A DNA stretch of 64,000 bases from a bacterium (GCA_031362565.1 JANLSU010000006.1:1-64000); one strand, 5' to 3'; positions 1 to 64,000 are shown, numbered from the stretch's first letter. Translations and numbers: made by a program. Notes: a model not told the origin generated them from the letters alone.

Positions 1-297
1 GCGCGATTCATCGGGTTCCCGAGTATCGATTCGTACTCCTTCGAGGCGCAGCTGGTGGTTTCGGCCAAGGACTTCAAGAAGCTTGGGATCGATCCCAGCA
101 ACGGGTTCAATGACGAGGTCGTGCTGCTGACCGTCGGCAAGAAGGCCATGGGGTTGCAGCTCGTGTTCTCGCACATGGAAATGGACGGCGTCGTCTTTGC
201 GGGTGCGGACAAGGGCGTCACGAAAGAGCAGCTCGTAAAGGGCGACGTGGCCAGCGTCACCGTCAATGGCAACCACGCAGCCGTTGGAACGTTCTAG
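1..297 (+). CDS. Hypothetical protein, 3' part (runs in from the window edge)
   Basis: Frame 1 is open from base 1 to TAG at 295-297, and a hairpin follows. Confidence 0.6.
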   Translation, partial: ARFIGFPSIDSYSFEAQLVVSAKDFKKLGIDPSNGFNDEVVLLTVGKKAMGLQLVFSHMEMDGVVFAGADKGVTKEQLVKGDVASVTVNGNHAAVGTF

Positions 298-324
298 GGC
301 ACACTCGCATGGTCAGTCGAGTGG

Positions 325-345
325 CGGGCCGGTTTTGCCGGCCCG
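325..345. terminator. GC hairpin between convergent genes
   Basis: CGGGCCGG-ttttg-CCGGCCCG, perfect 8-bp stem. Confidence 0.55.
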
Positions 346-379
346 TCTTGCTTGCGTGGGGCGTGGCGAGCCGCACCGA

Positions 380-820
380 TCAGTCGTCGATGAAGTAGCC
401 GATCGGAAAACCTCGAAGCCAAACGGCAACGGGCGTCTTCCCCTTGAGCCCAGGGTTGAATTTTGCCGTTCGCACGATGGCGATCGCGGACTGATCAATT
501 GATGCGGAGACGCCCTTCGTAAGGCGCGCTTCGGTCACTTGCCCCGTGGCGTCGACCAATAAGTCGAAGAGAACGAATCCTTGTTCGCGGGCAGCGCGCG
601 ACTCCTCCGGGTAGACTGGTTCGTCCATGGTAAGAAGTTCGGGGCCCGTATCGGCGACTTTCGGATCCCAAGTCGCTTCCTGGTCCACTTGAGTGCCGGG
701 TGCCGCGGTCAGTTCTATTGCCGGTGCCGCGCCGGGCGCCGGGGGCACAGAGCTCCGGTTCGACGTTGCACAGCCACCGAGTAGAGCTGCCAGGAGCGCT
801 AGAGATCTCGATTTCAGCAA
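380..820 (-). CDS. TonB C-terminal domain lipoprotein
   Basis: Lipobox-like LLGGC, Pro-rich linker, PVYPEESRAAREQGFVLFDLLVDATGQV..KFNPG..G.PV (TonB_C pattern). Confidence 0.8.
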   Translation of the reverse strand: MLKSRSLALLAALLGGCATSNRSSVPPAPGAAPAIELTAAPGTQVDQEATWDPKVADTGPELLTMDEPVYPEESRAAREQGFVLFDLLVDATGQVTEARLTKGVSASIDQSAIAIVRTAKFNPGLKGKTPVAVWLRGFPIGYFIDD

Positions 821-954
821 AGGGCACCTTCATTCAAACCATGCAGGGCCACGGCGCCGGATGCCGACGCTGCCCCAGGGGATCATAGAACTCTTCGCGG
901 TTTCCGGATGCTACGATCGTGCGCGTCGCGATCGGGCCCGGCTCCAGACGACGT

Positions 955-1050
955 GTATTTATTCATGCGTTTATAACACCGCTACTATCTGTATTTTATT
1001 GACATTAAATATGATATTGTAATATTATCTATTCGTTATTCAATTCACAC
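955..1050 (+). promoter_or_regulatory. AT-rich sigma70-type promoter region of yjjJ-like gene
   Basis: TTGACA 999-1004, 18-nt spacer, TATTAT 1023-1028; strongly AT-rich against the GC-rich background. Confidence 0.6.
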
Positions 1051-1077
1051 GTGCGGTTCACTCGAGGTGTGGAGAGT

Positions 1078-2382
1078 ATGAGCGACCCCGCCGATCTTCT
1101 CCGCGTGCTGGCGCGAGTCCGCGTGGCGCGCCCGCCCGAACTGCAGGCCGCGCTTGGAATCTCCCAACCAACCTTGTCACGCCTCATCGAGCGCGCTGGC
1201 GCACAGGTGTTCCGCATGGGGCGCGGCCGCGCGACTCAGTACGCGCGCACGCGAATGGTCCAAGGGCTCGAATCGCCTTTGCCGATCTTCCGTGTGAGCG
1301 ATGCGGGAGCCGTGACGGACGCTGGCGTCTTGCACCTGCTCGGCGATGGGCAGCATTGGTGGGCACGTTCGTCAAGCGAGGGCGCCCTGTTTCGAGGCTT
1401 GCCGCCCCCGCTCGTCGACATGGCGCCGCAGGGTTACATCGGACGGGGATTCCCGCTGCGCTTCCCGGAGCTTCAACTTCCAGAGCGTATCGTGGACTGG
1501 TCGGACGACCAACGGCTCATCGCGCTCGCGAAACGCGGTGAGGACTGCGTGGGTGATCTGGTGATCGGGAACGAATCGCTCGCCCGCCTGGTTGCGAGTT
1601 CTCCCACCGCGGTCCAGCATGCGAACTATCCGAATTTGGCGACGCTCGCCACCAAGAATATCGCGGGATCCTCTGCCGGCGGAGAGCAACCGAAGTTCGG
1701 CGCCTTCGCCGCCGGCAGGCACGTGTTGGTCAAGTTTGCCACGCCAGTCGACACTCCGGCGGCACGCCGTTGGCGGGATCTCCTGTGGTGTGAGTGGAAG
1801 GCGTTGAAGACCGTCGACGCGGCGGGTATACGTGCCGCGCGCGCGCAGTGTATCGATGTCGATGGTTGGCGCTGTCTCGAAGTCGAGCGCTTTGATCGCG
1901 TCGGGGAGCGTGGGCGGCGTGCCGTTGTCACTCTCGCCGCCATCGACGACGAGCACTTTGGCAAACGGGACAACTGGACCTCCGCCGCCGGGCGCCTGGC
2001 ATCCGCTCCGTTCTCGCTCCCAATTGATGACGCGACGCATTTGCGCTGGCTCGACGCCTTCGGTCAACTCGCGGGCAACACCGACCGACACTTCGGCAAC
2101 ATCGCGTTCTTCGCCGAATCCGGCAGGGTGTTACGTCTTGCGCCTGCCTACGACATGCTGCCCATGGTTCTTGCACCAGTGAACGACACCCTGGTGACGC
2201 GAGAATTCCAACCGGCACCGCCCAGCGGCGACAATCTCGACGTGTGGAGTGACGCGGCGGTGTGGGCCGGGCGCTACTGGCGCGAACTGCAGACGAACCA
2301 CGATCTGCACGAAGACGTGCGCACATTCGCCGGCAAGGCAGCGCTTGCGGTCTCCGCACTCGCCCGCCGCGTGGCGCCCTAA
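1078..2382 (+). CDS. yjjJ: HipA-family kinase/toxin YjjJ (HTH + HipA_C)
   Basis: N-terminal HTH (LGISQPTLSRL), GSSAGGEQPKF loop, GNTDRHFGN catalytic motif, LAPAYDMLP; GGAG RBS before ATG 1078. Confidence 0.88.
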   Translation: MSDPADLLRVLARVRVARPPELQAALGISQPTLSRLIERAGAQVFRMGRGRATQYARTRMVQGLESPLPIFRVSDAGAVTDAGVLHLLGDGQHWWARSSSEGALFRGLPPPLVDMAPQGYIGRGFPLRFPELQLPERIVDWSDDQRLIALAKRGEDCVGDLVIGNESLARLVASSPTAVQHANYPNLATLATKNIAGSSAGGEQPKFGAFAAGRHVLVKFATPVDTPAARRWRDLLWCEWKALKTVDAAGIRAARAQCIDVDGWRCLEVERFDRVGERGRRAVVTLAAIDDEHFGKRDNWTSAAGRLASAPFSLPIDDATHLRWLDAFGQLAGNTDRHFGNIAFFAESGRVLRLAPAYDMLPMVLAPVNDTLVTREFQPAPPSGDNLDVWSDAAVWAGRYWRELQTNHDLHEDVRTFAGKAALAVSALARRVAP

Positions 2383-2568
2383 CGCCAGGAGAAAGGGCCC
2401 TGCGCTGCTCACTCGCACGAAGCCACGGCTGTAATCGCCGGAAAGCCTGGGTTGCCGCTTGCGAGCGCCGCACTTTGGGCCTATCATTCCCGGACTGCCC
2501 GGACCCAGTCACGCGTAGCGGCACTCGAACGCTGGATTGGGGCAATTGTGTGGTTTGTGGAGGTGCAC

Positions 2569-3252
2569 ATGCGCCCTACTCTCGATTCAGTCACTGCGGT
2601 CCATTCACAGGCCAAGATGCGAGCGGCCATCGCCATCACGGGCTTGATGCTGCTGTTCGCTCCACTCAGCGCGGAGGCCCAGTCCGTTCAACCCACATGG
2701 TCGATCGATGTGCGCGCCGGCGTTCTCGGCGCGATGACGGTACCGGCCAGCGCACGGCTGCAATTCGAGCCGATCGGGATCTTCGCCGTGAGTCATCGAA
2801 TGAGCCGCCACGTGTCGTTCGTCGCATCGGCTGGGTATGTCCGCCCGGAAGCGATGAATTCCTTAGTCCGTATTCCGGAAGTCACCGTCACCGAGGCTTC
2901 CGCACACGCGTCGCTCACGCCACTCGCTCTCGGAGTGCGGGTCGGTTTCCTGGATCGCCGGGGTCCGGTGACCCCGTATCTCGAAGTCGCCCCCGCGCTG
3001 TTCCTCTACCGCGAATCGAAGCGCTTTGCCGGCTACGGCTTCGGCCGTGGCGCCTTCGCGAATTCCGAATCATTCCAAAGTCTCGAGCGGGGTTTCGAGG
3101 CGGGGCTGTTCGTACCCGGGAAAATTGGCCATTCCTTCGAGTGGGAGTTGGGCGCCCTGTATTTGTTCTCGGGGCACACCGCCGAGCGGTTCAGCCCGGC
3201 ATCCAACCTTAGCCACCTGGCTTGGCTCGGCGGCATTCGCTTTCGGCCGTGA
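2569..3252 (+). CDS. Outer-membrane beta-barrel protein
   Basis: GGAGGT RBS, signal peptide ending AEA-Q, alternating strands, TPYL motif, C-terminal GGIRF. Confidence 0.65.
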   Translation: MRPTLDSVTAVHSQAKMRAAIAITGLMLLFAPLSAEAQSVQPTWSIDVRAGVLGAMTVPASARLQFEPIGIFAVSHRMSRHVSFVASAGYVRPEAMNSLVRIPEVTVTEASAHASLTPLALGVRVGFLDRRGPVTPYLEVAPALFLYRESKRFAGYGFGRGAFANSESFQSLERGFEAGLFVPGKIGHSFEWELGALYLFSGHTAERFSPASNLSHLAWLGGIRFRP

Positions 3253-3306
3253 GCACGGTGGCGGGGACTCTCTCACTCTTCTCGACTCACCAAGGGGGAT
3301 GCCGCG

Positions 3307-4485
3307 ATGATGCACTCCGATCGACGCCGGCTACTGGCTGCCTGCTGTGTTGTCGCCCTTGCGACTCCGCGCGCCGCAATCGCCATGACAAATATCGAAG
3401 CCGTTCAGTGGGGTCTCGGATGTTCCGGCGGCAGTCTGTATTTGCTGGGCCGCGCCACCAGCACGGACATTGCGCAAGGGGTGCGCTTTTCGATTCAGGA
3501 GCGGAGTCCCGGCGGCAACGATCTATTGACCGACGTCGCCCTCCCGTGGACGGGGCCCTATCCGCCGGTCGGCACGGAAGTCCGGGTGTTCTTGGATGTT
3601 CAGTTGAGTTCGGCGGGGTCTCGACTCACGGGCGGCCCGATCACCAGGTGGCACCTCTCGTGGTGTTCACCGCCGTCTCCCATCCAAGTGCGCGGGAGTG
3701 CAAATGGTGCCGGTGCGACGGTCGGAGTCGGCACGAGTCATCCGGAACCGGCACACGAGTTCGTGCTCGTGGATGAGAATGGTGTCGAGGGTGCGAATCC
3801 GTCGCCCGAGGACATGGTTTGTGGCCCCGGCAAGGCAGTCGCGCCCGTGCTCGACCTGCCATCACCCTACGAGCTCGTCGCGAGAGGAAAGTCGATTACG
3901 GACGAGACCGCATCGCAGAACGCCGGCCTCGACCGCCGCGATCCCACCCTGCTCGCCGAGCCCACGGGCTCCATTGGTGTGTACTTCGACACCCAAGCTG
4001 CGGATGTCTGCGGGATATCGTCGATCGGTGTACCGATCACGATGTATGTCATCGCGATGCTCGCGGGTGCCACGGCGTGCGGCATCACCGGCGCTGAACT
4101 GCGGATCGCCACGATTCCGTCCGGATGGCTCGGTGGCGCTTCGATCCCGCCGAATGCGATTTCGATCGGGGATCCACTGGGACCGGTCGGCGGCGTCATG
4201 GCATTCACGACCTGCCAGGGCGGGGGCAGCGTCCTGCTGTACACGATTTCACTGTTCCCCACGACCACCGTCGTGAATCATCCGATCGACGTGCTGAAGC
4301 GCAATCCTCCGACCAACGGTAACTTTCAATGCCCGCTCATCACGCTGTGCGACAACCCGCAATATACGATCGCCTGCGTGGAGCGCGGTCCGACCGCATT
4401 CATCAATCCAAGCTCCGGCAACGCCTGCGGGCTCGTGGCGATCGAGTCGCGAACCTGGGGCAGCGTCAAGCGGTTGTACGAGTGA
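3307..4485 (+). CDS. Secreted Cys-rich protein with C-terminal WGxVK tail
   Basis: Signal peptide; ends VAIESRTWGSVKRLYE. Confidence 0.75.
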   Translation: MMHSDRRRLLAACCVVALATPRAAIAMTNIEAVQWGLGCSGGSLYLLGRATSTDIAQGVRFSIQERSPGGNDLLTDVALPWTGPYPPVGTEVRVFLDVQLSSAGSRLTGGPITRWHLSWCSPPSPIQVRGSANGAGATVGVGTSHPEPAHEFVLVDENGVEGANPSPEDMVCGPGKAVAPVLDLPSPYELVARGKSITDETASQNAGLDRRDPTLLAEPTGSIGVYFDTQAADVCGISSIGVPITMYVIAMLAGATACGITGAELRIATIPSGWLGGASIPPNAISIGDPLGPVGGVMAFTTCQGGGSVLLYTISLFPTTTVVNHPIDVLKRNPPTNGNFQCPLITLCDNPQYTIACVERGPTAFINPSSGNACGLVAIESRTWGSVKRLYE

Positions 4486-4500
4486 AGTGGGTGGAAATTG

Positions 4501-4611
4501 CCGGGTTCCTACCGCGTTGATCTTCATTTCAGCGCCCGGTCTGGTGCGGACCCGTCGGACACATTGAATCTCGACCGGCAGGGTTCGTTTGTTTGGAACA
4601 CCAGTCAATGA
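4501..4611 (+). pseudogene. 3' stub of a paralogue of the lipoprotein at 24169-24690
   Basis: PGSYRVDLHFSARSGADPSDTLNLDRQGSFVWNTSQ* vs PGSYRVDLHFSAWFVADAVDTLTVEQQAAFVWNSAH* (24580-24690); no start. Confidence 0.8.
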
Positions 4612-4633
4612 GAAACCGGGCGGCGGTGCGCTT

Positions 4634-7600
4634 CTAGCGCTGTCCCAGCATCACGAACGGCGCCCAATAGTAGGGATGGGCCCAGGCGCGCGACCGGCGG
4701 AGGCGCAGGCGCGCATCACGTAGCGCGCCTGCGAAGTCCGGAGTGCGTTTCCGATGTTCCGCTCGCGCCAACTCCGCGAAGAGATCACCGATCATTTGTG
4801 CCGTGGAGGCATCGTCGACGCGCCACAAGCTGCCGATCACGCGCGGACAGCCGGCTGCGAGGAAACCCCGGCTGAGGGCGAAGACACCATCCCCGTCGAC
4901 CCAGGTTCCCTGATGCGTCGAGCATGCGGACAGCACGACTAGGTCGGCATCCAGATGCAATCCATAGATCTCGCCGAGCTCCAGAAAGCCGTCGTTGTCG
5001 CGGTCGATTCGCGCCGAACCACCGGGTGTCAGCGCGAGCGCGGCGTATGTGTCGTCGCGTCGATTCTCGACGATTCCGTGGGTCGCCAAGTGAATGTAAC
5101 GTTTGCCGGCCAACTCCACACGAACGCGCGCTTCGGTCGCCGCGTGCCGCTGCAATAAGTCCACGGCGGAGGCTCCGAATGCAGCAACGATGCGCTCCGA
5201 TTCGGCCGCCGTGCCGGGGAGGCGGCTCAGCGCGCCAAAGCGTTCGCCGCGTGCCTGCTGCGGTACCACATTCTCCATTGAGGATCCGGCCGCGGCCGCC
5301 GAGTCCTGAAAAGTGGCATCGCTGACACTCAGAATGCCGCCCGTTCGAGGCGGAGCGGCCCGTTGGCGGAGGGCTCCCATCTGCGTCCACAACACCGTCG
5401 CGGACGGCGCATAACGGACGATCGGTCCGCGCTCGAGCCAAAAAACCGGAGCGTTGTCGCCATACGGCGCATCCATCACGAGTGCCTCGAAGGGGAGCCG
5501 GTGGAGGATTCCATCGGGCACGATGACGAGCCGGTCCATGGCGCGGATCATGGGCTGCAGCGCCGCCGGGATCAGCACATTCCAAAGTGCATGCAAGCGC
5601 CGTTGATCCGTTTCTGGAAAATGATCGCCGGGGGTTTCGAGTAGATCCAACACGGTGCGCTCGCCGCCGGCCGGCACGTTGGCGTGCGCCCCGCTGGTCG
5701 TCGTGACGCCCCGTGATGGGCGGTCGGCTGCCGGCTCGACCGCGGGCTCGACTGCCGACAGGGCGCGCCCGAGCCGGTTGCGCGTCGCGGCGCCGCTCGC
5801 AACACGCAGCGCCGCCGCGTCCGCAGTGCCGATCTCGAGCGCGAATGCCAGTGGCGCCGTGCCTTTGCGGACCAGAATTGCGTACGACGCATCCGCGCCG
5901 ACGCAATACAACAGCAGTCCTTCGTCCTTGCGTACCAGCTCGTCCTGGATCTGTTGCACCGTGATGGTCGCGTCGCCCGACGCAACAGACTGAGTCCAAA
6001 GGGGACTCACGCGCCGCACGTCGCTCTGCACGACGCGCAGCTTCTCCAGGCTTTCGTCGCGGGCGCGAACAATTTCTTGCACGCGTGGTGAGTCGTCACG
6101 AGAATCGGGGCCCGGGGTCTGTCGCAGGACCGCCAACCGTCGCTCGGTCTGTGCAAGGTCCAGGTTCGCCTGTTGTTCGCGGCGCGCCAATGGTGTGCGC
6201 ACGCTATCCGGCAGTCCGGCCATGAGATCGACACCCGCCAGGCGCATTTGTTCCAGCAGTACCCGGGCTCGAAATCGTTCGCTGCTTTGGATCGCGGTTG
6301 CGACATCGCCGTGCTCGAGGCTCCACGCCACCATCTTCTCGAATGCGGGGGAGTAGTCGGCGAAGAATGCCGCACGTCCACGGTCGTCGACGCTCGAGCC
6401 GCGCCGCAGCTCCTCGGCACCCTCCAACGCAGCGGCAAGAATCGCCTGCGCACGCCGGGTGTCACCCTCTTGGTGCGAAATCTCGGCCGTGAGCAGCAGA
6501 GCATCGAGCCTGGCCTCCGGGAAGACGTGCGTCGCGTCCAGAATTTTCAATGCGTCTCCCGAGAGCCGGCGTGCTGTTTCCAAGTCGGGGTTGAGGCGCG
6601 CGAAGAGACAGCGCGCGAGTCCGACTGTCGTGCGCGCCAACTCGGGAGCCTGCATACCGACGGCGTCACGATAAGCATCAGCGGAACGGCGATAGAGAAC
6701 CTCGGCCTCGTCGTAACGCCCACGCAGCCGCATCAAGTCCGCCAAGCTCCGCAACGGCAACCCAATTCGAACCGCCCCGGCTGTGCCGGCGCGCTCGAGA
6801 AGGTCGATGCACTCGCGGTAGGCATCCTCGGCCTCGGCGTACCGGCCCTGCTCGACGAACAACTCGGCGAGCGCATGCAAAAACCAAAAGGTGTCGGGGT
6901 TGTCAGCGCCGGCTTCTTGGCGGCCGAGCGTCAGGGCGCGCTTGTAGAGAGTTTCCGCTTCGGAATAGCGGCCCTGAAATCGGCAGATTTCCGCCACGTT
7001 CAGGTACGCATGGGGCAGCGCCATCGGCTGATCACAGCCTTTGGCTTCCCAGAGGGCAACGACCCAGCGGTATCGCGCTTCGGCGTCGTTGTACCGCGAC
7101 TGTTCGTACAGAAGATTAGCGCGGTTCAGCCACACGACCCCCAGAAAGCGTTCGTATTTGAGTTTGAGGTCGGCGTCGGGAGCGTGCGCGATCAAGGAGT
7201 CCGTCAACAGAGTCGCACGCTCGAAGCACCGCCGCGAATCCTCGTACCGCACTTCGAGTCGCATGATTTCGCCGAGGCAGTTGTTCAGATCGGCAGCGAG
7301 AAAAGGCTCCTTGTTTGGACCGGTTTCGAAGACCTGCAGACCACTCTGAAACAAGTCCTTCGCTTCAGTGTATCGGCCCAACTGGTAGTAAACGAGTCCG
7401 AGGTCCTTGCGGGTAAATGCCAGCAAACTGTCGGGCACTCCGGGGATGGCTTCGAGAACGTCCAAAGACCGGCGTTCCCATTCCGCAGCCTCCTCGTACC
7501 GTCCCAATAGGTAGTAGTACGTCGAAATCACGTTGGTCGCGCTGGCAACCGCGCGGCTGTGATCGCCGGCCGCATGCCGGCGTATTTCGAGGGCTTGCAT

Positions 7601-7945
7601 CAACAACGGCAGTCCAAGAGGACGCAGCGAATCCGTGGCGGCGACCACGAACTCGGTCCCCAGATCTGCCGTGAATCGAGCCACTTCAAGCGAATCCGGC
7701 TCGGCCAGCCGTTTCGAATCAACCGCTCGTCCGGCCGCAACGAGTGCCTGGCGGCCCTCCCCACGCCTGATGCACTCGAGCATGGTGCCGCGTTCCGCCG
7801 CGGCCCGTTTCGCCGCAACGGCAGCCTGCGTTCCGCCGGAATGCGCGCGGCCGGCGGCGGCACGGTCCGCCACCAGCCCCGTCGCGACGAGGCAAACCAC
7901 GGCCCAAGAGCGGAGCCGCCGCAAGCGAACAGTTCTTGGAACCAC
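4634..7945 (-). CDS. TPR-repeat CHAT (caspase-like) protease with putative signal peptide
   Basis: Kinesin-light-chain-type TPRs (QGRYSEAETLYKRAL), IVPDGILHRLPFEAL, catalytic HLATHG and LSACST, HPYYWAPF end. Confidence 0.92.
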   Translation of the reverse strand: MVPRTVRLRRLRSWAVVCLVATGLVADRAAAGRAHSGGTQAAVAAKRAAAERGTMLECIRRGEGRQALVAAGRAVDSKRLAEPDSLEVARFTADLGTEFVVAATDSLRPLGLPLLMQALEIRRHAAGDHSRAVASATNVISTYYYLLGRYEEAAEWERRSLDVLEAIPGVPDSLLAFTRKDLGLVYYQLGRYTEAKDLFQSGLQVFETGPNKEPFLAADLNNCLGEIMRLEVRYEDSRRCFERATLLTDSLIAHAPDADLKLKYERFLGVVWLNRANLLYEQSRYNDAEARYRWVVALWEAKGCDQPMALPHAYLNVAEICRFQGRYSEAETLYKRALTLGRQEAGADNPDTFWFLHALAELFVEQGRYAEAEDAYRECIDLLERAGTAGAVRIGLPLRSLADLMRLRGRYDEAEVLYRRSADAYRDAVGMQAPELARTTVGLARCLFARLNPDLETARRLSGDALKILDATHVFPEARLDALLLTAEISHQEGDTRRAQAILAAALEGAEELRRGSSVDDRGRAAFFADYSPAFEKMVAWSLEHGDVATAIQSSERFRARVLLEQMRLAGVDLMAGLPDSVRTPLARREQQANLDLAQTERRLAVLRQTPGPDSRDDSPRVQEIVRARDESLEKLRVVQSDVRRVSPLWTQSVASGDATITVQQIQDELVRKDEGLLLYCVGADASYAILVRKGTAPLAFALEIGTADAAALRVASGAATRNRLGRALSAVEPAVEPAADRPSRGVTTTSGAHANVPAGGERTVLDLLETPGDHFPETDQRRLHALWNVLIPAALQPMIRAMDRLVIVPDGILHRLPFEALVMDAPYGDNAPVFWLERGPIVRYAPSATVLWTQMGALRQRAAPPRTGGILSVSDATFQDSAAAAGSSMENVVPQQARGERFGALSRLPGTAAESERIVAAFGASAVDLLQRHAATEARVRVELAGKRYIHLATHGIVENRRDDTYAALALTPGGSARIDRDNDGFLELGEIYGLHLDADLVVLSACSTHQGTWVDGDGVFALSRGFLAAGCPRVIGSLWRVDDASTAQMIGDLFAELARAEHRKRTPDFAGALRDARLRLRRSRAWAHPYYWAPFVMLGQR

Positions 7946-8141
7946 GCCCGTCCTCTGATTTGTGTGTGCGTTCTCCTGGAGCGTTGCATTCTACCGTATG
8001 AGGGCAAGGGTGCACGAAAGGCCCTCCCGGCGGTTCTTGACGGGCCCCGCCGGCTCCGCTAGCCTCATTGCTTCGAGGCAGAACTCACGCGGGTCCCACG
8101 GCCGTTGCACGGCTGCACGGGATAACGCAAAGGGCTTGCTC

Positions 8142-10775
8142 ATGCGAGTTCCAGTTCGATTCGCTGCCGGAGATCGCATCACGAACCGTATTCGAACGGC
8201 CGCTTGGCCGGCAATCCTCCTTGCGGCGCTGATGTCACCGGCACGCGCCGCCGATATCGCGAAAGGAACCGTCGTTCACCCGGGCGGCAATACCTGCACG
8301 ATCTACACCATTGTCACATTCGTCTCTACGGGTGCGCCAGTGATCCTGATCTATGAGGACGTGCCTCCGCTCTTTGCTCCTTCGATCACTTTGAGTCCGG
8401 CCCCACCGCAGTCGGAAACGTTTTCGTACGTGCGTGGATCCGAATGGACGGTCACGACGTACCGGGGCCTGACTGCCGGCCAGTCCTATTCTTGTAACTA
8501 TTCTCGCTGCGGCAGTGTCTTCGACGTGGACCGGTACCAGATTCTCGAAAACGGTTGTGGAGCCAGCCCCTCGTTTGGACCTTTTTCATGCACCTGGGAG
8601 GATGCATCGATCGTCGGCGAGCCGATCATCCGCTTCGAGCCGAGCGTCATCCTTGGCCAATCGATGTACAAAGCCGTGCGTCTCCGGAATACGGGAAGCC
8701 AAACGCTCTCGACCACGATCTTCAGCATGTGCACGCAGTTTGCAATCTTCACCCCTCCCTTGGTCAATATTGCGCCGGGCGGTTCCACTACGATCAGTAT
8801 CCAGTACACACCGACGATCGACGATCTAGTTGCCGGGGCCCTGGCGCCGCAATGTGTCGGATCGCTGCTCCTTGGGACGGGGCTCGGCCCGCGGCTGGTG
8901 ATCGGCAGCAGGTATGATGTGCGGCGCGTCCGGCTGGACGGCGCTGCAGACCGGACGATCGGCAACCCCGCCGTTCACCAGGACTTCGCGGTCGACGTGC
9001 CGCATGCGCGCATTTATCGGGCTCAACGCGGATCGCTCGCTGCTGAGGCCGACGGGATTTACGGGGGCAGTGTCGACGGGAATTTTGCGCTGCTGGCGAG
9101 CGTGCCGGGGGCTTGGTGTGTGGATGTCGATCCAGCCGCCAACCGCCTCTACTGGGCCGACGGGAGCCGGATTCGCCGCTCGAACACCGATGGAACAGGA
9201 GTGCAGGATCTGCCGGTTCCGATCACGTACCCGGGCGGTGCCATTGATCTCGTGATCGATCCCACCGCTCAGCTGCTGTACTGGACCCACGTTGGCAGTC
9301 CGACGTACCTCAAGCGTGCGAACCTCGACGGTAGCAGTCCGGTGCTTTTGGCAACTCTACCGGCGGGCGGGAATCCGCGCCTCGCGTTGGACGCTGCTTC
9401 TGGACACCTGTACTGGAGCGAAGACACCACGGCGCGGATTCGTCGAATGAACGTCGACGGCACGAACGTGCAGACACTCATGACCCCGGGGATCGTCGCG
9501 CCGGCGGGACTGATGGTCGATGGAAGCGCGGGCCGTTTGTACTGGTCGGACGCGGGAACGAACTCGGTGCATCGAGTCGACCTGGGCGGCCTCAATCACC
9601 AACAAATTGTCACTGGGCTGACCGGCCCGACCGGCCTCGCGTTCATTCTACCCGTTGCACCGCAATCTGACCGGATCTATTGGACCGATCATGCGAATCA
9701 CTCGATTCAAAGCGCGTACAAGGACGGCAGCAGCGTCATGACGCTCCCCGTGGGTGGACTGAACAACCCGCTCGGCATGGACGTCGACGCCAGCGGCGGG
9801 AAACTCTATTGGGTCGATCAAGGCACGAGCAAGATTCAGCGCTTCGACGGGGGGAGTGTACAGGACCTCGTAACGGCCGGGAATATCGCCTTGGAGGACC
9901 TGGCCCTCGACGTTCCCGGCGGCAAGATGTACTGGGTGGACTCCGGTCCCCCGAGTCGAATCCGGCGTGCCAACCTGAGCGGCACCGGTGTTGAAACGCT
10001 CATCGGCACAGGGATCTTGGGGGCGCGAGGCATCGCATTGGATCTAGCCGCGCAATTGATCTACTGGACAGAAACCGACACTGGCACCGCTGGAATCTAC
10101 CGACGCAGCTTCAGTGGCATAACACGGACGGCAGTCGTTCAAGGTGGGTTTCCCGTTGGAGTCGCCATCGACCCTGCAGGTGGCAAGATCTATTGGATCG
10201 ATGCGGGCAACAGCAGGATTCAACGCGCGAACCTCAATGGGACGGGCGTGCAAAGCATCGTGGTGTCGGGTACTGCTGCTCCACTGCTCGACCCGAGGTA
10301 CATCAAACTCGACCTTGGGGCGCGCAAGGTGTACTGGACGGATGTGGGAGCCAATCGCGTCCAGCGGGCCAACCTCGACGGATCGGGAGTCGAAACGGTG
10401 ATCCTGGGTACGGGTGCGCCGGGGATTCAAGGCGTCGCAGTCACAACTCGAACCGGTTTCCCGGTGCCATCGGGAGTCGAAGATCACACTGCGCCGCCGC
10501 CCGCTGTCCATCTCGCGATTCCGCGCCCCAACCCCTTCAACCCTACGACGCGGATCGCCTTCGATCACGGCGGGGGCCCGTTGGTACTCGAGATCTACAG
10601 CGTCGACGGGCGCTTGACCCGCAGGCTGTTCTCCGGCGATCACGCGGCTGGACATGATGCGCTGGTATGGGATGGCAGGGATGACGATGGCGTGCTCTCA
10701 TCGTCCGGCGTGTACTTCGTGAAAATGCGAAGTGCCGGAGTCGACCGCAACGTCAAAGTCGTGTTGCTGCGGTGA
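8142..10775 (+). CDS. Secreted YWTD (LDL-receptor class B) double beta-propeller + FlgD-Ig CTD, copy 1
   Basis: Signal peptide ending PARA-A; about 10 xYW[TSVA][DE] repeats with IxRANLDG; PNPFNP..WDGRD..SGVYF tail. Confidence 0.88.
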   Translation: MRVPVRFAAGDRITNRIRTAAWPAILLAALMSPARAADIAKGTVVHPGGNTCTIYTIVTFVSTGAPVILIYEDVPPLFAPSITLSPAPPQSETFSYVRGSEWTVTTYRGLTAGQSYSCNYSRCGSVFDVDRYQILENGCGASPSFGPFSCTWEDASIVGEPIIRFEPSVILGQSMYKAVRLRNTGSQTLSTTIFSMCTQFAIFTPPLVNIAPGGSTTISIQYTPTIDDLVAGALAPQCVGSLLLGTGLGPRLVIGSRYDVRRVRLDGAADRTIGNPAVHQDFAVDVPHARIYRAQRGSLAAEADGIYGGSVDGNFALLASVPGAWCVDVDPAANRLYWADGSRIRRSNTDGTGVQDLPVPITYPGGAIDLVIDPTAQLLYWTHVGSPTYLKRANLDGSSPVLLATLPAGGNPRLALDAASGHLYWSEDTTARIRRMNVDGTNVQTLMTPGIVAPAGLMVDGSAGRLYWSDAGTNSVHRVDLGGLNHQQIVTGLTGPTGLAFILPVAPQSDRIYWTDHANHSIQSAYKDGSSVMTLPVGGLNNPLGMDVDASGGKLYWVDQGTSKIQRFDGGSVQDLVTAGNIALEDLALDVPGGKMYWVDSGPPSRIRRANLSGTGVETLIGTGILGARGIALDLAAQLIYWTETDTGTAGIYRRSFSGITRTAVVQGGFPVGVAIDPAGGKIYWIDAGNSRIQRANLNGTGVQSIVVSGTAAPLLDPRYIKLDLGARKVYWTDVGANRVQRANLDGSGVETVILGTGAPGIQGVAVTTRTGFPVPSGVEDHTAPPPAVHLAIPRPNPFNPTTRIAFDHGGGPLVLEIYSVDGRLTRRLFSGDHAAGHDALVWDGRDDDGVLSSSGVYFVKMRSAGVDRNVKVVLLR

Positions 10776-10827
10776 ATGCATCCGGCGAAGGCATTCCCAT
10801 GGACGGGACAACACAAAGGCCTTGCTC

Positions 10828-13464
10828 ATGCGCGTTCTGATTCGATTCGGCAAAAGAGATCGCATCGCGGCCGGCATTCGAGCGGCCGCTTGGTCGGCGA
10901 TTGCCCTCTCGGCGCCGATCTCACCGGCACGCGCTGCGGATATCTCGAAAGGAACCGTCACTCATCCGGGTGGCAATACATCTACGACCCTGACTCTTGC
11001 CACCTTCGTTTCTACTGGTGCGGACGTCATCGTGATCTACGAGGACATATTCCCATTCGTCTTCCCGTCGATCACGCTGAGCCCGACCCCCCCCCAATTG
11101 GAGCAGTTCTCGTACAGCTTCTTTTCGTTCTGGACGGTCACCACGTACCGAGGTCTCACGGCCGGCCAGTCATATTCTTGCATCTATTCCCGCAATGGCC
11201 CCATCGCCGACACAGATCGTTACCAAATTTTCGAGAATGGATGCGCAGCCGGTCCCGCGGCGCCGATTGGTTCGTGCGTCTGGGATGATGCTTTCGCCGT
11301 CGGCGAACAAATCATCCGGTTCGAGCCAAGCCTCATCCTCGGGCAATCGATGCAGAAATCGGTGCATCTCCGGAATACGGGGACGCAAGCGCTCTCTACG
11401 ACGGTTTTCAGCATGTGCCCGGAGTTTACGATCCTGAACCCCATCGTTAGCATTGCGCCGGGCGGGTCGACCACGATCAACGTCCAGTACACGCCGACGA
11501 TCGACGATGAGGTTGCCGGAGCTCTGCGGCCAACGTGTATGGGATCGCTGCTGCTTGGTACGGGGCTCGGCCCGCGCCTGGTGATCGGGAGCGCGAGCAA
11601 CGTCCGGCGCGTGCGGCTCGACGGCGCTGCGGACAAGGTGATCGGATCCGGCGCGGCGTACCAGGACTTCGCGGTCGATGTGCCGCATGGGCGCGTCTAT
11701 CAGGCCCAAAGCAATGGCGCCGGCGGTCCTTCCGACGGAATCTACGGGTCCAGCGTCGATGGATTTTTTACGCAGTTGATCGCAGTGAAGTACGCCAGGT
11801 GCGTCGATGTCGATCCGTCCACGAACCGGTTGTACTGGGTCAGTGACGGCCGGATTCGGCGCTCGAACACCGATGGCTCTGGAGCCCAGGATTTGCCAGT
11901 GCCGATTTCCGGTGGCGTGACCGATCTTGCGATCGATCCACAGGCTCAACTGTTGTACTGGTTCCAGCCCGACAGGACCTCGCAAACGCTCAGGCGCGCC
12001 AACCTCGACGGCAGCAATCCGGTCGCCTTGGCGAGCCTTCCGGCGGTCACGGATGCGCACCTCGCGTTGGACGCCGTTTCGGGGCGCGTGTATTGGAGCG
12101 AAACCGCGATGGCGCGGATTCGGAGAATTGATGTCGACGGCACAAATGCGCAGACGCTCATGACCCCGGGGATCGTGTCACCGGGGGCGCTGGGGGTCGA
12201 TGCCGGTGCGGGCCGGTTGTACTGGTCGGACGCAGGAACGAACTCGGTGCATCGTGTCGACCTGGGAGGGCTCAATCACCAAGAAATTGTCACTGGATTG
12301 ACCGGCCCGACTGGCCTCACATTCATTCTGCCCATAGCACCGCAGTCCGAGCGGATCTATTGGACAGATCATACGAACTTTTCGATTGAGAGCGCCTACA
12401 AGGATGGCAGCAGTCGCTTCACGCTCCTCGTAAGCGGCCTCGTCAACCCGCTTGGCTTGGACATCGACCCAAGCGGCGGCAAACTCTATTGGGTCGATCA
12501 AGGGACGAAGAAGATTCAGCGTGCCAATCTTGACGGCACGAGTCTGCAGGGTCTCGTCACGACGGGCAACTTCCTGTTGGAAGATCTGGCGCTCGACATT
12601 CCCGGTGGCAAAATGTACTGGGCGGACTCCGGGTCTCCGAATCGCATCCGTCGCGCCAACCTCGACGGCACCAGTATTGAAACGCTCCTCGGATCCGGCA
12701 TCTTCGGAGTGCGTGGCATCGCACTGGATCGAGCAGCAGGCTTGATGTACTGGACTGAATCCGAGACCGGCGGAGATGGAGTGTACCGGGGCAGCATGAA
12801 CGGTGGCACGCGGGTGCCACTCGTTCAAGGCCTCGGATTTCCGGTGGGAATCGCCCTCGACCCAGCGGGCGGAAAGATGTATTGGATCGATTCGGGCACG
12901 CACAAGATTCAACGCGCCAACCTCAACGGGACCGGCGTGCAGGACATCGTGGTCTCGGGCACGCCTGCTCCTCTGCTCGACCCGAGGTACATCAAACTCG
13001 ACCTCGGCGCCCGCAAGGTGTACTGGACCGATGTTGCGGCGCATCGCGTCCAGCGGGCGAATCTCGACGGGTCGGGGATCGAAACCGTGATTCTGGGTCC
13101 GGGTCTCGCGGGGATCGAAGGTGTCGCGGTCACAACTCGAGCCGGCTTCCCGGTGACTTCGGGAGTCGAGGATCACACCGCGGCGCCACCCGCCGTCCGA
13201 CTCGACATACCGCATCCGAATCCCTTCAACCCCACGACACGCATCGCCTTCGCTCATGGTGGCGGGCGCCTGGTGCTCGAGATCTACAGCGTCGACGGGC
13301 GGCTGACCCGCAGCCTGTTTCAGGGCGATCACGCCGCCGGAAATGATGCGCTTACGTGGGACGGTAGGGACGACCAAGGCGTTTTCGCGTCGTCCGGCGT
13401 GTACTTCGTGAAAATGCGGAGCGCCGGGCTCGAGCGTAGCGCCAAGGTCGTGTTGCTGCGGTGA
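10828..13464 (+). CDS. Secreted YWTD double beta-propeller + FlgD-Ig CTD, copy 2 (tandem paralogue)
   Basis: Colinear with 8142-10775 along its whole length, with a similar upstream sequence. Confidence 0.88.
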   Translation: MRVLIRFGKRDRIAAGIRAAAWSAIALSAPISPARAADISKGTVTHPGGNTSTTLTLATFVSTGADVIVIYEDIFPFVFPSITLSPTPPQLEQFSYSFFSFWTVTTYRGLTAGQSYSCIYSRNGPIADTDRYQIFENGCAAGPAAPIGSCVWDDAFAVGEQIIRFEPSLILGQSMQKSVHLRNTGTQALSTTVFSMCPEFTILNPIVSIAPGGSTTINVQYTPTIDDEVAGALRPTCMGSLLLGTGLGPRLVIGSASNVRRVRLDGAADKVIGSGAAYQDFAVDVPHGRVYQAQSNGAGGPSDGIYGSSVDGFFTQLIAVKYARCVDVDPSTNRLYWVSDGRIRRSNTDGSGAQDLPVPISGGVTDLAIDPQAQLLYWFQPDRTSQTLRRANLDGSNPVALASLPAVTDAHLALDAVSGRVYWSETAMARIRRIDVDGTNAQTLMTPGIVSPGALGVDAGAGRLYWSDAGTNSVHRVDLGGLNHQEIVTGLTGPTGLTFILPIAPQSERIYWTDHTNFSIESAYKDGSSRFTLLVSGLVNPLGLDIDPSGGKLYWVDQGTKKIQRANLDGTSLQGLVTTGNFLLEDLALDIPGGKMYWADSGSPNRIRRANLDGTSIETLLGSGIFGVRGIALDRAAGLMYWTESETGGDGVYRGSMNGGTRVPLVQGLGFPVGIALDPAGGKMYWIDSGTHKIQRANLNGTGVQDIVVSGTPAPLLDPRYIKLDLGARKVYWTDVAAHRVQRANLDGSGIETVILGPGLAGIEGVAVTTRAGFPVTSGVEDHTAAPPAVRLDIPHPNPFNPTTRIAFAHGGGRLVLEIYSVDGRLTRSLFQGDHAAGNDALTWDGRDDQGVFASSGVYFVKMRSAGLERSAKVVLLR

Positions 13465-13511
13465 AGGCGTTCAATCCGGGCCGGAACACGAACGATCGCT
13501 GGGCGTTCGAA

Positions 13512-13586
13512 CGGATGCGTTTTCCTCCAACGGGATGGTGGTTGGAGACCGCGGGTAGAGGGATGAACTGGACTTCGACTTTGTTC
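13512..13586 (-). pseudogene. 3' stub of a paralogue of the HTH antitoxin at 24735-25148
   Basis: 13534-13586 matches 24821-24873 at 49/53 nt; NKVEVQFIPLPAVSNHH vs NKIQVQFIPLPAASNHH. Confidence 0.8.
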
Positions 13587-13761
13587 CTCGGCGCGGTTCG
13601 GCGTTTGGTGCCGCGCGTGGGACTCCTTGGGTTGATCTTCTTTTCGCCGGCAAGCGTCACTGCCGGCCGGCCGGTGCCACCGTCGTCACCGTTCGAGCAG
13701 TTTTGCGCCCTGCCTCCGGATAGCAGCGCCACGCGCGAAACCTTGTTTAGGGCCGATCCGA

Positions 13762-16716
13762 ATGGGCACGGCGACGAGTTGGGATCCCAATGCGAGTTCC
13801 ACCGTCCGAACGTTTGCGCTCACGAACTCGACGCTGTATACCGGCGGCAGCTTCGTCAGTATTTGCCGGGTTCGCCGGCCATCGTTGGCGGCGCTCGATG
13901 CCGTGACTGGGATCGCGACGGCATGGAACCCAAGCCCGAATTCCAATGTCTTGGCCCTGGCGATCGAGGGCTCGACGCTGTACGTGGGCGGTTGCTTCAG
14001 CGCTGTCGGCGGCCAAACACGCAACCATCTTGCCGCACTGGACGCCATCACAGGTTCCGCCACCGCATGGAATCCCACCGCGAACGGTAACTGCATCCAC
14101 GCGTTGGCGCTCGCCGGGCCGACGCTGTACGCGGGCGGGGAGTTCACATTCATCGGCGGGCAGGCGCGCACCAATGTGGTGGCTCTCGACGCCGCGACCG
14201 GGAATGCGACCGCTTGGAACCCGGGTGCCAACGGTATCGTGCGCGCGATCGCAGCGACCGGGTCCACCGTGTGGCTCGGCGGAGATTTCTTGGATGTCGC
14301 CGGCCAGGCACACTCGTATATCGCCGCGTTGAATTCAGCGACCGGAGCGGCCACGGTCGCCGGTGGCGCAAACGGGCCGGTGTATGGCCTCGACGCCCAG
14401 GGATCAGTCGTCTATGCCGCAGGCGGCTTCACTTCGGTATTCGGCCAAGCGCGCAACTACATCGCGGCGCTCGACGCTGTGAGCGGCGTGCCCACCGGAT
14501 GGAGCCCTAACTTGAGCGGCACAGCGTACGCGGTGGCCGCGAACGGTTTGTTGGTTTATGCAGGCGGCGATTTTTCGAGCCATATTGCAGAGATCAGTAC
14601 TGTGACGGGCAGCATCTCCGCCACCGATTATAGCGGAAATCCGTGGTTCGGCGCCGACGATGCAGTGCGATCGATCTTGCCGTCGGGATCCACGGTGTAC
14701 ATCGGCGGGGACTTCTTGTCGATTTGGGGGGCGTCGCGACCGCGCCTTGCGGCGATCACGGTGCCGTTCGCCCCGCCGTGCGACGACGCAATCCCGAGCT
14801 GCAACGCGGTGATTCCGAGCGCCAGCTGGGGAACCTGTGGAACGACAATTGGAACGACGGGCCAGCTCGCGTATCCGGCGACGATTCCGGATGGAGCCGG
14901 GGGCGCCTTCATTGGTTGGAATGAACCGGTTCAGCGCACCACGTACTTGAGCCGGCTCAATGCCGACGGATCGCTCGCATCCGGATGGCCGCCGAACATG
15001 CCGGTGTCCAGCGACTCGGCCGGTTCAGCCTTGGTCGCACCGGACGGTGCCGGCGGCGTTTTCGTCGGATGGACGCGCTACGGCGCGGCAGGCCCGACGG
15101 TGCACTGCCAACGCTACAACGGGTCGGCCGGCGTTGCCCCAGGCTGGCCGGCAAACGGCATCACGATTCCGGGTCTGCAATACCCGGGGCAAATGGTCGC
15201 CGATGGGAACGGCGGAGCCTTCTTCTTCGGCGACCGAACTCAGCATCTAGACTCCACGGGATCGATTGCCAGCGGTTGGCCTCCATTGGGACTGCCGCCC
15301 GAGCAGTACGACGCCGTGGCGGACGGTACCGGCGGGTTTTTTGGAGCCGATGATTACAAGGTGAGGCGTGTTTCGGCCACCGCCGCCGTTTCTTGGGAAG
15401 CCAACTTGGCAGGGGCCGCACGCCTGTGCGCTGACGCTACGGGCGGACTCTTCGTCGTGCAGCTTTCGTCCGGTATTCGCGTGCATCACTTGCAGAGTTC
15501 GGGCGCGCCGGTGCTCGGCTGGCCCGCGGCTGGAATGCTTCTCACGTCGGTGGGGACGCTACGCGACGTGAAACCGGACGGGCAAGGCGGCGTGCTCGTT
15601 TGCTGGACGGAGACGGCGCCGGCGCAGAAGTTCGTTGTGCAACGCTTGACCGCGTGCGCCGAGGTCGCGCCGGGCTGGCCCGCGACGGGCTTCCGGATCG
15701 GTACGTTCGTTCCACCGCAGCCGACGACGGCAGCAGTTGCGCCCGACGGTTCGGGCGGCGCGTACTTGGTTTGGCAAGGGCGGACAGGCTCAGGCCCAGT
15801 CTCGTATTGGGCAACGCGTGTCTGTCCGGGTGGACAAGTATCTGCTGATTGGCCAGCGGGAGGCATCGAGGTTTGTCCGAATATCCGCTACGTGGGCGGT
15901 GCGGTGTCATTGGTGGCGGACGGAGCGGGCGGCGCGTTCGGTTCGTGGTACAGGCGCACTGCGGCGACAGGATGGGGCGGAAGCGTACACGTGATGCGGC
16001 TCGGGTCGGTGCCTCCTGCGGGGATGATTGCGCCGGTCATCGCCGGCAGTCCGTCCAGCGCATCCGTTGGTAACATGAGCGTCGTGTTCGACAATGTCAC
16101 CGCGGCGGGCGAGCTATCGCTCGACCTCACTACCGGTCCGCTGCCACCGGCCGGCCAGCAGACCGTGCCGGTAGCAGCCCCAGCCACCTATGAGCTCGAC
16201 ACGACGGCGTCCTACACCGGCGGGGTCGATGTCTGTATCGACTACAACCCCGATGACGTGATTGGAAGCGAAGCGGCTCTCTCACTCTTGCACTACGAGG
16301 GCGAGGAAGGCGCGCCGGCGTGGGTCAACATCACAACCAGCGTCGACGTCGTGGAGCATCGGATTTGCGGCAGGGCACCGCACTTGTCGCCGTTCATCAT
16401 CGTCGAAGGCATCGTAACCGATGCCAGCCTTCCGGTTGCCGTGCTTGCATTGCAGCAAAATCATCCGAATCCATTCAATCCCACGACCACGATTCGCTAT
16501 TCGAGCCCGCAAAAAGGCCGGGTCCGGTTGCGGATCTTCGATGTCCGCGGCCGGCTCGTGCGGACGTTGGTCGACCGCGACGAGGCCGCCGGTGCGCACG
16601 AGGCGGTGTGGTTCGGAGACGATCAACACGGACAAAAGGTCGGATCCGGGGTGTATTTCTACCGGCTGGATGCCGGCGGGGAGCCGCGCACTCGCCGCAT
16701 GGTGCTCGTGCGGTAA
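13762..16716 (+). CDS. Beta-propeller repeat protein + FlgD-Ig CTD, apparently 5'-truncated
   Basis: LAALDAxTGxATAWNP repeats, then DGxGG/GWP repeats and a PNPFNP CTD; begins mid-repeat with no signal peptide. Confidence 0.75.
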   Translation: MGTATSWDPNASSTVRTFALTNSTLYTGGSFVSICRVRRPSLAALDAVTGIATAWNPSPNSNVLALAIEGSTLYVGGCFSAVGGQTRNHLAALDAITGSATAWNPTANGNCIHALALAGPTLYAGGEFTFIGGQARTNVVALDAATGNATAWNPGANGIVRAIAATGSTVWLGGDFLDVAGQAHSYIAALNSATGAATVAGGANGPVYGLDAQGSVVYAAGGFTSVFGQARNYIAALDAVSGVPTGWSPNLSGTAYAVAANGLLVYAGGDFSSHIAEISTVTGSISATDYSGNPWFGADDAVRSILPSGSTVYIGGDFLSIWGASRPRLAAITVPFAPPCDDAIPSCNAVIPSASWGTCGTTIGTTGQLAYPATIPDGAGGAFIGWNEPVQRTTYLSRLNADGSLASGWPPNMPVSSDSAGSALVAPDGAGGVFVGWTRYGAAGPTVHCQRYNGSAGVAPGWPANGITIPGLQYPGQMVADGNGGAFFFGDRTQHLDSTGSIASGWPPLGLPPEQYDAVADGTGGFFGADDYKVRRVSATAAVSWEANLAGAARLCADATGGLFVVQLSSGIRVHHLQSSGAPVLGWPAAGMLLTSVGTLRDVKPDGQGGVLVCWTETAPAQKFVVQRLTACAEVAPGWPATGFRIGTFVPPQPTTAAVAPDGSGGAYLVWQGRTGSGPVSYWATRVCPGGQVSADWPAGGIEVCPNIRYVGGAVSLVADGAGGAFGSWYRRTAATGWGGSVHVMRLGSVPPAGMIAPVIAGSPSSASVGNMSVVFDNVTAAGELSLDLTTGPLPPAGQQTVPVAAPATYELDTTASYTGGVDVCIDYNPDDVIGSEAALSLLHYEGEEGAPAWVNITTSVDVVEHRICGRAPHLSPFIIVEGIVTDASLPVAVLALQQNHPNPFNPTTTIRYSSPQKGRVRLRIFDVRGRLVRTLVDRDEAAGAHEAVWFGDDQHGQKVGSGVYFYRLDAGGEPRTRRMVLVR

Positions 16717-16742
16717 CAAATCCGAACAGAGATCGATCGGGG

Positions 16743-16780
16743 GGACGGCTCCGTCCTTGGGGCTTGGATGGAGCCGTTCC
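16743..16780 (+). terminator. Hairpin after the 13762-16716 gene
   Basis: GGACGGCTCCGTCC / GGATGGAGCCGTTCC inverted repeat. Confidence 0.55.
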
Positions 16781-16781
16781 G

Positions 16782-16808
16782 CAAGCGCCGCCGCAAGTCC
16801 GCCTGACA
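16782..16808 (+). repeat. 27-bp perfect direct repeat (3' end of the BrnA-like gene)
   Basis: CAAGCGCCGCCGCAAGTCCGCCTGACA, identical to 19549-19575. Confidence 0.9.
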
Positions 16809-16995
16809 GAATCACGACCCGCAAGGCGCACCTGCCGCACGCCCGGCGTCCACCGGGCCCGCCAAGCTATGACCATACCCCCGCCTCTTCGGCTATTCTT
16901 AGGTAGGGATACGGGTTGGAGCCTTCGCCAATCTGAACATGGAACCCCTTGGGTTTTTGGTCCCGGTCGGTGACCGGCGAGGAGAAGTGCTCCGG

Positions 16996-19227
16996 ATGAC
17001 GGAATCTCTGATTGGCAAAAGTGTCTCGCATTACACGGTGACCCGCAAGCTCGGGAGCGGCGGGATGGGCATCGTGTACGAAGCCGAGGACACGAAGCTC
17101 GAGCGCCGCGTCGCACTCAAGTTCCTTCCGCCGGAGATGGCGCAGGACTCGGGCTCGCTCGAGCGCTTCCAGCGCGAAGCGCGCGCCGCCTCGGCGCTCA
17201 ACCACCCCGGCATTTGCACCGTCTACGAGATCGACCAGCACGAGGGCCAGCACTTCATCGCGATGGAGTTGCTGGAAGGCGAGACGCTCGCCGAGCCGAT
17301 CCGTCGCGGCCCTTTGAACCTGGGGCCGCTTCTAGAGTTGGGGATCCAGATCGCGGACGCGCTCGAGTCGGCGCACGCGAAGGGGGTCGTGCACCGGGAT
17401 TTGAAGCCGGCCAACATCTTCGTCAGCTCGCGCGGCCGGTCGAAGATCCTGGACTTTGGCCTCGCGAAGATCGAGCGGTCACGTTTGTCGGGGGCGGACG
17501 GCGTGTCGCAGGCGGTGACGTCGGTGCATATCAACGATCTCACCGTCGCCGGCAGCCCGCTCGGCACGGTGTCCTATATGTCGCCCGAGCAAGCGCGTGG
17601 CCAGGTTACCGACCCACGCACCGACCTCTTCTCGCTGGGCACGGTTCTCTATCAAGCCGCCACCGGGGTGCTGCCCTTCCAGGGGGAATCGTCGGCGGTC
17701 GTCTTCGAGGCGATCTTGAACCGCGACCCCGCGCCACTCAGCCAGGTGAACCCGGTGCTGCCCGCGGAACTGAACCGCATCCTGGGCAAGGCGCTCGAAA
17801 AAGACCGCGGGATGCGCTATCAGACTGCCACGGATTTCAAGACCGACCTCATGCGTTTGAAGCGCGACACCGATTCCGGCAGCCGGCGAACGGCGGAGCT
17901 CAGCGACTCGCGGCCCGGTGCGCCAGCGAAGGCGGCCGAGAAATCGATCGCCGTCCTCTATTTCGAGAACCTTTCCGGGGTCAAGGAAGACGAGTACCTG
18001 CGTGATGGCGTGACTGAGGACATCATCACAGAGCTCTCGAAGATCAAGGGCTTGAGGATCCTGTCGCGCCCGACGGTGCTCCCGTACCGGGACAAATCCG
18101 TCACTGCGGCCGAAGTCGGGCAGCAACTCAAGGCGACCGTCGTGCTGACCGGCAGCATCCGGCGCGCCGGGAACCGACTGCGGATCACCGCTCAGCTCGT
18201 GGACGCGCAGACCGACTCGCTCGTCTGGTCCGAGCGCTACGACCGCGAGATGGCGGACGTGTTCGAGGTGCAGGACGAGATCGCGCGCAAGATCGCGGAG
18301 GCGCTGCGGATCACGCTCTCGCCGCAAGAGCAAGCGGCCATCGCCGCCAAACCGACCGACAATGCGCAAGCGTACGATTTGTACCTGCGCGGCAAGAGCT
18401 ATGCGCGCCGGATGACGCGCCAGGATGCAGAGTTCGCGCTGCAAATGTTCGAGAGCGCGGTCGCGATGGACCCCGGGTTCGCGATCTCGCATGCGGCCAT
18501 CGCCAACACGTGCGCCGAAACGTACTACCGCTCGGCGCGGACCCCAGCATGGATCGAGCGGGCCAAGGCCGCGAGCCAACGAGCGAGCGCTCTGGGAACC
18601 GACGCGCCGGAGGTCCGGTTGGCGGAAGGGTGGATTCTCTACGCCGAGGAGAAGTTCGACGAGGCGGTCACGCGCGCCCGGCAGTCGATCGATCGCAAGC
18701 CCGACGTCGAGGGCGGGTACTACTTGCTGGGCCGGTCGTTGTTCGCAGCCGGCAGATACCAGGAGATTGCCGACATGGCCGAAGCGGCAGTGGGTGCTGC
18801 CGGTGGCGACTACGATGTCTACGTGCCGATCACCAATGCGCTTCGCGCCCTTGGCAAAGAAGAAGCGGCGCGCAACCACACGCTGCAGCAGATTCAGGTT
18901 CTGGAAGGCCACCTCAAGGTATTTCCGGAGGACGCGCGCGCCCGCGTGCTCGTGGCGTGCTGCTATGCTGAATGGGAACGAATCGACGACGCCGTTCGCG
19001 AGCTGAACCTCGCGATGGCGCTCCGGCCGAACGAGCCTTCGGTGCTCTACAACGCGGCGTGCACCTTCTGCATGCTGGGGCGGAAGGCCGAAGCCATCGA
19101 CGCGCTAAAGAAGGCCTGGGAAACGGGCTGGCGGGACGTGACTTGGGTACGACGCGATCCGGACCTGGCGCGGTTGCATGGGGATCCGGACTTCGAGCGG
19201 TTGTATCCGGAGGGGGCGGGGGCGTAG
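16996..19227 (+). CDS. Hanks-type Ser/Thr kinase + TolB-N-like domain + TPR
   Basis: GSGGMG, VALK, HRDLKPAN, DFG, YMSPEQ; SIAVLYFENL..DGVTEDII; TPRs; YNAAC..RDPDL end. Confidence 0.92.
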   Translation: MTESLIGKSVSHYTVTRKLGSGGMGIVYEAEDTKLERRVALKFLPPEMAQDSGSLERFQREARAASALNHPGICTVYEIDQHEGQHFIAMELLEGETLAEPIRRGPLNLGPLLELGIQIADALESAHAKGVVHRDLKPANIFVSSRGRSKILDFGLAKIERSRLSGADGVSQAVTSVHINDLTVAGSPLGTVSYMSPEQARGQVTDPRTDLFSLGTVLYQAATGVLPFQGESSAVVFEAILNRDPAPLSQVNPVLPAELNRILGKALEKDRGMRYQTATDFKTDLMRLKRDTDSGSRRTAELSDSRPGAPAKAAEKSIAVLYFENLSGVKEDEYLRDGVTEDIITELSKIKGLRILSRPTVLPYRDKSVTAAEVGQQLKATVVLTGSIRRAGNRLRITAQLVDAQTDSLVWSERYDREMADVFEVQDEIARKIAEALRITLSPQEQAAIAAKPTDNAQAYDLYLRGKSYARRMTRQDAEFALQMFESAVAMDPGFAISHAAIANTCAETYYRSARTPAWIERAKAASQRASALGTDAPEVRLAEGWILYAEEKFDEAVTRARQSIDRKPDVEGGYYLLGRSLFAAGRYQEIADMAEAAVGAAGGDYDVYVPITNALRALGKEEAARNHTLQQIQVLEGHLKVFPEDARARVLVACCYAEWERIDDAVRELNLAMALRPNEPSVLYNAACTFCMLGRKAEAIDALKKAWETGWRDVTWVRRDPDLARLHGDPDFERLYPEGAGA

Positions 19228-19233
19228 GGCTGG

Positions 19234-19344
19234 GATCGAGGTAGAATCCTTGTCGTAGCGTTCGCGGAGCGCCCACCGCGGACACGCCTGATCTCTGCTA
19301 GACAGGCGACACCCCGTGAGCGCAGATCCTATGAAGAAGCCTAG
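19234..19344 (+). pseudogene. brnT: BrnT-family toxin, C-terminal part only
   Basis: DRGRILVVAFAERPPRTRLISARQATPRERRSYEEA*; starts 6 nt after the kinase stop with no start codon. Confidence 0.8.
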
Positions 19345-19573
19345 CCGTCCGCGTGAAACAACGGACCGCGATACCATGCGGCCTGAGTACGATTTCTCAA
19401 ATGGCATCCGAGGAGCGACGGCCAAGCGGTATGCTTCCGGCGCCAATGTCGTGATGATCGACCCAGAACTTATGGATGTTTTCCCGGACAGCGAATCCGT
19501 GAACGAGGCCTTGCGCGCCCTGGCGCCCTTCCTGCGCAAGAGACGCCCCAAGCGCCGCCGCAAGTCCGCCTGA
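19331..19573 (+). CDS. BrnA-like antitoxin
   Basis: MRPEYDFSNGIRG..VMIDPELMDVFPDSESVNEALRAL pattern; overlaps the brnT stub. Confidence 0.8.
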   Translation: MKKPSRPRETTDRDTMRPEYDFSNGIRGATAKRYASGANVVMIDPELMDVFPDSESVNEALRALAPFLRKRRPKRRRKSA

Positions 19574-19618
19574 CAAACGGTGAAACGCGCCGCTCCGCGT
19601 ACCGTGGCAGGTGAGCCG

Positions 19619-20296
19619 CTACCTGAGAATCGCGGCGTCCTCGATGAGCACGGCATAGGCGTAGCCCGAGCCCAAGTTCACGTCGGTGTGCACGATGCCC
19701 TTGACGGTCACGATGTCACCGCGCGCCGCCACATCCTTGGTCGTAACGAGGATGTCGTTCGTGCCGTCGGCCACTGTGCCGGTGCCGTCCTGCAGGTGGA
19801 GCCAGTTCTTGCCGAGGATACCGAGGTTGACCTTGACCACTTGGCCGCGTACCAGCACCGACTTGTCCTTGAAGGCGGTTCGGCCTTTCACAACTTCGGC
19901 GATGGTCCTGGCATCCGGGCCGATTGCCTTGGCGACCTTCGCCACCGCAGCGGTAGGCGCCGCGGCGCCGTGCGGCGGGGCAGGCTTAACGTTCGGGTCG
20001 ACGATCTGGCCGAAGACGATCTTGTCGAACTTCTTCTTGAGCGTCTTACTCTCGAAGTTTTCCATCATCATCGCGTCGCCGATCGTGACCACGGCGCCCT
20101 TCTTGACGGCGGTGGTCGGGACGGCGGCCCAGATTTCGCCCTCCGCCGTCTTGAGGCGCAGGTAGGTGTAGCTGTCGACGTCGCGGGTTTCAAGCACTTC
20201 ACCCTTCACCGTTATCGCCTGAGGAGAGGGCGCGGCCTGGGCGGTGGGGCCAGCGGCGGCGAGAACGAGGGCGACCAGCACGAGAACAGGTTTCAT
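19619..20296 (-). CDS. Exported OB-fold protein (NrfJ-related / nucleotide-binding type)
   Basis: Signal peptide; GEVLET..YTYL..EIWAA; FESKTLKKKFD; GILGKNWLHLQDG; GSGYAY. Confidence 0.7.
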   Translation of the reverse strand: MKPVLVLVALVLAAAGPTAQAAPSPQAITVKGEVLETRDVDSYTYLRLKTAEGEIWAAVPTTAVKKGAVVTIGDAMMMENFESKTLKKKFDKIVFGQIVDPNVKPAPPHGAAAPTAAVAKVAKAIGPDARTIAEVVKGRTAFKDKSVLVRGQVVKVNLGILGKNWLHLQDGTGTVADGTNDILVTTKDVAARGDIVTVKGIVHTDVNLGSGYAYAVLIEDAAILR

Positions 20297-20400
20297 CACG
20301 GTTTCTCCAAAGGGGCAATGGGCTCCATCATTCGAAGGAATGAAGCATGAACAGGAAATCGCTTCACGGCCCATTTGGGAAGGGAGTCGTCGATGGCCCG

Positions 20401-20437
20401 TTCATCCGAGAGGACCATCTTCTTCGACTCTGCGAGC
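20401..20437 (-). repeat. Stub matching the 3' end of the FlgD-CTD gene at 26608
   Basis: Encodes LAESKKMVLS; near-identical to 26607-26644. Confidence 0.75.
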
Positions 20438-20469
20438 ATCCCCGAGCCCGAGGATCGGACTCGACCAAG

Positions 20470-20485
20470 GTGACATTGTTGTCAC
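20470..20485. promoter_or_regulatory. Palindromic putative TF site between divergent genes
   Basis: GTGACA-N4-TGTCAC. Confidence 0.4.
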
Positions 20486-20658
20486 AATTGAATCCTTGGT
20501 TTGAATGCTTGCCGAACCGAACAGGCGGCGCATTTCAAAGGAAGATTGAGCATTTGGCACGCGGACATGCTAGGCTCAGGCGTTCCCCAACTGGCGTCCG
20601 CGCCCCCACGCCTTTCAGACGCCCGAGGTGATTCGTTTCACCTCTCGAGGAGCCTTTC

Positions 20659-23600
20659 ATGCGCTCTCGTTTCCCGCGCGCCGCGCCGGCCGTTGTGGCA
20701 TTCCTGTTGTTTGCCGCGAGCGCCGCGCACGGCGCTCTGCTCACTCGAGGGCCTTACCTGCAGTCGGTCAACTCGACGAGCGCCGTCGTCATGTGGCGGT
20801 GCACGTCGACGGCAAGCGTCGTGCTGGAGTATGGGCCCACGCCGGCGCTCGGCACCCAGATCAACCTGACGCCCGGCAGCGCGCAGTACGAACCCGAACT
20901 CACAGGCCTCGCACCCGCAACTCAGTATTGGTATCGCATTGTCGCCGACGGCCAGGTCTTGGCGGGCGGGTCCAGCTTCCGCTTCACGACCGCGCCGGAG
21001 CCCAATTCCGGCCGCGGCACCGAGTTCGTCTTATGGGGCGACTCCGGCAAGGGCAGCGCGAGCCAGACGGCGGTCGCCGCGGTCCTGAACGCGCAGCAAG
21101 CCGACTTCGGCCTGATCGTAGGCGACATCATGTATTCGGACGCGCTCCTGCACTACGACGATTCGTACTTCGTGCCGTACGCGGGGCTCATCCGCCATGC
21201 ACCGGTGTGGGCGGTGCGCGGCAACCACGATACCGACATCGCGACGTACACGGACGTCTGGCACCTGCCGGTCAATCCGGTCGACGGCAGCGAGCTGTTT
21301 TATTCCTTCGACTACGGCGATCTGCATTTCAGCGTATTGGATTCGAACGCCATCACTCCAACCGTGCTGGCGTGGCTGGACGCCGATCTCGCCTCGACCA
21401 CGCGGCGCTGGAAGTTCATCGCGCTGCACCACACGATTTGGTCGTGCGGATCGGCCCATGGCAACAGCTCGACGTTGCAGGGGTGGATCGCGCCGATCGC
21501 CGAAGCCCGCGGCGTCGACATGGTCTTGTACGGCCACGACCACGATTACGAACGCACGTGGCCGATGGCGGACAGCGTAGCGACCTCGACAGCGTCGAAT
21601 CCCGACTTCGTGAACCCGGGCGCGCCGATCTACATGGTGTCGGGCGGCGGTGCAGACCCGCGGCCACTGCTCACGCCGCCGTGTTTCTTTTCGGCAGCGG
21701 CGCTTGCGATCTCGCATGCCGTGCGCTTTGAGGTGGACGGCGATCTCCTGTCGCTCGAGTGCCTCGATGCTTCAGGCGTGATCCGGGACCGGATGACTTT
21801 GTACAAGAGCACGACGCCGACCGACGGTGCGCTCGATCTCTTCGCGCCACGCGGCGGCGAGAGCTTCACCATCGGGGCGAGCGTGAACGTGCGCTGGGCC
21901 GCGAGCCGCGGTATGGGCGACGTGCGGCTCGAACTCTCGCGGACGGGCCCCACTGGACCTTGGGAGACGCTCGCCGCGCAGACGCCGAACGACGGCGCCG
22001 AACAAGTGACACTCGTGGGGCCAACGGCATCCGAGGCCTGGATGCGGATTTCGGCAGCCGACGGCAGTCCTGCGGTCGATATAATGGACGCGGCGTTCGC
22101 GATTCTCGACGGCCCGCCACCCCCGCCTCCGCCTCCGCCTCCTCCCCCTCCACCACCGCCGCCGGATCCGAATCTGCCGCCGGTCACGGCGACCGCGCGC
22201 ATCAACTTCCAGCCGCGTACGACGACAGCGCCCGTCGGTTACACGATCGACGCCGGCGACGCCTTCGACACCGTGCGTGGATTCGGATGGACGCCGCGCG
22301 TCACCGTGGAAGCGCGCAACAGCAGCGTGGAGGTGCGGCTCGATACGTACGCGTACGTCACCAACCCCGCGGCCGCCACCTGGCAGATGGCGGTAACGAA
22401 CGGCAGCTACCGGCTGACGTTCGTCGTGGGCGATCCCAGCTTCAGCGGCGTGCATCGCGTGGATGTCGAAGGGGTGCGCGCGGTGAACGACGTCGCGACG
22501 ACCGGCAGCTTCTACACGGTCAGCAACTGGCCGGTGGACGTGGCGGACGGATTCTTGACGATCCGTCTGGGCGGGATCACGGGCAACACGAAGAAGTCCA
22601 AGATCTGTTATCTCGATCTCGACCCCGCGGGCACCAACCCGCCGCCGCCGCCACCCGTGAATCAGCCGCCGGTGGTCGCGATCAACGTCGCGCCGCGGAC
22701 CGGCACCGCGCCGCTCGCCGTCGGGACGAGTGCGAGCGCAACCGACCCCGAAAACCAGACCATCACGTATGACTGGCGATTCGGCGACGGCGGTACGGCA
22801 TCTGGCGCGCAGGCACAACACACCTATTCGCAGACGGGCACTTTCTGGGCCGTCGTTCGTGCGACGGATCCTGCCGGTGCGTCGGACGCCGAAAGCCTGA
22901 CAGTGACGGTGTCCCCGCCAACGCCACCTCAGAATCAACCGCCCACCGTCGCGCTCACCGTAACCCCGCGCACGGGGACGGCGCCGCTCGCAGTGAATGT
23001 GAGTGCAACCGCGACGGATCCCGAGAATCAGGCCATCACGTACAAATGGCGCTTTGGCGACGGCGGTACGGCGTCGACCGCCCAGGCGCAGCACACGTAC
23101 GCGCAGGCGGGCACATACTGGGCCGCCGTTCGCGCGACGGACCCGGCGGGTGCCGCGGACTCGGAAAGCTTGACCGTCACGGTTTCGGCGCCGCTGCCGC
23201 CACCGCCGCCCTCCACGACCGCGCTCAAGATCGACTTCAAACCCACGGCTGCCGCGCTTGCCGTCGGCTATACGGCCGACACTGGCGCCAAATTCGACGC
23301 CGTACGTAAGTTCGGCTGGGACAAGTCCGTGTCGACAGACGTGCGCAACCGGAATGCCGACCTGCGGCTCGACACGTTCGCCTATGCGACGAATCCGGCA
23401 TTCCGCATTTGGGACGCGGTGTTGCCCAACGGCAGTTATCTCGTGACGCTCGCGCTCGGCGATCCAGCCGGTACCGGGCGCCATCGGCTCCTGCTGCAGG
23501 GCGCAGTGGTCGTGGCGGATGCGTCGACGGCCGACAACCAATTCATCACCCTGACCGATGTCCCCGTCACGGTGATCGACGGCAGGTTGCACATGCAGAT

Positions 23601-23970
23601 CGGCGGTATCGCCGGCACGTCGAAGAAGACCAAGGTGTGCTACATCGATGTGCGGCCGGCGCCGGCAGCAAAGCCCGACGACCTGGCCGTGCGCGCCTTG
23701 TGGCGCGTCGAGCTGCGCCCGAATCCGGCGCGAGGCAGTGTGGGATATGCCCTGCGCTTGCCCGCGTCGGCCGACGTTTCCGTGCGGATCTTCGATGTGC
23801 GCGGGCAGCTCGTGCGGACGCTGCACGACGGTGCAGTGCCGGGCGGCACCTTCACCGCGACATGGGACCGGCGGGACGAGTCCGGACGGGAGGTCGAAAG
23901 CGGCATCTACTTCGTACGGACGCGCACCCAGGGACGCGTACAAACCGACAAGCTGACTCTTGTACGGTGA
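20659..23970 (+). CDS. Secreted purple-acid-phosphatase-like metallophosphoesterase with 2 beta-sandwich modules, 2 PKD domains and FlgD-Ig CTD
   Basis: RGPYLQ FN3; GD, GDIMY, GNHD, HH, GHDH motifs; two W.FGDG PKD repeats; about 17-Pro linker at 22114-22164; CTD. Confidence 0.88.
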   Translation: MRSRFPRAAPAVVAFLLFAASAAHGALLTRGPYLQSVNSTSAVVMWRCTSTASVVLEYGPTPALGTQINLTPGSAQYEPELTGLAPATQYWYRIVADGQVLAGGSSFRFTTAPEPNSGRGTEFVLWGDSGKGSASQTAVAAVLNAQQADFGLIVGDIMYSDALLHYDDSYFVPYAGLIRHAPVWAVRGNHDTDIATYTDVWHLPVNPVDGSELFYSFDYGDLHFSVLDSNAITPTVLAWLDADLASTTRRWKFIALHHTIWSCGSAHGNSSTLQGWIAPIAEARGVDMVLYGHDHDYERTWPMADSVATSTASNPDFVNPGAPIYMVSGGGADPRPLLTPPCFFSAAALAISHAVRFEVDGDLLSLECLDASGVIRDRMTLYKSTTPTDGALDLFAPRGGESFTIGASVNVRWAASRGMGDVRLELSRTGPTGPWETLAAQTPNDGAEQVTLVGPTASEAWMRISAADGSPAVDIMDAAFAILDGPPPPPPPPPPPPPPPPPDPNLPPVTATARINFQPRTTTAPVGYTIDAGDAFDTVRGFGWTPRVTVEARNSSVEVRLDTYAYVTNPAAATWQMAVTNGSYRLTFVVGDPSFSGVHRVDVEGVRAVNDVATTGSFYTVSNWPVDVADGFLTIRLGGITGNTKKSKICYLDLDPAGTNPPPPPPVNQPPVVAINVAPRTGTAPLAVGTSASATDPENQTITYDWRFGDGGTASGAQAQHTYSQTGTFWAVVRATDPAGASDAESLTVTVSPPTPPQNQPPTVALTVTPRTGTAPLAVNVSATATDPENQAITYKWRFGDGGTASTAQAQHTYAQAGTYWAAVRATDPAGAADSESLTVTVSAPLPPPPPSTTALKIDFKPTAAALAVGYTADTGAKFDAVRKFGWDKSVSTDVRNRNADLRLDTFAYATNPAFRIWDAVLPNGSYLVTLALGDPAGTGRHRLLLQGAVVVADASTADNQFITLTDVPVTVIDGRLHMQIGGIAGTSKKTKVCYIDVRPAPAAKPDDLAVRALWRVELRPNPARGSVGYALRLPASADVSVRIFDVRGQLVRTLHDGAVPGGTFTATWDRRDESGREVESGIYFVRTRTQGRVQTDKLTLVR

Positions 23971-23989
23971 GGTTCCGCTTAGGCGCCCT

Positions 23990-24167
23990 CGGCGCGCCGT
24001 TGACACCGGATCTCCGGGTCGCAATATTTTCGACAGACCCGAGTGGACCGCCCTGCGGAAATGGCTGGTCCAGTACACAACTGCAGTTTTGCGCACCGTG
24101 CCGGTTGACAGCAACACAACTGAACGCTTGGGGCCGGGTCAAGTCGCTCTATCGACAAGGTCGGTGA
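23990..24167 (+). pseudogene. 3' stub of a secreted-protein gene with WGxVK tail
   Basis: ..CAPCRLTATQLNAWGRVKSLYRQGR*; no plausible start, left boundary approximate. Confidence 0.6.
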
Positions 24168-24168
24168 G

Positions 24169-24690
24169 ATGCGAGTCGGGATGCGATTGGTTCAGAGAAT
24201 CACCGTAGCGGCCTCCTTGGTGGCGGCGGGATGCGGTGACACAGGTTCACTGCATCCTGTGCCAGTGACGCCGGGGAGACTCGAAGGATCATTGACGCTG
24301 TCGTCCCCGGTCGGCGATCCCGCCACAATCATCGAGGTTCATGCCTTGGTCCGAAATGCGGGTGGATCGCCACTGCGTTACTGGGCAGACTGCTCCGGAC
24401 CGCCGCTTCGGGCGATCGGACCACAGGGTGAGACGGTTTTCCCGTTGGGCTGGAGAACTCTACCGGGCTGTACTCCGGCCCGGCGCCAAGCGGATCTGCA
24501 GCCTGGCGCGCAGCTCGTATTCAACGTGCCGTTTCGCGGCTATCTCGAGGATCGAGTTACCGTCATGAGGCCAGCTGCACCAGGGTCCTATCGCGTCGAC
24601 CTGCATTTCAGCGCATGGTTTGTTGCCGATGCGGTCGACACATTGACCGTGGAGCAACAGGCAGCGTTTGTTTGGAACTCCGCTCACTGA
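24169..24690 (+). CDS. Lipoprotein with Ig-like beta-sandwich
   Basis: Lipobox VAAGC; LQPG and APGSYRV motifs. Confidence 0.7.
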   Translation: MRVGMRLVQRITVAASLVAAGCGDTGSLHPVPVTPGRLEGSLTLSSPVGDPATIIEVHALVRNAGGSPLRYWADCSGPPLRAIGPQGETVFPLGWRTLPGCTPARRQADLQPGAQLVFNVPFRGYLEDRVTVMRPAAPGSYRVDLHFSAWFVADAVDTLTVEQQAAFVWNSAH

Positions 24691-24734
24691 CGGGAGGGAC
24701 GCGGACGTGCCTGTCGTGACAGGCGGGCCGCAAA

Positions 24735-25148
24735 CTAAGTCGCGCGGCTGTTCTTCTTGGGATCTCTTGCGCGCGATCTCCGGGATACGGTTCTAGAGCG
24801 GATGTGCGGTTTTCTAACTCGATGGTGGTTGGAGGCCGCGGGCAGAGGGATGAACTGGACTTGGATTTTGTTCTTGAGCGCCGCGGCGATGCGTTGCAGC
24901 ACCGAGAGGGAATGGCCCTCATAGTCAGCATCCTCGAGACGGCAAATGACCGAGGCCGTCGTTCCAACGAGCACGGCAAGCTGTCGCTGGCTGAGTCCGG
25001 AAGCCGTACGGAGTTCGTAGATCTTGCGCGCGATCTTGGCGTTTAAGCGCTCTTCTTCGAGCGAGGCGAGGCGCTCCGGCTTCCCCTCGTAGTATCGCCG
25101 GTGCAGGATCTCGATGGCGCCCGACTTGGGCGCTGTCTTCGTAGCCAT
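24735..25148 (-). CDS. Xre-HTH antitoxin (HigA-like)
   Basis: LRTASGLSQRQLAVLVGTTASVICRLEDADYEGHSL; overlaps the stop of the upstream RelE-like gene. Confidence 0.88.
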   Translation of the reverse strand: MATKTAPKSGAIEILHRRYYEGKPERLASLEEERLNAKIARKIYELRTASGLSQRQLAVLVGTTASVICRLEDADYEGHSLSVLQRIAAALKNKIQVQFIPLPAASNHHRVRKPHIRSRTVSRRSRARDPKKNSRAT

Positions 25149-25388
25149 CAGGTCGCCTCCTCGTACGTATGCCTCGCGGGGTTCACGGTGAATCTCTTCC
25201 TGCGCTCGATCGCTCGGTCAATTTCCGGGCGTGGAACCTCAGCTTGCTGCTTCGTGATGCCGTGCGAGACAACGGCGGCGTGCTGCCCGTGGAAGAAATA
25301 GAGCATTCGATAGTTCACCCGCTGATGCTTCGCTCGCAGGGCGCCGGAGCTCATGGCCCAACTCCTCGAGTCGCTCGATCCGGACGCA
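25148..25388 (-). pseudogene. RelE/HigB (Gp49-like) toxin, truncated and frameshifted
   Basis: CVRIERLEELGHELRRP in one frame joins LRAKHQRVNYRMLYFF..SHGITK in another; the intervening segment and N-terminus are missing. Confidence 0.8.
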
Positions 25389-25404
25389 TCCCCGGTCATC
25401 CCGC

Positions 25405-25588
25405 TTCAGGACGGCTTCGATCGCTATCGGTCCACGAGACCGGCCTTGTTGTCGGGGCTATTTGGGTGCATTGTGTCGACCGTAAAGCGCGACAAGGCGA
25501 CCGCAATGCAGTGCGAACTGAACTGGGCGACAACGTGGTCGTGAACGTGGTTCGTCTCGTTCGGGACGCCCGTCGTGTCGCTGCACGG
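25405..25588 (+). pseudogene. Degenerate copy of the DUF1016 gene 5' region
   Basis: High identity to 34913-35095 with indels. Confidence 0.85.
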
Positions 25589-25679
25589 CATCGGAGTATT
25601 GTCCTCGCGTCGGAGGTGCCCACGCTCTCGGGCTTGGCGCAGCTCTGCGGCCGTCATCCCCAACCAAAGGGCGTGCCCG

Positions 25680-26519
25680 ATGAAGGCATTCCGTTCCGCC
25701 CTGTTCATCACCAGCCTGCTGGCCCCCCTGCCCGCATCCGCTGCGCCCAAGCACATCATCCTCAGCGACAGCCTGCTCGCCAATGCCGACCAGTGGGACG
25801 TGAAACGAAACGACCATTGGGTGGGGATGAATAAATGGCAGTTTGGTGATTATGCCGTCGTGGCCAGCAAGACGGGATGGACCACCGGAGGGACGCACAC
25901 GAACCTCTTCAAGACCAAGACCGAAAGCCACTCCGACAACAAGTTTTCGTTCGTCATGAGCAACAAGACGGCGGATTCTGCATTCGTGGATGCCACGCAT
26001 CAGGTCATCGCGCGATCGAACCCGGGATTGAAGGTGGCGGAGGGCGTGCGCCTCGGTGGCGATGATCAAACGGTGGAGACCGATCATTTCATCGCGTCCA
26101 TTTCCATCGGTCGCGATTCGACGGAGATGTGGGACCTATTCGTCGGCGACACCGAAGTTACCGATTCCGGCGGCGACCGTGACGACCTGGCCCGCCACAC
26201 GGCCGTTTTGATCCACGGGGACAGACGCATCGCGCTGGTCCCTGTGTTCTCCGAGAAGCTCGACCAAAAGCAGTCGTTCGCTTCGAAGTTTACCCAGCAG
26301 TTCCGTCCTCCTGCCATGGGATACGAGTTCGTCGAATCGGGCCATTCGCTCTCTGCGGTGGAGTACTACAGCTCGGGGGTGTCAGGCTTGTACAAGAACA
26401 CGGTCTGGATGGACAAGCGCGCAGACGCACGATTGCGACTCGTCCTCGCCGCCGCGATGACGTCGATGCTGGAACTGAAATGCCAGGAACCGCCCACTGA
26501 TCCGCCGGATCAGAAATGA
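25680..26519 (+). CDS. Secreted hypothetical protein
   Basis: Signal peptide ending ASA-A; natural composition. Confidence 0.7.
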   Translation: MKAFRSALFITSLLAPLPASAAPKHIILSDSLLANADQWDVKRNDHWVGMNKWQFGDYAVVASKTGWTTGGTHTNLFKTKTESHSDNKFSFVMSNKTADSAFVDATHQVIARSNPGLKVAEGVRLGGDDQTVETDHFIASISIGRDSTEMWDLFVGDTEVTDSGGDRDDLARHTAVLIHGDRRIALVPVFSEKLDQKQSFASKFTQQFRPPAMGYEFVESGHSLSAVEYYSSGVSGLYKNTVWMDKRADARLRLVLAAAMTSMLELKCQEPPTDPPDQK

Positions 26520-26557
26520 GCGGAATAGCCCGGAGCGCTGTTCCTGCCGGCCACGGC

Positions 26558-26587
26558 GCTTGGGCTTGGGCTCGGGCTCGGGCTCGT
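26558..26587. repeat. Hexamer tandem repeat (GCTYGG) x5
   Basis: gcttgg gcttgg gctcgg gctcgg gctcgt between convergent genes. Confidence 0.6.
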
Positions 26588-26607
26588 CCTCCCGGCCCCG
26601 TCCCGTT

Positions 26608-28392
26608 TCATTTCGAGAGAACCATCTTCTTCGACTCCGCGAGCGTTCCTGCCCGCAGCCGATAGAAGTACACGCCTGATTTGGCCGCGGCGCCCTCGTC
26701 GTCGCGTCCATTCCACGTGACCTCGTGCGGACCGTAGCCGAGAACCTCGTTCACCAGTGTCCGCACCAGCCGCCCCTCTGCGTCGTAGATCGCAAGCGTC
26801 ACATCCTCGCGCCCCGGGAGCACGAAACCGATCGTCGTCGTGGGGTTGAACGGGTTCGGTCGGTTCTGCTCCAGTCTACGGGCGATCATTCCGACGGCGA
26901 CCGTCACGATCGGGGAGAAGAACTCTCCGTCCGTGTCTACGACGCCGATCTGGTAGCGGTACGTCTGACCCGGAACGACTTCACGATCCACATATTCGAA
27001 GCCGTCGCTCCGGACATCATCCGCGCGTCCGATGATCGTCAGCGGATCGCCGTCGGTGCCGAGGCCTCGATATACATTCACGGCCTCGACCCCGAGGTCG
27101 GGGCGGAACGTGCTTTGCAGCGTAACGACCCGATTCGCCAACACGGCGTCGAACGACAAGATCGCGACTGAGGTCTGCAGGGCGGCGAAGATTGCACGGG
27201 CCCGCGCCGGCTCTCCGGAGACGATGAACGCGGCAGCTTGGCTCAACAGCGCCATCACCGGCGCATCGCCATGGTGTGCTTTTCGCAGCCCGTAGAGGGT
27301 ATACGGCAGCGCCAAGTCTTCAGAAGTGTAGGGAAGCGCGTGGAACCCACGTGCAACATTCTGCACATATTCGAGGTACTGATAGCCGTATTCTTGCGTG
27401 GGCTCGATATTGGTCCCCTCATTGAAGTCGTTCCAGGTCACGATTTGAATGACCTGCGGGTGGGCCAGCAACGCACGATCCAGGGTCTCCGAAAAGGTCA
27501 GCCCATTGCGGGCGTCGAGGTAGCCGTACGAGGGCTGGACGCCGGCCTCCTGGTAAATGTCGTGGAAGCCGGGAACCGCGCCGCCCACCACGATGGGCCA
27601 CGTCGTGGCGCTCGAATAGAAATCGTCGAGGTACTGGTGGAGGACCTCGGGTGCCAAGACGCCCCCGACCGACAACCACATGGGCGGCCAAGGGAAAGCA
27701 CCGGCGGCGACCGTTCCAAGGCGATTGTTGAGCGGGAAGAACTGAGCACCGGCGCTGAACACGCTGAGGATCGCTGCCCAGGCCGGCTCGCTGTAAAAAT
27801 ACTGTGGGCCGAAATTCAACACGACCGGTTTCCCATCCAGCGTGAGGTAGGCGGGCTGGTTCGCCCAATGGTTGAGGACGTAGGTCATATCGCGCTGGCC
27901 CTGCTCAACGGCTTGGTCGGCGGTGATCCGACCGTTGTTGATCAGCTGGGTGATGGTCTGGTCTTCGTAACAAACAGCGAAGCGGAGGCCAGCCGCGGAG
28001 AGCGCGTTGAAGAGTTTGATCGTACCCGAATTGATCAGCGGATAATCGTAGAGGCTCGAGGATCCATCCCAATCCGCGATGGCGCCGTCGATCCCGGCCA
28101 CCTTCATCAGCAGCACGTGGTACTCGACCAAGTCGGCGTCGCGCGAATCGTACGGCCCGATGAGCGGATAATAGTGCGACGCGATCCTGCGACGTCCTTG
28201 CTCGTCGAAGGTTTCGGGGTTGTAGTGATTCATCGTCCAGTGCCATCCCCATGACCCCCCGAGAGCCTTGGATTGGTACATGGGCATGTAATGCACCATC
28301 AGGATCGGCGGCGGTGGTGGCGGCTCGGCAAAGAGGATAGTGGGCAGCGAGACGATTGCAAGCAGCGCGACGGCAGTCTTCAAAGGCGTCAT
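26608..28392 (-). CDS. Secreted GH71/GH99-like glycoside hydrolase + FlgD-Ig CTD
   Basis: VHYMP, IASHYYPLIGPYDSRD, AGIDG..DW, QIVTWNDFNEGT; PNPFNP CTD. Confidence 0.85.
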   Translation of the reverse strand: MTPLKTAVALLAIVSLPTILFAEPPPPPPILMVHYMPMYQSKALGGSWGWHWTMNHYNPETFDEQGRRRIASHYYPLIGPYDSRDADLVEYHVLLMKVAGIDGAIADWDGSSSLYDYPLINSGTIKLFNALSAAGLRFAVCYEDQTITQLINNGRITADQAVEQGQRDMTYVLNHWANQPAYLTLDGKPVVLNFGPQYFYSEPAWAAILSVFSAGAQFFPLNNRLGTVAAGAFPWPPMWLSVGGVLAPEVLHQYLDDFYSSATTWPIVVGGAVPGFHDIYQEAGVQPSYGYLDARNGLTFSETLDRALLAHPQVIQIVTWNDFNEGTNIEPTQEYGYQYLEYVQNVARGFHALPYTSEDLALPYTLYGLRKAHHGDAPVMALLSQAAAFIVSGEPARARAIFAALQTSVAILSFDAVLANRVVTLQSTFRPDLGVEAVNVYRGLGTDGDPLTIIGRADDVRSDGFEYVDREVVPGQTYRYQIGVVDTDGEFFSPIVTVAVGMIARRLEQNRPNPFNPTTTIGFVLPGREDVTLAIYDAEGRLVRTLVNEVLGYGPHEVTWNGRDDEGAAAKSGVYFYRLRAGTLAESKKMVLSK

Positions 28393-28543
28393 GGCGGCCT
28401 CCACTGGAGAGCCTTGAGCGTAGCCCCTTTCCAGCCCGTTCCCTACGAACTTGTTATTCGCCGTCGATGAGGTTGGGCAGAAATGCAGCGGCGTGCGTCG
28501 GCGAAGTGGTTCGAATTACGGACCCTGGCATGCGGTTAAGATG

Positions 28544-28575
28544 GGCCTCCTGCCACTCGGGCGTGACAGGAGGCC
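28544..28575 (-). terminator. Hairpin after the stub ending at 28595
   Basis: GGCCTCCTG..CAGGAGGCC 9-bp stem. Confidence 0.5.
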
Positions 28576-28594
28576 TTGGCGTGGCCGGTCGGGA

Positions 28595-28970
28595 TCAACG
28601 GAACAAGGACTTGATCTCGCCCCACGGGCGGTTTTCGACGCCCAATACCGTGCAAGGCACTTCGGCCCCGGTGTCATCCACGAGGCGCAGGCCGCAGGCG
28701 GCGTTGGAACTACCGTTTTGGAGCCCGTCATCGATGAGGTCGTTGTTGGTATTCTGGCCTTTCGTGACGTATGCCACGATCGTCGTGTTGCACGCCCCAT
28801 CCGGTGGGATGAACGTAAACGCATAGTCGGAGGAGGTACCGATCCGTGTCCCGACGACCACAGTGTGTCCGAAGTCCGTACTCTTGACGATCACCGAGAT
28901 CGTCGCCGGGTAGGGCCCGCCCAAGTCCGCCGCGGCGATGCCGCGAATTTCCGCGGCGACGGGGCTGTGG
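28595..28970 (-). pseudogene. 3' portion of a secreted-protein gene with WGxIK tail
   Basis: ..VPCTVLGVENRPWGEIKSLFR*; 5' end lost near the brnT/A remnant, boundary approximate. Confidence 0.7.
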
Positions 28971-29013
28971 CAAGGACGTTGTAGTGTGTCGGCGTCGTTG
29001 TGGCGCCTGCAAC

Positions 29014-29191
29014 GAAGACTTGTTACTCGGCAGGTCGGATCGAGGTAGACCGCTTGTTGTAGCGTTCGCGGGAGCGCCCACCGCAGACACGCCTGATCTC
29101 TGCTGTACAGGCGACACCTCGTGAGCGCAGATCCTATGAAGAGGCCTAGCCGCAGACGTGAATCAACGGACCGCGATACGGTGTTGCGGCC
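29014..29191 (+). pseudogene. Second, frameshifted brnT 3'/brnA 5' remnant
   Basis: 29037-29191 closely matches 19233-19385. Confidence 0.85.
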
Positions 29192-29216
29192 GGCTTGCGT
29201 CCGGTGAATGCCCGCG

Positions 29217-30956
29217 TCAGTGGGAGCCCGCAGCGGTCGTTCGCGCGGCGGATGTCGTAGCGGCCAGGTACTTGCGGGCGTGAGACAACTCGACGCGCAG
29301 GCCATCCGCGCCGGCGGTCTGCCTCGTGAGTCGCTCGTAGCTCCGGCGGGCGAGCTTGTGGTCGCCCAGTTGCTCCGCCGAAAGCGCCGCTCCGTACAAC
29401 CCCCTGAATCGCGCCGGGTAGATCTTGAGCGCCGCATCGTAGGCCGCCAGGGCTTCCTTGGGCCGCTTGACCGCCAGCAGCAGCTCACCGAGCTGTTCCC
29501 GCGCCGGCACCAGCGCCCCCGGAGTGACGGGGTGCTTGCCGAGAGCATCTTCCGCGTCAGCCGCGGCGCGCATCAGGGCGACGGCTTCGTCGCTGCGACC
29601 CTCGGCGTGGGCCAACCAGGCGGAAGCGACCTGCATCTGCAGCTCGAGGTGTTTCTTGAAGTAGTCGAACTTCGGATCCGTGGTGGCATCGCGCAGCTCG
29701 CGCATCCGGTCGAGAGCCTCGTGCGCACCTTTGATGTCGGCGGTACGCGCACGGCCGAGGGCGTGCGCATATTCGAACAACGCCTCCACGAACGGATAGT
29801 GCGTCCATTGCGGCCGCGGCGGAATCGGCAGCGCCGCCGCCTCGGCCCAGGCGTTGCGCTCCAGCGCAAAGCGCGCCGGCATCGCGCCCAACGCGTAGGC
29901 GCCGACGAACTCGAACTCCGGATAGGTCGTGCGGACGCTCGCGACGGTATCCAGAAGTTGCTTGGCTGCGACATCGCGCGCTTCTTGTAGGTAGGAGTAC
30001 ATCATGTAATCGAGGGCATGCAGCTCCTCGACCTCCGTCGCGGAGCGATGACGCTGCGCGGCGTAAGCGCGCGACGCCTCCGCCGAGGCCTGGTTGGTCG
30101 CCACCGCCTCGTCCCACATGCCCAGGCGAGTAAAGATGTGAGATGGCATGTGCAGGGCATGAGGCACCCACGGCGCGATCGCGGCGTAGCCTTGCGCCGC
30201 CGGCAGGGCGCGTCGGGCCAGCGCCGGGTAGTCATAGCTGTGAATCAGATAATGCGCGACGCCCGGATGCTGCGGGTTCTGCTCCCACAGCTTCTCCAGC
30301 ATCGCGCCCGCGGCTCTCTGGTTCGAGAGCGACGTGTCGGTGGGTGTCGCATACCCCACGGCCAGCACGGCCAACGCATAGAAGATCTGCGTCTCGAAAT
30401 CTCGCGGGAACTGATCGTAGACTTTGCGCATGGCCCGTTCGTACGCCACGACCCGATCCTTCGGCCCGACCGGGCCATGGCAGGACTGGCCGACAGGACC
30501 CGCGGCGGCCGCTTCCGGTGAGTCGTAGTAAGCGTTGATCGCGGCGATGAAGCCGCGCTCGCGCGGTGTGGCATCGAGCGCTGCGGCGCGCTTGGCGGCT
30601 GCGCGCCCTGCTTCCATCTCTTCGGACGACGGCGGCGTCCAGATGGGATGCCACCAGGTCTGGGCGATACCCCACTGCGCCATCGCGCAGGTGGAATCCC
30701 GCTCCGCAATCGCGGTAAAGATGCGTCGCGCCTCCTCGTAGAAGAACGAGTGGAGCAGCGCAACACCGCGCACGAATTCCGGTTGCATCGCGGGGTCGCA
30801 GGAGGTCGGAAAGTCCACCACCCCCGCCGAGCGCAGATCGCCCGGCACGAGGGGTTCCCCGGGCGGTGTGCCGCCAACAGCCGCTGAGACGTGGGTACCC
30901 AGCAGCAGCGCTGTCGCGCCGACGGCGATGCCGTGAAAGCGTGGGTTTCGAGCCAT
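29217..30956 (-). CDS. Exported TPR-like helical protein
   Basis: Signal peptide; GVVDFPTSC..GVALLHSF; HPGVAHYLIH; HALHMPSHIF. Confidence 0.8.
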   Translation of the reverse strand: MARNPRFHGIAVGATALLLGTHVSAAVGGTPPGEPLVPGDLRSAGVVDFPTSCDPAMQPEFVRGVALLHSFFYEEARRIFTAIAERDSTCAMAQWGIAQTWWHPIWTPPSSEEMEAGRAAAKRAAALDATPRERGFIAAINAYYDSPEAAAAGPVGQSCHGPVGPKDRVVAYERAMRKVYDQFPRDFETQIFYALAVLAVGYATPTDTSLSNQRAAGAMLEKLWEQNPQHPGVAHYLIHSYDYPALARRALPAAQGYAAIAPWVPHALHMPSHIFTRLGMWDEAVATNQASAEASRAYAAQRHRSATEVEELHALDYMMYSYLQEARDVAAKQLLDTVASVRTTYPEFEFVGAYALGAMPARFALERNAWAEAAALPIPPRPQWTHYPFVEALFEYAHALGRARTADIKGAHEALDRMRELRDATTDPKFDYFKKHLELQMQVASAWLAHAEGRSDEAVALMRAAADAEDALGKHPVTPGALVPAREQLGELLLAVKRPKEALAAYDAALKIYPARFRGLYGAALSAEQLGDHKLARRSYERLTRQTAGADGLRVELSHARKYLAATTSAARTTAAGSH

Positions 30957-31159
30957 GGCCAGTACCTCCCCGAGTTCGCGCCCACAGAGGATCCCGTGGA
31001 CAACGCAGCGTGTCAAGGCTGCTGGCAGCGACAGTGCCCCTCGGCGGTCACTTCACCGCGGTCCTTTCGGCGCGACGGGTGACCTCCGCGGCTGCGGCCA
31101 CGCGATGACGGTCGATTGCAGTCTCCTGCTGCTCCACGAGCTAGCCGTGCGAGAGCCGT

Positions 31160-31450
31160 TCACCCGCGATCCACGTGACCGGGATTTGATGCATCATGGT
31201 AATCGGCCATGAACAATCGGCCCAGGGTCGAAACCTCAATCTCGTGAGGACCGCTGTCAGAGACATCGTCTAACCATCGGTCCTCTTCCTTGATGACCCA
31301 GACTATCCAGCAATCTGTGTCGGTCTCAACCAGGTAGATGTGATCGGGTGTAGGCTGTTCCATCGCTTCGCACTCTCGCTGCGTCGATATCCAGATACTT
31401 CCCGCATCGGCAAGGGTATCGTTCGATTCGAAGACGGATGCGTTCTTGCC
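31160..31450 (-). other. Possible gene fragment (acidic hypothetical)
   Basis: Lower-GC stretch with a protein-like acidic/aromatic translation and no clear start. Confidence 0.3.
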
Positions 31451-31587
31451 GGAGCTCCTCAAGGGCCGCCGGGACCTTAGGCCGAATAAAAAATCTTCCG
31501 TCCCTGCGTGGCCAGCGCACAACATGAGCTTCGAAGGGCAAACCGGAAATCATTGCCTTGGCTTCATGCTGCGGTGCGGTCCGCGGA

Positions 31588-31618
31588 GGACGCCCTTTCG
31601 GACAGAGGATTTTAAGTC
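31588..31618 (-). mobile_element. Displaced tRNA-Leu fragment (attR-like core)
   Basis: 29/31 nt identical to 37622-37652 (anticodon loop + variable arm). Confidence 0.85.
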
Positions 31619-31731
31619 GTGTGGCCGATGTCCCGACCTATCCCTGCCCCTCTCATGCAGTCTTGTCCTGTAGGCGCTTGCGAGAATCGTCCTCCCGCCA
31701 TGTCCCGGCCGATCTCGGCCCGTCCCTCAAG

Positions 31732-31753
31732 GTGGACAAGCAAGAGACAAGCA
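31732..31753 (+). repeat. Putative integrase arm-type tandem site, copy 1
   Basis: GTGGACAAGCAagaGACAAGCA; 20/22 identical to 34886-34907; about 115 bp from the tRNA fragment. Confidence 0.6.
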
Positions 31754-32327
31754 AGACCCGCCGCGCCGCGACTCGCTGCGCGCCGATCCACTTTTTTTCT
31801 GTCTGTCACACGCACTACCACGCCGCGCCGCGCAGGCCAACAACCGCTGGCGCACGTCCGCTGACGTGTGCAAAGTCCGCAAACGCCCGCCGCTTGCATC
31901 GCCGCACGACGACGAGTAGGCTCAATGCCACAAGGTCCCGAGTCGCCGACAATAACCTAATCTTGCCGGGGCGAATGTCTGTTAGCCAGAAAAGTCGCCG
32001 ATGCATCGACGCTTTGTCGGCCTGAGTCTGCTGTTTGCCACAGGTGCGCTAGCTGGAAGGCCAGCGTTCCCGCGTCTCGGCGCCCGGGTATGGGATGCGA
32101 CTTATGACTCCCGACAGTGTGGCCGCAGAGATTTCCAGCCGAGGCTGTTGTAACTGGAGCAAGGTGATTCTTCTGCACCGGCGGGATCGCGCCGCCAGTG
32201 CTTTGCCAAGTTGGGGCACACCGCCACACAGAAGCCCTTGCGGGCAATGAGTGTATTCCCGACGAAAGGCAGCGCGGGATCACAGGCGTCTTGTGTCTAA
32301 CAGCGCGTCGCACGCGCTGGGCGCTGG

Positions 32328-32387
32328 GTCTTGTGGATCGTCGATGTAGGGACAGGCGAACAGCGCCAGCTCACCTCGAAGCGGCCT
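32328..32387 (+). pseudogene. 3' stub of a paralogue of the TolB-like gene
   Basis: VLWIVDVGTGEQRQLTSKRP vs VLWTVDLRTGVETQLTTKWP (36988-37047). Confidence 0.6.
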
Positions 32388-32434
32388 TCTCGCTGTTCGG
32401 GGTTCGCGGTTCGCTGATGTGACACGGGGGCGAC

Positions 32435-34810
32435 ATGCTCGCATCCATTTCGCTCAGACTGCGGCGCGCAGCGATCGCCTTCGCCGGCGCAGCCATTCTC
32501 GCCGTGCTCGTGCCTCTGTCCGCCGTGGCCGACGAGTTGACCCCCGCCCTCGTCGACTCGCTCAATCTGTCGTTCGAGAAAGCGGACCCACCGGACCGTT
32601 GGTCGGCTGGGGTCACCGGACACGGACCGCTCAACACCACGAACGGCTACGAGATCACCGCGGACGCGCAAGTAGCCCACGACGGAGCGCGGAGCCTGCG
32701 GCTCTCGGGCTCTGGGAAATCTGCGGCGGCCTCGACGGTGTTGCCGCTCGCGGCGGTCCGTGGCAAGTGGGTGCGGCTCTCCGGTTGGATTCGGACGCGG
32801 GACGTGACGGGCTTTGGTGGTCTGTGGATGCGCGTTGACGGGACGCCTCGCACCGGAACACTCGCGTTCGACAACATGCACGAGCGAGGGCCGAAGGGGA
32901 CGACCGAGTGGGCGCACTACGAAGTGGAACCGATGCTCGTCACGGTCGACGCGCGCGGGATCGTCATTGGGGCCATCCTAAACGGCGGCGGCATGATGTG
33001 GGCCGACGGGTTGAGCGTCGCCGTGTCGGATACCGACCCGCGCCCTGTTGTCGACGTGCACGGCGTCGTGCGTGACGCGGCCGGCAAGCCAGTCGCTGGA
33101 GCCTGGGTCGCCGCCATTCACGGCAGCGAGCCGCGGCCCGCAAAGGTCGTTCGGACTGGATCCGACGGAGCGTTCGCAGCGCAACTGACAGCCGATCCCT
33201 GGGCCTTCACCGCCACAAGCGACGCTGGAATCGCAACCTACCAGGCAGCGGGGCCGATCGCGACTGGAACGGCGGTCGAGTTGGTGCTCGGAGCGAAGGG
33301 ATTCACCATTACCGGGCGGCTGGTGACGGATGTTGCGTTGCCACCGGACATGGCAGTGTATGCGACGCGCCTGAGTAAGGACGAGGGCGATATCTTCGTG
33401 ACCTACCCAGATGCGCGCGGCCGCTACCGTCTTCGATTGCCGGTGGCTCTCGGCTACACACTCGAGGCTCTGGGGTCCGGGGTGTCTAGTCCGCGGATGC
33501 CGCTCGCTAAGATAGCCGACCAAGTGCTCGACATCGAGGTCGCCGTACCGGGTCCGCCGCCCGAGGACGTCGTGCGCTGGGTCGCAAGAACCGCGATTCC
33601 ACTCACTACCGTGGAGGCGGGACACGGCTTCGACGATATGCGACCCCTCGACAAGCTCGTCGGGGGTGCGCGCATCGTGGCGCTCGGCGAGGCGACACAC
33701 GGCACGCGCGAGTTCTTCCAAATGAAACACCGGATGCTCGAGTACTTGGTCGAGAAGAAGGGATTTCGCATCTTCGCCATCGAAGCCAACTTGCCCGAGG
33801 CGCGGCGCGTGAACGAGTACGTGTTGCACGGTACGGGCAGCGCCACGGCCGCACTGTCGGGGATGTACTTCTGGACCTGGGACACCGAAGAAGTGCTGGC
33901 GCTCATCGAATGGATGCGCGCCTACAACATGGACCCCGCGCACGACGCCCCGGTGCAGTTCATGGGGTTCGACATGCAGATCGCCCGCGTCGCCCTGACG
34001 AACGTGCGTACCTTTTTCGCCGAGTACGATTCTGCATTCATCGACACCTTGCCGGCACGCCTCACACCCTTCGCCTTCGACGGAGCCGAGGGGTGGAAGA
34101 ACCTCGACCCGGCGAAGCGATCCAAGCTGCGCACGACGGCCGGCGCTATCGTCGCGCGGCTCGATACGGAACGCACGCGCTACTCGAAAATGGCGGGTGC
34201 CGCAGCGTGGCGCGCCGCGCGGGAAGACGCGCGCGTCATTGCGCAAGCCGCGGCGAAGTGGGACGCACAAAATGACCAAGGTTTCACGAGCGGATTCAAT
34301 ATTCGTGACGCTGCAATGGCCGAAAATGTTGCCTGGATGCTCGAACAGGCTGGCCCGAAGAGCAAGATCGTGTTGTGGGCGCATAACAGCCATATCGCGT
34401 TCGAAATGCCGGAGTTCATCAACATGGGTTCGCAGCTGCAGGCGAAATACCATACTGATTACCTGACCATGGGCTTCGTTTTCGCCGCGGGAAGTTTCCA
34501 AGCTAACGGCGGGGACGCGTCGCCAGCGTTGCAAGTCTTCGACCTGGGTCCGGCGCCGGTGACCGACGTCAGCGCCGCCTTCACGCGCGCCGGCGAAGCG
34601 CTCTGCATCGTCGACCTGCGCCATGTCCCCCCCGGTCCGGTCGCTCGCTGGTTCGAAGCCGCGCATCCGATGCGTGAGCTGGGGGCGGGGTTCGCCGGCG
34701 AGGAATTCGCCACACACGATCAATCACTGGCGCGTCGATTCAGCGCCGTCATCTTCGTCGCCCAAACCACCGCCGCGCGGGCCAATCCTAGCGGCCGGCG
34801 GGACCACTGA
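32435..34810 (+). CDS. Exported erythromycin-esterase-family protein with N-terminal jelly-roll and carboxypeptidase-regulatory-like domains
   Basis: IVALGEATHGTREF, FWTW, GFDMQ, RDAAMAENV, LWAHNSH; signal peptide. Confidence 0.88.
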   Translation: MLASISLRLRRAAIAFAGAAILAVLVPLSAVADELTPALVDSLNLSFEKADPPDRWSAGVTGHGPLNTTNGYEITADAQVAHDGARSLRLSGSGKSAAASTVLPLAAVRGKWVRLSGWIRTRDVTGFGGLWMRVDGTPRTGTLAFDNMHERGPKGTTEWAHYEVEPMLVTVDARGIVIGAILNGGGMMWADGLSVAVSDTDPRPVVDVHGVVRDAAGKPVAGAWVAAIHGSEPRPAKVVRTGSDGAFAAQLTADPWAFTATSDAGIATYQAAGPIATGTAVELVLGAKGFTITGRLVTDVALPPDMAVYATRLSKDEGDIFVTYPDARGRYRLRLPVALGYTLEALGSGVSSPRMPLAKIADQVLDIEVAVPGPPPEDVVRWVARTAIPLTTVEAGHGFDDMRPLDKLVGGARIVALGEATHGTREFFQMKHRMLEYLVEKKGFRIFAIEANLPEARRVNEYVLHGTGSATAALSGMYFWTWDTEEVLALIEWMRAYNMDPAHDAPVQFMGFDMQIARVALTNVRTFFAEYDSAFIDTLPARLTPFAFDGAEGWKNLDPAKRSKLRTTAGAIVARLDTERTRYSKMAGAAAWRAAREDARVIAQAAAKWDAQNDQGFTSGFNIRDAAMAENVAWMLEQAGPKSKIVLWAHNSHIAFEMPEFINMGSQLQAKYHTDYLTMGFVFAAGSFQANGGDASPALQVFDLGPAPVTDVSAAFTRAGEALCIVDLRHVPPGPVARWFEAAHPMRELGAGFAGEEFATHDQSLARRFSAVIFVAQTTAARANPSGRRDH

Positions 34811-34885
34811 TGGCGGGAACCGCGACCGCGAGTTACGCGCCATGCGGAACGCGCTTCAGCCACGTGTCTCTGCCCGCCCAGCGGA

Positions 34886-34907
34886 GTGGACAAGCAAAGG
34901 ACAAGCA
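34886..34907 (+). repeat. Putative integrase arm-type tandem site, copy 2
   Basis: GTGGACAAGCAaagGACAAGCA. Confidence 0.6.
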
Positions 34908-34990
34908 GGGAATTCGGGACGGCTTCGATCGCTATCGGTCCAGGAGACCGGCCTTGTTGTCGGGGGCTACTTGGGTGCATTGTGTCGACC

Positions 34991-35385
34991 GTGAAGCGCA
35001 AGAAGACCACCGCAATGCGAACTGAACTGGGCTATGACGCCGTGCTCGCGGACGTGGTTCGTCTCGGTCAGGACGCTCGTCGTGTCGCTGCACGGTCAGT
35101 CAACAGCGTCATGACGGCCGTGTATTGGGAAATCGGGCGTCGCATCATTGAACACGAGCAGGGCGGCTCCAAGCGCGCCGCGTACGGTGCGGCGCTACTT
35201 GCACGGCTCTCCGTCGACCTCACGAACCGTTTCGGGCGGGGCTTCTCCGTGGACCGGCTCGAGACCGCCCGTCTTTTCTACCTGGCATACTCGGCCCCCT
35301 CGATTTCCGCGCCAATGTCGCGGAAATCGCTGGCCGGCAATTCCGCGACGCCGTCGCGGATTTTGCTCAGTCTGCCCGCGACCCG
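34991..35385 (+). pseudogene. DUF1016 (YhcG) N-terminal domain; nuclease domain missing
   Basis: AARSVNSVMTAVYWEIGRRIIEHEQGG..YG..LS.DLT.RFGRGFS; similarity ends near 35385. Confidence 0.82.
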
Positions 35386-35389
35386 TTTT

Positions 35390-35994
35390 GCGATACCTAC
35401 TACACCGAGAAAATCGAAGTGCGACGGACCGTCACATTTCCGATTCCGTTCCAGAGCACCCCGTACGTCTGGGGCCGCGGGGAAGCGACAGTCGGGTACA
35501 ATCAGGACGCGGCTCAGTATGCTCTGGGCTTCTGTGAGGCTGTGCCCGGTACGACTACATCAACGGGGGCGACGCTTCGAACGTACGTCTACCGGTATGT
35601 GACCGCCGGAGGTGGTCATATCGCCTGGTTCCCGGTGAATCCAGGCAGCGTACAGTTCGCGTACACGGCGCTGGGGCAGCTCCGTCCGACGGATGCTGGT
35701 GACCAAGACGATGTTGCATCGTCCGCAGTGCAGTTCTCCGTTGGGAACCCACTGCGTAGCGATGGCGTTCTATTCGTATCGGTACCGAACAATATGGTGA
35801 CCGCACTGCGGGTCTACAACGTCGTCGGCGCTCATGTCGCCACATTGCAGCAAGGCGAACTTCGTGCCGGGCGGCACGAGATTCGCTGGAGCGGACACAG
35901 TAGCAACGGGGCCCCGCTGCCCTCCGGGATCTACCTTGCGAAGCTAGAGACGCCACTGAGAACGATCATGCGAAAGCTGCTGGTTCTCCAGTAG
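35390..35994 (+). pseudogene. 3' portion of a secreted protein with FlgD-Ig CTD
   Basis: RVYNVVG..GRHEIRW..LPSGIYLAKL CTD; no signal peptide; abuts the DUF1016 fragment. Confidence 0.7.
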
Positions 35995-36060
35995 CGAGCA
36001 CTGGATGGCTGGAGAGGGCGAGTGCTTCGCCCTTTCCAGCCGACATATTTGAAGGGGTTC

Positions 36061-37065
36061 ATGCGATCAGGTCGGCGCCGAGAGCACCGATTGTTCCTGC
36101 TCCTCGCGGCAGGCGTCGTCCTTTCCTGTGACGACAATACCCGCCCGCCGCCACCCGGTGACTCTTCGGAATGCGTGCCGGGGCACAACGAGTTCGACTT
36201 CCCGATGCATCACCAACACCCTGCGTGGTCTCGGCAGGGGCTCGTTGCGTTCCAAGATGCGGGTATCGTCATGGTTGACTCGTCTGGCGTCTATGACACC
36301 GACTCGTCGTTGGCCGGACTGTGGGTGCTCAATCCGACCACCGGAGTACGGCGACGCATTACTCCCTATGGACGCGCACCGACGTGGTCGCCGGATGGGA
36401 CGAAGATCGCGTTTTCCGTCGGGCAGATTTTCACGGTGAATCCCGATGGGACCGCGCTTCGGCAACTCACCTTTCTTGGTGCTCACCACTTTCCTTCGTG
36501 GAGTCCTTCTGGGGACTTGATCGCGTACGACGACGCACAGCATCTGTGGATCATGCGCGGGGACGGCACGAACCCACAGAATATTGGACTGGTGGAACAG
36601 CCGCAAGGTTCGCGAATGCCGAGTTGGAATCCCAACGGGACGAAGATCGTTTACATCGGGTATGTCGACGCAACGTTCCCTACGTCGCGCGCGGAGGTTT
36701 TCGTGATGGATGCGTCGGGCACCAACGCGGTGCGGATAACCACCAACGAGACCGATGACACGTTCCCGGTGTTCTCACCAGATGGGCGAAGTATTGCATA
36801 CAGCGGCCAGTTTCTTGATGGCACCATCCCCGACTATCTGCTTCCGCAGATCTGGGTAGTGAGTGCTGATGGTGGCGGCGTCCGGCAACTTACCGCTCAC
36901 GGCGGCTATCATCCTTCCTGGTCCTCGAACGGCTTGATGATTGTCTACACTCGAGAGAATGCCATTTGCGACATCCCGGGAAATGGCGTTCTGTGGACGG
37001 TCGATCTCCGAACGGGTGTCGAGACGCAGCTGACGACGAAATGGCCCGAGCAGTCCCTGCAGTAG
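36061..37065 (+). CDS. TolB-like PD40 beta-propeller lipoprotein
   Basis: Lipobox VLSC; repeated P.WSPDG..IA[FY]. Confidence 0.88.
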   Translation: MRSGRRREHRLFLLLAAGVVLSCDDNTRPPPPGDSSECVPGHNEFDFPMHHQHPAWSRQGLVAFQDAGIVMVDSSGVYDTDSSLAGLWVLNPTTGVRRRITPYGRAPTWSPDGTKIAFSVGQIFTVNPDGTALRQLTFLGAHHFPSWSPSGDLIAYDDAQHLWIMRGDGTNPQNIGLVEQPQGSRMPSWNPNGTKIVYIGYVDATFPTSRAEVFVMDASGTNAVRITTNETDDTFPVFSPDGRSIAYSGQFLDGTIPDYLLPQIWVVSADGGGVRQLTAHGGYHPSWSSNGLMIVYTRENAICDIPGNGVLWTVDLRTGVETQLTTKWPEQSLQ

Positions 37066-37073
37066 GGACGAAA

Positions 37074-37103
37074 TCCCCGGCGGCAAGGAAGCACTGCCGG
37101 GGA
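37074..37103 (+). terminator. Hairpin after the TolB-like gene
   Basis: TCCCCGGCGG..CTGCCGGGGA. Confidence 0.5.
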
Positions 37104-37595
37104 CTCGCCGCTGCGAACGAGGGGCGATCGTTCTCTGGAGCCTCGGGTACGATGCCTCCCGACATCACTGATGTCGAGCGCTGTCGCAGCGGCGGCGATT
37201 CTACCACCGCCCAATCGGCCTCGCCAAGGACTGGCGTACAAATGACTCGATGCGACGTGGATCTCAATCGGGCCCCGTAGGGACCTTGAGCAGATCATGA
37301 ATCGCTCGATGATCTGGATATTGAATCGCCCCGGGATCGCCGGAGACTCCAATCCTTGAGAGGACGCTCCTATTGTCCGTAAGCGGTCTATAGTCGGAGC
37401 CTAGCTCCCGGTCCGGACTTGGGATAGAAGAGCCGACGCGAGTCCGGTTTTTTTCGCGGAGGTCCGGAGCGTACTCCGTTAGACGCGGCTAGCGTCTGCT
37501 GAATTACATCCACCTAGCGCAGCGCCATACGCCAGAACGATGGCGCAGATCTTGGACCCAGCACGGCGTGGCCGGTAGCTGAGCCACTGCGTTGG

Positions 37596-37681
37596 TGGTG
37601 CCGGGGCCGGGACTCGAACCCGGACACCCTTTCGGATAGAGGATTTTAAGTCCTCGGCGTCTGCCATTCCGCCACCCCGGC
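37596..37681 (-). tRNA. tRNA-Leu(TAA)
   Basis: GCCGGGG acceptor, GAGGA-cTTAAaa-TCCTC anticodon arm, long variable arm, GTTCGA T-loop, encoded CCA. Confidence 0.97.
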
Positions 37682-37819
37682 TACCGGAGTGGATGCTAGG
37701 AAGTGGGGAGGCGCGAGGCAAGGTGTCTTCGGTTTGCTGCCGCCGCAGCCGCGTCGCCAACCGTGGCTATCGAGCGGGGAACGACACTGGTGCGACCGCG
37801 GGACTCATAGGGCCGGCCT

Positions 37820-39781
37820 CTACCGCTTGATCTTCCACCGCGACCAGCGTCCCGGGGTAGGCCCGGCGGGTTCCAGCTCCTCGAGGGCGGTCGCTAGGTC
37901 CTGCATCGTCTGGTAGCGCTCCGCCTTGTCCTTCTGCAGGGTCTTCGTGACGATTGCCGCGAGTGCTTCGGGCAGATCGGGGTTCGCCTTGCGGATCGGC
38001 GGTGGCTCTTTGTTCACGATGGCGTACAGCACTGACATCTGGGTGTCGCCCTCGAAGGGCCGCCGGCCCGAGAACAGCTCGTACAGAACGATCCCGAAGG
38101 AGAAAATGTCGGTGCGGTGGTCGATGGTTCCGCCCTTCGCCTGCTCCGGGGACATGTACGCGGGGGTGCCGAGGGCGATCCCTGTCCGGGTGAGTTTCTC
38201 TTCGCTTTCGAGCTGCAGTTGCGCCAGGCCGAAATCCATGACTTTCACGACGCCTTCGTCGGTGATCATGATGTTGTCCGGCTTGATGTCGCGATGGACA
38301 ATCGAATTGGCGTGAGCGGCTGCGAACGCCCTTCCGGCCTGGATCGCAGCGCCAACCTGCGCATTGAAATTCTTAGGATCGTCGTGCCGCCAGACCTTCA
38401 GGGTGCGCCCTTGCACGAATTCCATGGAGATGTAATACCGGCCGTGATCTTCTCCGACCTCGTACACCGTCGCGATTCCGGGGTGGCTCAAACTCGATGC
38501 GGCCTGGGCCTCGCGCATGAATCGCTCCACGTACCGCTCGTCGGCCGACAGCATCTTTGGCAGTAGAACCTTCAGTGCCACGATCCGCTTGAGCTTGACG
38601 TCGCGCGCCTTATAGACCACGCCCATTCCGCCGGCGCCGATCTTGCCGAGAATTTCATGATGGCCGAGCGTTTCGCCAGGTTCCGGCAGGCCTTTGAGCG
38701 CGACGGTTCCGCCGCTGCTATGGGTCCCCGAAGGTGCGGGATCGAAATCCAAGACCTTCGACAAGCCGTCCGACTCCCGCCGCAGCCATCTCTCGAAGAA
38801 GAAGTTGGAGATGCTGTAACCCGTACCCACCTGCTTGACGCAACCCAACTGTCTCAGTTCGTAGAGGAGTGCGCTGACGCGATCACCGCCGACGCCGACG
38901 CGCGTTTCCAGAGCCACCGTGTCCAGATTCTCGCCCTGTACGAGGAGCAGGAGGATCTTCTTTTCGGCTGGATCGAGTGACTCGTAATCCACCGCAAAGA
39001 AGTGTGAGACCATGTCATCGGCGCTCGCTTCCTCGATCACTTCACCCAGAGTTCGGCCATCGAAAAGGCGCTCGCACAACAGTTGAACGAGGTACGGGTG
39101 ATTGTTGGTCTTCTCCATGACCGCCTGAACGTCCTCGGGCCTGAAGCCGCCCGGTTGGATCAGTGTCCTCGCTTCCTCATCGCTCAACCTCGAGAGATAC
39201 AACGGCGGAACGAACCCGTTCAGGAACGGCGACGTGTCGGTGAGTGCGCTGCGCTCGAGCTGGCCCAAACGCCGGGTGGCCGTGAGCACCGTGCGCAACG
39301 CCTCGCCCTGCTGCAGCACCCGCCGGAGTCGAGGCAGAGTCTCGGGCGCCGCCTTCTCGATGTTGAGGAGTTCCTCGCATTCGTCACAGAGCAGCATCAG
39401 GCTGAGGTTCTTGTCCCGCGCCTTGCGCTCCAGGTGACGCAGGATCTCGAACACGGTCATCCCGGCAAGCTCGTCGCAGCCGACCCCGATCGCCTCGAAG
39501 CGCTCGTCAGCGGCCTCGACGCTCTCGATCAAACTCTCCTTGAGGCCGGCCAGATCTCGGCTGCCCTGCAGATCCCACAAGAGAACGATGTATTCGCCGG
39601 CGTAAGGCGGGGACTGGCTCAGATGCTCGAGCTGCTTGAGTAACGACGTCTTGCCCAAGCGGCGCGTGCCGGCGACCCAAACGTAGTTCCGGCTTCCGTG
39701 CAGCACTTTCTCGAGCAGATCCTGGCGGCCGATGAACTTCTCACCACGCACCCATTTTCCCGCCGTGAAGGGATTCTTCAT
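37820..39781 (-). CDS. STAND-like P-loop ATPase + wHTH + Ser/Thr kinase fusion
   Basis: NPF.AG..FIGR, GTRRLGKTS, LLCDE, HPYLVQ; kinase GAGGMG, VALK, HRDIKPDN, DFG, YMSPEQ. Confidence 0.9.
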   Translation of the reverse strand: MKNPFTAGKWVRGEKFIGRQDLLEKVLHGSRNYVWVAGTRRLGKTSLLKQLEHLSQSPPYAGEYIVLLWDLQGSRDLAGLKESLIESVEAADERFEAIGVGCDELAGMTVFEILRHLERKARDKNLSLMLLCDECEELLNIEKAAPETLPRLRRVLQQGEALRTVLTATRRLGQLERSALTDTSPFLNGFVPPLYLSRLSDEEARTLIQPGGFRPEDVQAVMEKTNNHPYLVQLLCERLFDGRTLGEVIEEASADDMVSHFFAVDYESLDPAEKKILLLLVQGENLDTVALETRVGVGGDRVSALLYELRQLGCVKQVGTGYSISNFFFERWLRRESDGLSKVLDFDPAPSGTHSSGGTVALKGLPEPGETLGHHEILGKIGAGGMGVVYKARDVKLKRIVALKVLLPKMLSADERYVERFMREAQAASSLSHPGIATVYEVGEDHGRYYISMEFVQGRTLKVWRHDDPKNFNAQVGAAIQAGRAFAAAHANSIVHRDIKPDNIMITDEGVVKVMDFGLAQLQLESEEKLTRTGIALGTPAYMSPEQAKGGTIDHRTDIFSFGIVLYELFSGRRPFEGDTQMSVLYAIVNKEPPPIRKANPDLPEALAAIVTKTLQKDKAERYQTMQDLATALEELEPAGPTPGRWSRWKIKR

Positions 39782-41919
39782 GTCGTGTCACCTCCCTCGA
39801 CCACGCTCAGAACGACCTCCCGCACGGCTTCCACGTCGCCCACCGTGACTCGGCGGCGCTTCTCTTCGATGATCCGGTTGATGACGTTGATGCAGAATCT
39901 CTGGATGAGGTAAGGCTTGCGCTCGCTGTACTCGAGGATGCTATCGATGGCGCGGGCGTCGTAGCTGAAGATCCCCTTCACGGGCTCGCAGATCAGGTTC
40001 GTCGCGTCATCGGCTTGCAGCGGCGGAATCTCCATCTCCTGGAAAAAGTTGTACCAAGGGCTGCCTTCGCTCTCCCAGTTCTTCCGGATATAGGCACCTG
40101 ACATCACCGCGACGAGGTTGTCGGCAAAGGACTTCATGAACACACTCCGGAGCCGTTGATTGACTTGCTCGGAGTACTTGTTCAGTTCGTCGACCTCATC
40201 GATCAGGAGCACGAGCTTGAGCTGCTTCTCGGTCGTCTTCTTCAGCGCGTCGATCAAGGTCTTGAGATCGCGCGAGAACTCCCGCCCGGAATAATCGTTC
40301 TTGTTCCTCTGAAGCTCGAAGGACAGCACGTCTTTCAGTCTGGGCCTGCACGCCTCCAAGATGTCTTCTATGAGCGTGTTGAAGAAGCGATCCTCCGACG
40401 TCCCTTGCAGGTCGATCATCACCGGGATGTAGAGGTAGTCGGGGTCCTTGAGGGTTTCGAGCCGGCGCTTGAGTTCATGCTGCAGCGACGTCTTGCCGAT
40501 CCGGCGCGGTCCGTAGAGCATGAGGCTGTTGTTGTGCAATGTGTTCAGGATGCGGGTCAGGAGTTGTTCGCGCCCGAAGAGCATCTTTTCGTTACGGATC
40601 GGCGATCCTGCGATATACGGGTTGTACTTGTTGATGATGGCGATGCGGTACTTGATCGCCTTCTGCAGCAGCACGGCGCCAAGTCCGAGCAGGGCAATCG
40701 CGGCCAGGGAAATCCGAAAAACCGCCGTTTCGTACACCGCGGGCTTCCGGAAGATTCTGAACGGCTCGGGAGTCCAGTGTTGCGGCGAGTCCACGTCGTA
40801 CGCCGTGACGACGATCTGGTTCTCGCCCTTCTGGAGTGGAATGTCGGTGGCGAAGGCGATGCGCTTCGGGTCGTCGGTTGGACCTGGTCGAATCATGACT
40901 CGCACGCCCGATGCATCGAGCAACGGCGCGCCGTTCAGAGTGAACTCGATGTGATCGATGCCTTGGTCGTCCCCGACCTGGCCGGCCAGCCGCGCGTTGC
41001 CGGATCGCACCTGCGTCACTGAACCCGCGGGGGTGGAGATCGCGAAGAGTGGGGCAATGCTCTGCGGCATCGCCGGATCGGGCGGCTCGACGATCTTCTC
41101 GTCGGTCTTTTGTTTCAATCCCGCCAGATCGGCCTGGGTCTTGCGCACCCATGCCGCGGCAACGCCGAGATTGGGATCCTGCTGCAGGGCCGCCGTGAAC
41201 TCTTTGAGCGCCAGCTGGTACTCACCCAGCAGGTAGTGATTGAGCCCAGCTTCGAACCTCTCCCGACCCATCGGCGCCACCGGTGGCGGTAGTAATGGCC
41301 TAGGGATGTCGGGTTCCTGCCTCATCAAGCGGATGTATTGTTCGAGACTGTTCCAGCGCCGGTCACCAGGACGGCGAGTCTTCAGCTCGTCGATCTTGGC
41401 TTGCGCCTGGATAAAGTCCTCCGCGTCGATCAAATCGAGTGTCGCCGACAGCGTCGAGAGCGTCGAGTCGCGAGAGTCCGGCGCCGCTGGGCGCGGCTCG
41501 GCAGGAAGAACGAGCTGCTCGGCGATCTTCTTCAAACGTTCGAGATGATGCTGGTGGGTAGTTTTCGCAACCTCGCCCGCCTGTTCTTCCTTGCGAAAAT
41601 TCTCCAACGCCAATCGCGAGTCACCGGAGTAGAGATACGCCTGTCCAAGATAGTAATACGGCAAGTACTCGACGAGTTTGAGGCCGGCGGTCATTGCTTG
41701 ACGGTCGGGGTGCGAGCGATCTGCGACAGCGGCTTGAAAGCTCGCAACGGCCTTGTTCCAGTCGCCGTGGTCGAGCGCGCTCTTGCCGTTCTCGTAAGCC
41801 TCGTTCCAAACCTCGGCGTGCAGCGCGGATCCCGAGAGGCAGATGGCAAGGAATACAACACAGGTCGAGATGTGCCATCGGTGTTCAGGCGCGAGACCCG
41901 ACATTTTGATCAACCGCAT
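39778..41919 (-). CDS. Signal peptide-TPR-Ig-TM-STAND-like ATPase
   Basis: Signal ending ALHA; TPRs; GENQIVVTAYD Ig; TM ISLAAIALLGLGAVLL; NPYIAG..LFGRE, GPRRIGKTS, LLIDEVD, KPYLIQ. Confidence 0.88.
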   Translation of the reverse strand: MRLIKMSGLAPEHRWHISTCVVFLAICLSGSALHAEVWNEAYENGKSALDHGDWNKAVASFQAAVADRSHPDRQAMTAGLKLVEYLPYYYLGQAYLYSGDSRLALENFRKEEQAGEVAKTTHQHHLERLKKIAEQLVLPAEPRPAAPDSRDSTLSTLSATLDLIDAEDFIQAQAKIDELKTRRPGDRRWNSLEQYIRLMRQEPDIPRPLLPPPVAPMGRERFEAGLNHYLLGEYQLALKEFTAALQQDPNLGVAAAWVRKTQADLAGLKQKTDEKIVEPPDPAMPQSIAPLFAISTPAGSVTQVRSGNARLAGQVGDDQGIDHIEFTLNGAPLLDASGVRVMIRPGPTDDPKRIAFATDIPLQKGENQIVVTAYDVDSPQHWTPEPFRIFRKPAVYETAVFRISLAAIALLGLGAVLLQKAIKYRIAIINKYNPYIAGSPIRNEKMLFGREQLLTRILNTLHNNSLMLYGPRRIGKTSLQHELKRRLETLKDPDYLYIPVMIDLQGTSEDRFFNTLIEDILEACRPRLKDVLSFELQRNKNDYSGREFSRDLKTLIDALKKTTEKQLKLVLLIDEVDELNKYSEQVNQRLRSVFMKSFADNLVAVMSGAYIRKNWESEGSPWYNFFQEMEIPPLQADDATNLICEPVKGIFSYDARAIDSILEYSERKPYLIQRFCINVINRIIEEKRRRVTVGDVEAVREVVLSVVEGGDTT

Positions 41920-41921
41920 GG

Positions 41922-43283
41922 TTAGAACTCGATATGAGCGGAGCCGGTGACCGAATTGACCTCTCGCGACGCCAACAGGCCCAAGTCCAACTTGAAGTTA
42001 CCGATCGGTACGATGCCGATTCCTCCAGCGAAGTAGGTCCGATCCTTGGCCTCGGGATAGAAGCCCTGCAGATTCACATTGCCTTCACTAGCATGAATGC
42101 GATGGCCGGGGTTGGTGAAGGCGCCAGCTCGCACCGGCACGATGCCCAACCAAGGCAGGTCGGCGATGAACTCCACCCCGACGTGAAACTCGTAGGCGTC
42201 AGTGGCCACCAAGTCCGGCTGTCCGTCGGGGTCCCGGTAGGTTCCGCCGGCGTCCGGCGTGTCGTCGGCGATCGCATTGCGGCTGTTGCCATCCAAGAGG
42301 TCGGAGTACTCGATCCGCGCCACGTCGAAGGCGAACCGCAGTCGATCCATCATCACATAGTAGAAGCCCAGGCCTTGGGAATCGGGAATGTGGAAATCGA
42401 ACGGCACATTCCGCAACAAGCTGGCGGGAAGCACCTCCGCGCCGACCGTGTACTCGGGAAGGAAAACATCGCTGTGGAACGTGTACTTGGGACGGACGTG
42501 CGCCACAGCGCCAAGGAACAGTTTATTCCGGAAAAGGGTGGCCAGCATCCCGAGATCATAGGTCGGGGCGACGTCAGTCTGGTCCAGCGTCGTGACGGAG
42601 TACATGGTTTCTACGGAGTTCCGCCTTGGCGCACTGCCATTGGCAACCTCCGGATCCAAGAAAAGGTGCTCGCTCGCGCTGATCCTGAGGAAGGACAACC
42701 GGGTACACGCGCCGAAGCTGATGCGATTCGACGGCGCATAAGCCATCGCAACGCATTCGTCGACGAGCGTCAGGTTCAGAGTGACTCGGCGTCCGGGAAA
42801 GTTGCCCAGGCCCCCGAGCACCTGACGAGCGTTGAGGGGCGACCGGGTCGTGAGGAATTGCTGGGTCTCGAACTCGAAGCGCGAATCCATCTGGACCTGG
42901 CGAAACATCGAAAAAGCGAACTTCTTCATCGGATAGACGAGGCTGACCAGGCTTTGTTCGAAGTTGGATGAGCGGAAACGCTTCGTGCCCGTTGGGTTGT
43001 CCGGGGAGCCTTCAGGCTCGTCATAGTTGAGTTGTGACCAGCGTTGGTGCGTGGACGCTCCGGGTTTGTCGAGGCGCGTCATCCCAGCCGGATTGACGCT
43101 GGACGAGATCTCGTCTTGGGCCGCCGCGATGAACGCGCCAGCCAGTCCGCTCGGTCGCGCGCCGGGGACAATGAAGTCGACCCTGAAATAGCGCGGATCC
43201 AACGCCGCGACGGGAGGGCGCTGCGCTTCGCAGTCCCAGGCGACGAGCAAGATGAGAACACCGGCGCAGTGCGACAGCCGCAT
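41922..43283 (-). CDS. FadL/OmpP1/PorV-like outer-membrane beta-barrel
   Basis: PGARPSGLAGAFIA..NPAGM hatch motif; terminal Phe (AHIEF). Confidence 0.8.
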   Translation of the reverse strand: MRLSHCAGVLILLVAWDCEAQRPPVAALDPRYFRVDFIVPGARPSGLAGAFIAAAQDEISSSVNPAGMTRLDKPGASTHQRWSQLNYDEPEGSPDNPTGTKRFRSSNFEQSLVSLVYPMKKFAFSMFRQVQMDSRFEFETQQFLTTRSPLNARQVLGGLGNFPGRRVTLNLTLVDECVAMAYAPSNRISFGACTRLSFLRISASEHLFLDPEVANGSAPRRNSVETMYSVTTLDQTDVAPTYDLGMLATLFRNKLFLGAVAHVRPKYTFHSDVFLPEYTVGAEVLPASLLRNVPFDFHIPDSQGLGFYYVMMDRLRFAFDVARIEYSDLLDGNSRNAIADDTPDAGGTYRDPDGQPDLVATDAYEFHVGVEFIADLPWLGIVPVRAGAFTNPGHRIHASEGNVNLQGFYPEAKDRTYFAGGIGIVPIGNFKLDLGLLASREVNSVTGSAHIEF

Positions 43284-43634
43284 GACTTGGTTTCCCCCGA
43301 TGGCCGCGAGTTTTGTCATCGTACCGGATCCGGGGTCGCGTTGCACGGCCGGGTCCCTGGGGCTTCCCACGGCCCCCGGCTCTTTTTTCACTCGACCGAT
43401 CCTTTCACCCGGTCGCGCGTCTGGGCGCACCCCGGTCGCATCACACTCCGTTCCGTCCTCCTGTCACGCACGGGAGGTGCCCATGGTCTCGCCAACTCGC
43501 ACACGATCGCATAGGGTTCTGGGCGCCGCTGCGGCGGCACTCCTCCTGCCGTCTTCGGAGGCCTGCCTGGACGCCGTTCGCGCCGCATGCCATCATGCGG
43601 CTTCTATCAGATGCCACACCCACGGAGGTCTCGC

Positions 43635-44618
43635 GTGGCGGACGCCATCGTCCTGCACAACGTCACGAAAACGTTCGGCTCGAAGGTCGCGGTGAGCGAA
43701 CTGGACCTGGTCGTACCGACCGGTGCGCTCTACGGCGTTATCGGACCGAACGGCGCCGGAAAGACGACCAGCATCCGGATCATCCTGTCGATCCTGTTTC
43801 CGGATCGCGGTGACGTCCACGTGCTGGGACACAAGTCGGCGCTCGAGGCCAAGGACCGCATTGGGTACCTGCCCGAAGAACGCGGCGTCTATCGCAAGAT
43901 GAAGGTGGGCGACTTCCTCACTTACATGGCGCACCTGAAGGGCTTGAGCGGCTCCGACCTGCCGGCGCGCATCAACCGCTGGCTGGAGCGCGTGGGGCTG
44001 GGTGGCACGGCGCAAAAGCGCTGCGACGAACTCTCGAAGGGTATGCAGCAGAAGGTGCAATTCGTAGCGGCGGTCATTCATGAACCGGCGCTCGTCATCT
44101 TGGACGAACCGTTCAGTGGTCTCGATCCGGTGAGTTCGCGGCAGTTGCGTGAACTCGTGCTGGAGGAACACGCGCGCGGCGCGACGGTCATTTTCTCGAC
44201 CCACGTCATGGAACACGCCGAACAACTCTGCGACCACATCGTCATGATTCACGGTGGGCGCAAAGTGCTCGACTCGAACATCCGGCAGATCCGCAATTCG
44301 CAAGCCGTGCGCGGTTTGTGGTTTGAACCGCTTGAACCGAATGCGCCGGTGGATGACGTGCGGCAAGTGCCGGGGGTGCTACGCGTCGAGCGGAATGGCG
44401 GGGCTTGGGAAGTGACTCTCGCGAGCGGAGTCGATCCGGCAACCGCGCTGCGCGCGGTCGCGACTTCAGTTCCCTGTGCGCGCGTCGAATTGCGCCGGCC
44501 CACTCTGGAGGATGTCTTCGTGAGCATTGTGAGCGGCTCTACGGATGGTGCGTCGCAGGATGCGGCCCAGTTACGCGATCAATTGCGTGCCGGCTCGGCG
44601 GGGGAGGTGCGGGCATGA
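43635..44618 (+). CDS. ABC-2 exporter ATP-binding subunit
   Basis: GPNGAGKTT, LSKGM, LDEPF, STH; GGAGG RBS. Confidence 0.92.
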   Translation: MADAIVLHNVTKTFGSKVAVSELDLVVPTGALYGVIGPNGAGKTTSIRIILSILFPDRGDVHVLGHKSALEAKDRIGYLPEERGVYRKMKVGDFLTYMAHLKGLSGSDLPARINRWLERVGLGGTAQKRCDELSKGMQQKVQFVAAVIHEPALVILDEPFSGLDPVSSRQLRELVLEEHARGATVIFSTHVMEHAEQLCDHIVMIHGGRKVLDSNIRQIRNSQAVRGLWFEPLEPNAPVDDVRQVPGVLRVERNGGAWEVTLASGVDPATALRAVATSVPCARVELRRPTLEDVFVSIVSGSTDGASQDAAQLRDQLRAGSAGEVRA

Positions 44619-45997
44619 AAAAGATCTGGTGGGTGGCGCGGCGCGAATTTCTGGCGACGGTCACGACCAAGGGATTCATCGTTGGCGTGCTCCTGACCCC
44701 GGCGATGATCGCCATGATGATCCTTCTTTTTCCGCGCTTGATGAACGAGAAGACACCGCGCGTTGAAGGCGAGATCGCGATTCTGGATTCGACGGGCGAA
44801 GTCGCGGACGGCGTCAAAACCTTCCTGGCGCCGGAGGCGATGGCCGAGCGCCGCGCCGCGGACCAAAAGGCGTTCAAGGCGATGGCGGATGCCAAGCTAG
44901 GGCCAGCAGCGAAAATGCCGCAGGCCAAGCTCGGCACGGACATGATCGAGGCCCAGTTAGGCGAGGTGCCGAAGTTCGAAGTCGTGATCCTGCCGGCGGG
45001 AACCAACCTCGACCACGAGAAGGAACCGCTCAAACTGATCGGCGACCCCAAGAACCGCTTGGCGGTCGTCGTCGTGCATCCGGACGCCGTCGTGCCCGCG
45101 GCTGGCAGTTCGACGTTCGGCAGCTACGACCTGTTCGTGCGCGGCAAGCTCGACGACCGGATCGAGGACGATATCCGCGAGGGGCTCAAGCACTCGATCG
45201 TCGATGCGCGCGTCAAAGGCCAAGGCATGAACCGGGCGCAGATCGAAGCCCTGACACAAGTCAAGCGCGTGCCGTCGACGAGTGTCACGACGGGCGGCGA
45301 GCGGCAGACCAACGAAATCGTCAATGCGCTCTTGCCGATGGGCTTCATGGGGCTCCTGCTCGTCTCGGTCTTGATGAGCGGCCAGTACCTGATGACGAGC
45401 ACCATCGAAGAAAAATCGAACCGCGTCGTCGAAGTGCTGCTCTCGGCCGTTTCGCCCAAGGAACTCATGGTGGGCAAGGTGTTGGGCGGCATGGCCATCG
45501 GCTTGTTGATCCTGGCGCTCTACATGGGCCTCGGCGTGTGGGCGCTCTTTACCTTCGCTGTGGCCGGCATCGTCGACATGCATTTGTTCATCTACCTGAT
45601 CGTCTTCTTCTTCATCTCGTACTTCGTGATGGCGAGCATGATGGCGGCCATCGGTTCGGCCGTGAACGAACTGCGCGAAGCGCAAACTCTCATGATGCCG
45701 CTGACCATGTCGCTCATGATTCCATGGATCCTGTGGGCACCATTGAGCCGCAACCCGAACTCGGCATTTGCGGTGGCCCTCAGCATGATTCCGCCGATGA
45801 ACAGTTTTGCGATGATGCTGCGGCTGACCTCGACCTCACCGCCGCCGCTCTGGCAGGCGCTGCTTTCGATCGGCATCGGGATCGTGTCGGCCTACGTGGC
45901 CATTTGGTTCGCGGCCAAGGTTTTCCGGATCGGCGTTCTCATGTATGGCAAGCCGCCGAATTTCGCGACGCTGGTGCGCTGGGCGCGCATGGCATGA
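44615..45997 (+). CDS. ABC-2 exporter permease (NatB/YhaP-like)
   Basis: VARREF start, EEKSNRVVEVLLS, multiple TM helices. Confidence 0.9.
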   Translation: MKKIWWVARREFLATVTTKGFIVGVLLTPAMIAMMILLFPRLMNEKTPRVEGEIAILDSTGEVADGVKTFLAPEAMAERRAADQKAFKAMADAKLGPAAKMPQAKLGTDMIEAQLGEVPKFEVVILPAGTNLDHEKEPLKLIGDPKNRLAVVVVHPDAVVPAAGSSTFGSYDLFVRGKLDDRIEDDIREGLKHSIVDARVKGQGMNRAQIEALTQVKRVPSTSVTTGGERQTNEIVNALLPMGFMGLLLVSVLMSGQYLMTSTIEEKSNRVVEVLLSAVSPKELMVGKVLGGMAIGLLILALYMGLGVWALFTFAVAGIVDMHLFIYLIVFFFISYFVMASMMAAIGSAVNELREAQTLMMPLTMSLMIPWILWAPLSRNPNSAFAVALSMIPPMNSFAMMLRLTSTSPPPLWQALLSIGIGIVSAYVAIWFAAKVFRIGVLMYGKPPNFATLVRWARMA

Positions 45998-46010
45998 CAA
46001 GGAGTGACAG

Positions 46011-46460
46011 ATGAACTGGAAATGGATCGGGATTCTGGCCTGTGTGAGCCTTTTGACGGCGCTGCTGACGGTGTTCGGCGTCATGCCGGAAGGCCCGATG
46101 GGCATCGTGATCGGCATCGTCGAGGGCCTGGCGCTGAGCTATGTCTTTGCGCGGAACACGGATGAGAGGTTTTTCCGGAACGGGTTCACACTTGGGGCGG
46201 TGAGTGGGCTGGTCGCCTCGCTCGTGCAGATGATGTTCTTCAACACGATGGTCGAAAACAATCCCCAGATGTCCGAGCGCATGTCGAAAATGCCGAGCAG
46301 CGTGAATCCGGTCGTGTTCATGGCGATCAGCGCCCCGATCACGATCGCCGTGAGCGGTGCGCTGCAGGGGCTCTTCACCTTGGGAATGGCGGCGCTTTTG
46401 GGCAAGCGCAGCGGCCGGCGTGCGGTCCCACCGCCGTCGTCACCGCCGTCGCCCGTGTGA
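46011..46460 (+). CDS. Four-TM membrane protein
   Basis: Four hydrophobic segments; in operon. Confidence 0.7.
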   Translation: MNWKWIGILACVSLLTALLTVFGVMPEGPMGIVIGIVEGLALSYVFARNTDERFFRNGFTLGAVSGLVASLVQMMFFNTMVENNPQMSERMSKMPSSVNPVVFMAISAPITIAVSGALQGLFTLGMAALLGKRSGRRAVPPPSSPPSPV

Positions 46461-46470
46461 TGTTGCAGCC

Positions 46471-47268
46471 ATGACGGTACGCGCCCTCATCGTGGACGAC
46501 GAGGACATCGCGCGCCAGCGCTTGCGCGCCATGCTGGCGGCGCTACCGGGCGGGCCGGTGGATGTCACGGGTGAGGCCGCGAACGGCGCCCAAGCCCTCG
46601 AACGCATCACTGAGCTCGAGCCCGAACTCGTTTTTCTCGATCTCCGCATGCCCGACATGGATGGCTTCGAGGTGCTGCGGCTCGTTCCTGAGGGCCAGTT
46701 GCCGCACATCATCTTCGTCACCGGCCACGATGACTTCGCGCTGCAGGCGTTCGAAGTGAATGCCGTCGACTACTTACTGAAGCCCGTCAAGGCAACGCGT
46801 TTGGAAGAAGCCGTGCAGCGGGCCTTGGTGCGTCTCGGGGTGCGCGCGCAGGAGAGAGCTGCAACGCTTGACCCGGCCATTGCTGCAGACGTTGGAATCG
46901 AGCAAGTCCTGGAAGCCCTCGCCGCCCGCGAGTCCCGCTGGTTCAAACGCATTCCGCTCCAGTACGCGCGCTCGACGCGCATCGTGCCCGTCGACCAGAT
47001 TCTCTGCGTGCGCGTCGCCGAAGGCCTCGTTCGGGTCCGCATTGCCGACGCTGAAATGCGCACCGGCCTCACGTTCCGGCAGCTCGAAGAGGGCCTCGAT
47101 CCGGCGCGTTTCCTGCGCGTCCATCGCTCCGGCATCGTCAACCTGGACCACGTGCACGAATTCAAGACCTTCCCCAACGGCACCGCCATCCTGACCCTGG
47201 GCGCCGACCTCCAAATCGAAGTCAGCCGCAGCCACGTCCCCGACGTCCGGCGCGCCCTCAGTCTGTAA
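46471..47268 (+). CDS. LytTR-family response regulator
   Basis: IVDDE, FLDLRMP, DYLLKP; FLRVHRSGIVNL; VSR. Confidence 0.92.
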   Translation: MTVRALIVDDEDIARQRLRAMLAALPGGPVDVTGEAANGAQALERITELEPELVFLDLRMPDMDGFEVLRLVPEGQLPHIIFVTGHDDFALQAFEVNAVDYLLKPVKATRLEEAVQRALVRLGVRAQERAATLDPAIAADVGIEQVLEALAARESRWFKRIPLQYARSTRIVPVDQILCVRVAEGLVRVRIADAEMRTGLTFRQLEEGLDPARFLRVHRSGIVNLDHVHEFKTFPNGTAILTLGADLQIEVSRSHVPDVRRALSL

Positions 47269-47287
47269 TCGTGCGAAGGAGAATCCT

Positions 47288-47689
47288 TTGAGCAGCAATG
47301 CATGGCGGGTGTCACCCGTCGTCGGGGTCCGGAATGTGCGTCAGGCAGCGGAGTACTACCGGGATGTCCTGGGTTTCAGCCTCGATCCGGTGGATGGTGT
47401 GTTCCAACCCTCGGCGGACGAGCCGGGCGGTGTGTATGCGATCGTCAAACGCCCTGGAGTCTGGATCCATTTTCAAATTCGCCGCGGTGATTTGCCGGAG
47501 CGCAAGCGGCAGTCCATCGAGCGGGATCTCTACTTCTATGTCGACGGCTTGGATGCTCTCTATGCCGACCTTCAACAACGCGGCGCGGCGATCAAACACG
47601 GGCCGCAAATGGCGCCCTATGGCATTCGCGAAATCGAAGTCGAAGACCTGAACGGCTATCGGTTGACGTTCGGCGAGATGGCCTCGTGA
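47288..47689 (+). CDS. VOC/glyoxalase-family protein
   Basis: YYRDVLGF..PYGIRE..EDLNGY. Confidence 0.85.
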   Translation: MSSNAWRVSPVVGVRNVRQAAEYYRDVLGFSLDPVDGVFQPSADEPGGVYAIVKRPGVWIHFQIRRGDLPERKRQSIERDLYFYVDGLDALYADLQQRGAAIKHGPQMAPYGIREIEVEDLNGYRLTFGEMAS

Positions 47690-47795
47690 ACCCAAGTCGC
47701 GGCGTGATTCAAGCCGTCCCAGAGTGATCCGCGCCTCGTCGCCCGGGGCCTGCAGGGGCCATTCGGGGCGGCGCGAGCTTTGCGTAGAAAAGTAC

Positions 47796-47903
47796 TTGAC
47801 GACGTGTCGGGCCCCGCCTACCCTCGGAGGAGCCTGCCCGCCTGGCCTGGTGCTCCGGCCCGGTCCTCGCCCCGGCAATCGGCGGAGCACCCTAGGCACG
47901 GGC
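47796..47903 (+). promoter_or_regulatory. Sigma70-type promoter followed by a long 5'-UTR hairpin
   Basis: TTGACG-17 nt-TACCCT; stems GCCCG/CGGGC, GCCT/AGGC, GGTGCTCCG/CGGAGCACC. Confidence 0.55.
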
Positions 47904-47925
47904 GAAACCTACGAAGGACGGAATC

Positions 47926-48582
47926 ATGGTCTCCATCGCAGCCATCCTCGGCGCGACCGTGTTGGTCGCAAGCGTGACGCATCATGGACCACAGCCACGT
48001 ACCTCGCCGCTGGCGGTCGCCGCGGTCGCGGGCGATGTTGCGGCGGTGCGCGCCCGGCTCGCGGCCGGCGACGACCCGAACGCGTTCGCCGAAAGCTTCC
48101 TGCCGCTCGACTGGGCGGCGCGCTTTGGACAAGTGGATGCGATGCGCGCTCTCGTCGACGGCGGCGCCAAGCTCGACCTGATCGACGACGGGCCGAATGG
48201 TTGGACACCCATTCAACACGCCCTACACAAGGATCAAACCAAAGCGGCGCTGGCGTTGCTCGAGTGGGGAGCGGATCCTAACTCGCGGTCGCGGAATGGC
48301 GAGACGCCTCTCATGCGTGCCGCCTGTCAGAGCAATCTCAAGGTCGTGCGTTACTTGCTCGCGCACGGTGCCGACCCGCGCGCCGAAACGCAGGGACATC
48401 GCAACGCCTTGCACTACTGTTTGAATGGCGGCAACGCCGTCATCGCCAAGGCGATTCTCGACAAAGCTCCCGACCTGCGTGTAGCGAACGATCTGGAAGT
48501 CTTCGTCTCATGTCTCGCGGCGCGCCTGCGCGGCGACACGGAACTGGTGCGTGCCGTCCACGGACAGCCGGCACACGAGTGA
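47926..48582 (+). CDS. Ankyrin-repeat protein with hydrophobic N-terminus
   Basis: GWTPIQHA, GADPN, GETPLMRAA repeats. Confidence 0.88.
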   Translation: MVSIAAILGATVLVASVTHHGPQPRTSPLAVAAVAGDVAAVRARLAAGDDPNAFAESFLPLDWAARFGQVDAMRALVDGGAKLDLIDDGPNGWTPIQHALHKDQTKAALALLEWGADPNSRSRNGETPLMRAACQSNLKVVRYLLAHGADPRAETQGHRNALHYCLNGGNAVIAKAILDKAPDLRVANDLEVFVSCLAARLRGDTELVRAVHGQPAHE

Positions 48583-48633
48583 TTGAGCGCGGCGAGCGCC
48601 GGTAGCGGTTGCTCCCGAGCGCACCTGGCCCGC

Positions 48634-48789
48634 ATTCCCGATCGGGAATAAATCGACCTAATCTCCAGCTCTGGGGCGAAATCCACGCCTGGGGACAACG
48701 CTCTATTCCCGATCGGGATAAAAATTGTTCCAAAGCCTCGATCGGGGCGATACACTATCGCCTGCGCTTGATTTGATCCCGATCGGGGT
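48634..48789. promoter_or_regulatory. Four palindromic operators CCCGATCGGG upstream of hipB-like gene
   Basis: 48634-48649 (perfect 16-bp ATTCCCGATCGGGAAT), 48705-48720, 48735-48748 (one mismatch), 48776-48789. Confidence 0.8.
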
Positions 48790-48794
48790 TCCAC

Positions 48795-49037
48795 ATGGTT
48801 CGCGAAACGCCAGCCACGACCGCATCGACCATCGGTGATTTCGTAAGCGCGCGCCGCAAGGCCGGGCGATTGACCCAACGCGAGTTGGCCGAGCTGGCGC
48901 AGGTTGGAACTCGCTTCGTGTCCGAGCTCGAACGCGGCAAAACGACCGCACGCATGAGCGAAGTCAATCGCGTGCTCGCAGTTTTCGGGCGCGCGCTGGG
49001 AGTCGTCGACGCAACCAAACAAAGCGGTAAGGCATGA
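48795..49037 (+). CDS. hipB: HipB-like HTH regulator
   Basis: LTQRELAELAQVGTRFVSELERGK. Confidence 0.85.
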   Translation: MVRETPATTASTIGDFVSARRKAGRLTQRELAELAQVGTRFVSELERGKTTARMSEVNRVLAVFGRALGVVDATKQSGKA

Positions 49038-49372
49038 AGAACCGCCAAGGCATCGTTCGGTTGGACGGCCGGGTCGCGGGTACGCTTGCGGAATCGGGCC
49101 GGCAGATCGTGTTTCAATACACGCCTGCCTGGTGCGCCGATCCCACCGCCGTTCCCGTGTCGCTGACGATGCCGCTGCGCGCCGAACCGTATGTCTCCGA
49201 AGGCTTGCATCCGTTCTTCGAAAACCTCTTGCCCGAAGGCTGGCTTCTGGAGCTTGCAACCCGCAAGCTCAAGATCGCCAAGGACGATGCGTTCGGTTTG
49301 CTGCTCGCGACGTGCGCGGACTGCATCGGCGCCGTCGAAGTCGTTCCAATGACGACGGACGCCCCGCCATGA
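49034..49372 (+). CDS. HipA N-terminal-domain protein (HipS-like)
   Basis: VSLTMPL, LHPFFENLLPEGW, DCIGAV; ATGA overlaps. Confidence 0.88.
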   Translation: MKNRQGIVRLDGRVAGTLAESGRQIVFQYTPAWCADPTAVPVSLTMPLRAEPYVSEGLHPFFENLLPEGWLLELATRKLKIAKDDAFGLLLATCADCIGAVEVVPMTTDAPP

Positions 49373-50310
49373 CAACGGTCTGCCGCGCTTGTCTCGGCGA
49401 TCTGCGGGAGCCGGGTGAGTATCACGCGCGTTGCGTCCGCCGGCTCTTCGGCTCCACGAAAGTCCCCCGGCTCGACATCGAGCTAGCCAAGCTGCACACG
49501 GCAGCTCTGGCGATGGTTGGTCATACTTCCTTGTCCGGCGTTCAGAAGAAGATCTCGCTCAATCTTTCGACGGACCGTGAGACGTTGCAAGTCGCGGCCG
49601 GCAAGAGTCGCTACATCCTCAAGGTGCAAAGCGATCCGTATCCCGCGCTGCCGGAGAACGAGCATCTGACGACTCGTCTCGCGCAACTCGTGGAGATCCA
49701 GGTTGCGCCGTTCGGACTCGTGCCGCTCAAGGACGGCTCGCTCGCCTATGTCGTCCAACGGTTCGACCGGCTGCCGGACGGCCGCAAGCTGCGCCAGGAG
49801 GACTTCTGCCAACTCGCCGAGCTGTCGCCGAAGGAGAAATACGATTCGACCGCTGAGCGCTGCGTGAAGCTGGCCCAGCGATTCGCTTCGGAACCGCTCA
49901 TCGCAACGCTCGCGCTGTACCGGCTCTTGGTGTTCACGTGGTGGTCGGGCAATGGCGACATGCACCTGAAGAATTTCTCGCTGCTGACCGATGAGCAGGA
50001 GACCATTCGTCTGACGCCCGCCTACGATCTGCTTTGTACCCGGCTCGTCATTCCGAATGACCCGCTAGCCCTGCCAGTCTGCGGCAAGAAGGACAACCTC
50101 GATCGCGACACGTGGCTGGAGTTCGCAAAGTACGCCCGGCTTTCCGACAAGGCGGCATCTCGCGTTCTGGACCGGCAGTCGGCAGTCAAGACGGACGCAA
50201 CGGCGCTCGTCGACCGCAGTTTCTTGCCGGCCGAAATGAAAACGCAGTACCGAAGTCTAATTGACGAGCGAACAAAGCAGCTCGGTCGCCCTATCGGTAA
50301 ATCTGCTTGA
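49369..50310 (+). CDS. HipA_C kinase toxin (HipT-like)
   Basis: SLSGVQKK, QEDFCQ, GNGDMHLKNFS, LTPAYDL; N-terminal CxxC..HxxC. Confidence 0.9.
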   Translation: MTTVCRACLGDLREPGEYHARCVRRLFGSTKVPRLDIELAKLHTAALAMVGHTSLSGVQKKISLNLSTDRETLQVAAGKSRYILKVQSDPYPALPENEHLTTRLAQLVEIQVAPFGLVPLKDGSLAYVVQRFDRLPDGRKLRQEDFCQLAELSPKEKYDSTAERCVKLAQRFASEPLIATLALYRLLVFTWWSGNGDMHLKNFSLLTDEQETIRLTPAYDLLCTRLVIPNDPLALPVCGKKDNLDRDTWLEFAKYARLSDKAASRVLDRQSAVKTDATALVDRSFLPAEMKTQYRSLIDERTKQLGRPIGKSA

Positions 50311-50830
50311 CGACGCTCCAAGGACGCGACTCGATGGCGACGTTGATGTCGTCGAGTGCCGGGCAAGGCGTCGGGCAAACATTGCGGCCGGCGGGGTCGA
50401 AGAGCAGGAGTTCGACGAGCGCGCAGCTCGACGAACGAAAGGCGATCGTGAGGTCGAAACCGCGGTGGAACGGCGGTGCGCAGACTTCGAAGTCATGCAC
50501 GATGCACTCGGGCAGGCCGGCGCCGGCGAGCGGTTTGCCCGGGGCCCAGCGGCGCTCGAGCACGTAGCGCAGCGGTGAGGTGCAATTGGTGCCGTTGACG
50601 ACGATGCGCACGCTGTCGACGGCGGCGCCGTTGGCGCCGATCCAAACTCGCACACTGTCGTTGCCCGCGGTGCCGGACCAAACACCAGGAAGGCCCGCGC
50701 AGGAACCGGATCCCGGCGGCGAGCATCCCAGGCGCGTGCCGATCTCGGGCTGAATTGGAATGGCCGCGTGCGCGGTTGCGCACCGGCAGAAGACAATCCA
50801 CGCAGAAAGAAAACCGAGCCGCCGCCGCAT
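50291..50830 (-). CDS. Small secreted Cys-rich protein with WSxVK tail
   Basis: Signal ending AHA-A; ends VAIESRPWSVVKQIYR. Confidence 0.75.
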   Translation of the reverse strand: MRRRLGFLSAWIVFCRCATAHAAIPIQPEIGTRLGCSPPGSGSCAGLPGVWSGTAGNDSVRVWIGANGAAVDSVRIVVNGTNCTSPLRYVLERRWAPGKPLAGAGLPECIVHDFEVCAPPFHRGFDLTIAFRSSSCALVELLLFDPAGRNVCPTPCPALDDINVAIESRPWSVVKQIYR

Positions 50831-51150
50831 CCCCACACCTCACATCCGAAGCACCACTGGAAATACGGCAGCAAGCGATGTGCCGCGCGCGAGTTGCGCG
50901 CGGGTATCCCAAGCGCCTCACACAAATGCACGAGACACGGTGTCGAACTTCGAGCCCCGGCCTGGACCCACGCCTCGATTGGAGCATCCTTGGAAAGCCC
51001 CGCGGCGCGGGCTACCATGCAGGGAGGGGGCGCCGGCCGCGCGTGTGGACGCCGCGTCTCCAGGCATGCACCATGCTGCCAAGCGGTTACGGCTTCCGGC
51101 ACCGGTCGCCCCAAGCCGCCCCGTTCGATCTCGTAGGAAGGAACAGGCTG

Positions 51151-52098
51151 ATGCCGCAGGATGACGTTTCCGGTCCGCTGTTTGATTCGCGCCCGGGGGG
51201 CGCCGGGGCAGGTACCGGATCTTCCGGCGCGCCGCGTCCCAACGCCGCCGCCGCGCCCGATCCCGCGGACGTGCCGGACTGGGTCTCGGAGCTGGTGCCG
51301 CTCGATCGCCCGCTCGCGGTCCTCGATCTCGAAGCCACCGGCACCGCGCCGCACCGCGACCGGATCGTCGAGGTCTGCGTTCTGAAACTGTTCCCTGATG
51401 GCCGCAAGATCGTCCGCCACCGGCGCGTCAATCCCGGCATGCCAATTCCGCCGGACGCCACCGAAGTGCACGGCATCAGCGACCAAGACGTCGCGAACGA
51501 ACCGGAATTCAAGTACATCGCCGCCGCCCTCGCGGAACTCTTGGAAGGCTGCGACTTGGGTGGCTTCGGCATCGTGCAATACGACATGCCGCTTCTGCGC
51601 GCCGAATTCGAACGCGCCGGCGTCGATTTCCCGGTCGAGGGCCGGCGCATCATCGATGCGAAATCCATCTACCACGCGATGGAACCGCGCAACTTGGCGG
51701 CCGCGCACCTGTACTACTGCGGCAAGTCGTTCGAAGCAGCACATTCGGCCGAGGCCGATACGCTGGCGACGTACCGCGTGTTGGTTCAGCAACTCCGCCG
51801 CTATCCGGAGCTGCCGCACTCCTTCGACGAATTGCACCGCATGTCGAATCCGCGCCAGGCGGATTTCGTCGACAGCGAGGGCAAGCTCATCTGGCGCAGT
51901 AACGAGGTGCATTTCAACTTTGGAAAGCACCGGGGCGTGCCGCTCCGCGAAGTGATTCAAATCGACCTCGAATATGTGCGCTGGCTCATTGCCAAGGACT
52001 TCCGCCCCGATCTAAAGAATGTGCTCGCGTCGGCGCTCGAAGGCCGCTATCCGCTCCAGCGCCTGCAAACGCAGGTGGGTGATTTCTCGAGCCGCTGA
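51151..52098 (+). CDS. DEDDh 3'-5' exonuclease (DnaQ-like) with C-terminal FGKH.G domain
   Basis: DLEATG, YDMP, AHSAEAD, FNFGKHRG. Confidence 0.88.
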   Translation: MPQDDVSGPLFDSRPGGAGAGTGSSGAPRPNAAAAPDPADVPDWVSELVPLDRPLAVLDLEATGTAPHRDRIVEVCVLKLFPDGRKIVRHRRVNPGMPIPPDATEVHGISDQDVANEPEFKYIAAALAELLEGCDLGGFGIVQYDMPLLRAEFERAGVDFPVEGRRIIDAKSIYHAMEPRNLAAAHLYYCGKSFEAAHSAEADTLATYRVLVQQLRRYPELPHSFDELHRMSNPRQADFVDSEGKLIWRSNEVHFNFGKHRGVPLREVIQIDLEYVRWLIAKDFRPDLKNVLASALEGRYPLQRLQTQVGDFSSR

Positions 52099-52134
52099 CC
52101 GCGGGGTTTGGTGCCGGTGGGTAGGGAGGGGACG

Positions 52135-53214
52135 ATGAGCGACGTGCTGCTGCAAGTCCGCGACCTTTGCGTGCACTTTCCGGTGCGCGGCGGCGGCCTG
52201 CGCCCCGGTCCGACGCGCTACGTGCGCGCTGTCGACGGCGTCAACCTGGAGGTGTCCAAGGGGGAGACACTGGGGCTTGTTGGCGAGTCGGGCTGCGGCA
52301 AGTCGACGACCGGCCGCGCCATCCTGCAACTCGTTCGGCCCACTTCGGGATCGGTCGTCTTCCGCGGCGAGGAACTGACCCAGCTTCGGAGCCGCGCGCT
52401 CCGCAACATGCGCCGCCACATGCAAATGGTGTTTCAGAATCCGTATGCGTCGCTCGACCCGCGCATGACGGTGGGTGGCATCATTGCCGAGCCGCTTCGC
52501 CTGCACGGCCTGCTCCGCGGCAAGGCGCTCCAAGATCGCGTCCTGCAGCTCATCGAAATGGTGGGCTTGAATCCCGCCCATGTGCGGCGTTTCCCGCACG
52601 AGTTTTCGGGCGGCCAGCGCCAGCGCGTTGGCATCGCGCGTGCGATCGCGCTCGAGCCGGAGTTCATCGTCGCCGATGAACCCATTTCAGCTCTCGACGT
52701 GTCGATTCAGGCGCAAGTGCTGAATTTGCTCAAGGATTTGCAACAGCAGCTCGGGCTGACGTACTTGTTCATCGCCCACGACTTGGCGGCGGTGCAGCAT
52801 GTGAGCGACCGCATCGCCGTCATGTACCTGGGCAAGGTGGTGGAGGTCGGCGCAGCGCGCGATGTCGTGCGGCGGCCGCTGCATCCGTATACGCAAGCCT
52901 TGCTCTCGGCGGTGCCGGTGCCCGATCCCGAGGCGGAAATGCGCCGCCATCGGATCGTCTTGCAAGGCGATCCGCCGAGCCCGCTCGATCCGCCGTCCGG
53001 GTGCCGCTTCCGTACCCGCTGTGCCTATGCCATGGACCGGTGCGCAAGCGAAGAACCGGTGCTGCGCGATTGGGAGACGAGCCATGGCGTCGCTTGCCAC
53101 GCGCTCGATCTCGTGCCGCCGCCGCATCTCGCGGAGCCGCTGTCGCGGCACCAGGTTGTCGAAACGCCCGGCGGTTCGCCGCCCACCCTCGTGACGCGTG
53201 ACGAGCGCTCGTGA
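52135..53214 (+). CDS. oppF: Oligopeptide ABC ATP-binding protein (OppF/AppF)
   Basis: GESGCGKST, FSGGQRQR, HPYTQALL, GCRFRTRC. Confidence 0.9.
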   Translation: MSDVLLQVRDLCVHFPVRGGGLRPGPTRYVRAVDGVNLEVSKGETLGLVGESGCGKSTTGRAILQLVRPTSGSVVFRGEELTQLRSRALRNMRRHMQMVFQNPYASLDPRMTVGGIIAEPLRLHGLLRGKALQDRVLQLIEMVGLNPAHVRRFPHEFSGGQRQRVGIARAIALEPEFIVADEPISALDVSIQAQVLNLLKDLQQQLGLTYLFIAHDLAAVQHVSDRIAVMYLGKVVEVGAARDVVRRPLHPYTQALLSAVPVPDPEAEMRRHRIVLQGDPPSPLDPPSGCRFRTRCAYAMDRCASEEPVLRDWETSHGVACHALDLVPPPHLAEPLSRHQVVETPGGSPPTLVTRDERS

Positions 53215-54089
53215 ACCATCGCATCGCCTTCGCAACCTGTCGCGACATGCCGGAGCTGCGGCCTGACGAGTGCCTGCCGATCGCGCCACTGGCGCGGCTC
53301 GGCATCACAGCCGAGCCGGCAATTTGGGACGATCCCGCGGTGCGTTGGGAGAAATACGGCAGCGTCATTCTGCGCACAGTTTGGGACTATCACCTGCGCG
53401 CCGCGGCATTCCTGGAGTGGGTGCAGCGGCTCGAAGAACGTGGTGTGCGGCTCTGGAATTCAGCGCCACTCGTGCGTTGGAATATCGACAAACGTTATCT
53501 CCTGGATCTCGCGGCCGGCGGTGTGCGCATCATTCCAACGGTGGTGTTCGAAGAGGGCGCCCGTGTGGATGTGAAGCGCGAACTCGAGCAGCGCGGCTGG
53601 CCGCGCGCCGTCGTAAAACCGGCCGTGTCGGCTTCGGCGTACCGGACCGTTGTCGTGGAAGCGCACGACGCGGTGGCGGCGGGACGAGCGCAGGCGGAAG
53701 TCGATGCACTCCTTGCAACCGGCGCTTGTCTCCTGCAGCCGTTCGTGGCTGAGGTCGTCGAGCAGGGCGAATGGTCTTTTGCCTTTTTCGATGGCCGCTT
53801 CAGCCACGCAATTCTGAAACGGCCGCAGCCGGGCGATTTCCGCGTCCAAGAAGAGCACGGCGGCATCATCCGCGCCGCGATTCCGCCGCCCGCCCTCTTG
53901 GAGCAAGCCCAACAAGCCCTCGAGTGTATCCCCGGGCCGTGGCTCTACGCGCGCGTCGACGGCGTCGAAACAGCAGGCGCTCTGTCGGTCATGGAACTCG
54001 AGCTGATCGACCCGGCCTTCTATTTCGACCGGGACCCGGCGGCGGCGGAGCGGTTTGCGGCTTGCGTGTATCATCGGAGCTTGGAGTAG
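53211..54089 (+). CDS. ATP-grasp (RimK/GshB-like) protein
   Basis: WNIDKRYL, VVKP, DFRVQ, YARVD, MELELIDP. Confidence 0.85.
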   Translation: MNHRIAFATCRDMPELRPDECLPIAPLARLGITAEPAIWDDPAVRWEKYGSVILRTVWDYHLRAAAFLEWVQRLEERGVRLWNSAPLVRWNIDKRYLLDLAAGGVRIIPTVVFEEGARVDVKRELEQRGWPRAVVKPAVSASAYRTVVVEAHDAVAAGRAQAEVDALLATGACLLQPFVAEVVEQGEWSFAFFDGRFSHAILKRPQPGDFRVQEEHGGIIRAAIPPPALLEQAQQALECIPGPWLYARVDGVETAGALSVMELELIDPAFYFDRDPAAAERFAACVYHRSLE

Positions 54090-54113
54090 ACGATCGCCTG
54101 GGAGGCCGAATCC

Positions 54114-54350
54114 ATGCAAACGCCGCAGCGCCCGGATGCCAACACCAGCATTCGCGGCCTGCGTACCGTGGTGTACAAAGTGACCGATTTGGCAGCCGCG
54201 ACCCGCTTCTACTCGAGCGTCTTAGGGATCGCGCCCTATTTCGAAGAGCCGTTCTATGCCGGCATCAAAGTCGGCACCGTCGAGGACCCGTTCGGCAACT
54301 GCTTCGGCGTCATCGAGAACCCGCATTTCTCGCTGGCGGATGTAAAGTAG
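54114..54350 (+). CDS. VOC-family protein with apparent in-frame internal deletion
   Basis: GLRTVVY..PYFEEPFYAG joined directly to IKVGTVEDPFGN..IENPHF. Confidence 0.65.
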   Translation: MQTPQRPDANTSIRGLRTVVYKVTDLAAATRFYSSVLGIAPYFEEPFYAGIKVGTVEDPFGNCFGVIENPHFSLADVK

Positions 54351-54384
54351 GCGGCGCGATCGCACCCCGCGGGAGGCGCTAAGC

Positions 54385-54981
54385 GTGACTTTGGACTCGT
54401 TGCTCGCAGCCGCCATCGGCATCGGCCTCGCTGCCGCATGCGGGTTTCGTGTCTTCGTGCCGCTGCTCGTCGCGTGTGTTGCGGCGCGCACCGGCCACTT
54501 GCCACTGTCGCCGGATTTTTCATGGCTGGCGAGTACGCCGGCACTCGTAGCGCTTGCGACGGCGACCGCTCTCGAGATCGGCGCCTACTCGGTGCCGTGG
54601 CTCGATCACCTGCTCGACATCGTCGCGACACCTGCCGCCGTCGTTGCCGGCATGGTGGCGAGTGCCTCGATGCTGACGAGCCTGCCGCCGGTCGTAAAAT
54701 GGGGCGTAGCGCTCATTGCCGGCGGCGGTGCAGCCGGCATCGTGCAGGGCGCGACCGTGCTCACGCGTCTCAAGTCGGCAGCAACCACCGGCGGCCTCGC
54801 GAATCCGTTCGTCTCAGCGATCGAACTCGTAGGATCCCTCGCGACCTCGCTCCTCGCGATCGTCGTCCCAGCAGTCGTGCTTCTGGCGGTCGTCGCCTTC
54901 TGTATCTTCGCCTTCCGCGCCACCGGCCTCGTCTTTGGCCGCCGCGCCGCGGAGTCGGCCAGCCGGGGGCCGCAGCCCTAG
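54385..54981 (+). CDS. DUF4126 membrane protein
   Basis: GLAAACGFRVFVPLL, PWLDHLLD, TTGGLANP. Confidence 0.88.
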   Translation: MTLDSLLAAAIGIGLAAACGFRVFVPLLVACVAARTGHLPLSPDFSWLASTPALVALATATALEIGAYSVPWLDHLLDIVATPAAVVAGMVASASMLTSLPPVVKWGVALIAGGGAAGIVQGATVLTRLKSAATTGGLANPFVSAIELVGSLATSLLAIVVPAVVLLAVVAFCIFAFRATGLVFGRRAAESASRGPQP

Positions 54982-54995
54982 GCCTGTGAGGGCAA

Positions 54996-55684
54996 TGATG
55001 CGCGCGTCTCTCGTGCTGACCTGTATCGTCACCTTTCTGTGGTCTAGACCAGCCCAAGGGTCGAGTGAGGAAACGGCCTGGTGGGTGCGTTTCCAGATTT
55101 ATTCGAATTCGGTCGAGCCCGACTCCTCGATGGTCGAGGTGGGGTCGTGCCCAGTCGCACCCGAGTTGTATCGCGTTCAGAGCGCCTCGGTGGTGGGGTT
55201 GATCTCGGTCTTGACGATGGGACAGGGGGAAGAGTCGCTTACAAGCCTCATGCAGTTGAGCGATGACGTGCACATGTCCTTTTCCGACGGCGCGTGGGAC
55301 ATCAAGGTCTACATCCCGGATGGGCGCTTTCGAGTCGTACTGTTGCCAGATCCATTTTTTTGGACCCCGAGCATTGTTACGCAAAGGAAGGTTCTGAAGG
55401 ACGACGACAAGTTCAGGATCACGGGTATCTTGAATCTGGTCGATCGAACCGGCAATGTGACTTTCCCGCCGGAAGTCTCACCCAGCACCGTCATTCGCTT
55501 CGAGCGGGTCAAGGCCGAGGGATCCGAAATCGCCCTTGGGTTTTCTGCCTACGTCGACTTCGAGATCGCCGGGGGACGACTCCTGTCTCGGGACCTCAAC
55601 CTTGTTGTGGATTGTGACGGGGACGGCAAACAGGACCAGGTCATCACAGGTGGGCCGTATGTTCCCACGCCGCGGAAGAAGTAG
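54996..55684 (+). CDS. Secreted hypothetical protein
   Basis: Signal peptide; DCDGDG motif near the C-terminus. Confidence 0.6.
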
Positions 55685-55705
55685 CGGCGTCGCCTTGAAA
55701 CCTCG

Positions 55706-56563
55706 GTGAACGTTACGACCGGCAGCTTGTCCCTCGCGGTGCACGGCGGGGACTTCGATGGCGACGGGGATGTCGATCTTGCGGTCGCCCGGTCGACGGC
55801 GCGGATTGTCACCGTGCTCTGGAACGATGGCGGCGGAGGTTTTCCCGACCGCTCGGAGTACGGCGTACACGACGCGCCGCTGATGCTCCTGGGCGCCGAC
55901 CTTGACGAGGAGGGCGACGAGGATCTCGTGTCGGCGAACTATTACCTCGGGACCTACGCCTTGCAGTTCGCCGCGGTCACGATTCTCTGGAACGCGAGCG
56001 ACCGCACGACCCCGGTCGCCGAGTTGACGGGAGAGGCGAGCAGCGACGGTGTTGTCCTGTCGTGGTCGTCAACGCCCGATGTTGCTGAAGCGCTGGTGGT
56101 GGAGCGCGCGCCGGCGGGCGATGGCCTCTGGAGCCAGCTCGCGATCCTGGAAGCGACGTGCGACGCGTCCACTTACACCGATTCGCCTGCGCCCCCGGGA
56201 CGCGAGGCGTGGTATCGCGTCACCTTTGTCGCATCGAACGGCGAGCGGACGATTCTGGGGCCGGTGCGCGTCACCCTGAACCCCGCAGCCGGAGCCACGA
56301 TCGTGCTCGACCCGGTGCCGCCCGCAATGCGAAGCGGGCCCGTGCAAATCGCCTACTCCATCGGCCTCGAAAACGTACGCAGCCGCCTCGCGATCTACGA
56401 TGTGCGCGGCGCCCGGCTCTGGGCAACCCCGTGGGGCGTTCACGGTCCGGGGTCGTACGTCGAGCGCTGGGATGATGCGCGTGCCGCGAGCGGCATCTAC
56501 TTCGTGCGCCTCGAGACGAGCGTCGGCCAGCGGACGGAGCGACTGGTGCTGGCGCGGCCCTAG
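55706..56563 (+). pseudogene. 5'-truncated FG-GAP repeat + FlgD-like CTD protein
   Basis: GDFDGDGDVDL repeats; IYDVRG..SGIYFVRL; no signal peptide. Confidence 0.7.
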
Positions 56564-56667
56564 TCGATACTGAGCGAGCTTGTTCTCGTGAGATCACTGG
56601 AGGTCCGCGCCACCGGCCTCGCCCTCGGCCGCCGCGCCGCGGAGTCGGCCAGCCGGGGACCGCAGCC

Positions 56668-57831
56668 CTAGCCGGCCTTGCCGCTCAGTAGATCGCCCGA
56701 CCACAACAGCTCCAAGAAGCGGCGGTACGGGATGAATCGGATCCCGTTGTTGAGCCGTTCGATCGGGTCCTGCGAAACGAGGAAGAATGCGGCAATCTTC
56801 TTCTCGTCCTGGAGTCGCCGCAGCGATGTCGCATCTCGATCGGACGTGCGTTGCGTCGCCTTGACCTCGATGGCGCAGATGTCGTCGATCACGAAATCGA
56901 CCTCGTCCTTGTCATAGGTGCGCCAGTAAGCGAGGCGCGCGGGAGATCGCTGATAGCTGATCGCGGCACGCAGCTCCATGGCGATGAACTGTTCGAAGGC
57001 CCGCCCATACAGATTGGAGTGACGCTCGAGCGTCCGGATGCGGGCCAGCGCATTCGTCACTCCAGTGTCGAATAGATAGAACTTCGCCGCGGTGACTTCT
57101 TTGCGCTTCTTGGATTGTCCCCAGGGCTCGACAAAAAAACCAACGAGCGTGTCCTCGAGAATCCGATAGTGCTCGATGACCGTCGATGGCGATATGCCGA
57201 TGTCACGTGCGACGTTGGCAAAGTTCAGTACCTCGCCCGTTCCGAGGGCCGCCAAGGTCAAGAATCGACCGAAGCGCGGCACGTTGCGCACCGCTGCCTC
57301 AGCCTGAATCTCCTCGCGCAGGTAAGTCCCGACATAGGCGTCGAGTTCTTCGTGCGGTTCCGCGGCGCCATAGACCTGAGCGAGGCCGCCGACGGTGAGG
57401 TATTTCTGGAGATCGAAATCCGGAATTTCAGGCGACACGAGGGGAAATAGATTCGCCTGCCAGGCGCGCCCAGCCAACAAATTCGCGTGCCCGTGCCGAA
57501 GCTTCCTCGCGCTGCTTCCAGTGAGCAGGAAGCGCGTCGGCGTCTCCTCGATCAACCGGTGCACCTCGTCGAGTATCGGCGGCAGCTTCTGAACTTCGTC
57601 GATGACCACGATGCTTCGAGCACTGGCTTGGATCATGTCCGCCAATTCGCTCGGCCGGTTGCTGAGACGCAGGAAGTTGTCGGACTTCAACAAGTCGATG
57701 ACGAAGGCATCGGCGTGGAGCTGTTCACGGATGAGGAAGCTCTTCCCCGTGGACCGTGGTCCGAGGAGGAAGAACGACTTCCGCCGGAGGAGTGGTGCTA
57801 GCTGGAGGATGCGAGAATAGATCATGGCCAA
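56668..57831 (-). CDS. AAA_14 ATPase + DUF4143 (PD-(D/E)xK) protein
   Basis: GPRSTGKS, IDEVQK, LTGSSAR, KFYLFDTG, EVDF..IEVK. Confidence 0.9.
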   Translation of the reverse strand: MAMIYSRILQLAPLLRRKSFFLLGPRSTGKSFLIREQLHADAFVIDLLKSDNFLRLSNRPSELADMIQASARSIVVIDEVQKLPPILDEVHRLIEETPTRFLLTGSSARKLRHGHANLLAGRAWQANLFPLVSPEIPDFDLQKYLTVGGLAQVYGAAEPHEELDAYVGTYLREEIQAEAAVRNVPRFGRFLTLAALGTGEVLNFANVARDIGISPSTVIEHYRILEDTLVGFFVEPWGQSKKRKEVTAAKFYLFDTGVTNALARIRTLERHSNLYGRAFEQFIAMELRAAISYQRSPARLAYWRTYDKDEVDFVIDDICAIEVKATQRTSDRDATSLRRLQDEKKIAAFFLVSQDPIERLNNGIRFIPYRRFLELLWSGDLLSGKAG

Positions 57832-58042
57832 ATATATAGTTCGTTATCGAATAAATTCACCTAAAATATTCGATTCACATGGTCCGGGAGGCTGAGGACC
57901 GCCTCCAGGCGGTTCCGGGGCACTTCCAGGGGGGCCCGGTGAGGCTTCTGCCCAGGTCCCGCCTCTCGCCCTCGCTTCTTTCCAGACCTCTCCCTCCGCG
58001 TCCCTCGGGGCAAGTGTTACTCCTCTTGGGAGCCCATCCAAA

Positions 58043-58429
58043 ATGGAGGTCGCAATGCTCGCCTCAGGCAGGATCTGCGGGTTCGTCACGACGCGGGACT
58101 ACGATCAGGCGCGCGTTTTTTATGAAACGAAGTTGGGGTTTCAGTTCGTCAGCGTCGATCCGTACGGGCTGGCGATGAAGGCCGGCGCGCACTCGATCCG
58201 AATCGTGAAGATCACCGATTTCGCGCCGGTACAACGCACGGTTCTCGGCTGGGATGTCGACGACATCGAAGCAATCGTCTCCTGGCTCGAGAAACGCGGC
58301 GTCGGGTTCGAGAAATATCCCTTCGCACAGGATCAGGTACACGGCATCTGGACCGCCCCAACCGGCGACCGCATCGCCTGGTTCAAAGACCCCGACGGGA
58401 ACGTGCTTTCGGTCGCGCAGCACGTGTAG
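58043..58429 (+). CDS. VOC-family protein
   Basis: FYETKLG, AWFKDPDGNVLS. Confidence 0.88.
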   Translation: MEVAMLASGRICGFVTTRDYDQARVFYETKLGFQFVSVDPYGLAMKAGAHSIRIVKITDFAPVQRTVLGWDVDDIEAIVSWLEKRGVGFEKYPFAQDQVHGIWTAPTGDRIAWFKDPDGNVLSVAQHV

Positions 58430-58484
58430 ACTTGGCGCGTGGCCCCGACACGTGAACCCAGGCGCGAAGCACGAAGGAGATGCG

Positions 58485-59015
58485 ATGTCGATTCTCAAGT
58501 TCCTGGGCGTGACGCCGAAGACGGCGGCACCGGATGCTGATACCGAAACCGTGCGGCGCATCGTCGTGCAGTTGGAGGCCCTGGAGCCGCATCAGGCACG
58601 CTACCTGGCGGCCTTCGCCTACATTTTGGCGCGGGTCGCGTACGCCGACGAACAGGTGAGCGACGACGAAACGCAGCGCATGGAACAGATCGTCACGCAG
58701 TTTGGTGGGCTCACTCAGGCGCAGTCCGTGCTGCTGGTGCAGATCGCCAAGTCGCAGGCGGGGCTGTTCGGCGGCACCGAGGATTTCCTGGTGACCCGTC
58801 AGTTCCGCGACTTCTCGAAGCTCGAAGAGCGCGTGCAGTTGCTGCATTGTCTGTTCGCGGTCTCGGCCGCAGACGACTCGATTTCGAGTGTCGAAGAACA
58901 GCACATTCGCGAGATCGCGTCCGAGCTTGGGTTCTCGACCAACGACTTTGTCGCCGTGCGTCTCCAGTACAGCGACAAGCGCGCCGTGCTCCGCAACCTG
59001 CCCGGCGGCAGCTGA
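58485..59015 (+). CDS. TerB-family protein
   Basis: VAYAD..S.DE; LFAVSAADD.IS..E..IREIA.ELG. Confidence 0.82.
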   Translation: MSILKFLGVTPKTAAPDADTETVRRIVVQLEALEPHQARYLAAFAYILARVAYADEQVSDDETQRMEQIVTQFGGLTQAQSVLLVQIAKSQAGLFGGTEDFLVTRQFRDFSKLEERVQLLHCLFAVSAADDSISSVEEQHIREIASELGFSTNDFVAVRLQYSDKRAVLRNLPGGS

Positions 59016-59705
59016 TCAATTGGTAATTTCCACGCTCGCCATGATCACCATGCCGCGAATGACGAGCGTCTTGGTGGGAACCGCCGGGCGCACGGTGTGA
59101 TCTTCGTAGCTTCCCATCAGCGGCGTGCCGTGCACAACCACGGTCCAATCGGCCGGCACCTTGAGTTCGATGTTGCCCCACCACGCGAACGTGTCGATGA
59201 CGGCCTCGCCGGAGGTGATCGACGCCGGCCGCAAATCGACTTCACAGTTGCCCATGACGGCGGTCAAGTCACCGCCCTTGAAGTCCGGCGAGTTGCAGCC
59301 GCGCTCGACGTGGCCCAGGAAGGCAAATCCATCGACGCGCTGTCCCAAGGAAACGCCAGCAGCGGTTGCACGGCCGCGCGCCAGTACACCCATGACCATG
59401 CTGGCTCCGACCAAGATGAGCGCCACCGGCCACAGGTCCCAAAGATGGAACCGAATGTAGTCGAGGTTGTCGAGTAAGAGCAGCGCGCCTACGACCGCAA
59501 TGGCGAGCCCGACGCCGCGCCCCGTGCCCTTGCCACCGGCGGCTTTGGCGAGCCCCACGAGGATGAGCGCCACCGGCCAGTAGTCCCACAAGTGCCGGAT
59601 GCGAATGACGTCCATATTCTCGAGCGTGAGCAACGTCCCGGCGGCAATGATCAGAAGTCCGAAGACGAGCCGCGGCGTGAATCGCTGCGGGTGCGTGGTT
59701 TGCAC
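59016..59705 (-). CDS. LiaF-like membrane protein (two WP-ALILxG TM units + DUF2154-like)
   Basis: YWPVALILVG / LWPVALILVG; FKGGDLTAVMG..DLR; VPADW.V. Confidence 0.8.
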   Translation of the reverse strand: MQTTHPQRFTPRLVFGLLIIAAGTLLTLENMDVIRIRHLWDYWPVALILVGLAKAAGGKGTGRGVGLAIAVVGALLLLDNLDYIRFHLWDLWPVALILVGASMVMGVLARGRATAAGVSLGQRVDGFAFLGHVERGCNSPDFKGGDLTAVMGNCEVDLRPASITSGEAVIDTFAWWGNIELKVPADWTVVVHGTPLMGSYEDHTVRPAVPTKTLVIRGMVIMASVEITN

Positions 59706-59840
59706 GGTGACCCCCTTTGTCCACCCATCCTACGTCAGACCCGCACGCGCGGGTTCGCCGGGTGCTGGCGAGCGAGCGAATCAGGCCGTCGAACGGAGGA
59801 TTAGCGCCGTCCGCCGGACGAACCGCAGCGCCTCGGTCCT

Positions 59841-60452
59841 TCAGAAACGGACGCCGACCCGAATCGGGACGAAAGACAGCGGATCCGGATCGGTCCAGGC
59901 GATGCGCCACATGGCATCGGCGAAGAGATACGTGTTGGGCGTCAGGATGGTGCGCACCCCGAACCCGAGTCCAATCCCGAAGCCGTCGTCGAGTGCATCG
60001 GGAAACGTCAGCGCGTTGGCGTTCGGGCCGCTGGCGTTCGCTTTGCTGACGCCGGTGTGCGTCCAGCCTAAGTCGGCGCGCGCGTACGGCCGCGTGTTGC
60101 CCCAAGACGTGAGCAAGAATTCGGCGCCGGCAGTCACCGGCACCACATAGAGATCGTTACCCGTCACGTTGACATTGGGGAACTGATCGTCGATCGACAG
60201 TTCATATGCTGTGGCGTCGAACCCGAAGCGCGCGTAGCCGACGTCGAGCGTCACCGCGAGCCGCGAGTTGGCCGGTACGAGCACCCCCGCCGACAACGTG
60301 AAGCCGGGGTTCCAGCGGTCCGCGATGGCCGTCGATCCGGTCGGCACCGCGAGGCCACCGCCGAATGCGAGGCGATAAGGCGGCAGCGCGGCCGCCGGAC
60401 GTCCCGCCAAGAGCAGACCGGCGACGATGGACCACACGATCGCACGCTGCAC
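59841..60452 (-). CDS. Outer-membrane beta-barrel protein
   Basis: GGAGG RBS, signal peptide, RPY, C-terminal VPIRVGVRF. Confidence 0.8.
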
Positions 60453-60588
60453 GACGACCTCCACGGCTCCGCGCCCGCGCCATGATGGCACGTGCGCGAT
60501 GGTTGTGAAACCCTCCCGCCCGGGCCTGCACTCTTGTAGATTTCGATTCGGTACGGCTTCGCTGGGCGCCAAGACGAAAGGGGGAGAG

Positions 60589-62943
60589 ATGCGCGATCCA
60601 ATCTGCGGAATGACGGTCGATCCCGCGTCGGCCGCCGGGGAATCGGCGTTCGAAGGCACGCGCTATTTTTTCTGCGGCGTGTCGTGCAAGGCCAAGTTTG
60701 ACGCGAACCCGCGGCAGTACTTGAACGGGGAGGCTGCTTCGACATCCGCGCCCACACCGCCGCGAGTCGCGTCACTCCAATTTGTGGCGCGCCCCGCGCC
60801 GGCGCAAGCCGCCGCGCCACGGCCACCGGCATCGCCACCGCCGCCCGCGGCGGAATACACCTGCCCCATGCACCCCGAGGTGGTGCGGCCCGGGCCGGGG
60901 GCGTGTCCCAAGTGCGGGATGGCGCTCGAACCGCGGGTGATTGTCTCGGCCGAGGAGCCACCGAACCCTGAACTCGTGCGCATGACGCGCGCCTTCGTCG
61001 TGTGTACGGTGCTTGCCGTTCCGCTCGTTGCTGTTTCCATGACGCACGGTGGTGCTGCCGGCGGCTCGCGTGCCTGGATCGAATTCGCCCTCGCCACTCC
61101 GGTCGTCTTGTGGGGTGGCGCGCCATTCTTCGCTCGAGCCTGGGATTCGTTGCGCTCGCGCACTCCCAATATGTTCACGCTCATCGCACTCGGCACGGGC
61201 TCGGCGTACGGGCTCAGTCTTGTCGCTCTCGTGGCACCGCAAGTTCTGCCGGCCACATTCCGCGGGCAAGCGGCGCGCCCGCCGACGTATTTCGAATCGG
61301 CCGCGGTCATCACAACGCTCGTCTTGCTCGGCCAAGTGCTCGAGCTGCGCGCCCGCCGGCGGACGGGTGCGGCTATCCGCGCCCTTCTCGGGCTCGCACC
61401 GCGCACTGCCCGCCGGGTCCGCGCCGACGGCAGCGACGAAGACGTCGGGCTCGAACTGATCGCCGTGGGCGACGTGCTGCGGGTGCGCCCTGGCGAAAAG
61501 ATTCCGGTCGACGGTGTGGTCGTGGAAGGCACGAGCGCCGTTGACGAATCGATGTTGACGGGTGAATCGCTGCCGGTCGTGAAGGCGTTGCGCGACGCGG
61601 TCCTGGGCGGCACTCTCAACGGCTCGGGAAGTTTTCTCCTGCGCGCCGACCGCGTCGGCGCCGACAGTGTGCTGTCGCAAATCGTCCGTCTCGTGGGTGA
61701 AGCACAGCGCAGTCGCGCGCCGCTCCAGCGCGTTGCGGATCGTGTCGCCGCGTGGTTCGTGCCGGCCGTCGTCGTGGTCGCACTTCTCACCTTCGCAGCC
61801 TGGAGTCTTTGGGGCCCCGAACCGCGCCTTGCGACCGCATTCGTGAACGCGGTCGCGGTTCTCATCGTCGCCTGTCCTTGCGCCTTGGGGCTCGCAACCC
61901 CGATGGCGATCATGGTCGGCACCGGGCGTGGCGCACAGGCGGGCGTTCTCGTGCGGCATGCCGAAGGCCTCGAAATGCTGGCTCAAGTCGACACGCTCGT
62001 CATCGACAAGACGGGCACGCTGACCGAGGGCAAACCGCGCGTCGAGGCGTGTATCGCGGCCCCGGGCCACACCGACGAAGAAGTGCTGCGGTTCGCAGCG
62101 GCACTCGAGCGCGCCAGCGAGCATCCGCTCGCGGCCGCCGTTCTGGATGCCGCACAAACGCGCCAACTCAAAATCCCCGCCGCCGGTGCCTTCGAATCAT
62201 TGGCAGGAAACGGCATCCGCGGCACGGTGGAGGGACATCGTGTTCTCGCCGGCACGCCCGAGTTTCTGCAAAGCGCCGGCATCGACATCGACGCGCTCGC
62301 GGCTCGCCTGGCGGATTCACAGTCGGCGGCGCGTTCGATCGTGCTGGTCGCAATCGATGGCGTCGCCGCCGGCTTCCTGAGCATCGCCGACCCCATCAAA
62401 GAGTCGGCCGCCGAGGCACTTGCCGAACTGCGCCGCGAAGGCATCGCCGTCGTCCTCGCAACCGGCGACAATGAAGGCACCGCGAACGCCGTCGCCAAGG
62501 CGCTCGGCATCGACACCGTTCATGCGCGTGCTTTGCCGCAGGACAAGGCCGAGATCGTGGCGCGCTTGCAGGCGGCCGGTCACCGGGTGGCGATGGCGGG
62601 CGACGGCGTCAACGATGCACCGGCCCTGGCGCGCGCCGATGTCGGGATCGCCATGGGCACCGGTACGGACGTCGCGCTGCACACCGCCGCTGTGACACTC
62701 GTCCGCGGTGACTTGCGCGGCATCGTCCGGGCGCGCCACCTGGCGCGGGCAACGGTGCGCAACGTGCGCCAAAATCTCTTCTGGGCCTTCCTCTATAATG
62801 TGCTGGGTGTGCCGGTCGCGGCCGGCGTGCTCTACCCATTCACGGGTTGGCTTCTGAGCCCCATGCTGGCAAGTGCCGCCATGAGCCTGAGTTCGGTGTC
62901 GGTCATCGCCAATGCGCTACGCTTGCGGCGCACACCGCTCTGA
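60589..62943 (+). CDS. copA: Cu(I)-type P1B ATPase with YHS and heavy-metal-binding domains
   Basis: DPICGM, YTCPMHP, TGES, CPC, DKTGT, SEHP, GDGVND, YN, MSLSS. Confidence 0.93.
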
Positions 62944-62964
62944 TTCCCAAGGGGAGGCGCCACG

Positions 62965-63732
62965 ATGAGCCCCAAGGTGCAGATCGAAACCGAAGAAAAC
63001 GGCGCGCTGTTCCGGCTCGGGCTCGATGCGCCGCCCGGCAACGTGTTGGATGTCGAACTCATCGATGCCCTGCGCGCCGCACTGGCGCGTGCCGCTCGGG
63101 ACTCGCAGGTGAAAGCCGTCCTCATCGAAAGTGCCGGGGAGCATTTCTCCTACGGCGCGAGTGTTCCGGAACACCAGGCCGGCGAGATCGAACGCGCCTT
63201 GCCGAGGTTTCACGACCTCTTTCGCGATCTCTTCGATCTGGGCCGGCCGCTGGTGGCGGTCACGCGCGGCCAATGCCTGGGCGGCGGACTGGAACTTGCG
63301 CTAGGCTGTAACTGGATCTTTGCATCGCTGGAGGCGCGGTTCGGGCTGCCTGAAATCCGGCTCGGCGTCTTCCCGCCTCTTGGCTCGCTCCTGCTGCCGG
63401 GGCGCGTCGGCCGTGCCCAGGCCGAGATGTTGTGTTTGACCGGGAACATCCTCGCGGCAGAGGATGCACTGGAATGCGGCCTCATCGACTTCATGGCTGA
63501 AGACCCGGCCATGGCCGCGCGCGAATGGATCCGCACCCAGTTGCTGCCGCACAGCGCGACCGCGTTGCACTACGCGACGCGGGCCGTACGAACGCTGGCG
63601 CGCGAGGAACTCGAACGCGGGCTCGAAGTTCTCGAACGCATGTACCTGCGCGAACTCATGCGCACCGAAGATGCACGCGAGGGAATTGCTGCGTTCTTGG
63701 AAAAACGTCCGCCGCGCTGGAAGAATCGCTGA
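62965..63732 (+). CDS. dch: Crotonase-family hydratase resembling cyclohexa-1,5-diene-1-carbonyl-CoA hydratase
   Basis: HFSYGASVPEH, GQCLGGGLE, PEIRLGVF, LERMYLRELM.T.DA.EG..AFLEKR. Confidence 0.7.
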   Translation: MSPKVQIETEENGALFRLGLDAPPGNVLDVELIDALRAALARAARDSQVKAVLIESAGEHFSYGASVPEHQAGEIERALPRFHDLFRDLFDLGRPLVAVTRGQCLGGGLELALGCNWIFASLEARFGLPEIRLGVFPPLGSLLLPGRVGRAQAEMLCLTGNILAAEDALECGLIDFMAEDPAMAAREWIRTQLLPHSATALHYATRAVRTLAREELERGLEVLERMYLRELMRTEDAREGIAAFLEKRPPRWKNR

Positions 63733-63743
63733 AGGAGGCCGTC

Positions 63744-64000
63744 ATGCATGTCGAAGTAGGCTGGTCCTGGGTCGAGGACGAAACATCGCCCGAGTGGAAC
63801 ACGACCGACTGTCTCTATGCGTTCACGGATCCCGAGAGCGACGAAGTTTTGTATCTGGGCACCGCCGCCGGCGCCACATTGAAAGCGGCGTGTGAAGCCA
63901 CCGAGCACGAGGATCTCTGGAGCCGGTTGCGCGCCATCGAGGTCGACAATGTGGGCGTCATGGTGGGGCGTCCGAAAGTAGAAGGCGGCGCTAAATTGGA
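63744..64000 (+). CDS. Hypothetical protein, 5' part (runs off the window)
   Basis: AGGAGG RBS, ATG 63744, open to the window end; LYAF..VLYLG is weakly GIY-YIG-like. Confidence 0.55.
   Translation, partial: MHVEVGWSWVEDETSPEWNTTDCLYAFTDPESDEVLYLGTAAGATLKAACEATEHEDLWSRLRAIEVDNVGVMVGRPKVEGGAKL

Follow-up and report, generated by a model that had tools for sequence, protein, structure and literature searches.

The DNA that we analysed, hereafter the window, is a stretch of 64,000 nucleotides from a bacterium (GCA_031362565.1 JANLSU010000006.1:1-64000). An earlier note on this DNA had described three minus-strand genes with a 2-nt gap and an ATGA overlap, and this was borne out by the ORF listing and the junction sequences. 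Gene 1 and gene 2 are separated by 2 nt (...GAGTTC TAA CC ATG... at 41917-41927), and gene 2 and gene 3 share an ATGA (...ACG ACATGAAG... at 39778-39781). A tRNA-Leu(UAA) gene marks the end of the unit. A second copy of the 3' end of this tRNA gene was sought within the 64-kb window and none was found, and a 93-aa ORF overlapping it (37479-37760) was rejected as spurious. The features are as follows.

41922-43283, minus strand: gene 1, FadL-family outer-membrane barrel, 453 aa from the ATG at 43283
39778-41919, minus strand: gene 2 (G2), 713 aa
41815-41919, minus strand: gene 2 aa 1-35, signal peptide with a hydrophobic core at aa 15-38, ending ...SALHA before EV (cleavage site read from sequence)
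40738-41814, minus strand: gene 2 aa 36-394, predicted periplasmic ectodomain of TPR, helical linker, TPR and Ig-like beta-sandwich
40651-40737, minus strand: gene 2 aa 395-423, single TM helix, followed by the K/R-rich KAIKYRIAIINKYNPY
39781-40647, minus strand: gene 2 aa 425-713, cytoplasmic P-loop NTPase with helical lid (ATPase_2 and AAA_16 matches)
37820-39781, minus strand: gene 3 (G3), 653 aa
38759-39781, minus strand: gene 3 aa 1-341, paralogous NTPase, helical domain and winged helix (AF2 model and structure search)
37874-38659, minus strand: gene 3 aa 375-636, Hanks-type Ser/Thr kinase (Pkinase and PknB-type matches)
37596-37681, minus strand: tRNA-Leu(UAA), 138 nt 3' of the gene 3 stop

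The domain reading given earlier for the three genes, namely barrel, receptor-ATPase and ATPase-kinase, was upheld. The longest ORF of gene 1 has a GTG start (41922-43430), and the ATG at 43283 is the likelier start. From this ATG the protein begins MRLSHCAGVLILLVAWDCEAQ, in agreement with the N-termini of 24 aligned homologues, and the DNA upstream of the codon contains GGGGGA. The protein has a Sec-type signal peptide, an N-terminal hatch and a C-terminal Phe, and conforms to a FadL-type barrel with the hatch inside the lumen. The NPA motif of the hatch (N64 P65 A66) was invariant in 25 of 25 aligned barrels; we take NPA to be a signature of the FadL family, consistent with the titles of PDB entries 2r4o, 2r4n and 2r4l. 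Sequence similarity to the FadL/TodX/TbuX channels (PF03349) was below Pfam's cut-off (25.5 bits against 29.7 bits, E 5.7e-6, residues 97-381), and the score for the PorV/PorQ family NF033709 was not above the NCBIfam cut-off. Gene 1 is a FadL-family outer-membrane channel which, unlike the FadL/TodX/TbuX channels, is linked to an NTPase-kinase pair and not to catabolic genes.

Judged by its sequence, gene 2 is predicted to cross the inner membrane once, with a TPR/Ig-like ectodomain outside and, on the cytoplasmic side, an NTPase that lacks an output. Hydrophobic segments were found at aa 15-38 and aa 395-423, and the predicted topology of a signal peptide and one TM helix, as the earlier note had it, was conserved in 23 of 23 homologues. 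The ectodomain matched TPR_16 (42-75), TPR_2 (222-250) and, weakly, Big_7 (292-332); conserved alignment columns of the beta-sandwich give the motif DDxGIxxIEFxLNG...PLxxGEN, and the Atlas leads were TPR and beta-sandwich, with all scores below 0.9. The NTPase has a Walker A motif (GPRRIGKTS), a Walker B motif (LLIDEVDE) and KPYLIQ. The G3 profile aligns to aa 433-680 only, and the approximately 33 residues that remain confirm that gene 2 ends after the helical part of its ATPase without an effector. These 33 residues are too few for a winged helix, and gene 2 therefore lacks the full tripartite NOD arrangement in the G3-profile alignment. Domain search and the length of the C terminus likewise gave no output domain.

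Gene 3 is, on the same kind of evidence, a putative soluble NTPase paralogous to that of gene 2 (32% identity, E 7e-14), with a winged helix and an intact Hanks kinase. Its NTPase motifs are GTRRLGKTS, LLCDECEE, TATRR and HPYLVQ. All ATPase motifs quoted earlier (NP[FY]xAG..FxGR, GxRRxGKTS, hhhhDE and xPYL) are present and conserved, and Walker A and B were invariant in 23 aligned G2 and 31 aligned G3 sequences. HMM classification of both ATPases had been suggested as a check. Gene 2 passed the cut-offs of ATPase_2 (39.8 bits against 33.2) and AAA_16 (35.9 against 32.6), whereas the STAND models stayed below theirs (nSTAND6 26.8 bits against 27.7, nSTAND1 24.9 against 27.1, NACHT 13.1 against 26.7). 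For gene 3 the matches to AAA/ATPase_2 were weak and all NTPase models were under their cut-offs. The AF2 model of gene 3 (pLDDT 90.8, pTM 0.88) contains an NBD, a helical domain and a winged helix of three helices and a beta-hairpin (aa 271-324). In this model the tripartite NOD arrangement, in which the helical domain carries a GxP-like motif, appears to be complete, and of the two ATPases it is predicted for gene 3 only. In the structure search the best matches of the G3 module were the archaeal ATPase_2 proteins PAB2304 (2qen) and SSO1545 (2fna), with E 1.7e-12 and 5.8e-12 and TM-scores of 0.60-0.67, which unlike the window NTPases are stand-alone and soluble. They were followed by NLR resistosomes, ORC/Cdc6, Apaf-1/CED-4 and Avs3, and NB-ARC was also matched. 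The kinase domain scored 162.9 bits with Pkinase (PF00069; cut-off 31.7, E 1.2e-47) and 328.9 bits with the PknB-type model. It has GxGxxG (GAGGMG), VALK, HRDIKPDN, DFG and SPE, and these motifs are conserved in the kinase-bearing gene 3 orthologues. Domain search and the AF2 model thus agree with the earlier description of gene 3 as a winged-helix and kinase protein without a sensor.

Co-conservation of the three genes had been named beforehand as a test that could refute the proposal. In total 134 relatives were found and the best 80 were examined, including 36 loci not titled Acidobacteriota; genes in these loci were called as longest ORFs without a gene finder, and counts across related genomes are not independent. 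Among these 80, the order barrel, G2, G3-kinase was kept in 17 of the 22 non-Acidobacteriota loci with both flanks visible. The barrel was present in 25 of 30 non-Acidobacteriota loci with at least 1500 nt upstream, and G3 in 19 of 26 with at least 1100 nt downstream, fused to a kinase in all 19. The seven loci without a downstream G3 were L068, L069, L070, L075, L078, L082 and L084, with an AraC-type regulator in its place in L075 and L078. In the Acidobacteriota-type loci of the same 80 with at least 1100 nt downstream, a G3 without kinase lay directly 3' of G2 in 41 of 41. In the reverse test, seeded with G3, 55 metagenome loci had more than 600 nt of upstream DNA, and in 53 of them a G2-type ATPase came directly before G3; G3 without an upstream G2 was seen in L149, L152, L228 and L235. 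Within one phylum of 167 species genomes, G2 and G3 occurred together in 29, G2 alone in 4, G3 alone in 3 and neither in 131. The nearest relative of all three window genes is one and the same locus (L064). The survey upheld the trio, and the ATPase pair more strongly. Several bacterial phyla, most of them uncultured, retain the trio as a unit. The pairing of the two core ATPases is near-obligate, with G2 and G3 adjacent almost everywhere they occur, and in one large clade the barrel travels with them.

We also found that the outputs attached to the G3 module vary. The module has 386 representative relatives at E < 1e-30, and fusions among the top 150 of these included kinase, ECF sigma (P0095 and P0088), Trans_reg_C with or without FHA, SpoIIE and cyclase, as well as TIR, SIR2, CHAT, PNP_UDP_1 and AAA_21; OmpR-type HTH and PP2C are among the swappable outputs. 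Separately, an orthologue in G006, the closest relative in the window's own family, carries a Sigma70_r4 domain. The G2 ATPase family comprises 1411 protein clusters at E 1e-20, and the families are named in their sources 'tetratricopeptide repeat protein', 'ATP-binding protein' or 'AAA family ATPase'. In three proteins a G2-type module is followed by a G3-type module in one chain, one of them with a signal peptide, a Reg_prop/Y_Y_Y sensor and a TM helix. Each is a singleton cluster that could stem from a gene-call or frameshift artefact, and a search for longer fused G2-G3 relatives found none. The role of executor that the earlier note had assigned to gene 3 is strengthened, because the G3-module family bears many alternative output domains; the split pair fits these data, and contact between its halves is the step that we infer. 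Taken as predictions from the genes, the conservation and the swappable outputs fit a split receptor/executor pair.

Our main reading, to which we assign a probability of about one half, is that the three genes make up a single module for trans-envelope signalling, built around a core of two paralogous STAND-like NTPases that form a split pair. For the ligand, the role of the barrel and the hetero-oligomerisation of G2 and G3 we infer the following course. The G2 ectodomain would read either a hydrophobic ligand let in by the FadL-type channel or the channel's own state. The signal would pass through the single TM helix and alter the nucleotide or oligomeric state of the G2 NTPase, which may then recruit or template the G3 NTPase into a mixed oligomer. 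The G3 module resembles in its fold NOD modules that oligomerise (structure search and AF2 model). Clustering of the G3 kinase domains would lead to trans-autophosphorylation and to phosphorylation of targets. The winged helix of G3 may be a structural piece of the NOD-like module, or possibly DNA-binding.

It could instead be that G2 and G3 alone are the functional unit. The barrel would then be a normal nutrient channel, taking up hydrophobic compounds and sharing a transcript with the pair in one clade, and the signal sensed would be some other one in the periplasm. None of the 34 Acidobacteriota-type loci with sufficient visible upstream DNA had the barrel, and it was missing from beside G2 in 5 of 30 other loci (L071, L075, L078, L084 and L090); both counts come from the best 80 of the 134 relatives, and for this reason the barrel lies outside the universal core. 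Both copies in G006 also have G2 and G3 without a barrel. However, where G2 has moved elsewhere in the genome (L242, L249 and L250) the barrel is still directly upstream of the G3-kinase, and in divergent lineages the barrel is repeatedly followed by G2 after a gap of 1-25 nt. In L098 a separate kinase and a Toluene_X/UPF0164-like barrel protein are encoded just 3' of the G2-G3 pair. The barrel distances also track those of G2 and G3: in 17 trios the distance matrices of the three proteins correlated with r 0.94, 0.89 and 0.96, values reached by 0 of 999 permutations, although genes inherited together are expected to correlate in a mirror-tree, so that the correlation is no proof of contact. 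We regard a unit of G2 and G3 alone as unlikely.

The second possibility, which seems to us quite improbable, is a conflict or anti-phage system akin to kinase-based defences and STAND/Avs systems: an invader or a breach of the envelope would be sensed by the paired NTPases, with the kinase acting as effector. It would suit the TIR, SIR2, CHAT and PNP_UDP_1 fusions, which are typical immune effectors, the resemblance of the G3 fold to NLRs and Avs3, and the patchy distribution of orthologues, which 2 of 208 genomes of the window's own phylum carry. HipA-like and TPR-CHAT genes are found elsewhere in the 64-kb window, and a two-gene nSTAND2 operon has been read as counter-invader in the passages devoted to it (PMC8195603). 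Weak matches of G2 were obtained with PADLOC PDC-S01 (1e-6, over 52 residues) and NCBIfam DS41_1 (1.2e-3, 17.9 bits against 370), but no defence model was significant for the trio apart from generic kinase models: in PADLOC-DB 2.0 the barrel matched 0 families, and it was the G3 kinase domain alone that matched PD-T4-6, mad6 and similar models. There is a single copy per genome, with matches falling in runs of consecutive genome handles and neighbours that look housekeeping-like, and 0 matches were found in 72,556 plasmids and 50,697 phages at E 1e-10. Around 17 trio loci, 21 of 125 neighbour ORFs matched PADLOC at 1e-10 without forming a complete system; 11 of them are sigma-54 activators, matched through an AAA+ core of generic type, and the remainder are generic domains dispersed among the loci. 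Many G3 relatives moreover have plainly regulatory outputs (ECF sigma, OmpR-type HTH, cyclase, PP2C), and the sensor is predicted to face the periplasm. We consider it very unlikely that the genes encode a machine for envelope biogenesis, transport or morphogenesis, with the barrel, the periplasm-spanning TPR/Ig protein and the ATPases shifting or inserting a hydrophobic component of the envelope, or organising the remodelling of the cell wall, and with the kinase in a purely regulatory role. In Acidobacteriota-type loci the pair has an Amidase_2 protein (31 loci) and an actin homologue of the Volactin family (28 loci, E 6.8e-79) as neighbours, in two arrangements, but the window's genome and four trio-bearing genomes gave no Volactin homologue. 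FadL-fold proteins are part of Bacteroidota BAM and T9SS complexes (structure matches 9hiv_F, 9hjm_F, 9n2d_B and 8gl6_F), the N-terminal TPR of G2 weakly matches BamD/YfiO, YbgF and BatC, and one G006 copy adjoins a BatA/VWA gene. Against this, the ATPases belong to the switch type (NOD/ORC-like) and not to the transport motors, the surroundings of the operon include no conserved permease or lipid-transfer component, and the variable signalling outputs of the G3 relatives suit a switch and not a machine.

The proposed split signalling pair can be compared with several known systems. In plant sensor/helper NLRs a sensing NOD protein without an executing domain acts through a second, paralogous executor NOD. 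The G3 module aligns to the NOD modules of NRC, RPP1, Sr35, CED-4 and Apaf-1 (query-normalised TM-score 0.5-0.6). Unlike in paired NLRs, the putative window sensor, known from genes alone, is a single-pass membrane protein with its sensing part outside the cytoplasm, G2 lacks a winged helix and the output is a kinase. FecA-FecR-FecI signals from a barrel in the outer membrane, through a single-pass transducer of the inner membrane that has a periplasmic domain, to a regulator in the cytoplasm. The window has the same three-tier logic, and some G3 relatives carry an ECF sigma, whereas its barrel has the FadL fold and is not a TonB-dependent transducer, and the cytoplasmic part of its transducer is an NTPase and not an anti-sigma domain. 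Domain search gave no anti-sigma or sigma domain in the window's G2 and G3, and no TonB or ExbBD link to the operon was seen. MalT, AfsR/SARP and PknK couple an NTPase switch to a DNA-binding or kinase output, with sensor and output in one cytoplasmic chain, unlike the split pair of the window.

The earlier note knew of no named system with this layout, and none was matched in literature and database searches; the principle of paired bacterial STAND proteins is not new, because a predicted hetero-multimer operon is already in print. This closest description, in section 15 and the legend of Fig. 6C of Kaur, Iyer, Burroughs and Aravind (2021, eLife 10:e70394; PMC8195603), is a predicted two-gene nSTAND2 operon which, as far as these sections go, differs from the window in family, topology and effectors. 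There the pair is described as mobile and counter-invader, with a variable effector (GT4 or HEPN) on one partner only and eroded NTP-binding motifs in one NTPase (PMC8195603). The window likewise has two adjacent STAND-type NTPase genes with the effector on one, but compared with the pair in those passages both its NTPases have intact motifs and the effector is a kinase; the passages on the pair make no mention of a TM sensor half, an ectodomain or an outer-membrane barrel. Neither window ATPase matched nSTAND2 (PF20702) at E 0.1. A second pair in Krumholzibacteria (16 loci) combines an ATPase-TM-PEGAx4 protein with a Pkinase-nSTAND2 protein, of which the kinase-NTPase at L037:5554-7515 matched PF20702 (6.2e-40). 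As in the window, a membrane-anchored ATPase with an extracytoplasmic domain stands beside a soluble ATPase-kinase. The domain order is reversed, in that the ATPase precedes the TM helix in one protein and the kinase precedes the NTPase in the other, and identity to the window's NTPases is only 26-30%.

The operon looks like an undescribed route for a surface signal into the cytoplasm. If the main reading is true, the Gram-negative envelope would have a signal route beside two-component systems, ECF/anti-sigma pairs and membrane-bound Hanks kinases, with an NTP-driven switch divided between a membrane receptor and a soluble executor. A FadL-type channel devoted to signalling and not to nutrition would be new. 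The large family of 1411 G2-ATPase clusters and 386 G3-module representatives would gain a function, with regulatory outputs (kinase, sigma, cyclase) and immune-type outputs (TIR, SIR2, CHAT) tied to one switch, and it would offer a bacterial test bed for the mutual activation of paired NOD proteins. More tentatively, and as a reading less likely than not, G2 and G3 may belong to a general, modular and unnamed form of bacterial transmembrane signalling, in which a single-pass receptor NTPase with an exchangeable extracytoplasmic sensor (TPR/Ig in the window, Reg_prop/Y_Y_Y and PEGA in relatives) nucleates a paralogous soluble executor NTPase, the winged-helix module of which bears exchangeable outputs (Hanks kinase, ECF sigma, OmpR-type HTH, cyclase, PP2C, TIR, SIR2 and CHAT). 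Such pairs would be the bacterial equivalent, spanning a membrane, of sensor and helper NLRs, and the dedicated FadL-type channel of one clade would make them a two-membrane relay for hydrophobic signals.

The three genes were found to lie on the minus strand as one closely packed unit, as had been described from the sequence alone. The junction sequences placed two bases between the TAA stop of gene 1 and the ATG of gene 2, and genes 2 and 3 share an ATGA overlap. The open reading frames listed for the trio and the nearest downstream feature were:

41922-43430, minus strand, gene 1 (barrel), longest open reading frame
39778-41919, minus strand, gene 2 (G2)
37820-39781, minus strand, gene 3 (G3)
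37596-37681, minus strand, tRNA-Leu(UAA), 138 nt downstream of the gene 3 stop and on the same strand as the trio

Translation of gene 1 from the ATG at 43283 gave a typical signal peptide and an N-terminus that aligned with those of 24 homologues, and a purine-rich stretch precedes this ATG. Based on these three features gene 1 was taken as 41922-43283, which supports the start proposed earlier. With a divergently transcribed ABC transporter upstream of gene 1 and the tRNA-Leu(UAA) downstream, the unit was delimited to three genes. The promoter and terminator scan returned nothing exceeding shuffled expectation. A 93-aa reading frame at 37479-37760, which overlaps the tRNA, was discarded as spurious. 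A tRNA-linked island was also rejected, as the 3' end of the tRNA-Leu has no second copy in the window and the tRNA has the trio on its 5' side. Just past the tRNA there is a PD40 gene (36022-37065, plus strand).

The predicted FadL/PorV-like identity of gene 1 was only partly reflected in its sequence, which matched Toluene_X (FadL/TodX) and PorV weakly; a FadL-type barrel was upheld by a confident AF2 model (pLDDT 87.7, pTM 0.84, 25 homologues used), a hatch NPA motif invariant in 25/25 sequences and a C-terminal Phe. Unrelated barrels scored at most 18.7 in the comparison with gene 1.

G2 starts with a hydrophobic segment with an AXA-like site, followed by an ectodomain of some 360 residues that contains TPR matches and an Ig-like region and whose conservation across phyla extends to individual residues. 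It has one internal hydrophobic helix, which is kept in 23/23 homologues, and a 289-residue P-loop NTPase that scored above the ATPase_2 and AAA_16 cut-offs and narrowly below those of nSTAND1 and nSTAND6. The protein ends about 33 residues past the part that aligns with G3, leaving no winged helix and no output. The hydrophobic segments, the domain matches and the short terminus thus agree with the proposed order of signal peptide, TPR, Ig, single transmembrane (TM) helix and ATPase, with no effector. The G3 NTPase is paralogous to that of G2 (32% identity, E 7e-14). An AF2 model of G3 (pLDDT 90.8) contained the NBD, helical domain and winged helix; a linker of about 30 residues then leads to a Hanks kinase with all catalytic motifs, so that the predicted architecture of G3 was recovered as well. 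Structurally, G3 came closest to two archaeal ATPase_2 proteins (2qen, 2fna); plant NLR resistosomes, ORC/Cdc6, CED-4/Apaf-1 and Avs3 ranked next. A sequence search of the PDB with G3(1-350) and a G2 profile gave only TPR or chance matches, and an Atlas search with the G2 ectodomain gave leads only, every score being below 0.9.

About 70 full-length homologues of G2 were found at 37-60% identity, named in their sources only as 'tetratricopeptide repeat protein', 'ATP-binding protein' or 'AAA family ATPase'; its ATPase part alone matched 1411 protein clusters at E 1e-20 or better. The window's own genome also encodes a third paralogue of these ATPases, 29% identical to the one in G2, at the edge of a 2.2-kb contig (G000:C111:5-730, L003). 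Proteins of 587-631 aa that match only the G2 ectodomain (aa ~137-426, 38-39% identity) and have no ATPase were seen in genomes G003 and G002 (L036:6135-8030, L053:3278-5041) and also in G001, each time with a large PD40/DPPIV-type protein next downstream.

A scan seeded with G2, using one genome per species, yielded 134 loci, and the analysis covered the 80 best-scoring ones. Longest reading frames were called and scored with five window modules. Within these best 80, 36 loci were not titled Acidobacteriota (KSB1/Zhuqueibacter, Calditrichia, 'bacterium', two Krumholzibacteriia contigs and others). Here the barrel was upstream of G2 in 25/30 loci with at least 1500 nt visible, and G3 was downstream in 19 of the 26 with at least 1100 nt visible, all 19 being fused to the kinase. 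Where both flanks were visible, 17/22 loci matched the window in having all three genes and in their order. The other five had barrel and G2 only (L070), G2 and kinase-fused G3 only (L071, L090) or G2 alone (L075, L078). In the latter two an AraC-family regulator takes the place of G3 (L075:6296-7264, L078:10215-11345). Orphan G2 in genomes G364-G366 co-occurs with a distant locus of barrel and kinase-fused G3.

The remaining 44 of the best 80 loci were 43 titled Acidobacteriota, Vicinamibacteria or Sulfidibacter and L141, titled Hyphomicrobium and having the same neighbours. Their G2 (about 810 aa) was followed by a 345-aa G3 of NTPase and winged helix only in 41/41 loci with at least 1100 nt downstream. 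Kinase-fused G3 was found in none of them, and no barrel was detected at the threshold used in the 34 loci whose visible upstream sequence reached 1500 nt. In one such locus (L098) a separate kinase and an 811-aa Toluene_X/UPF0164-like protein lie just downstream of the pair. The cultured Sulfidibacter corallicola M133 (L136) has G2 together with a G3 of 468 aa that lacks the kinase. In metagenome contigs a G3-module profile gave at least 392 relatives; in the best 80, a G2-type ATPase gene was directly upstream of G3 in 53/55 loci with more than 600 nt upstream, the exceptions being L149 and L152. Co-conservation of the trio, which the earlier note had left to a neighbourhood search, was confirmed for most loci outside Acidobacteriota with both flanks visible. 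Across the loci sampled, the G2-G3 adjacency is near-obligate and the barrel linkage clade-specific.

In a phylum holding one trio genome, 167 species genomes were surveyed (two positives are flagged unpublished). G2 was found in 33, one copy each, and G3 in 32 at E 1e-60 or better; 29 genomes had both, 4 only G2 and 3 only G3. G2 was upstream in 18 of the 23 G3 loci with more than 600 nt upstream. The barrel was directly upstream of G3 in L242, L249 and L250, with G2 on another contig, and neither was upstream in L228 and L235. Among 208 genomes of the window's own phylum, a true G2-G3 orthologue was found in only one other genome (G006, of the window's family) and no close barrel orthologue was found. 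The nearest relatives of all three window genes are in one locus, L064. From this distribution, the operon probably entered the window's lineage as a unit. The distance matrices of barrel, G2 and G3 from 17 trios were correlated (r 0.94, 0.89 and 0.96; L086 was left out, its G2 being two reading frames), which shows joint inheritance, not contact.

Additionally, we inspected the neighbours of these loci. A GAF/sigma-54 activator gene was found in 15/36 non-Acidobacteriota loci, in most cases transcribed away from the barrel gene (L064, L065, L067, L074, L085, L087 and L095-L097 among them). A sigma-54 regulatory link was rejected: -24/-12 matches preceded the barrel in only 3 of 25 loci (L065, L076, L085), and the window had a single 2-mismatch match against a background of 0.25 per kb. 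Around the pair in Vicinamibacteria/Acidobacteriota loci lie genes for an Amidase_2 protein (31 loci), a Volactin-family actin homologue (PF25216; 28 loci, E 6.8e-79), a GNAT protein and a TPR protein, in two different arrangements (L098-L143, e.g. L098:5350-7899). Volactin, here beside a peptidoglycan amidase, is a bacterial relative of an archaeal cell-shape actin. A cluster called downstream of the Acidobacteriota pair ('c14') was only an antisense reading of a DEAD-box helicase gene. Directly downstream of the kinase-fused G3 in two loci (L092:12110-13966, L100:11008-12915) is a protein of ~620-635 aa with a nucleotide-cyclase-like region that matches PADLOC PycC models at 1e-11 to 1e-13; it was not seen in the window. 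The window also encodes many large secreted proteins with a terminal FlgD_ig (T9SS-like) domain (7962-16716, 20659-23970 and 26608-28404) and contains the following genes:

4634-7945, minus strand, 1103-aa TPR-CHAT protein
1051-2382, plus strand, HipA_C-domain protein
49132-50310, plus strand, HipA_C-domain protein
16939-19227, plus strand, second Ser/Thr kinase with C-terminal TPRs

Beyond these loci, the G3-module profile matched 386 representative proteins at E <1e-30, a number that rises to 4127 at E <1e-10. In the best 150, of which 20 representatives were domain-scanned, the module occurs by itself or with a range of extensions: regulatory outputs (Pkinase with ECF sigma, ECF sigma alone, Sigma70_r4, Trans_reg_C with or without FHA, SpoIIE, adenylate/guanylate cyclase), immune-type outputs (TIR, SIR2, CHAT, PNP_UDP_1), and also AAA_21 and TPR. 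One relative (P0088) has ATPase, kinase and ECF sigma in one chain and another (P0095) ATPase and ECF sigma. The closest G3 orthologue in the window's family (L035:7465-10158, G006:C27, 897 aa) carries Sigma70_r4 between winged helix and kinase. Three proteins, each a singleton cluster, hold a G2-type and then a G3-type module in one chain: P0112, with signal peptide, Reg_prop/Y_Y_Y sensor and TM helix before both modules; P0163, with TIR; and P0200, a fragment. These fusions are at most suggestive of the pairing. A search for G3 relatives in still longer fusions scored none, which by its own note is weak evidence.

The class of the window also commonly carries another, more distant pair (L037-L052), for example:

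L037:5554-10552, PEGA module: TPR and PEGA protein of 252 aa; ATPase_2-type ATPase with TM helix at ~aa 411-436 and 4x PEGA; Pkinase-nSTAND2 protein of ~650 aa

The ATPase-PEGA gene was present in 16/16 loci examined and the kinase-nSTAND2 cluster was detected in 14/16, and a 1681-aa FG-GAP protein with a T9SS-type C-terminal domain often follows. The arrangement of a membrane ATPase with an outside domain beside a soluble ATPase-kinase therefore recurs, in a different domain order.

None of the curated family and defence models names the trio, and the open-access literature searched gave no description of its layout; supplements, including the Fig. 6 source data of PMC8195603, may list related neighbourhoods. 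The claim that no named system has this layout holds to that extent, set against a paired STAND NTPase operon already in print. The nearest description found, in the available part of Kaur et al. 2021 (PMC8195603), is of a two-gene nSTAND2 operon. Its two STAND NTPases, of which the inactive one carries GT4 or HEPN, are predicted to assemble as a hetero-multimer. In comparison to this operon, the window differs in NTPase family, has both NTPases intact, and adds a membrane-spanning sensor half, a kinase output and a barrel. 'Transmembrane STAND ATPases' appear as a single mention, as sensors fused to proteases, in the accessible text of bioRxiv 10.1101/2025.11.14.688446, and the available part of a 2026 STAND survey (PMC13581612) had nothing on such pairs. 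FadL-like proteins of T. pallidum, according to the accessible part of PMC8407342, have a periplasmic helical extension with a TPR motif, a loose precedent for cooperation between a FadL barrel and a TPR in the periplasm.

The architecture, topology signals, paralogy, intact NTPase and kinase motifs and diversity of outputs on the G3 side were all observed. In the mechanism that we propose, a hydrophobic ligand passing through the FadL-type channel, or the channel itself, would be sensed by the G2 ectodomain; the G2 NTPase would then change state and nucleate G3, and the clustered G3 kinase domains would trans-activate. We give this mechanism as a whole a probability of about 0.5. That G2 and G3 function as a pair we regard as likely, and a signalling role of the barrel as slightly favoured. 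The barrel could instead be merely a co-transcribed nutrient channel, which we consider unlikely.

A conflict or defence system would fit the immune-type outputs of G3 relatives and the patchy occurrence in the window's phylum. We hold it to be rather improbable, as there is one copy per genome, plasmid and phage collections gave no matches, and the neighbours include no consistent defence system (21/125 reading frames match PADLOC, 11 of the 21 being sigma-54 activators). Similarly, the Amidase_2 and Volactin-family genes beside the Acidobacteriota pair would suit an envelope or morphogenesis machine, which appears quite improbable for the trio, as searches for PF25216 in the window's genome and in four genomes that carry the trio returned none. 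The trio is a real, conserved and unnamed module, and we infer that it represents a variant of paired-NTPase, STAND-type signalling that has a membrane-receptor half, joined in one clade by a dedicated FadL-type channel.
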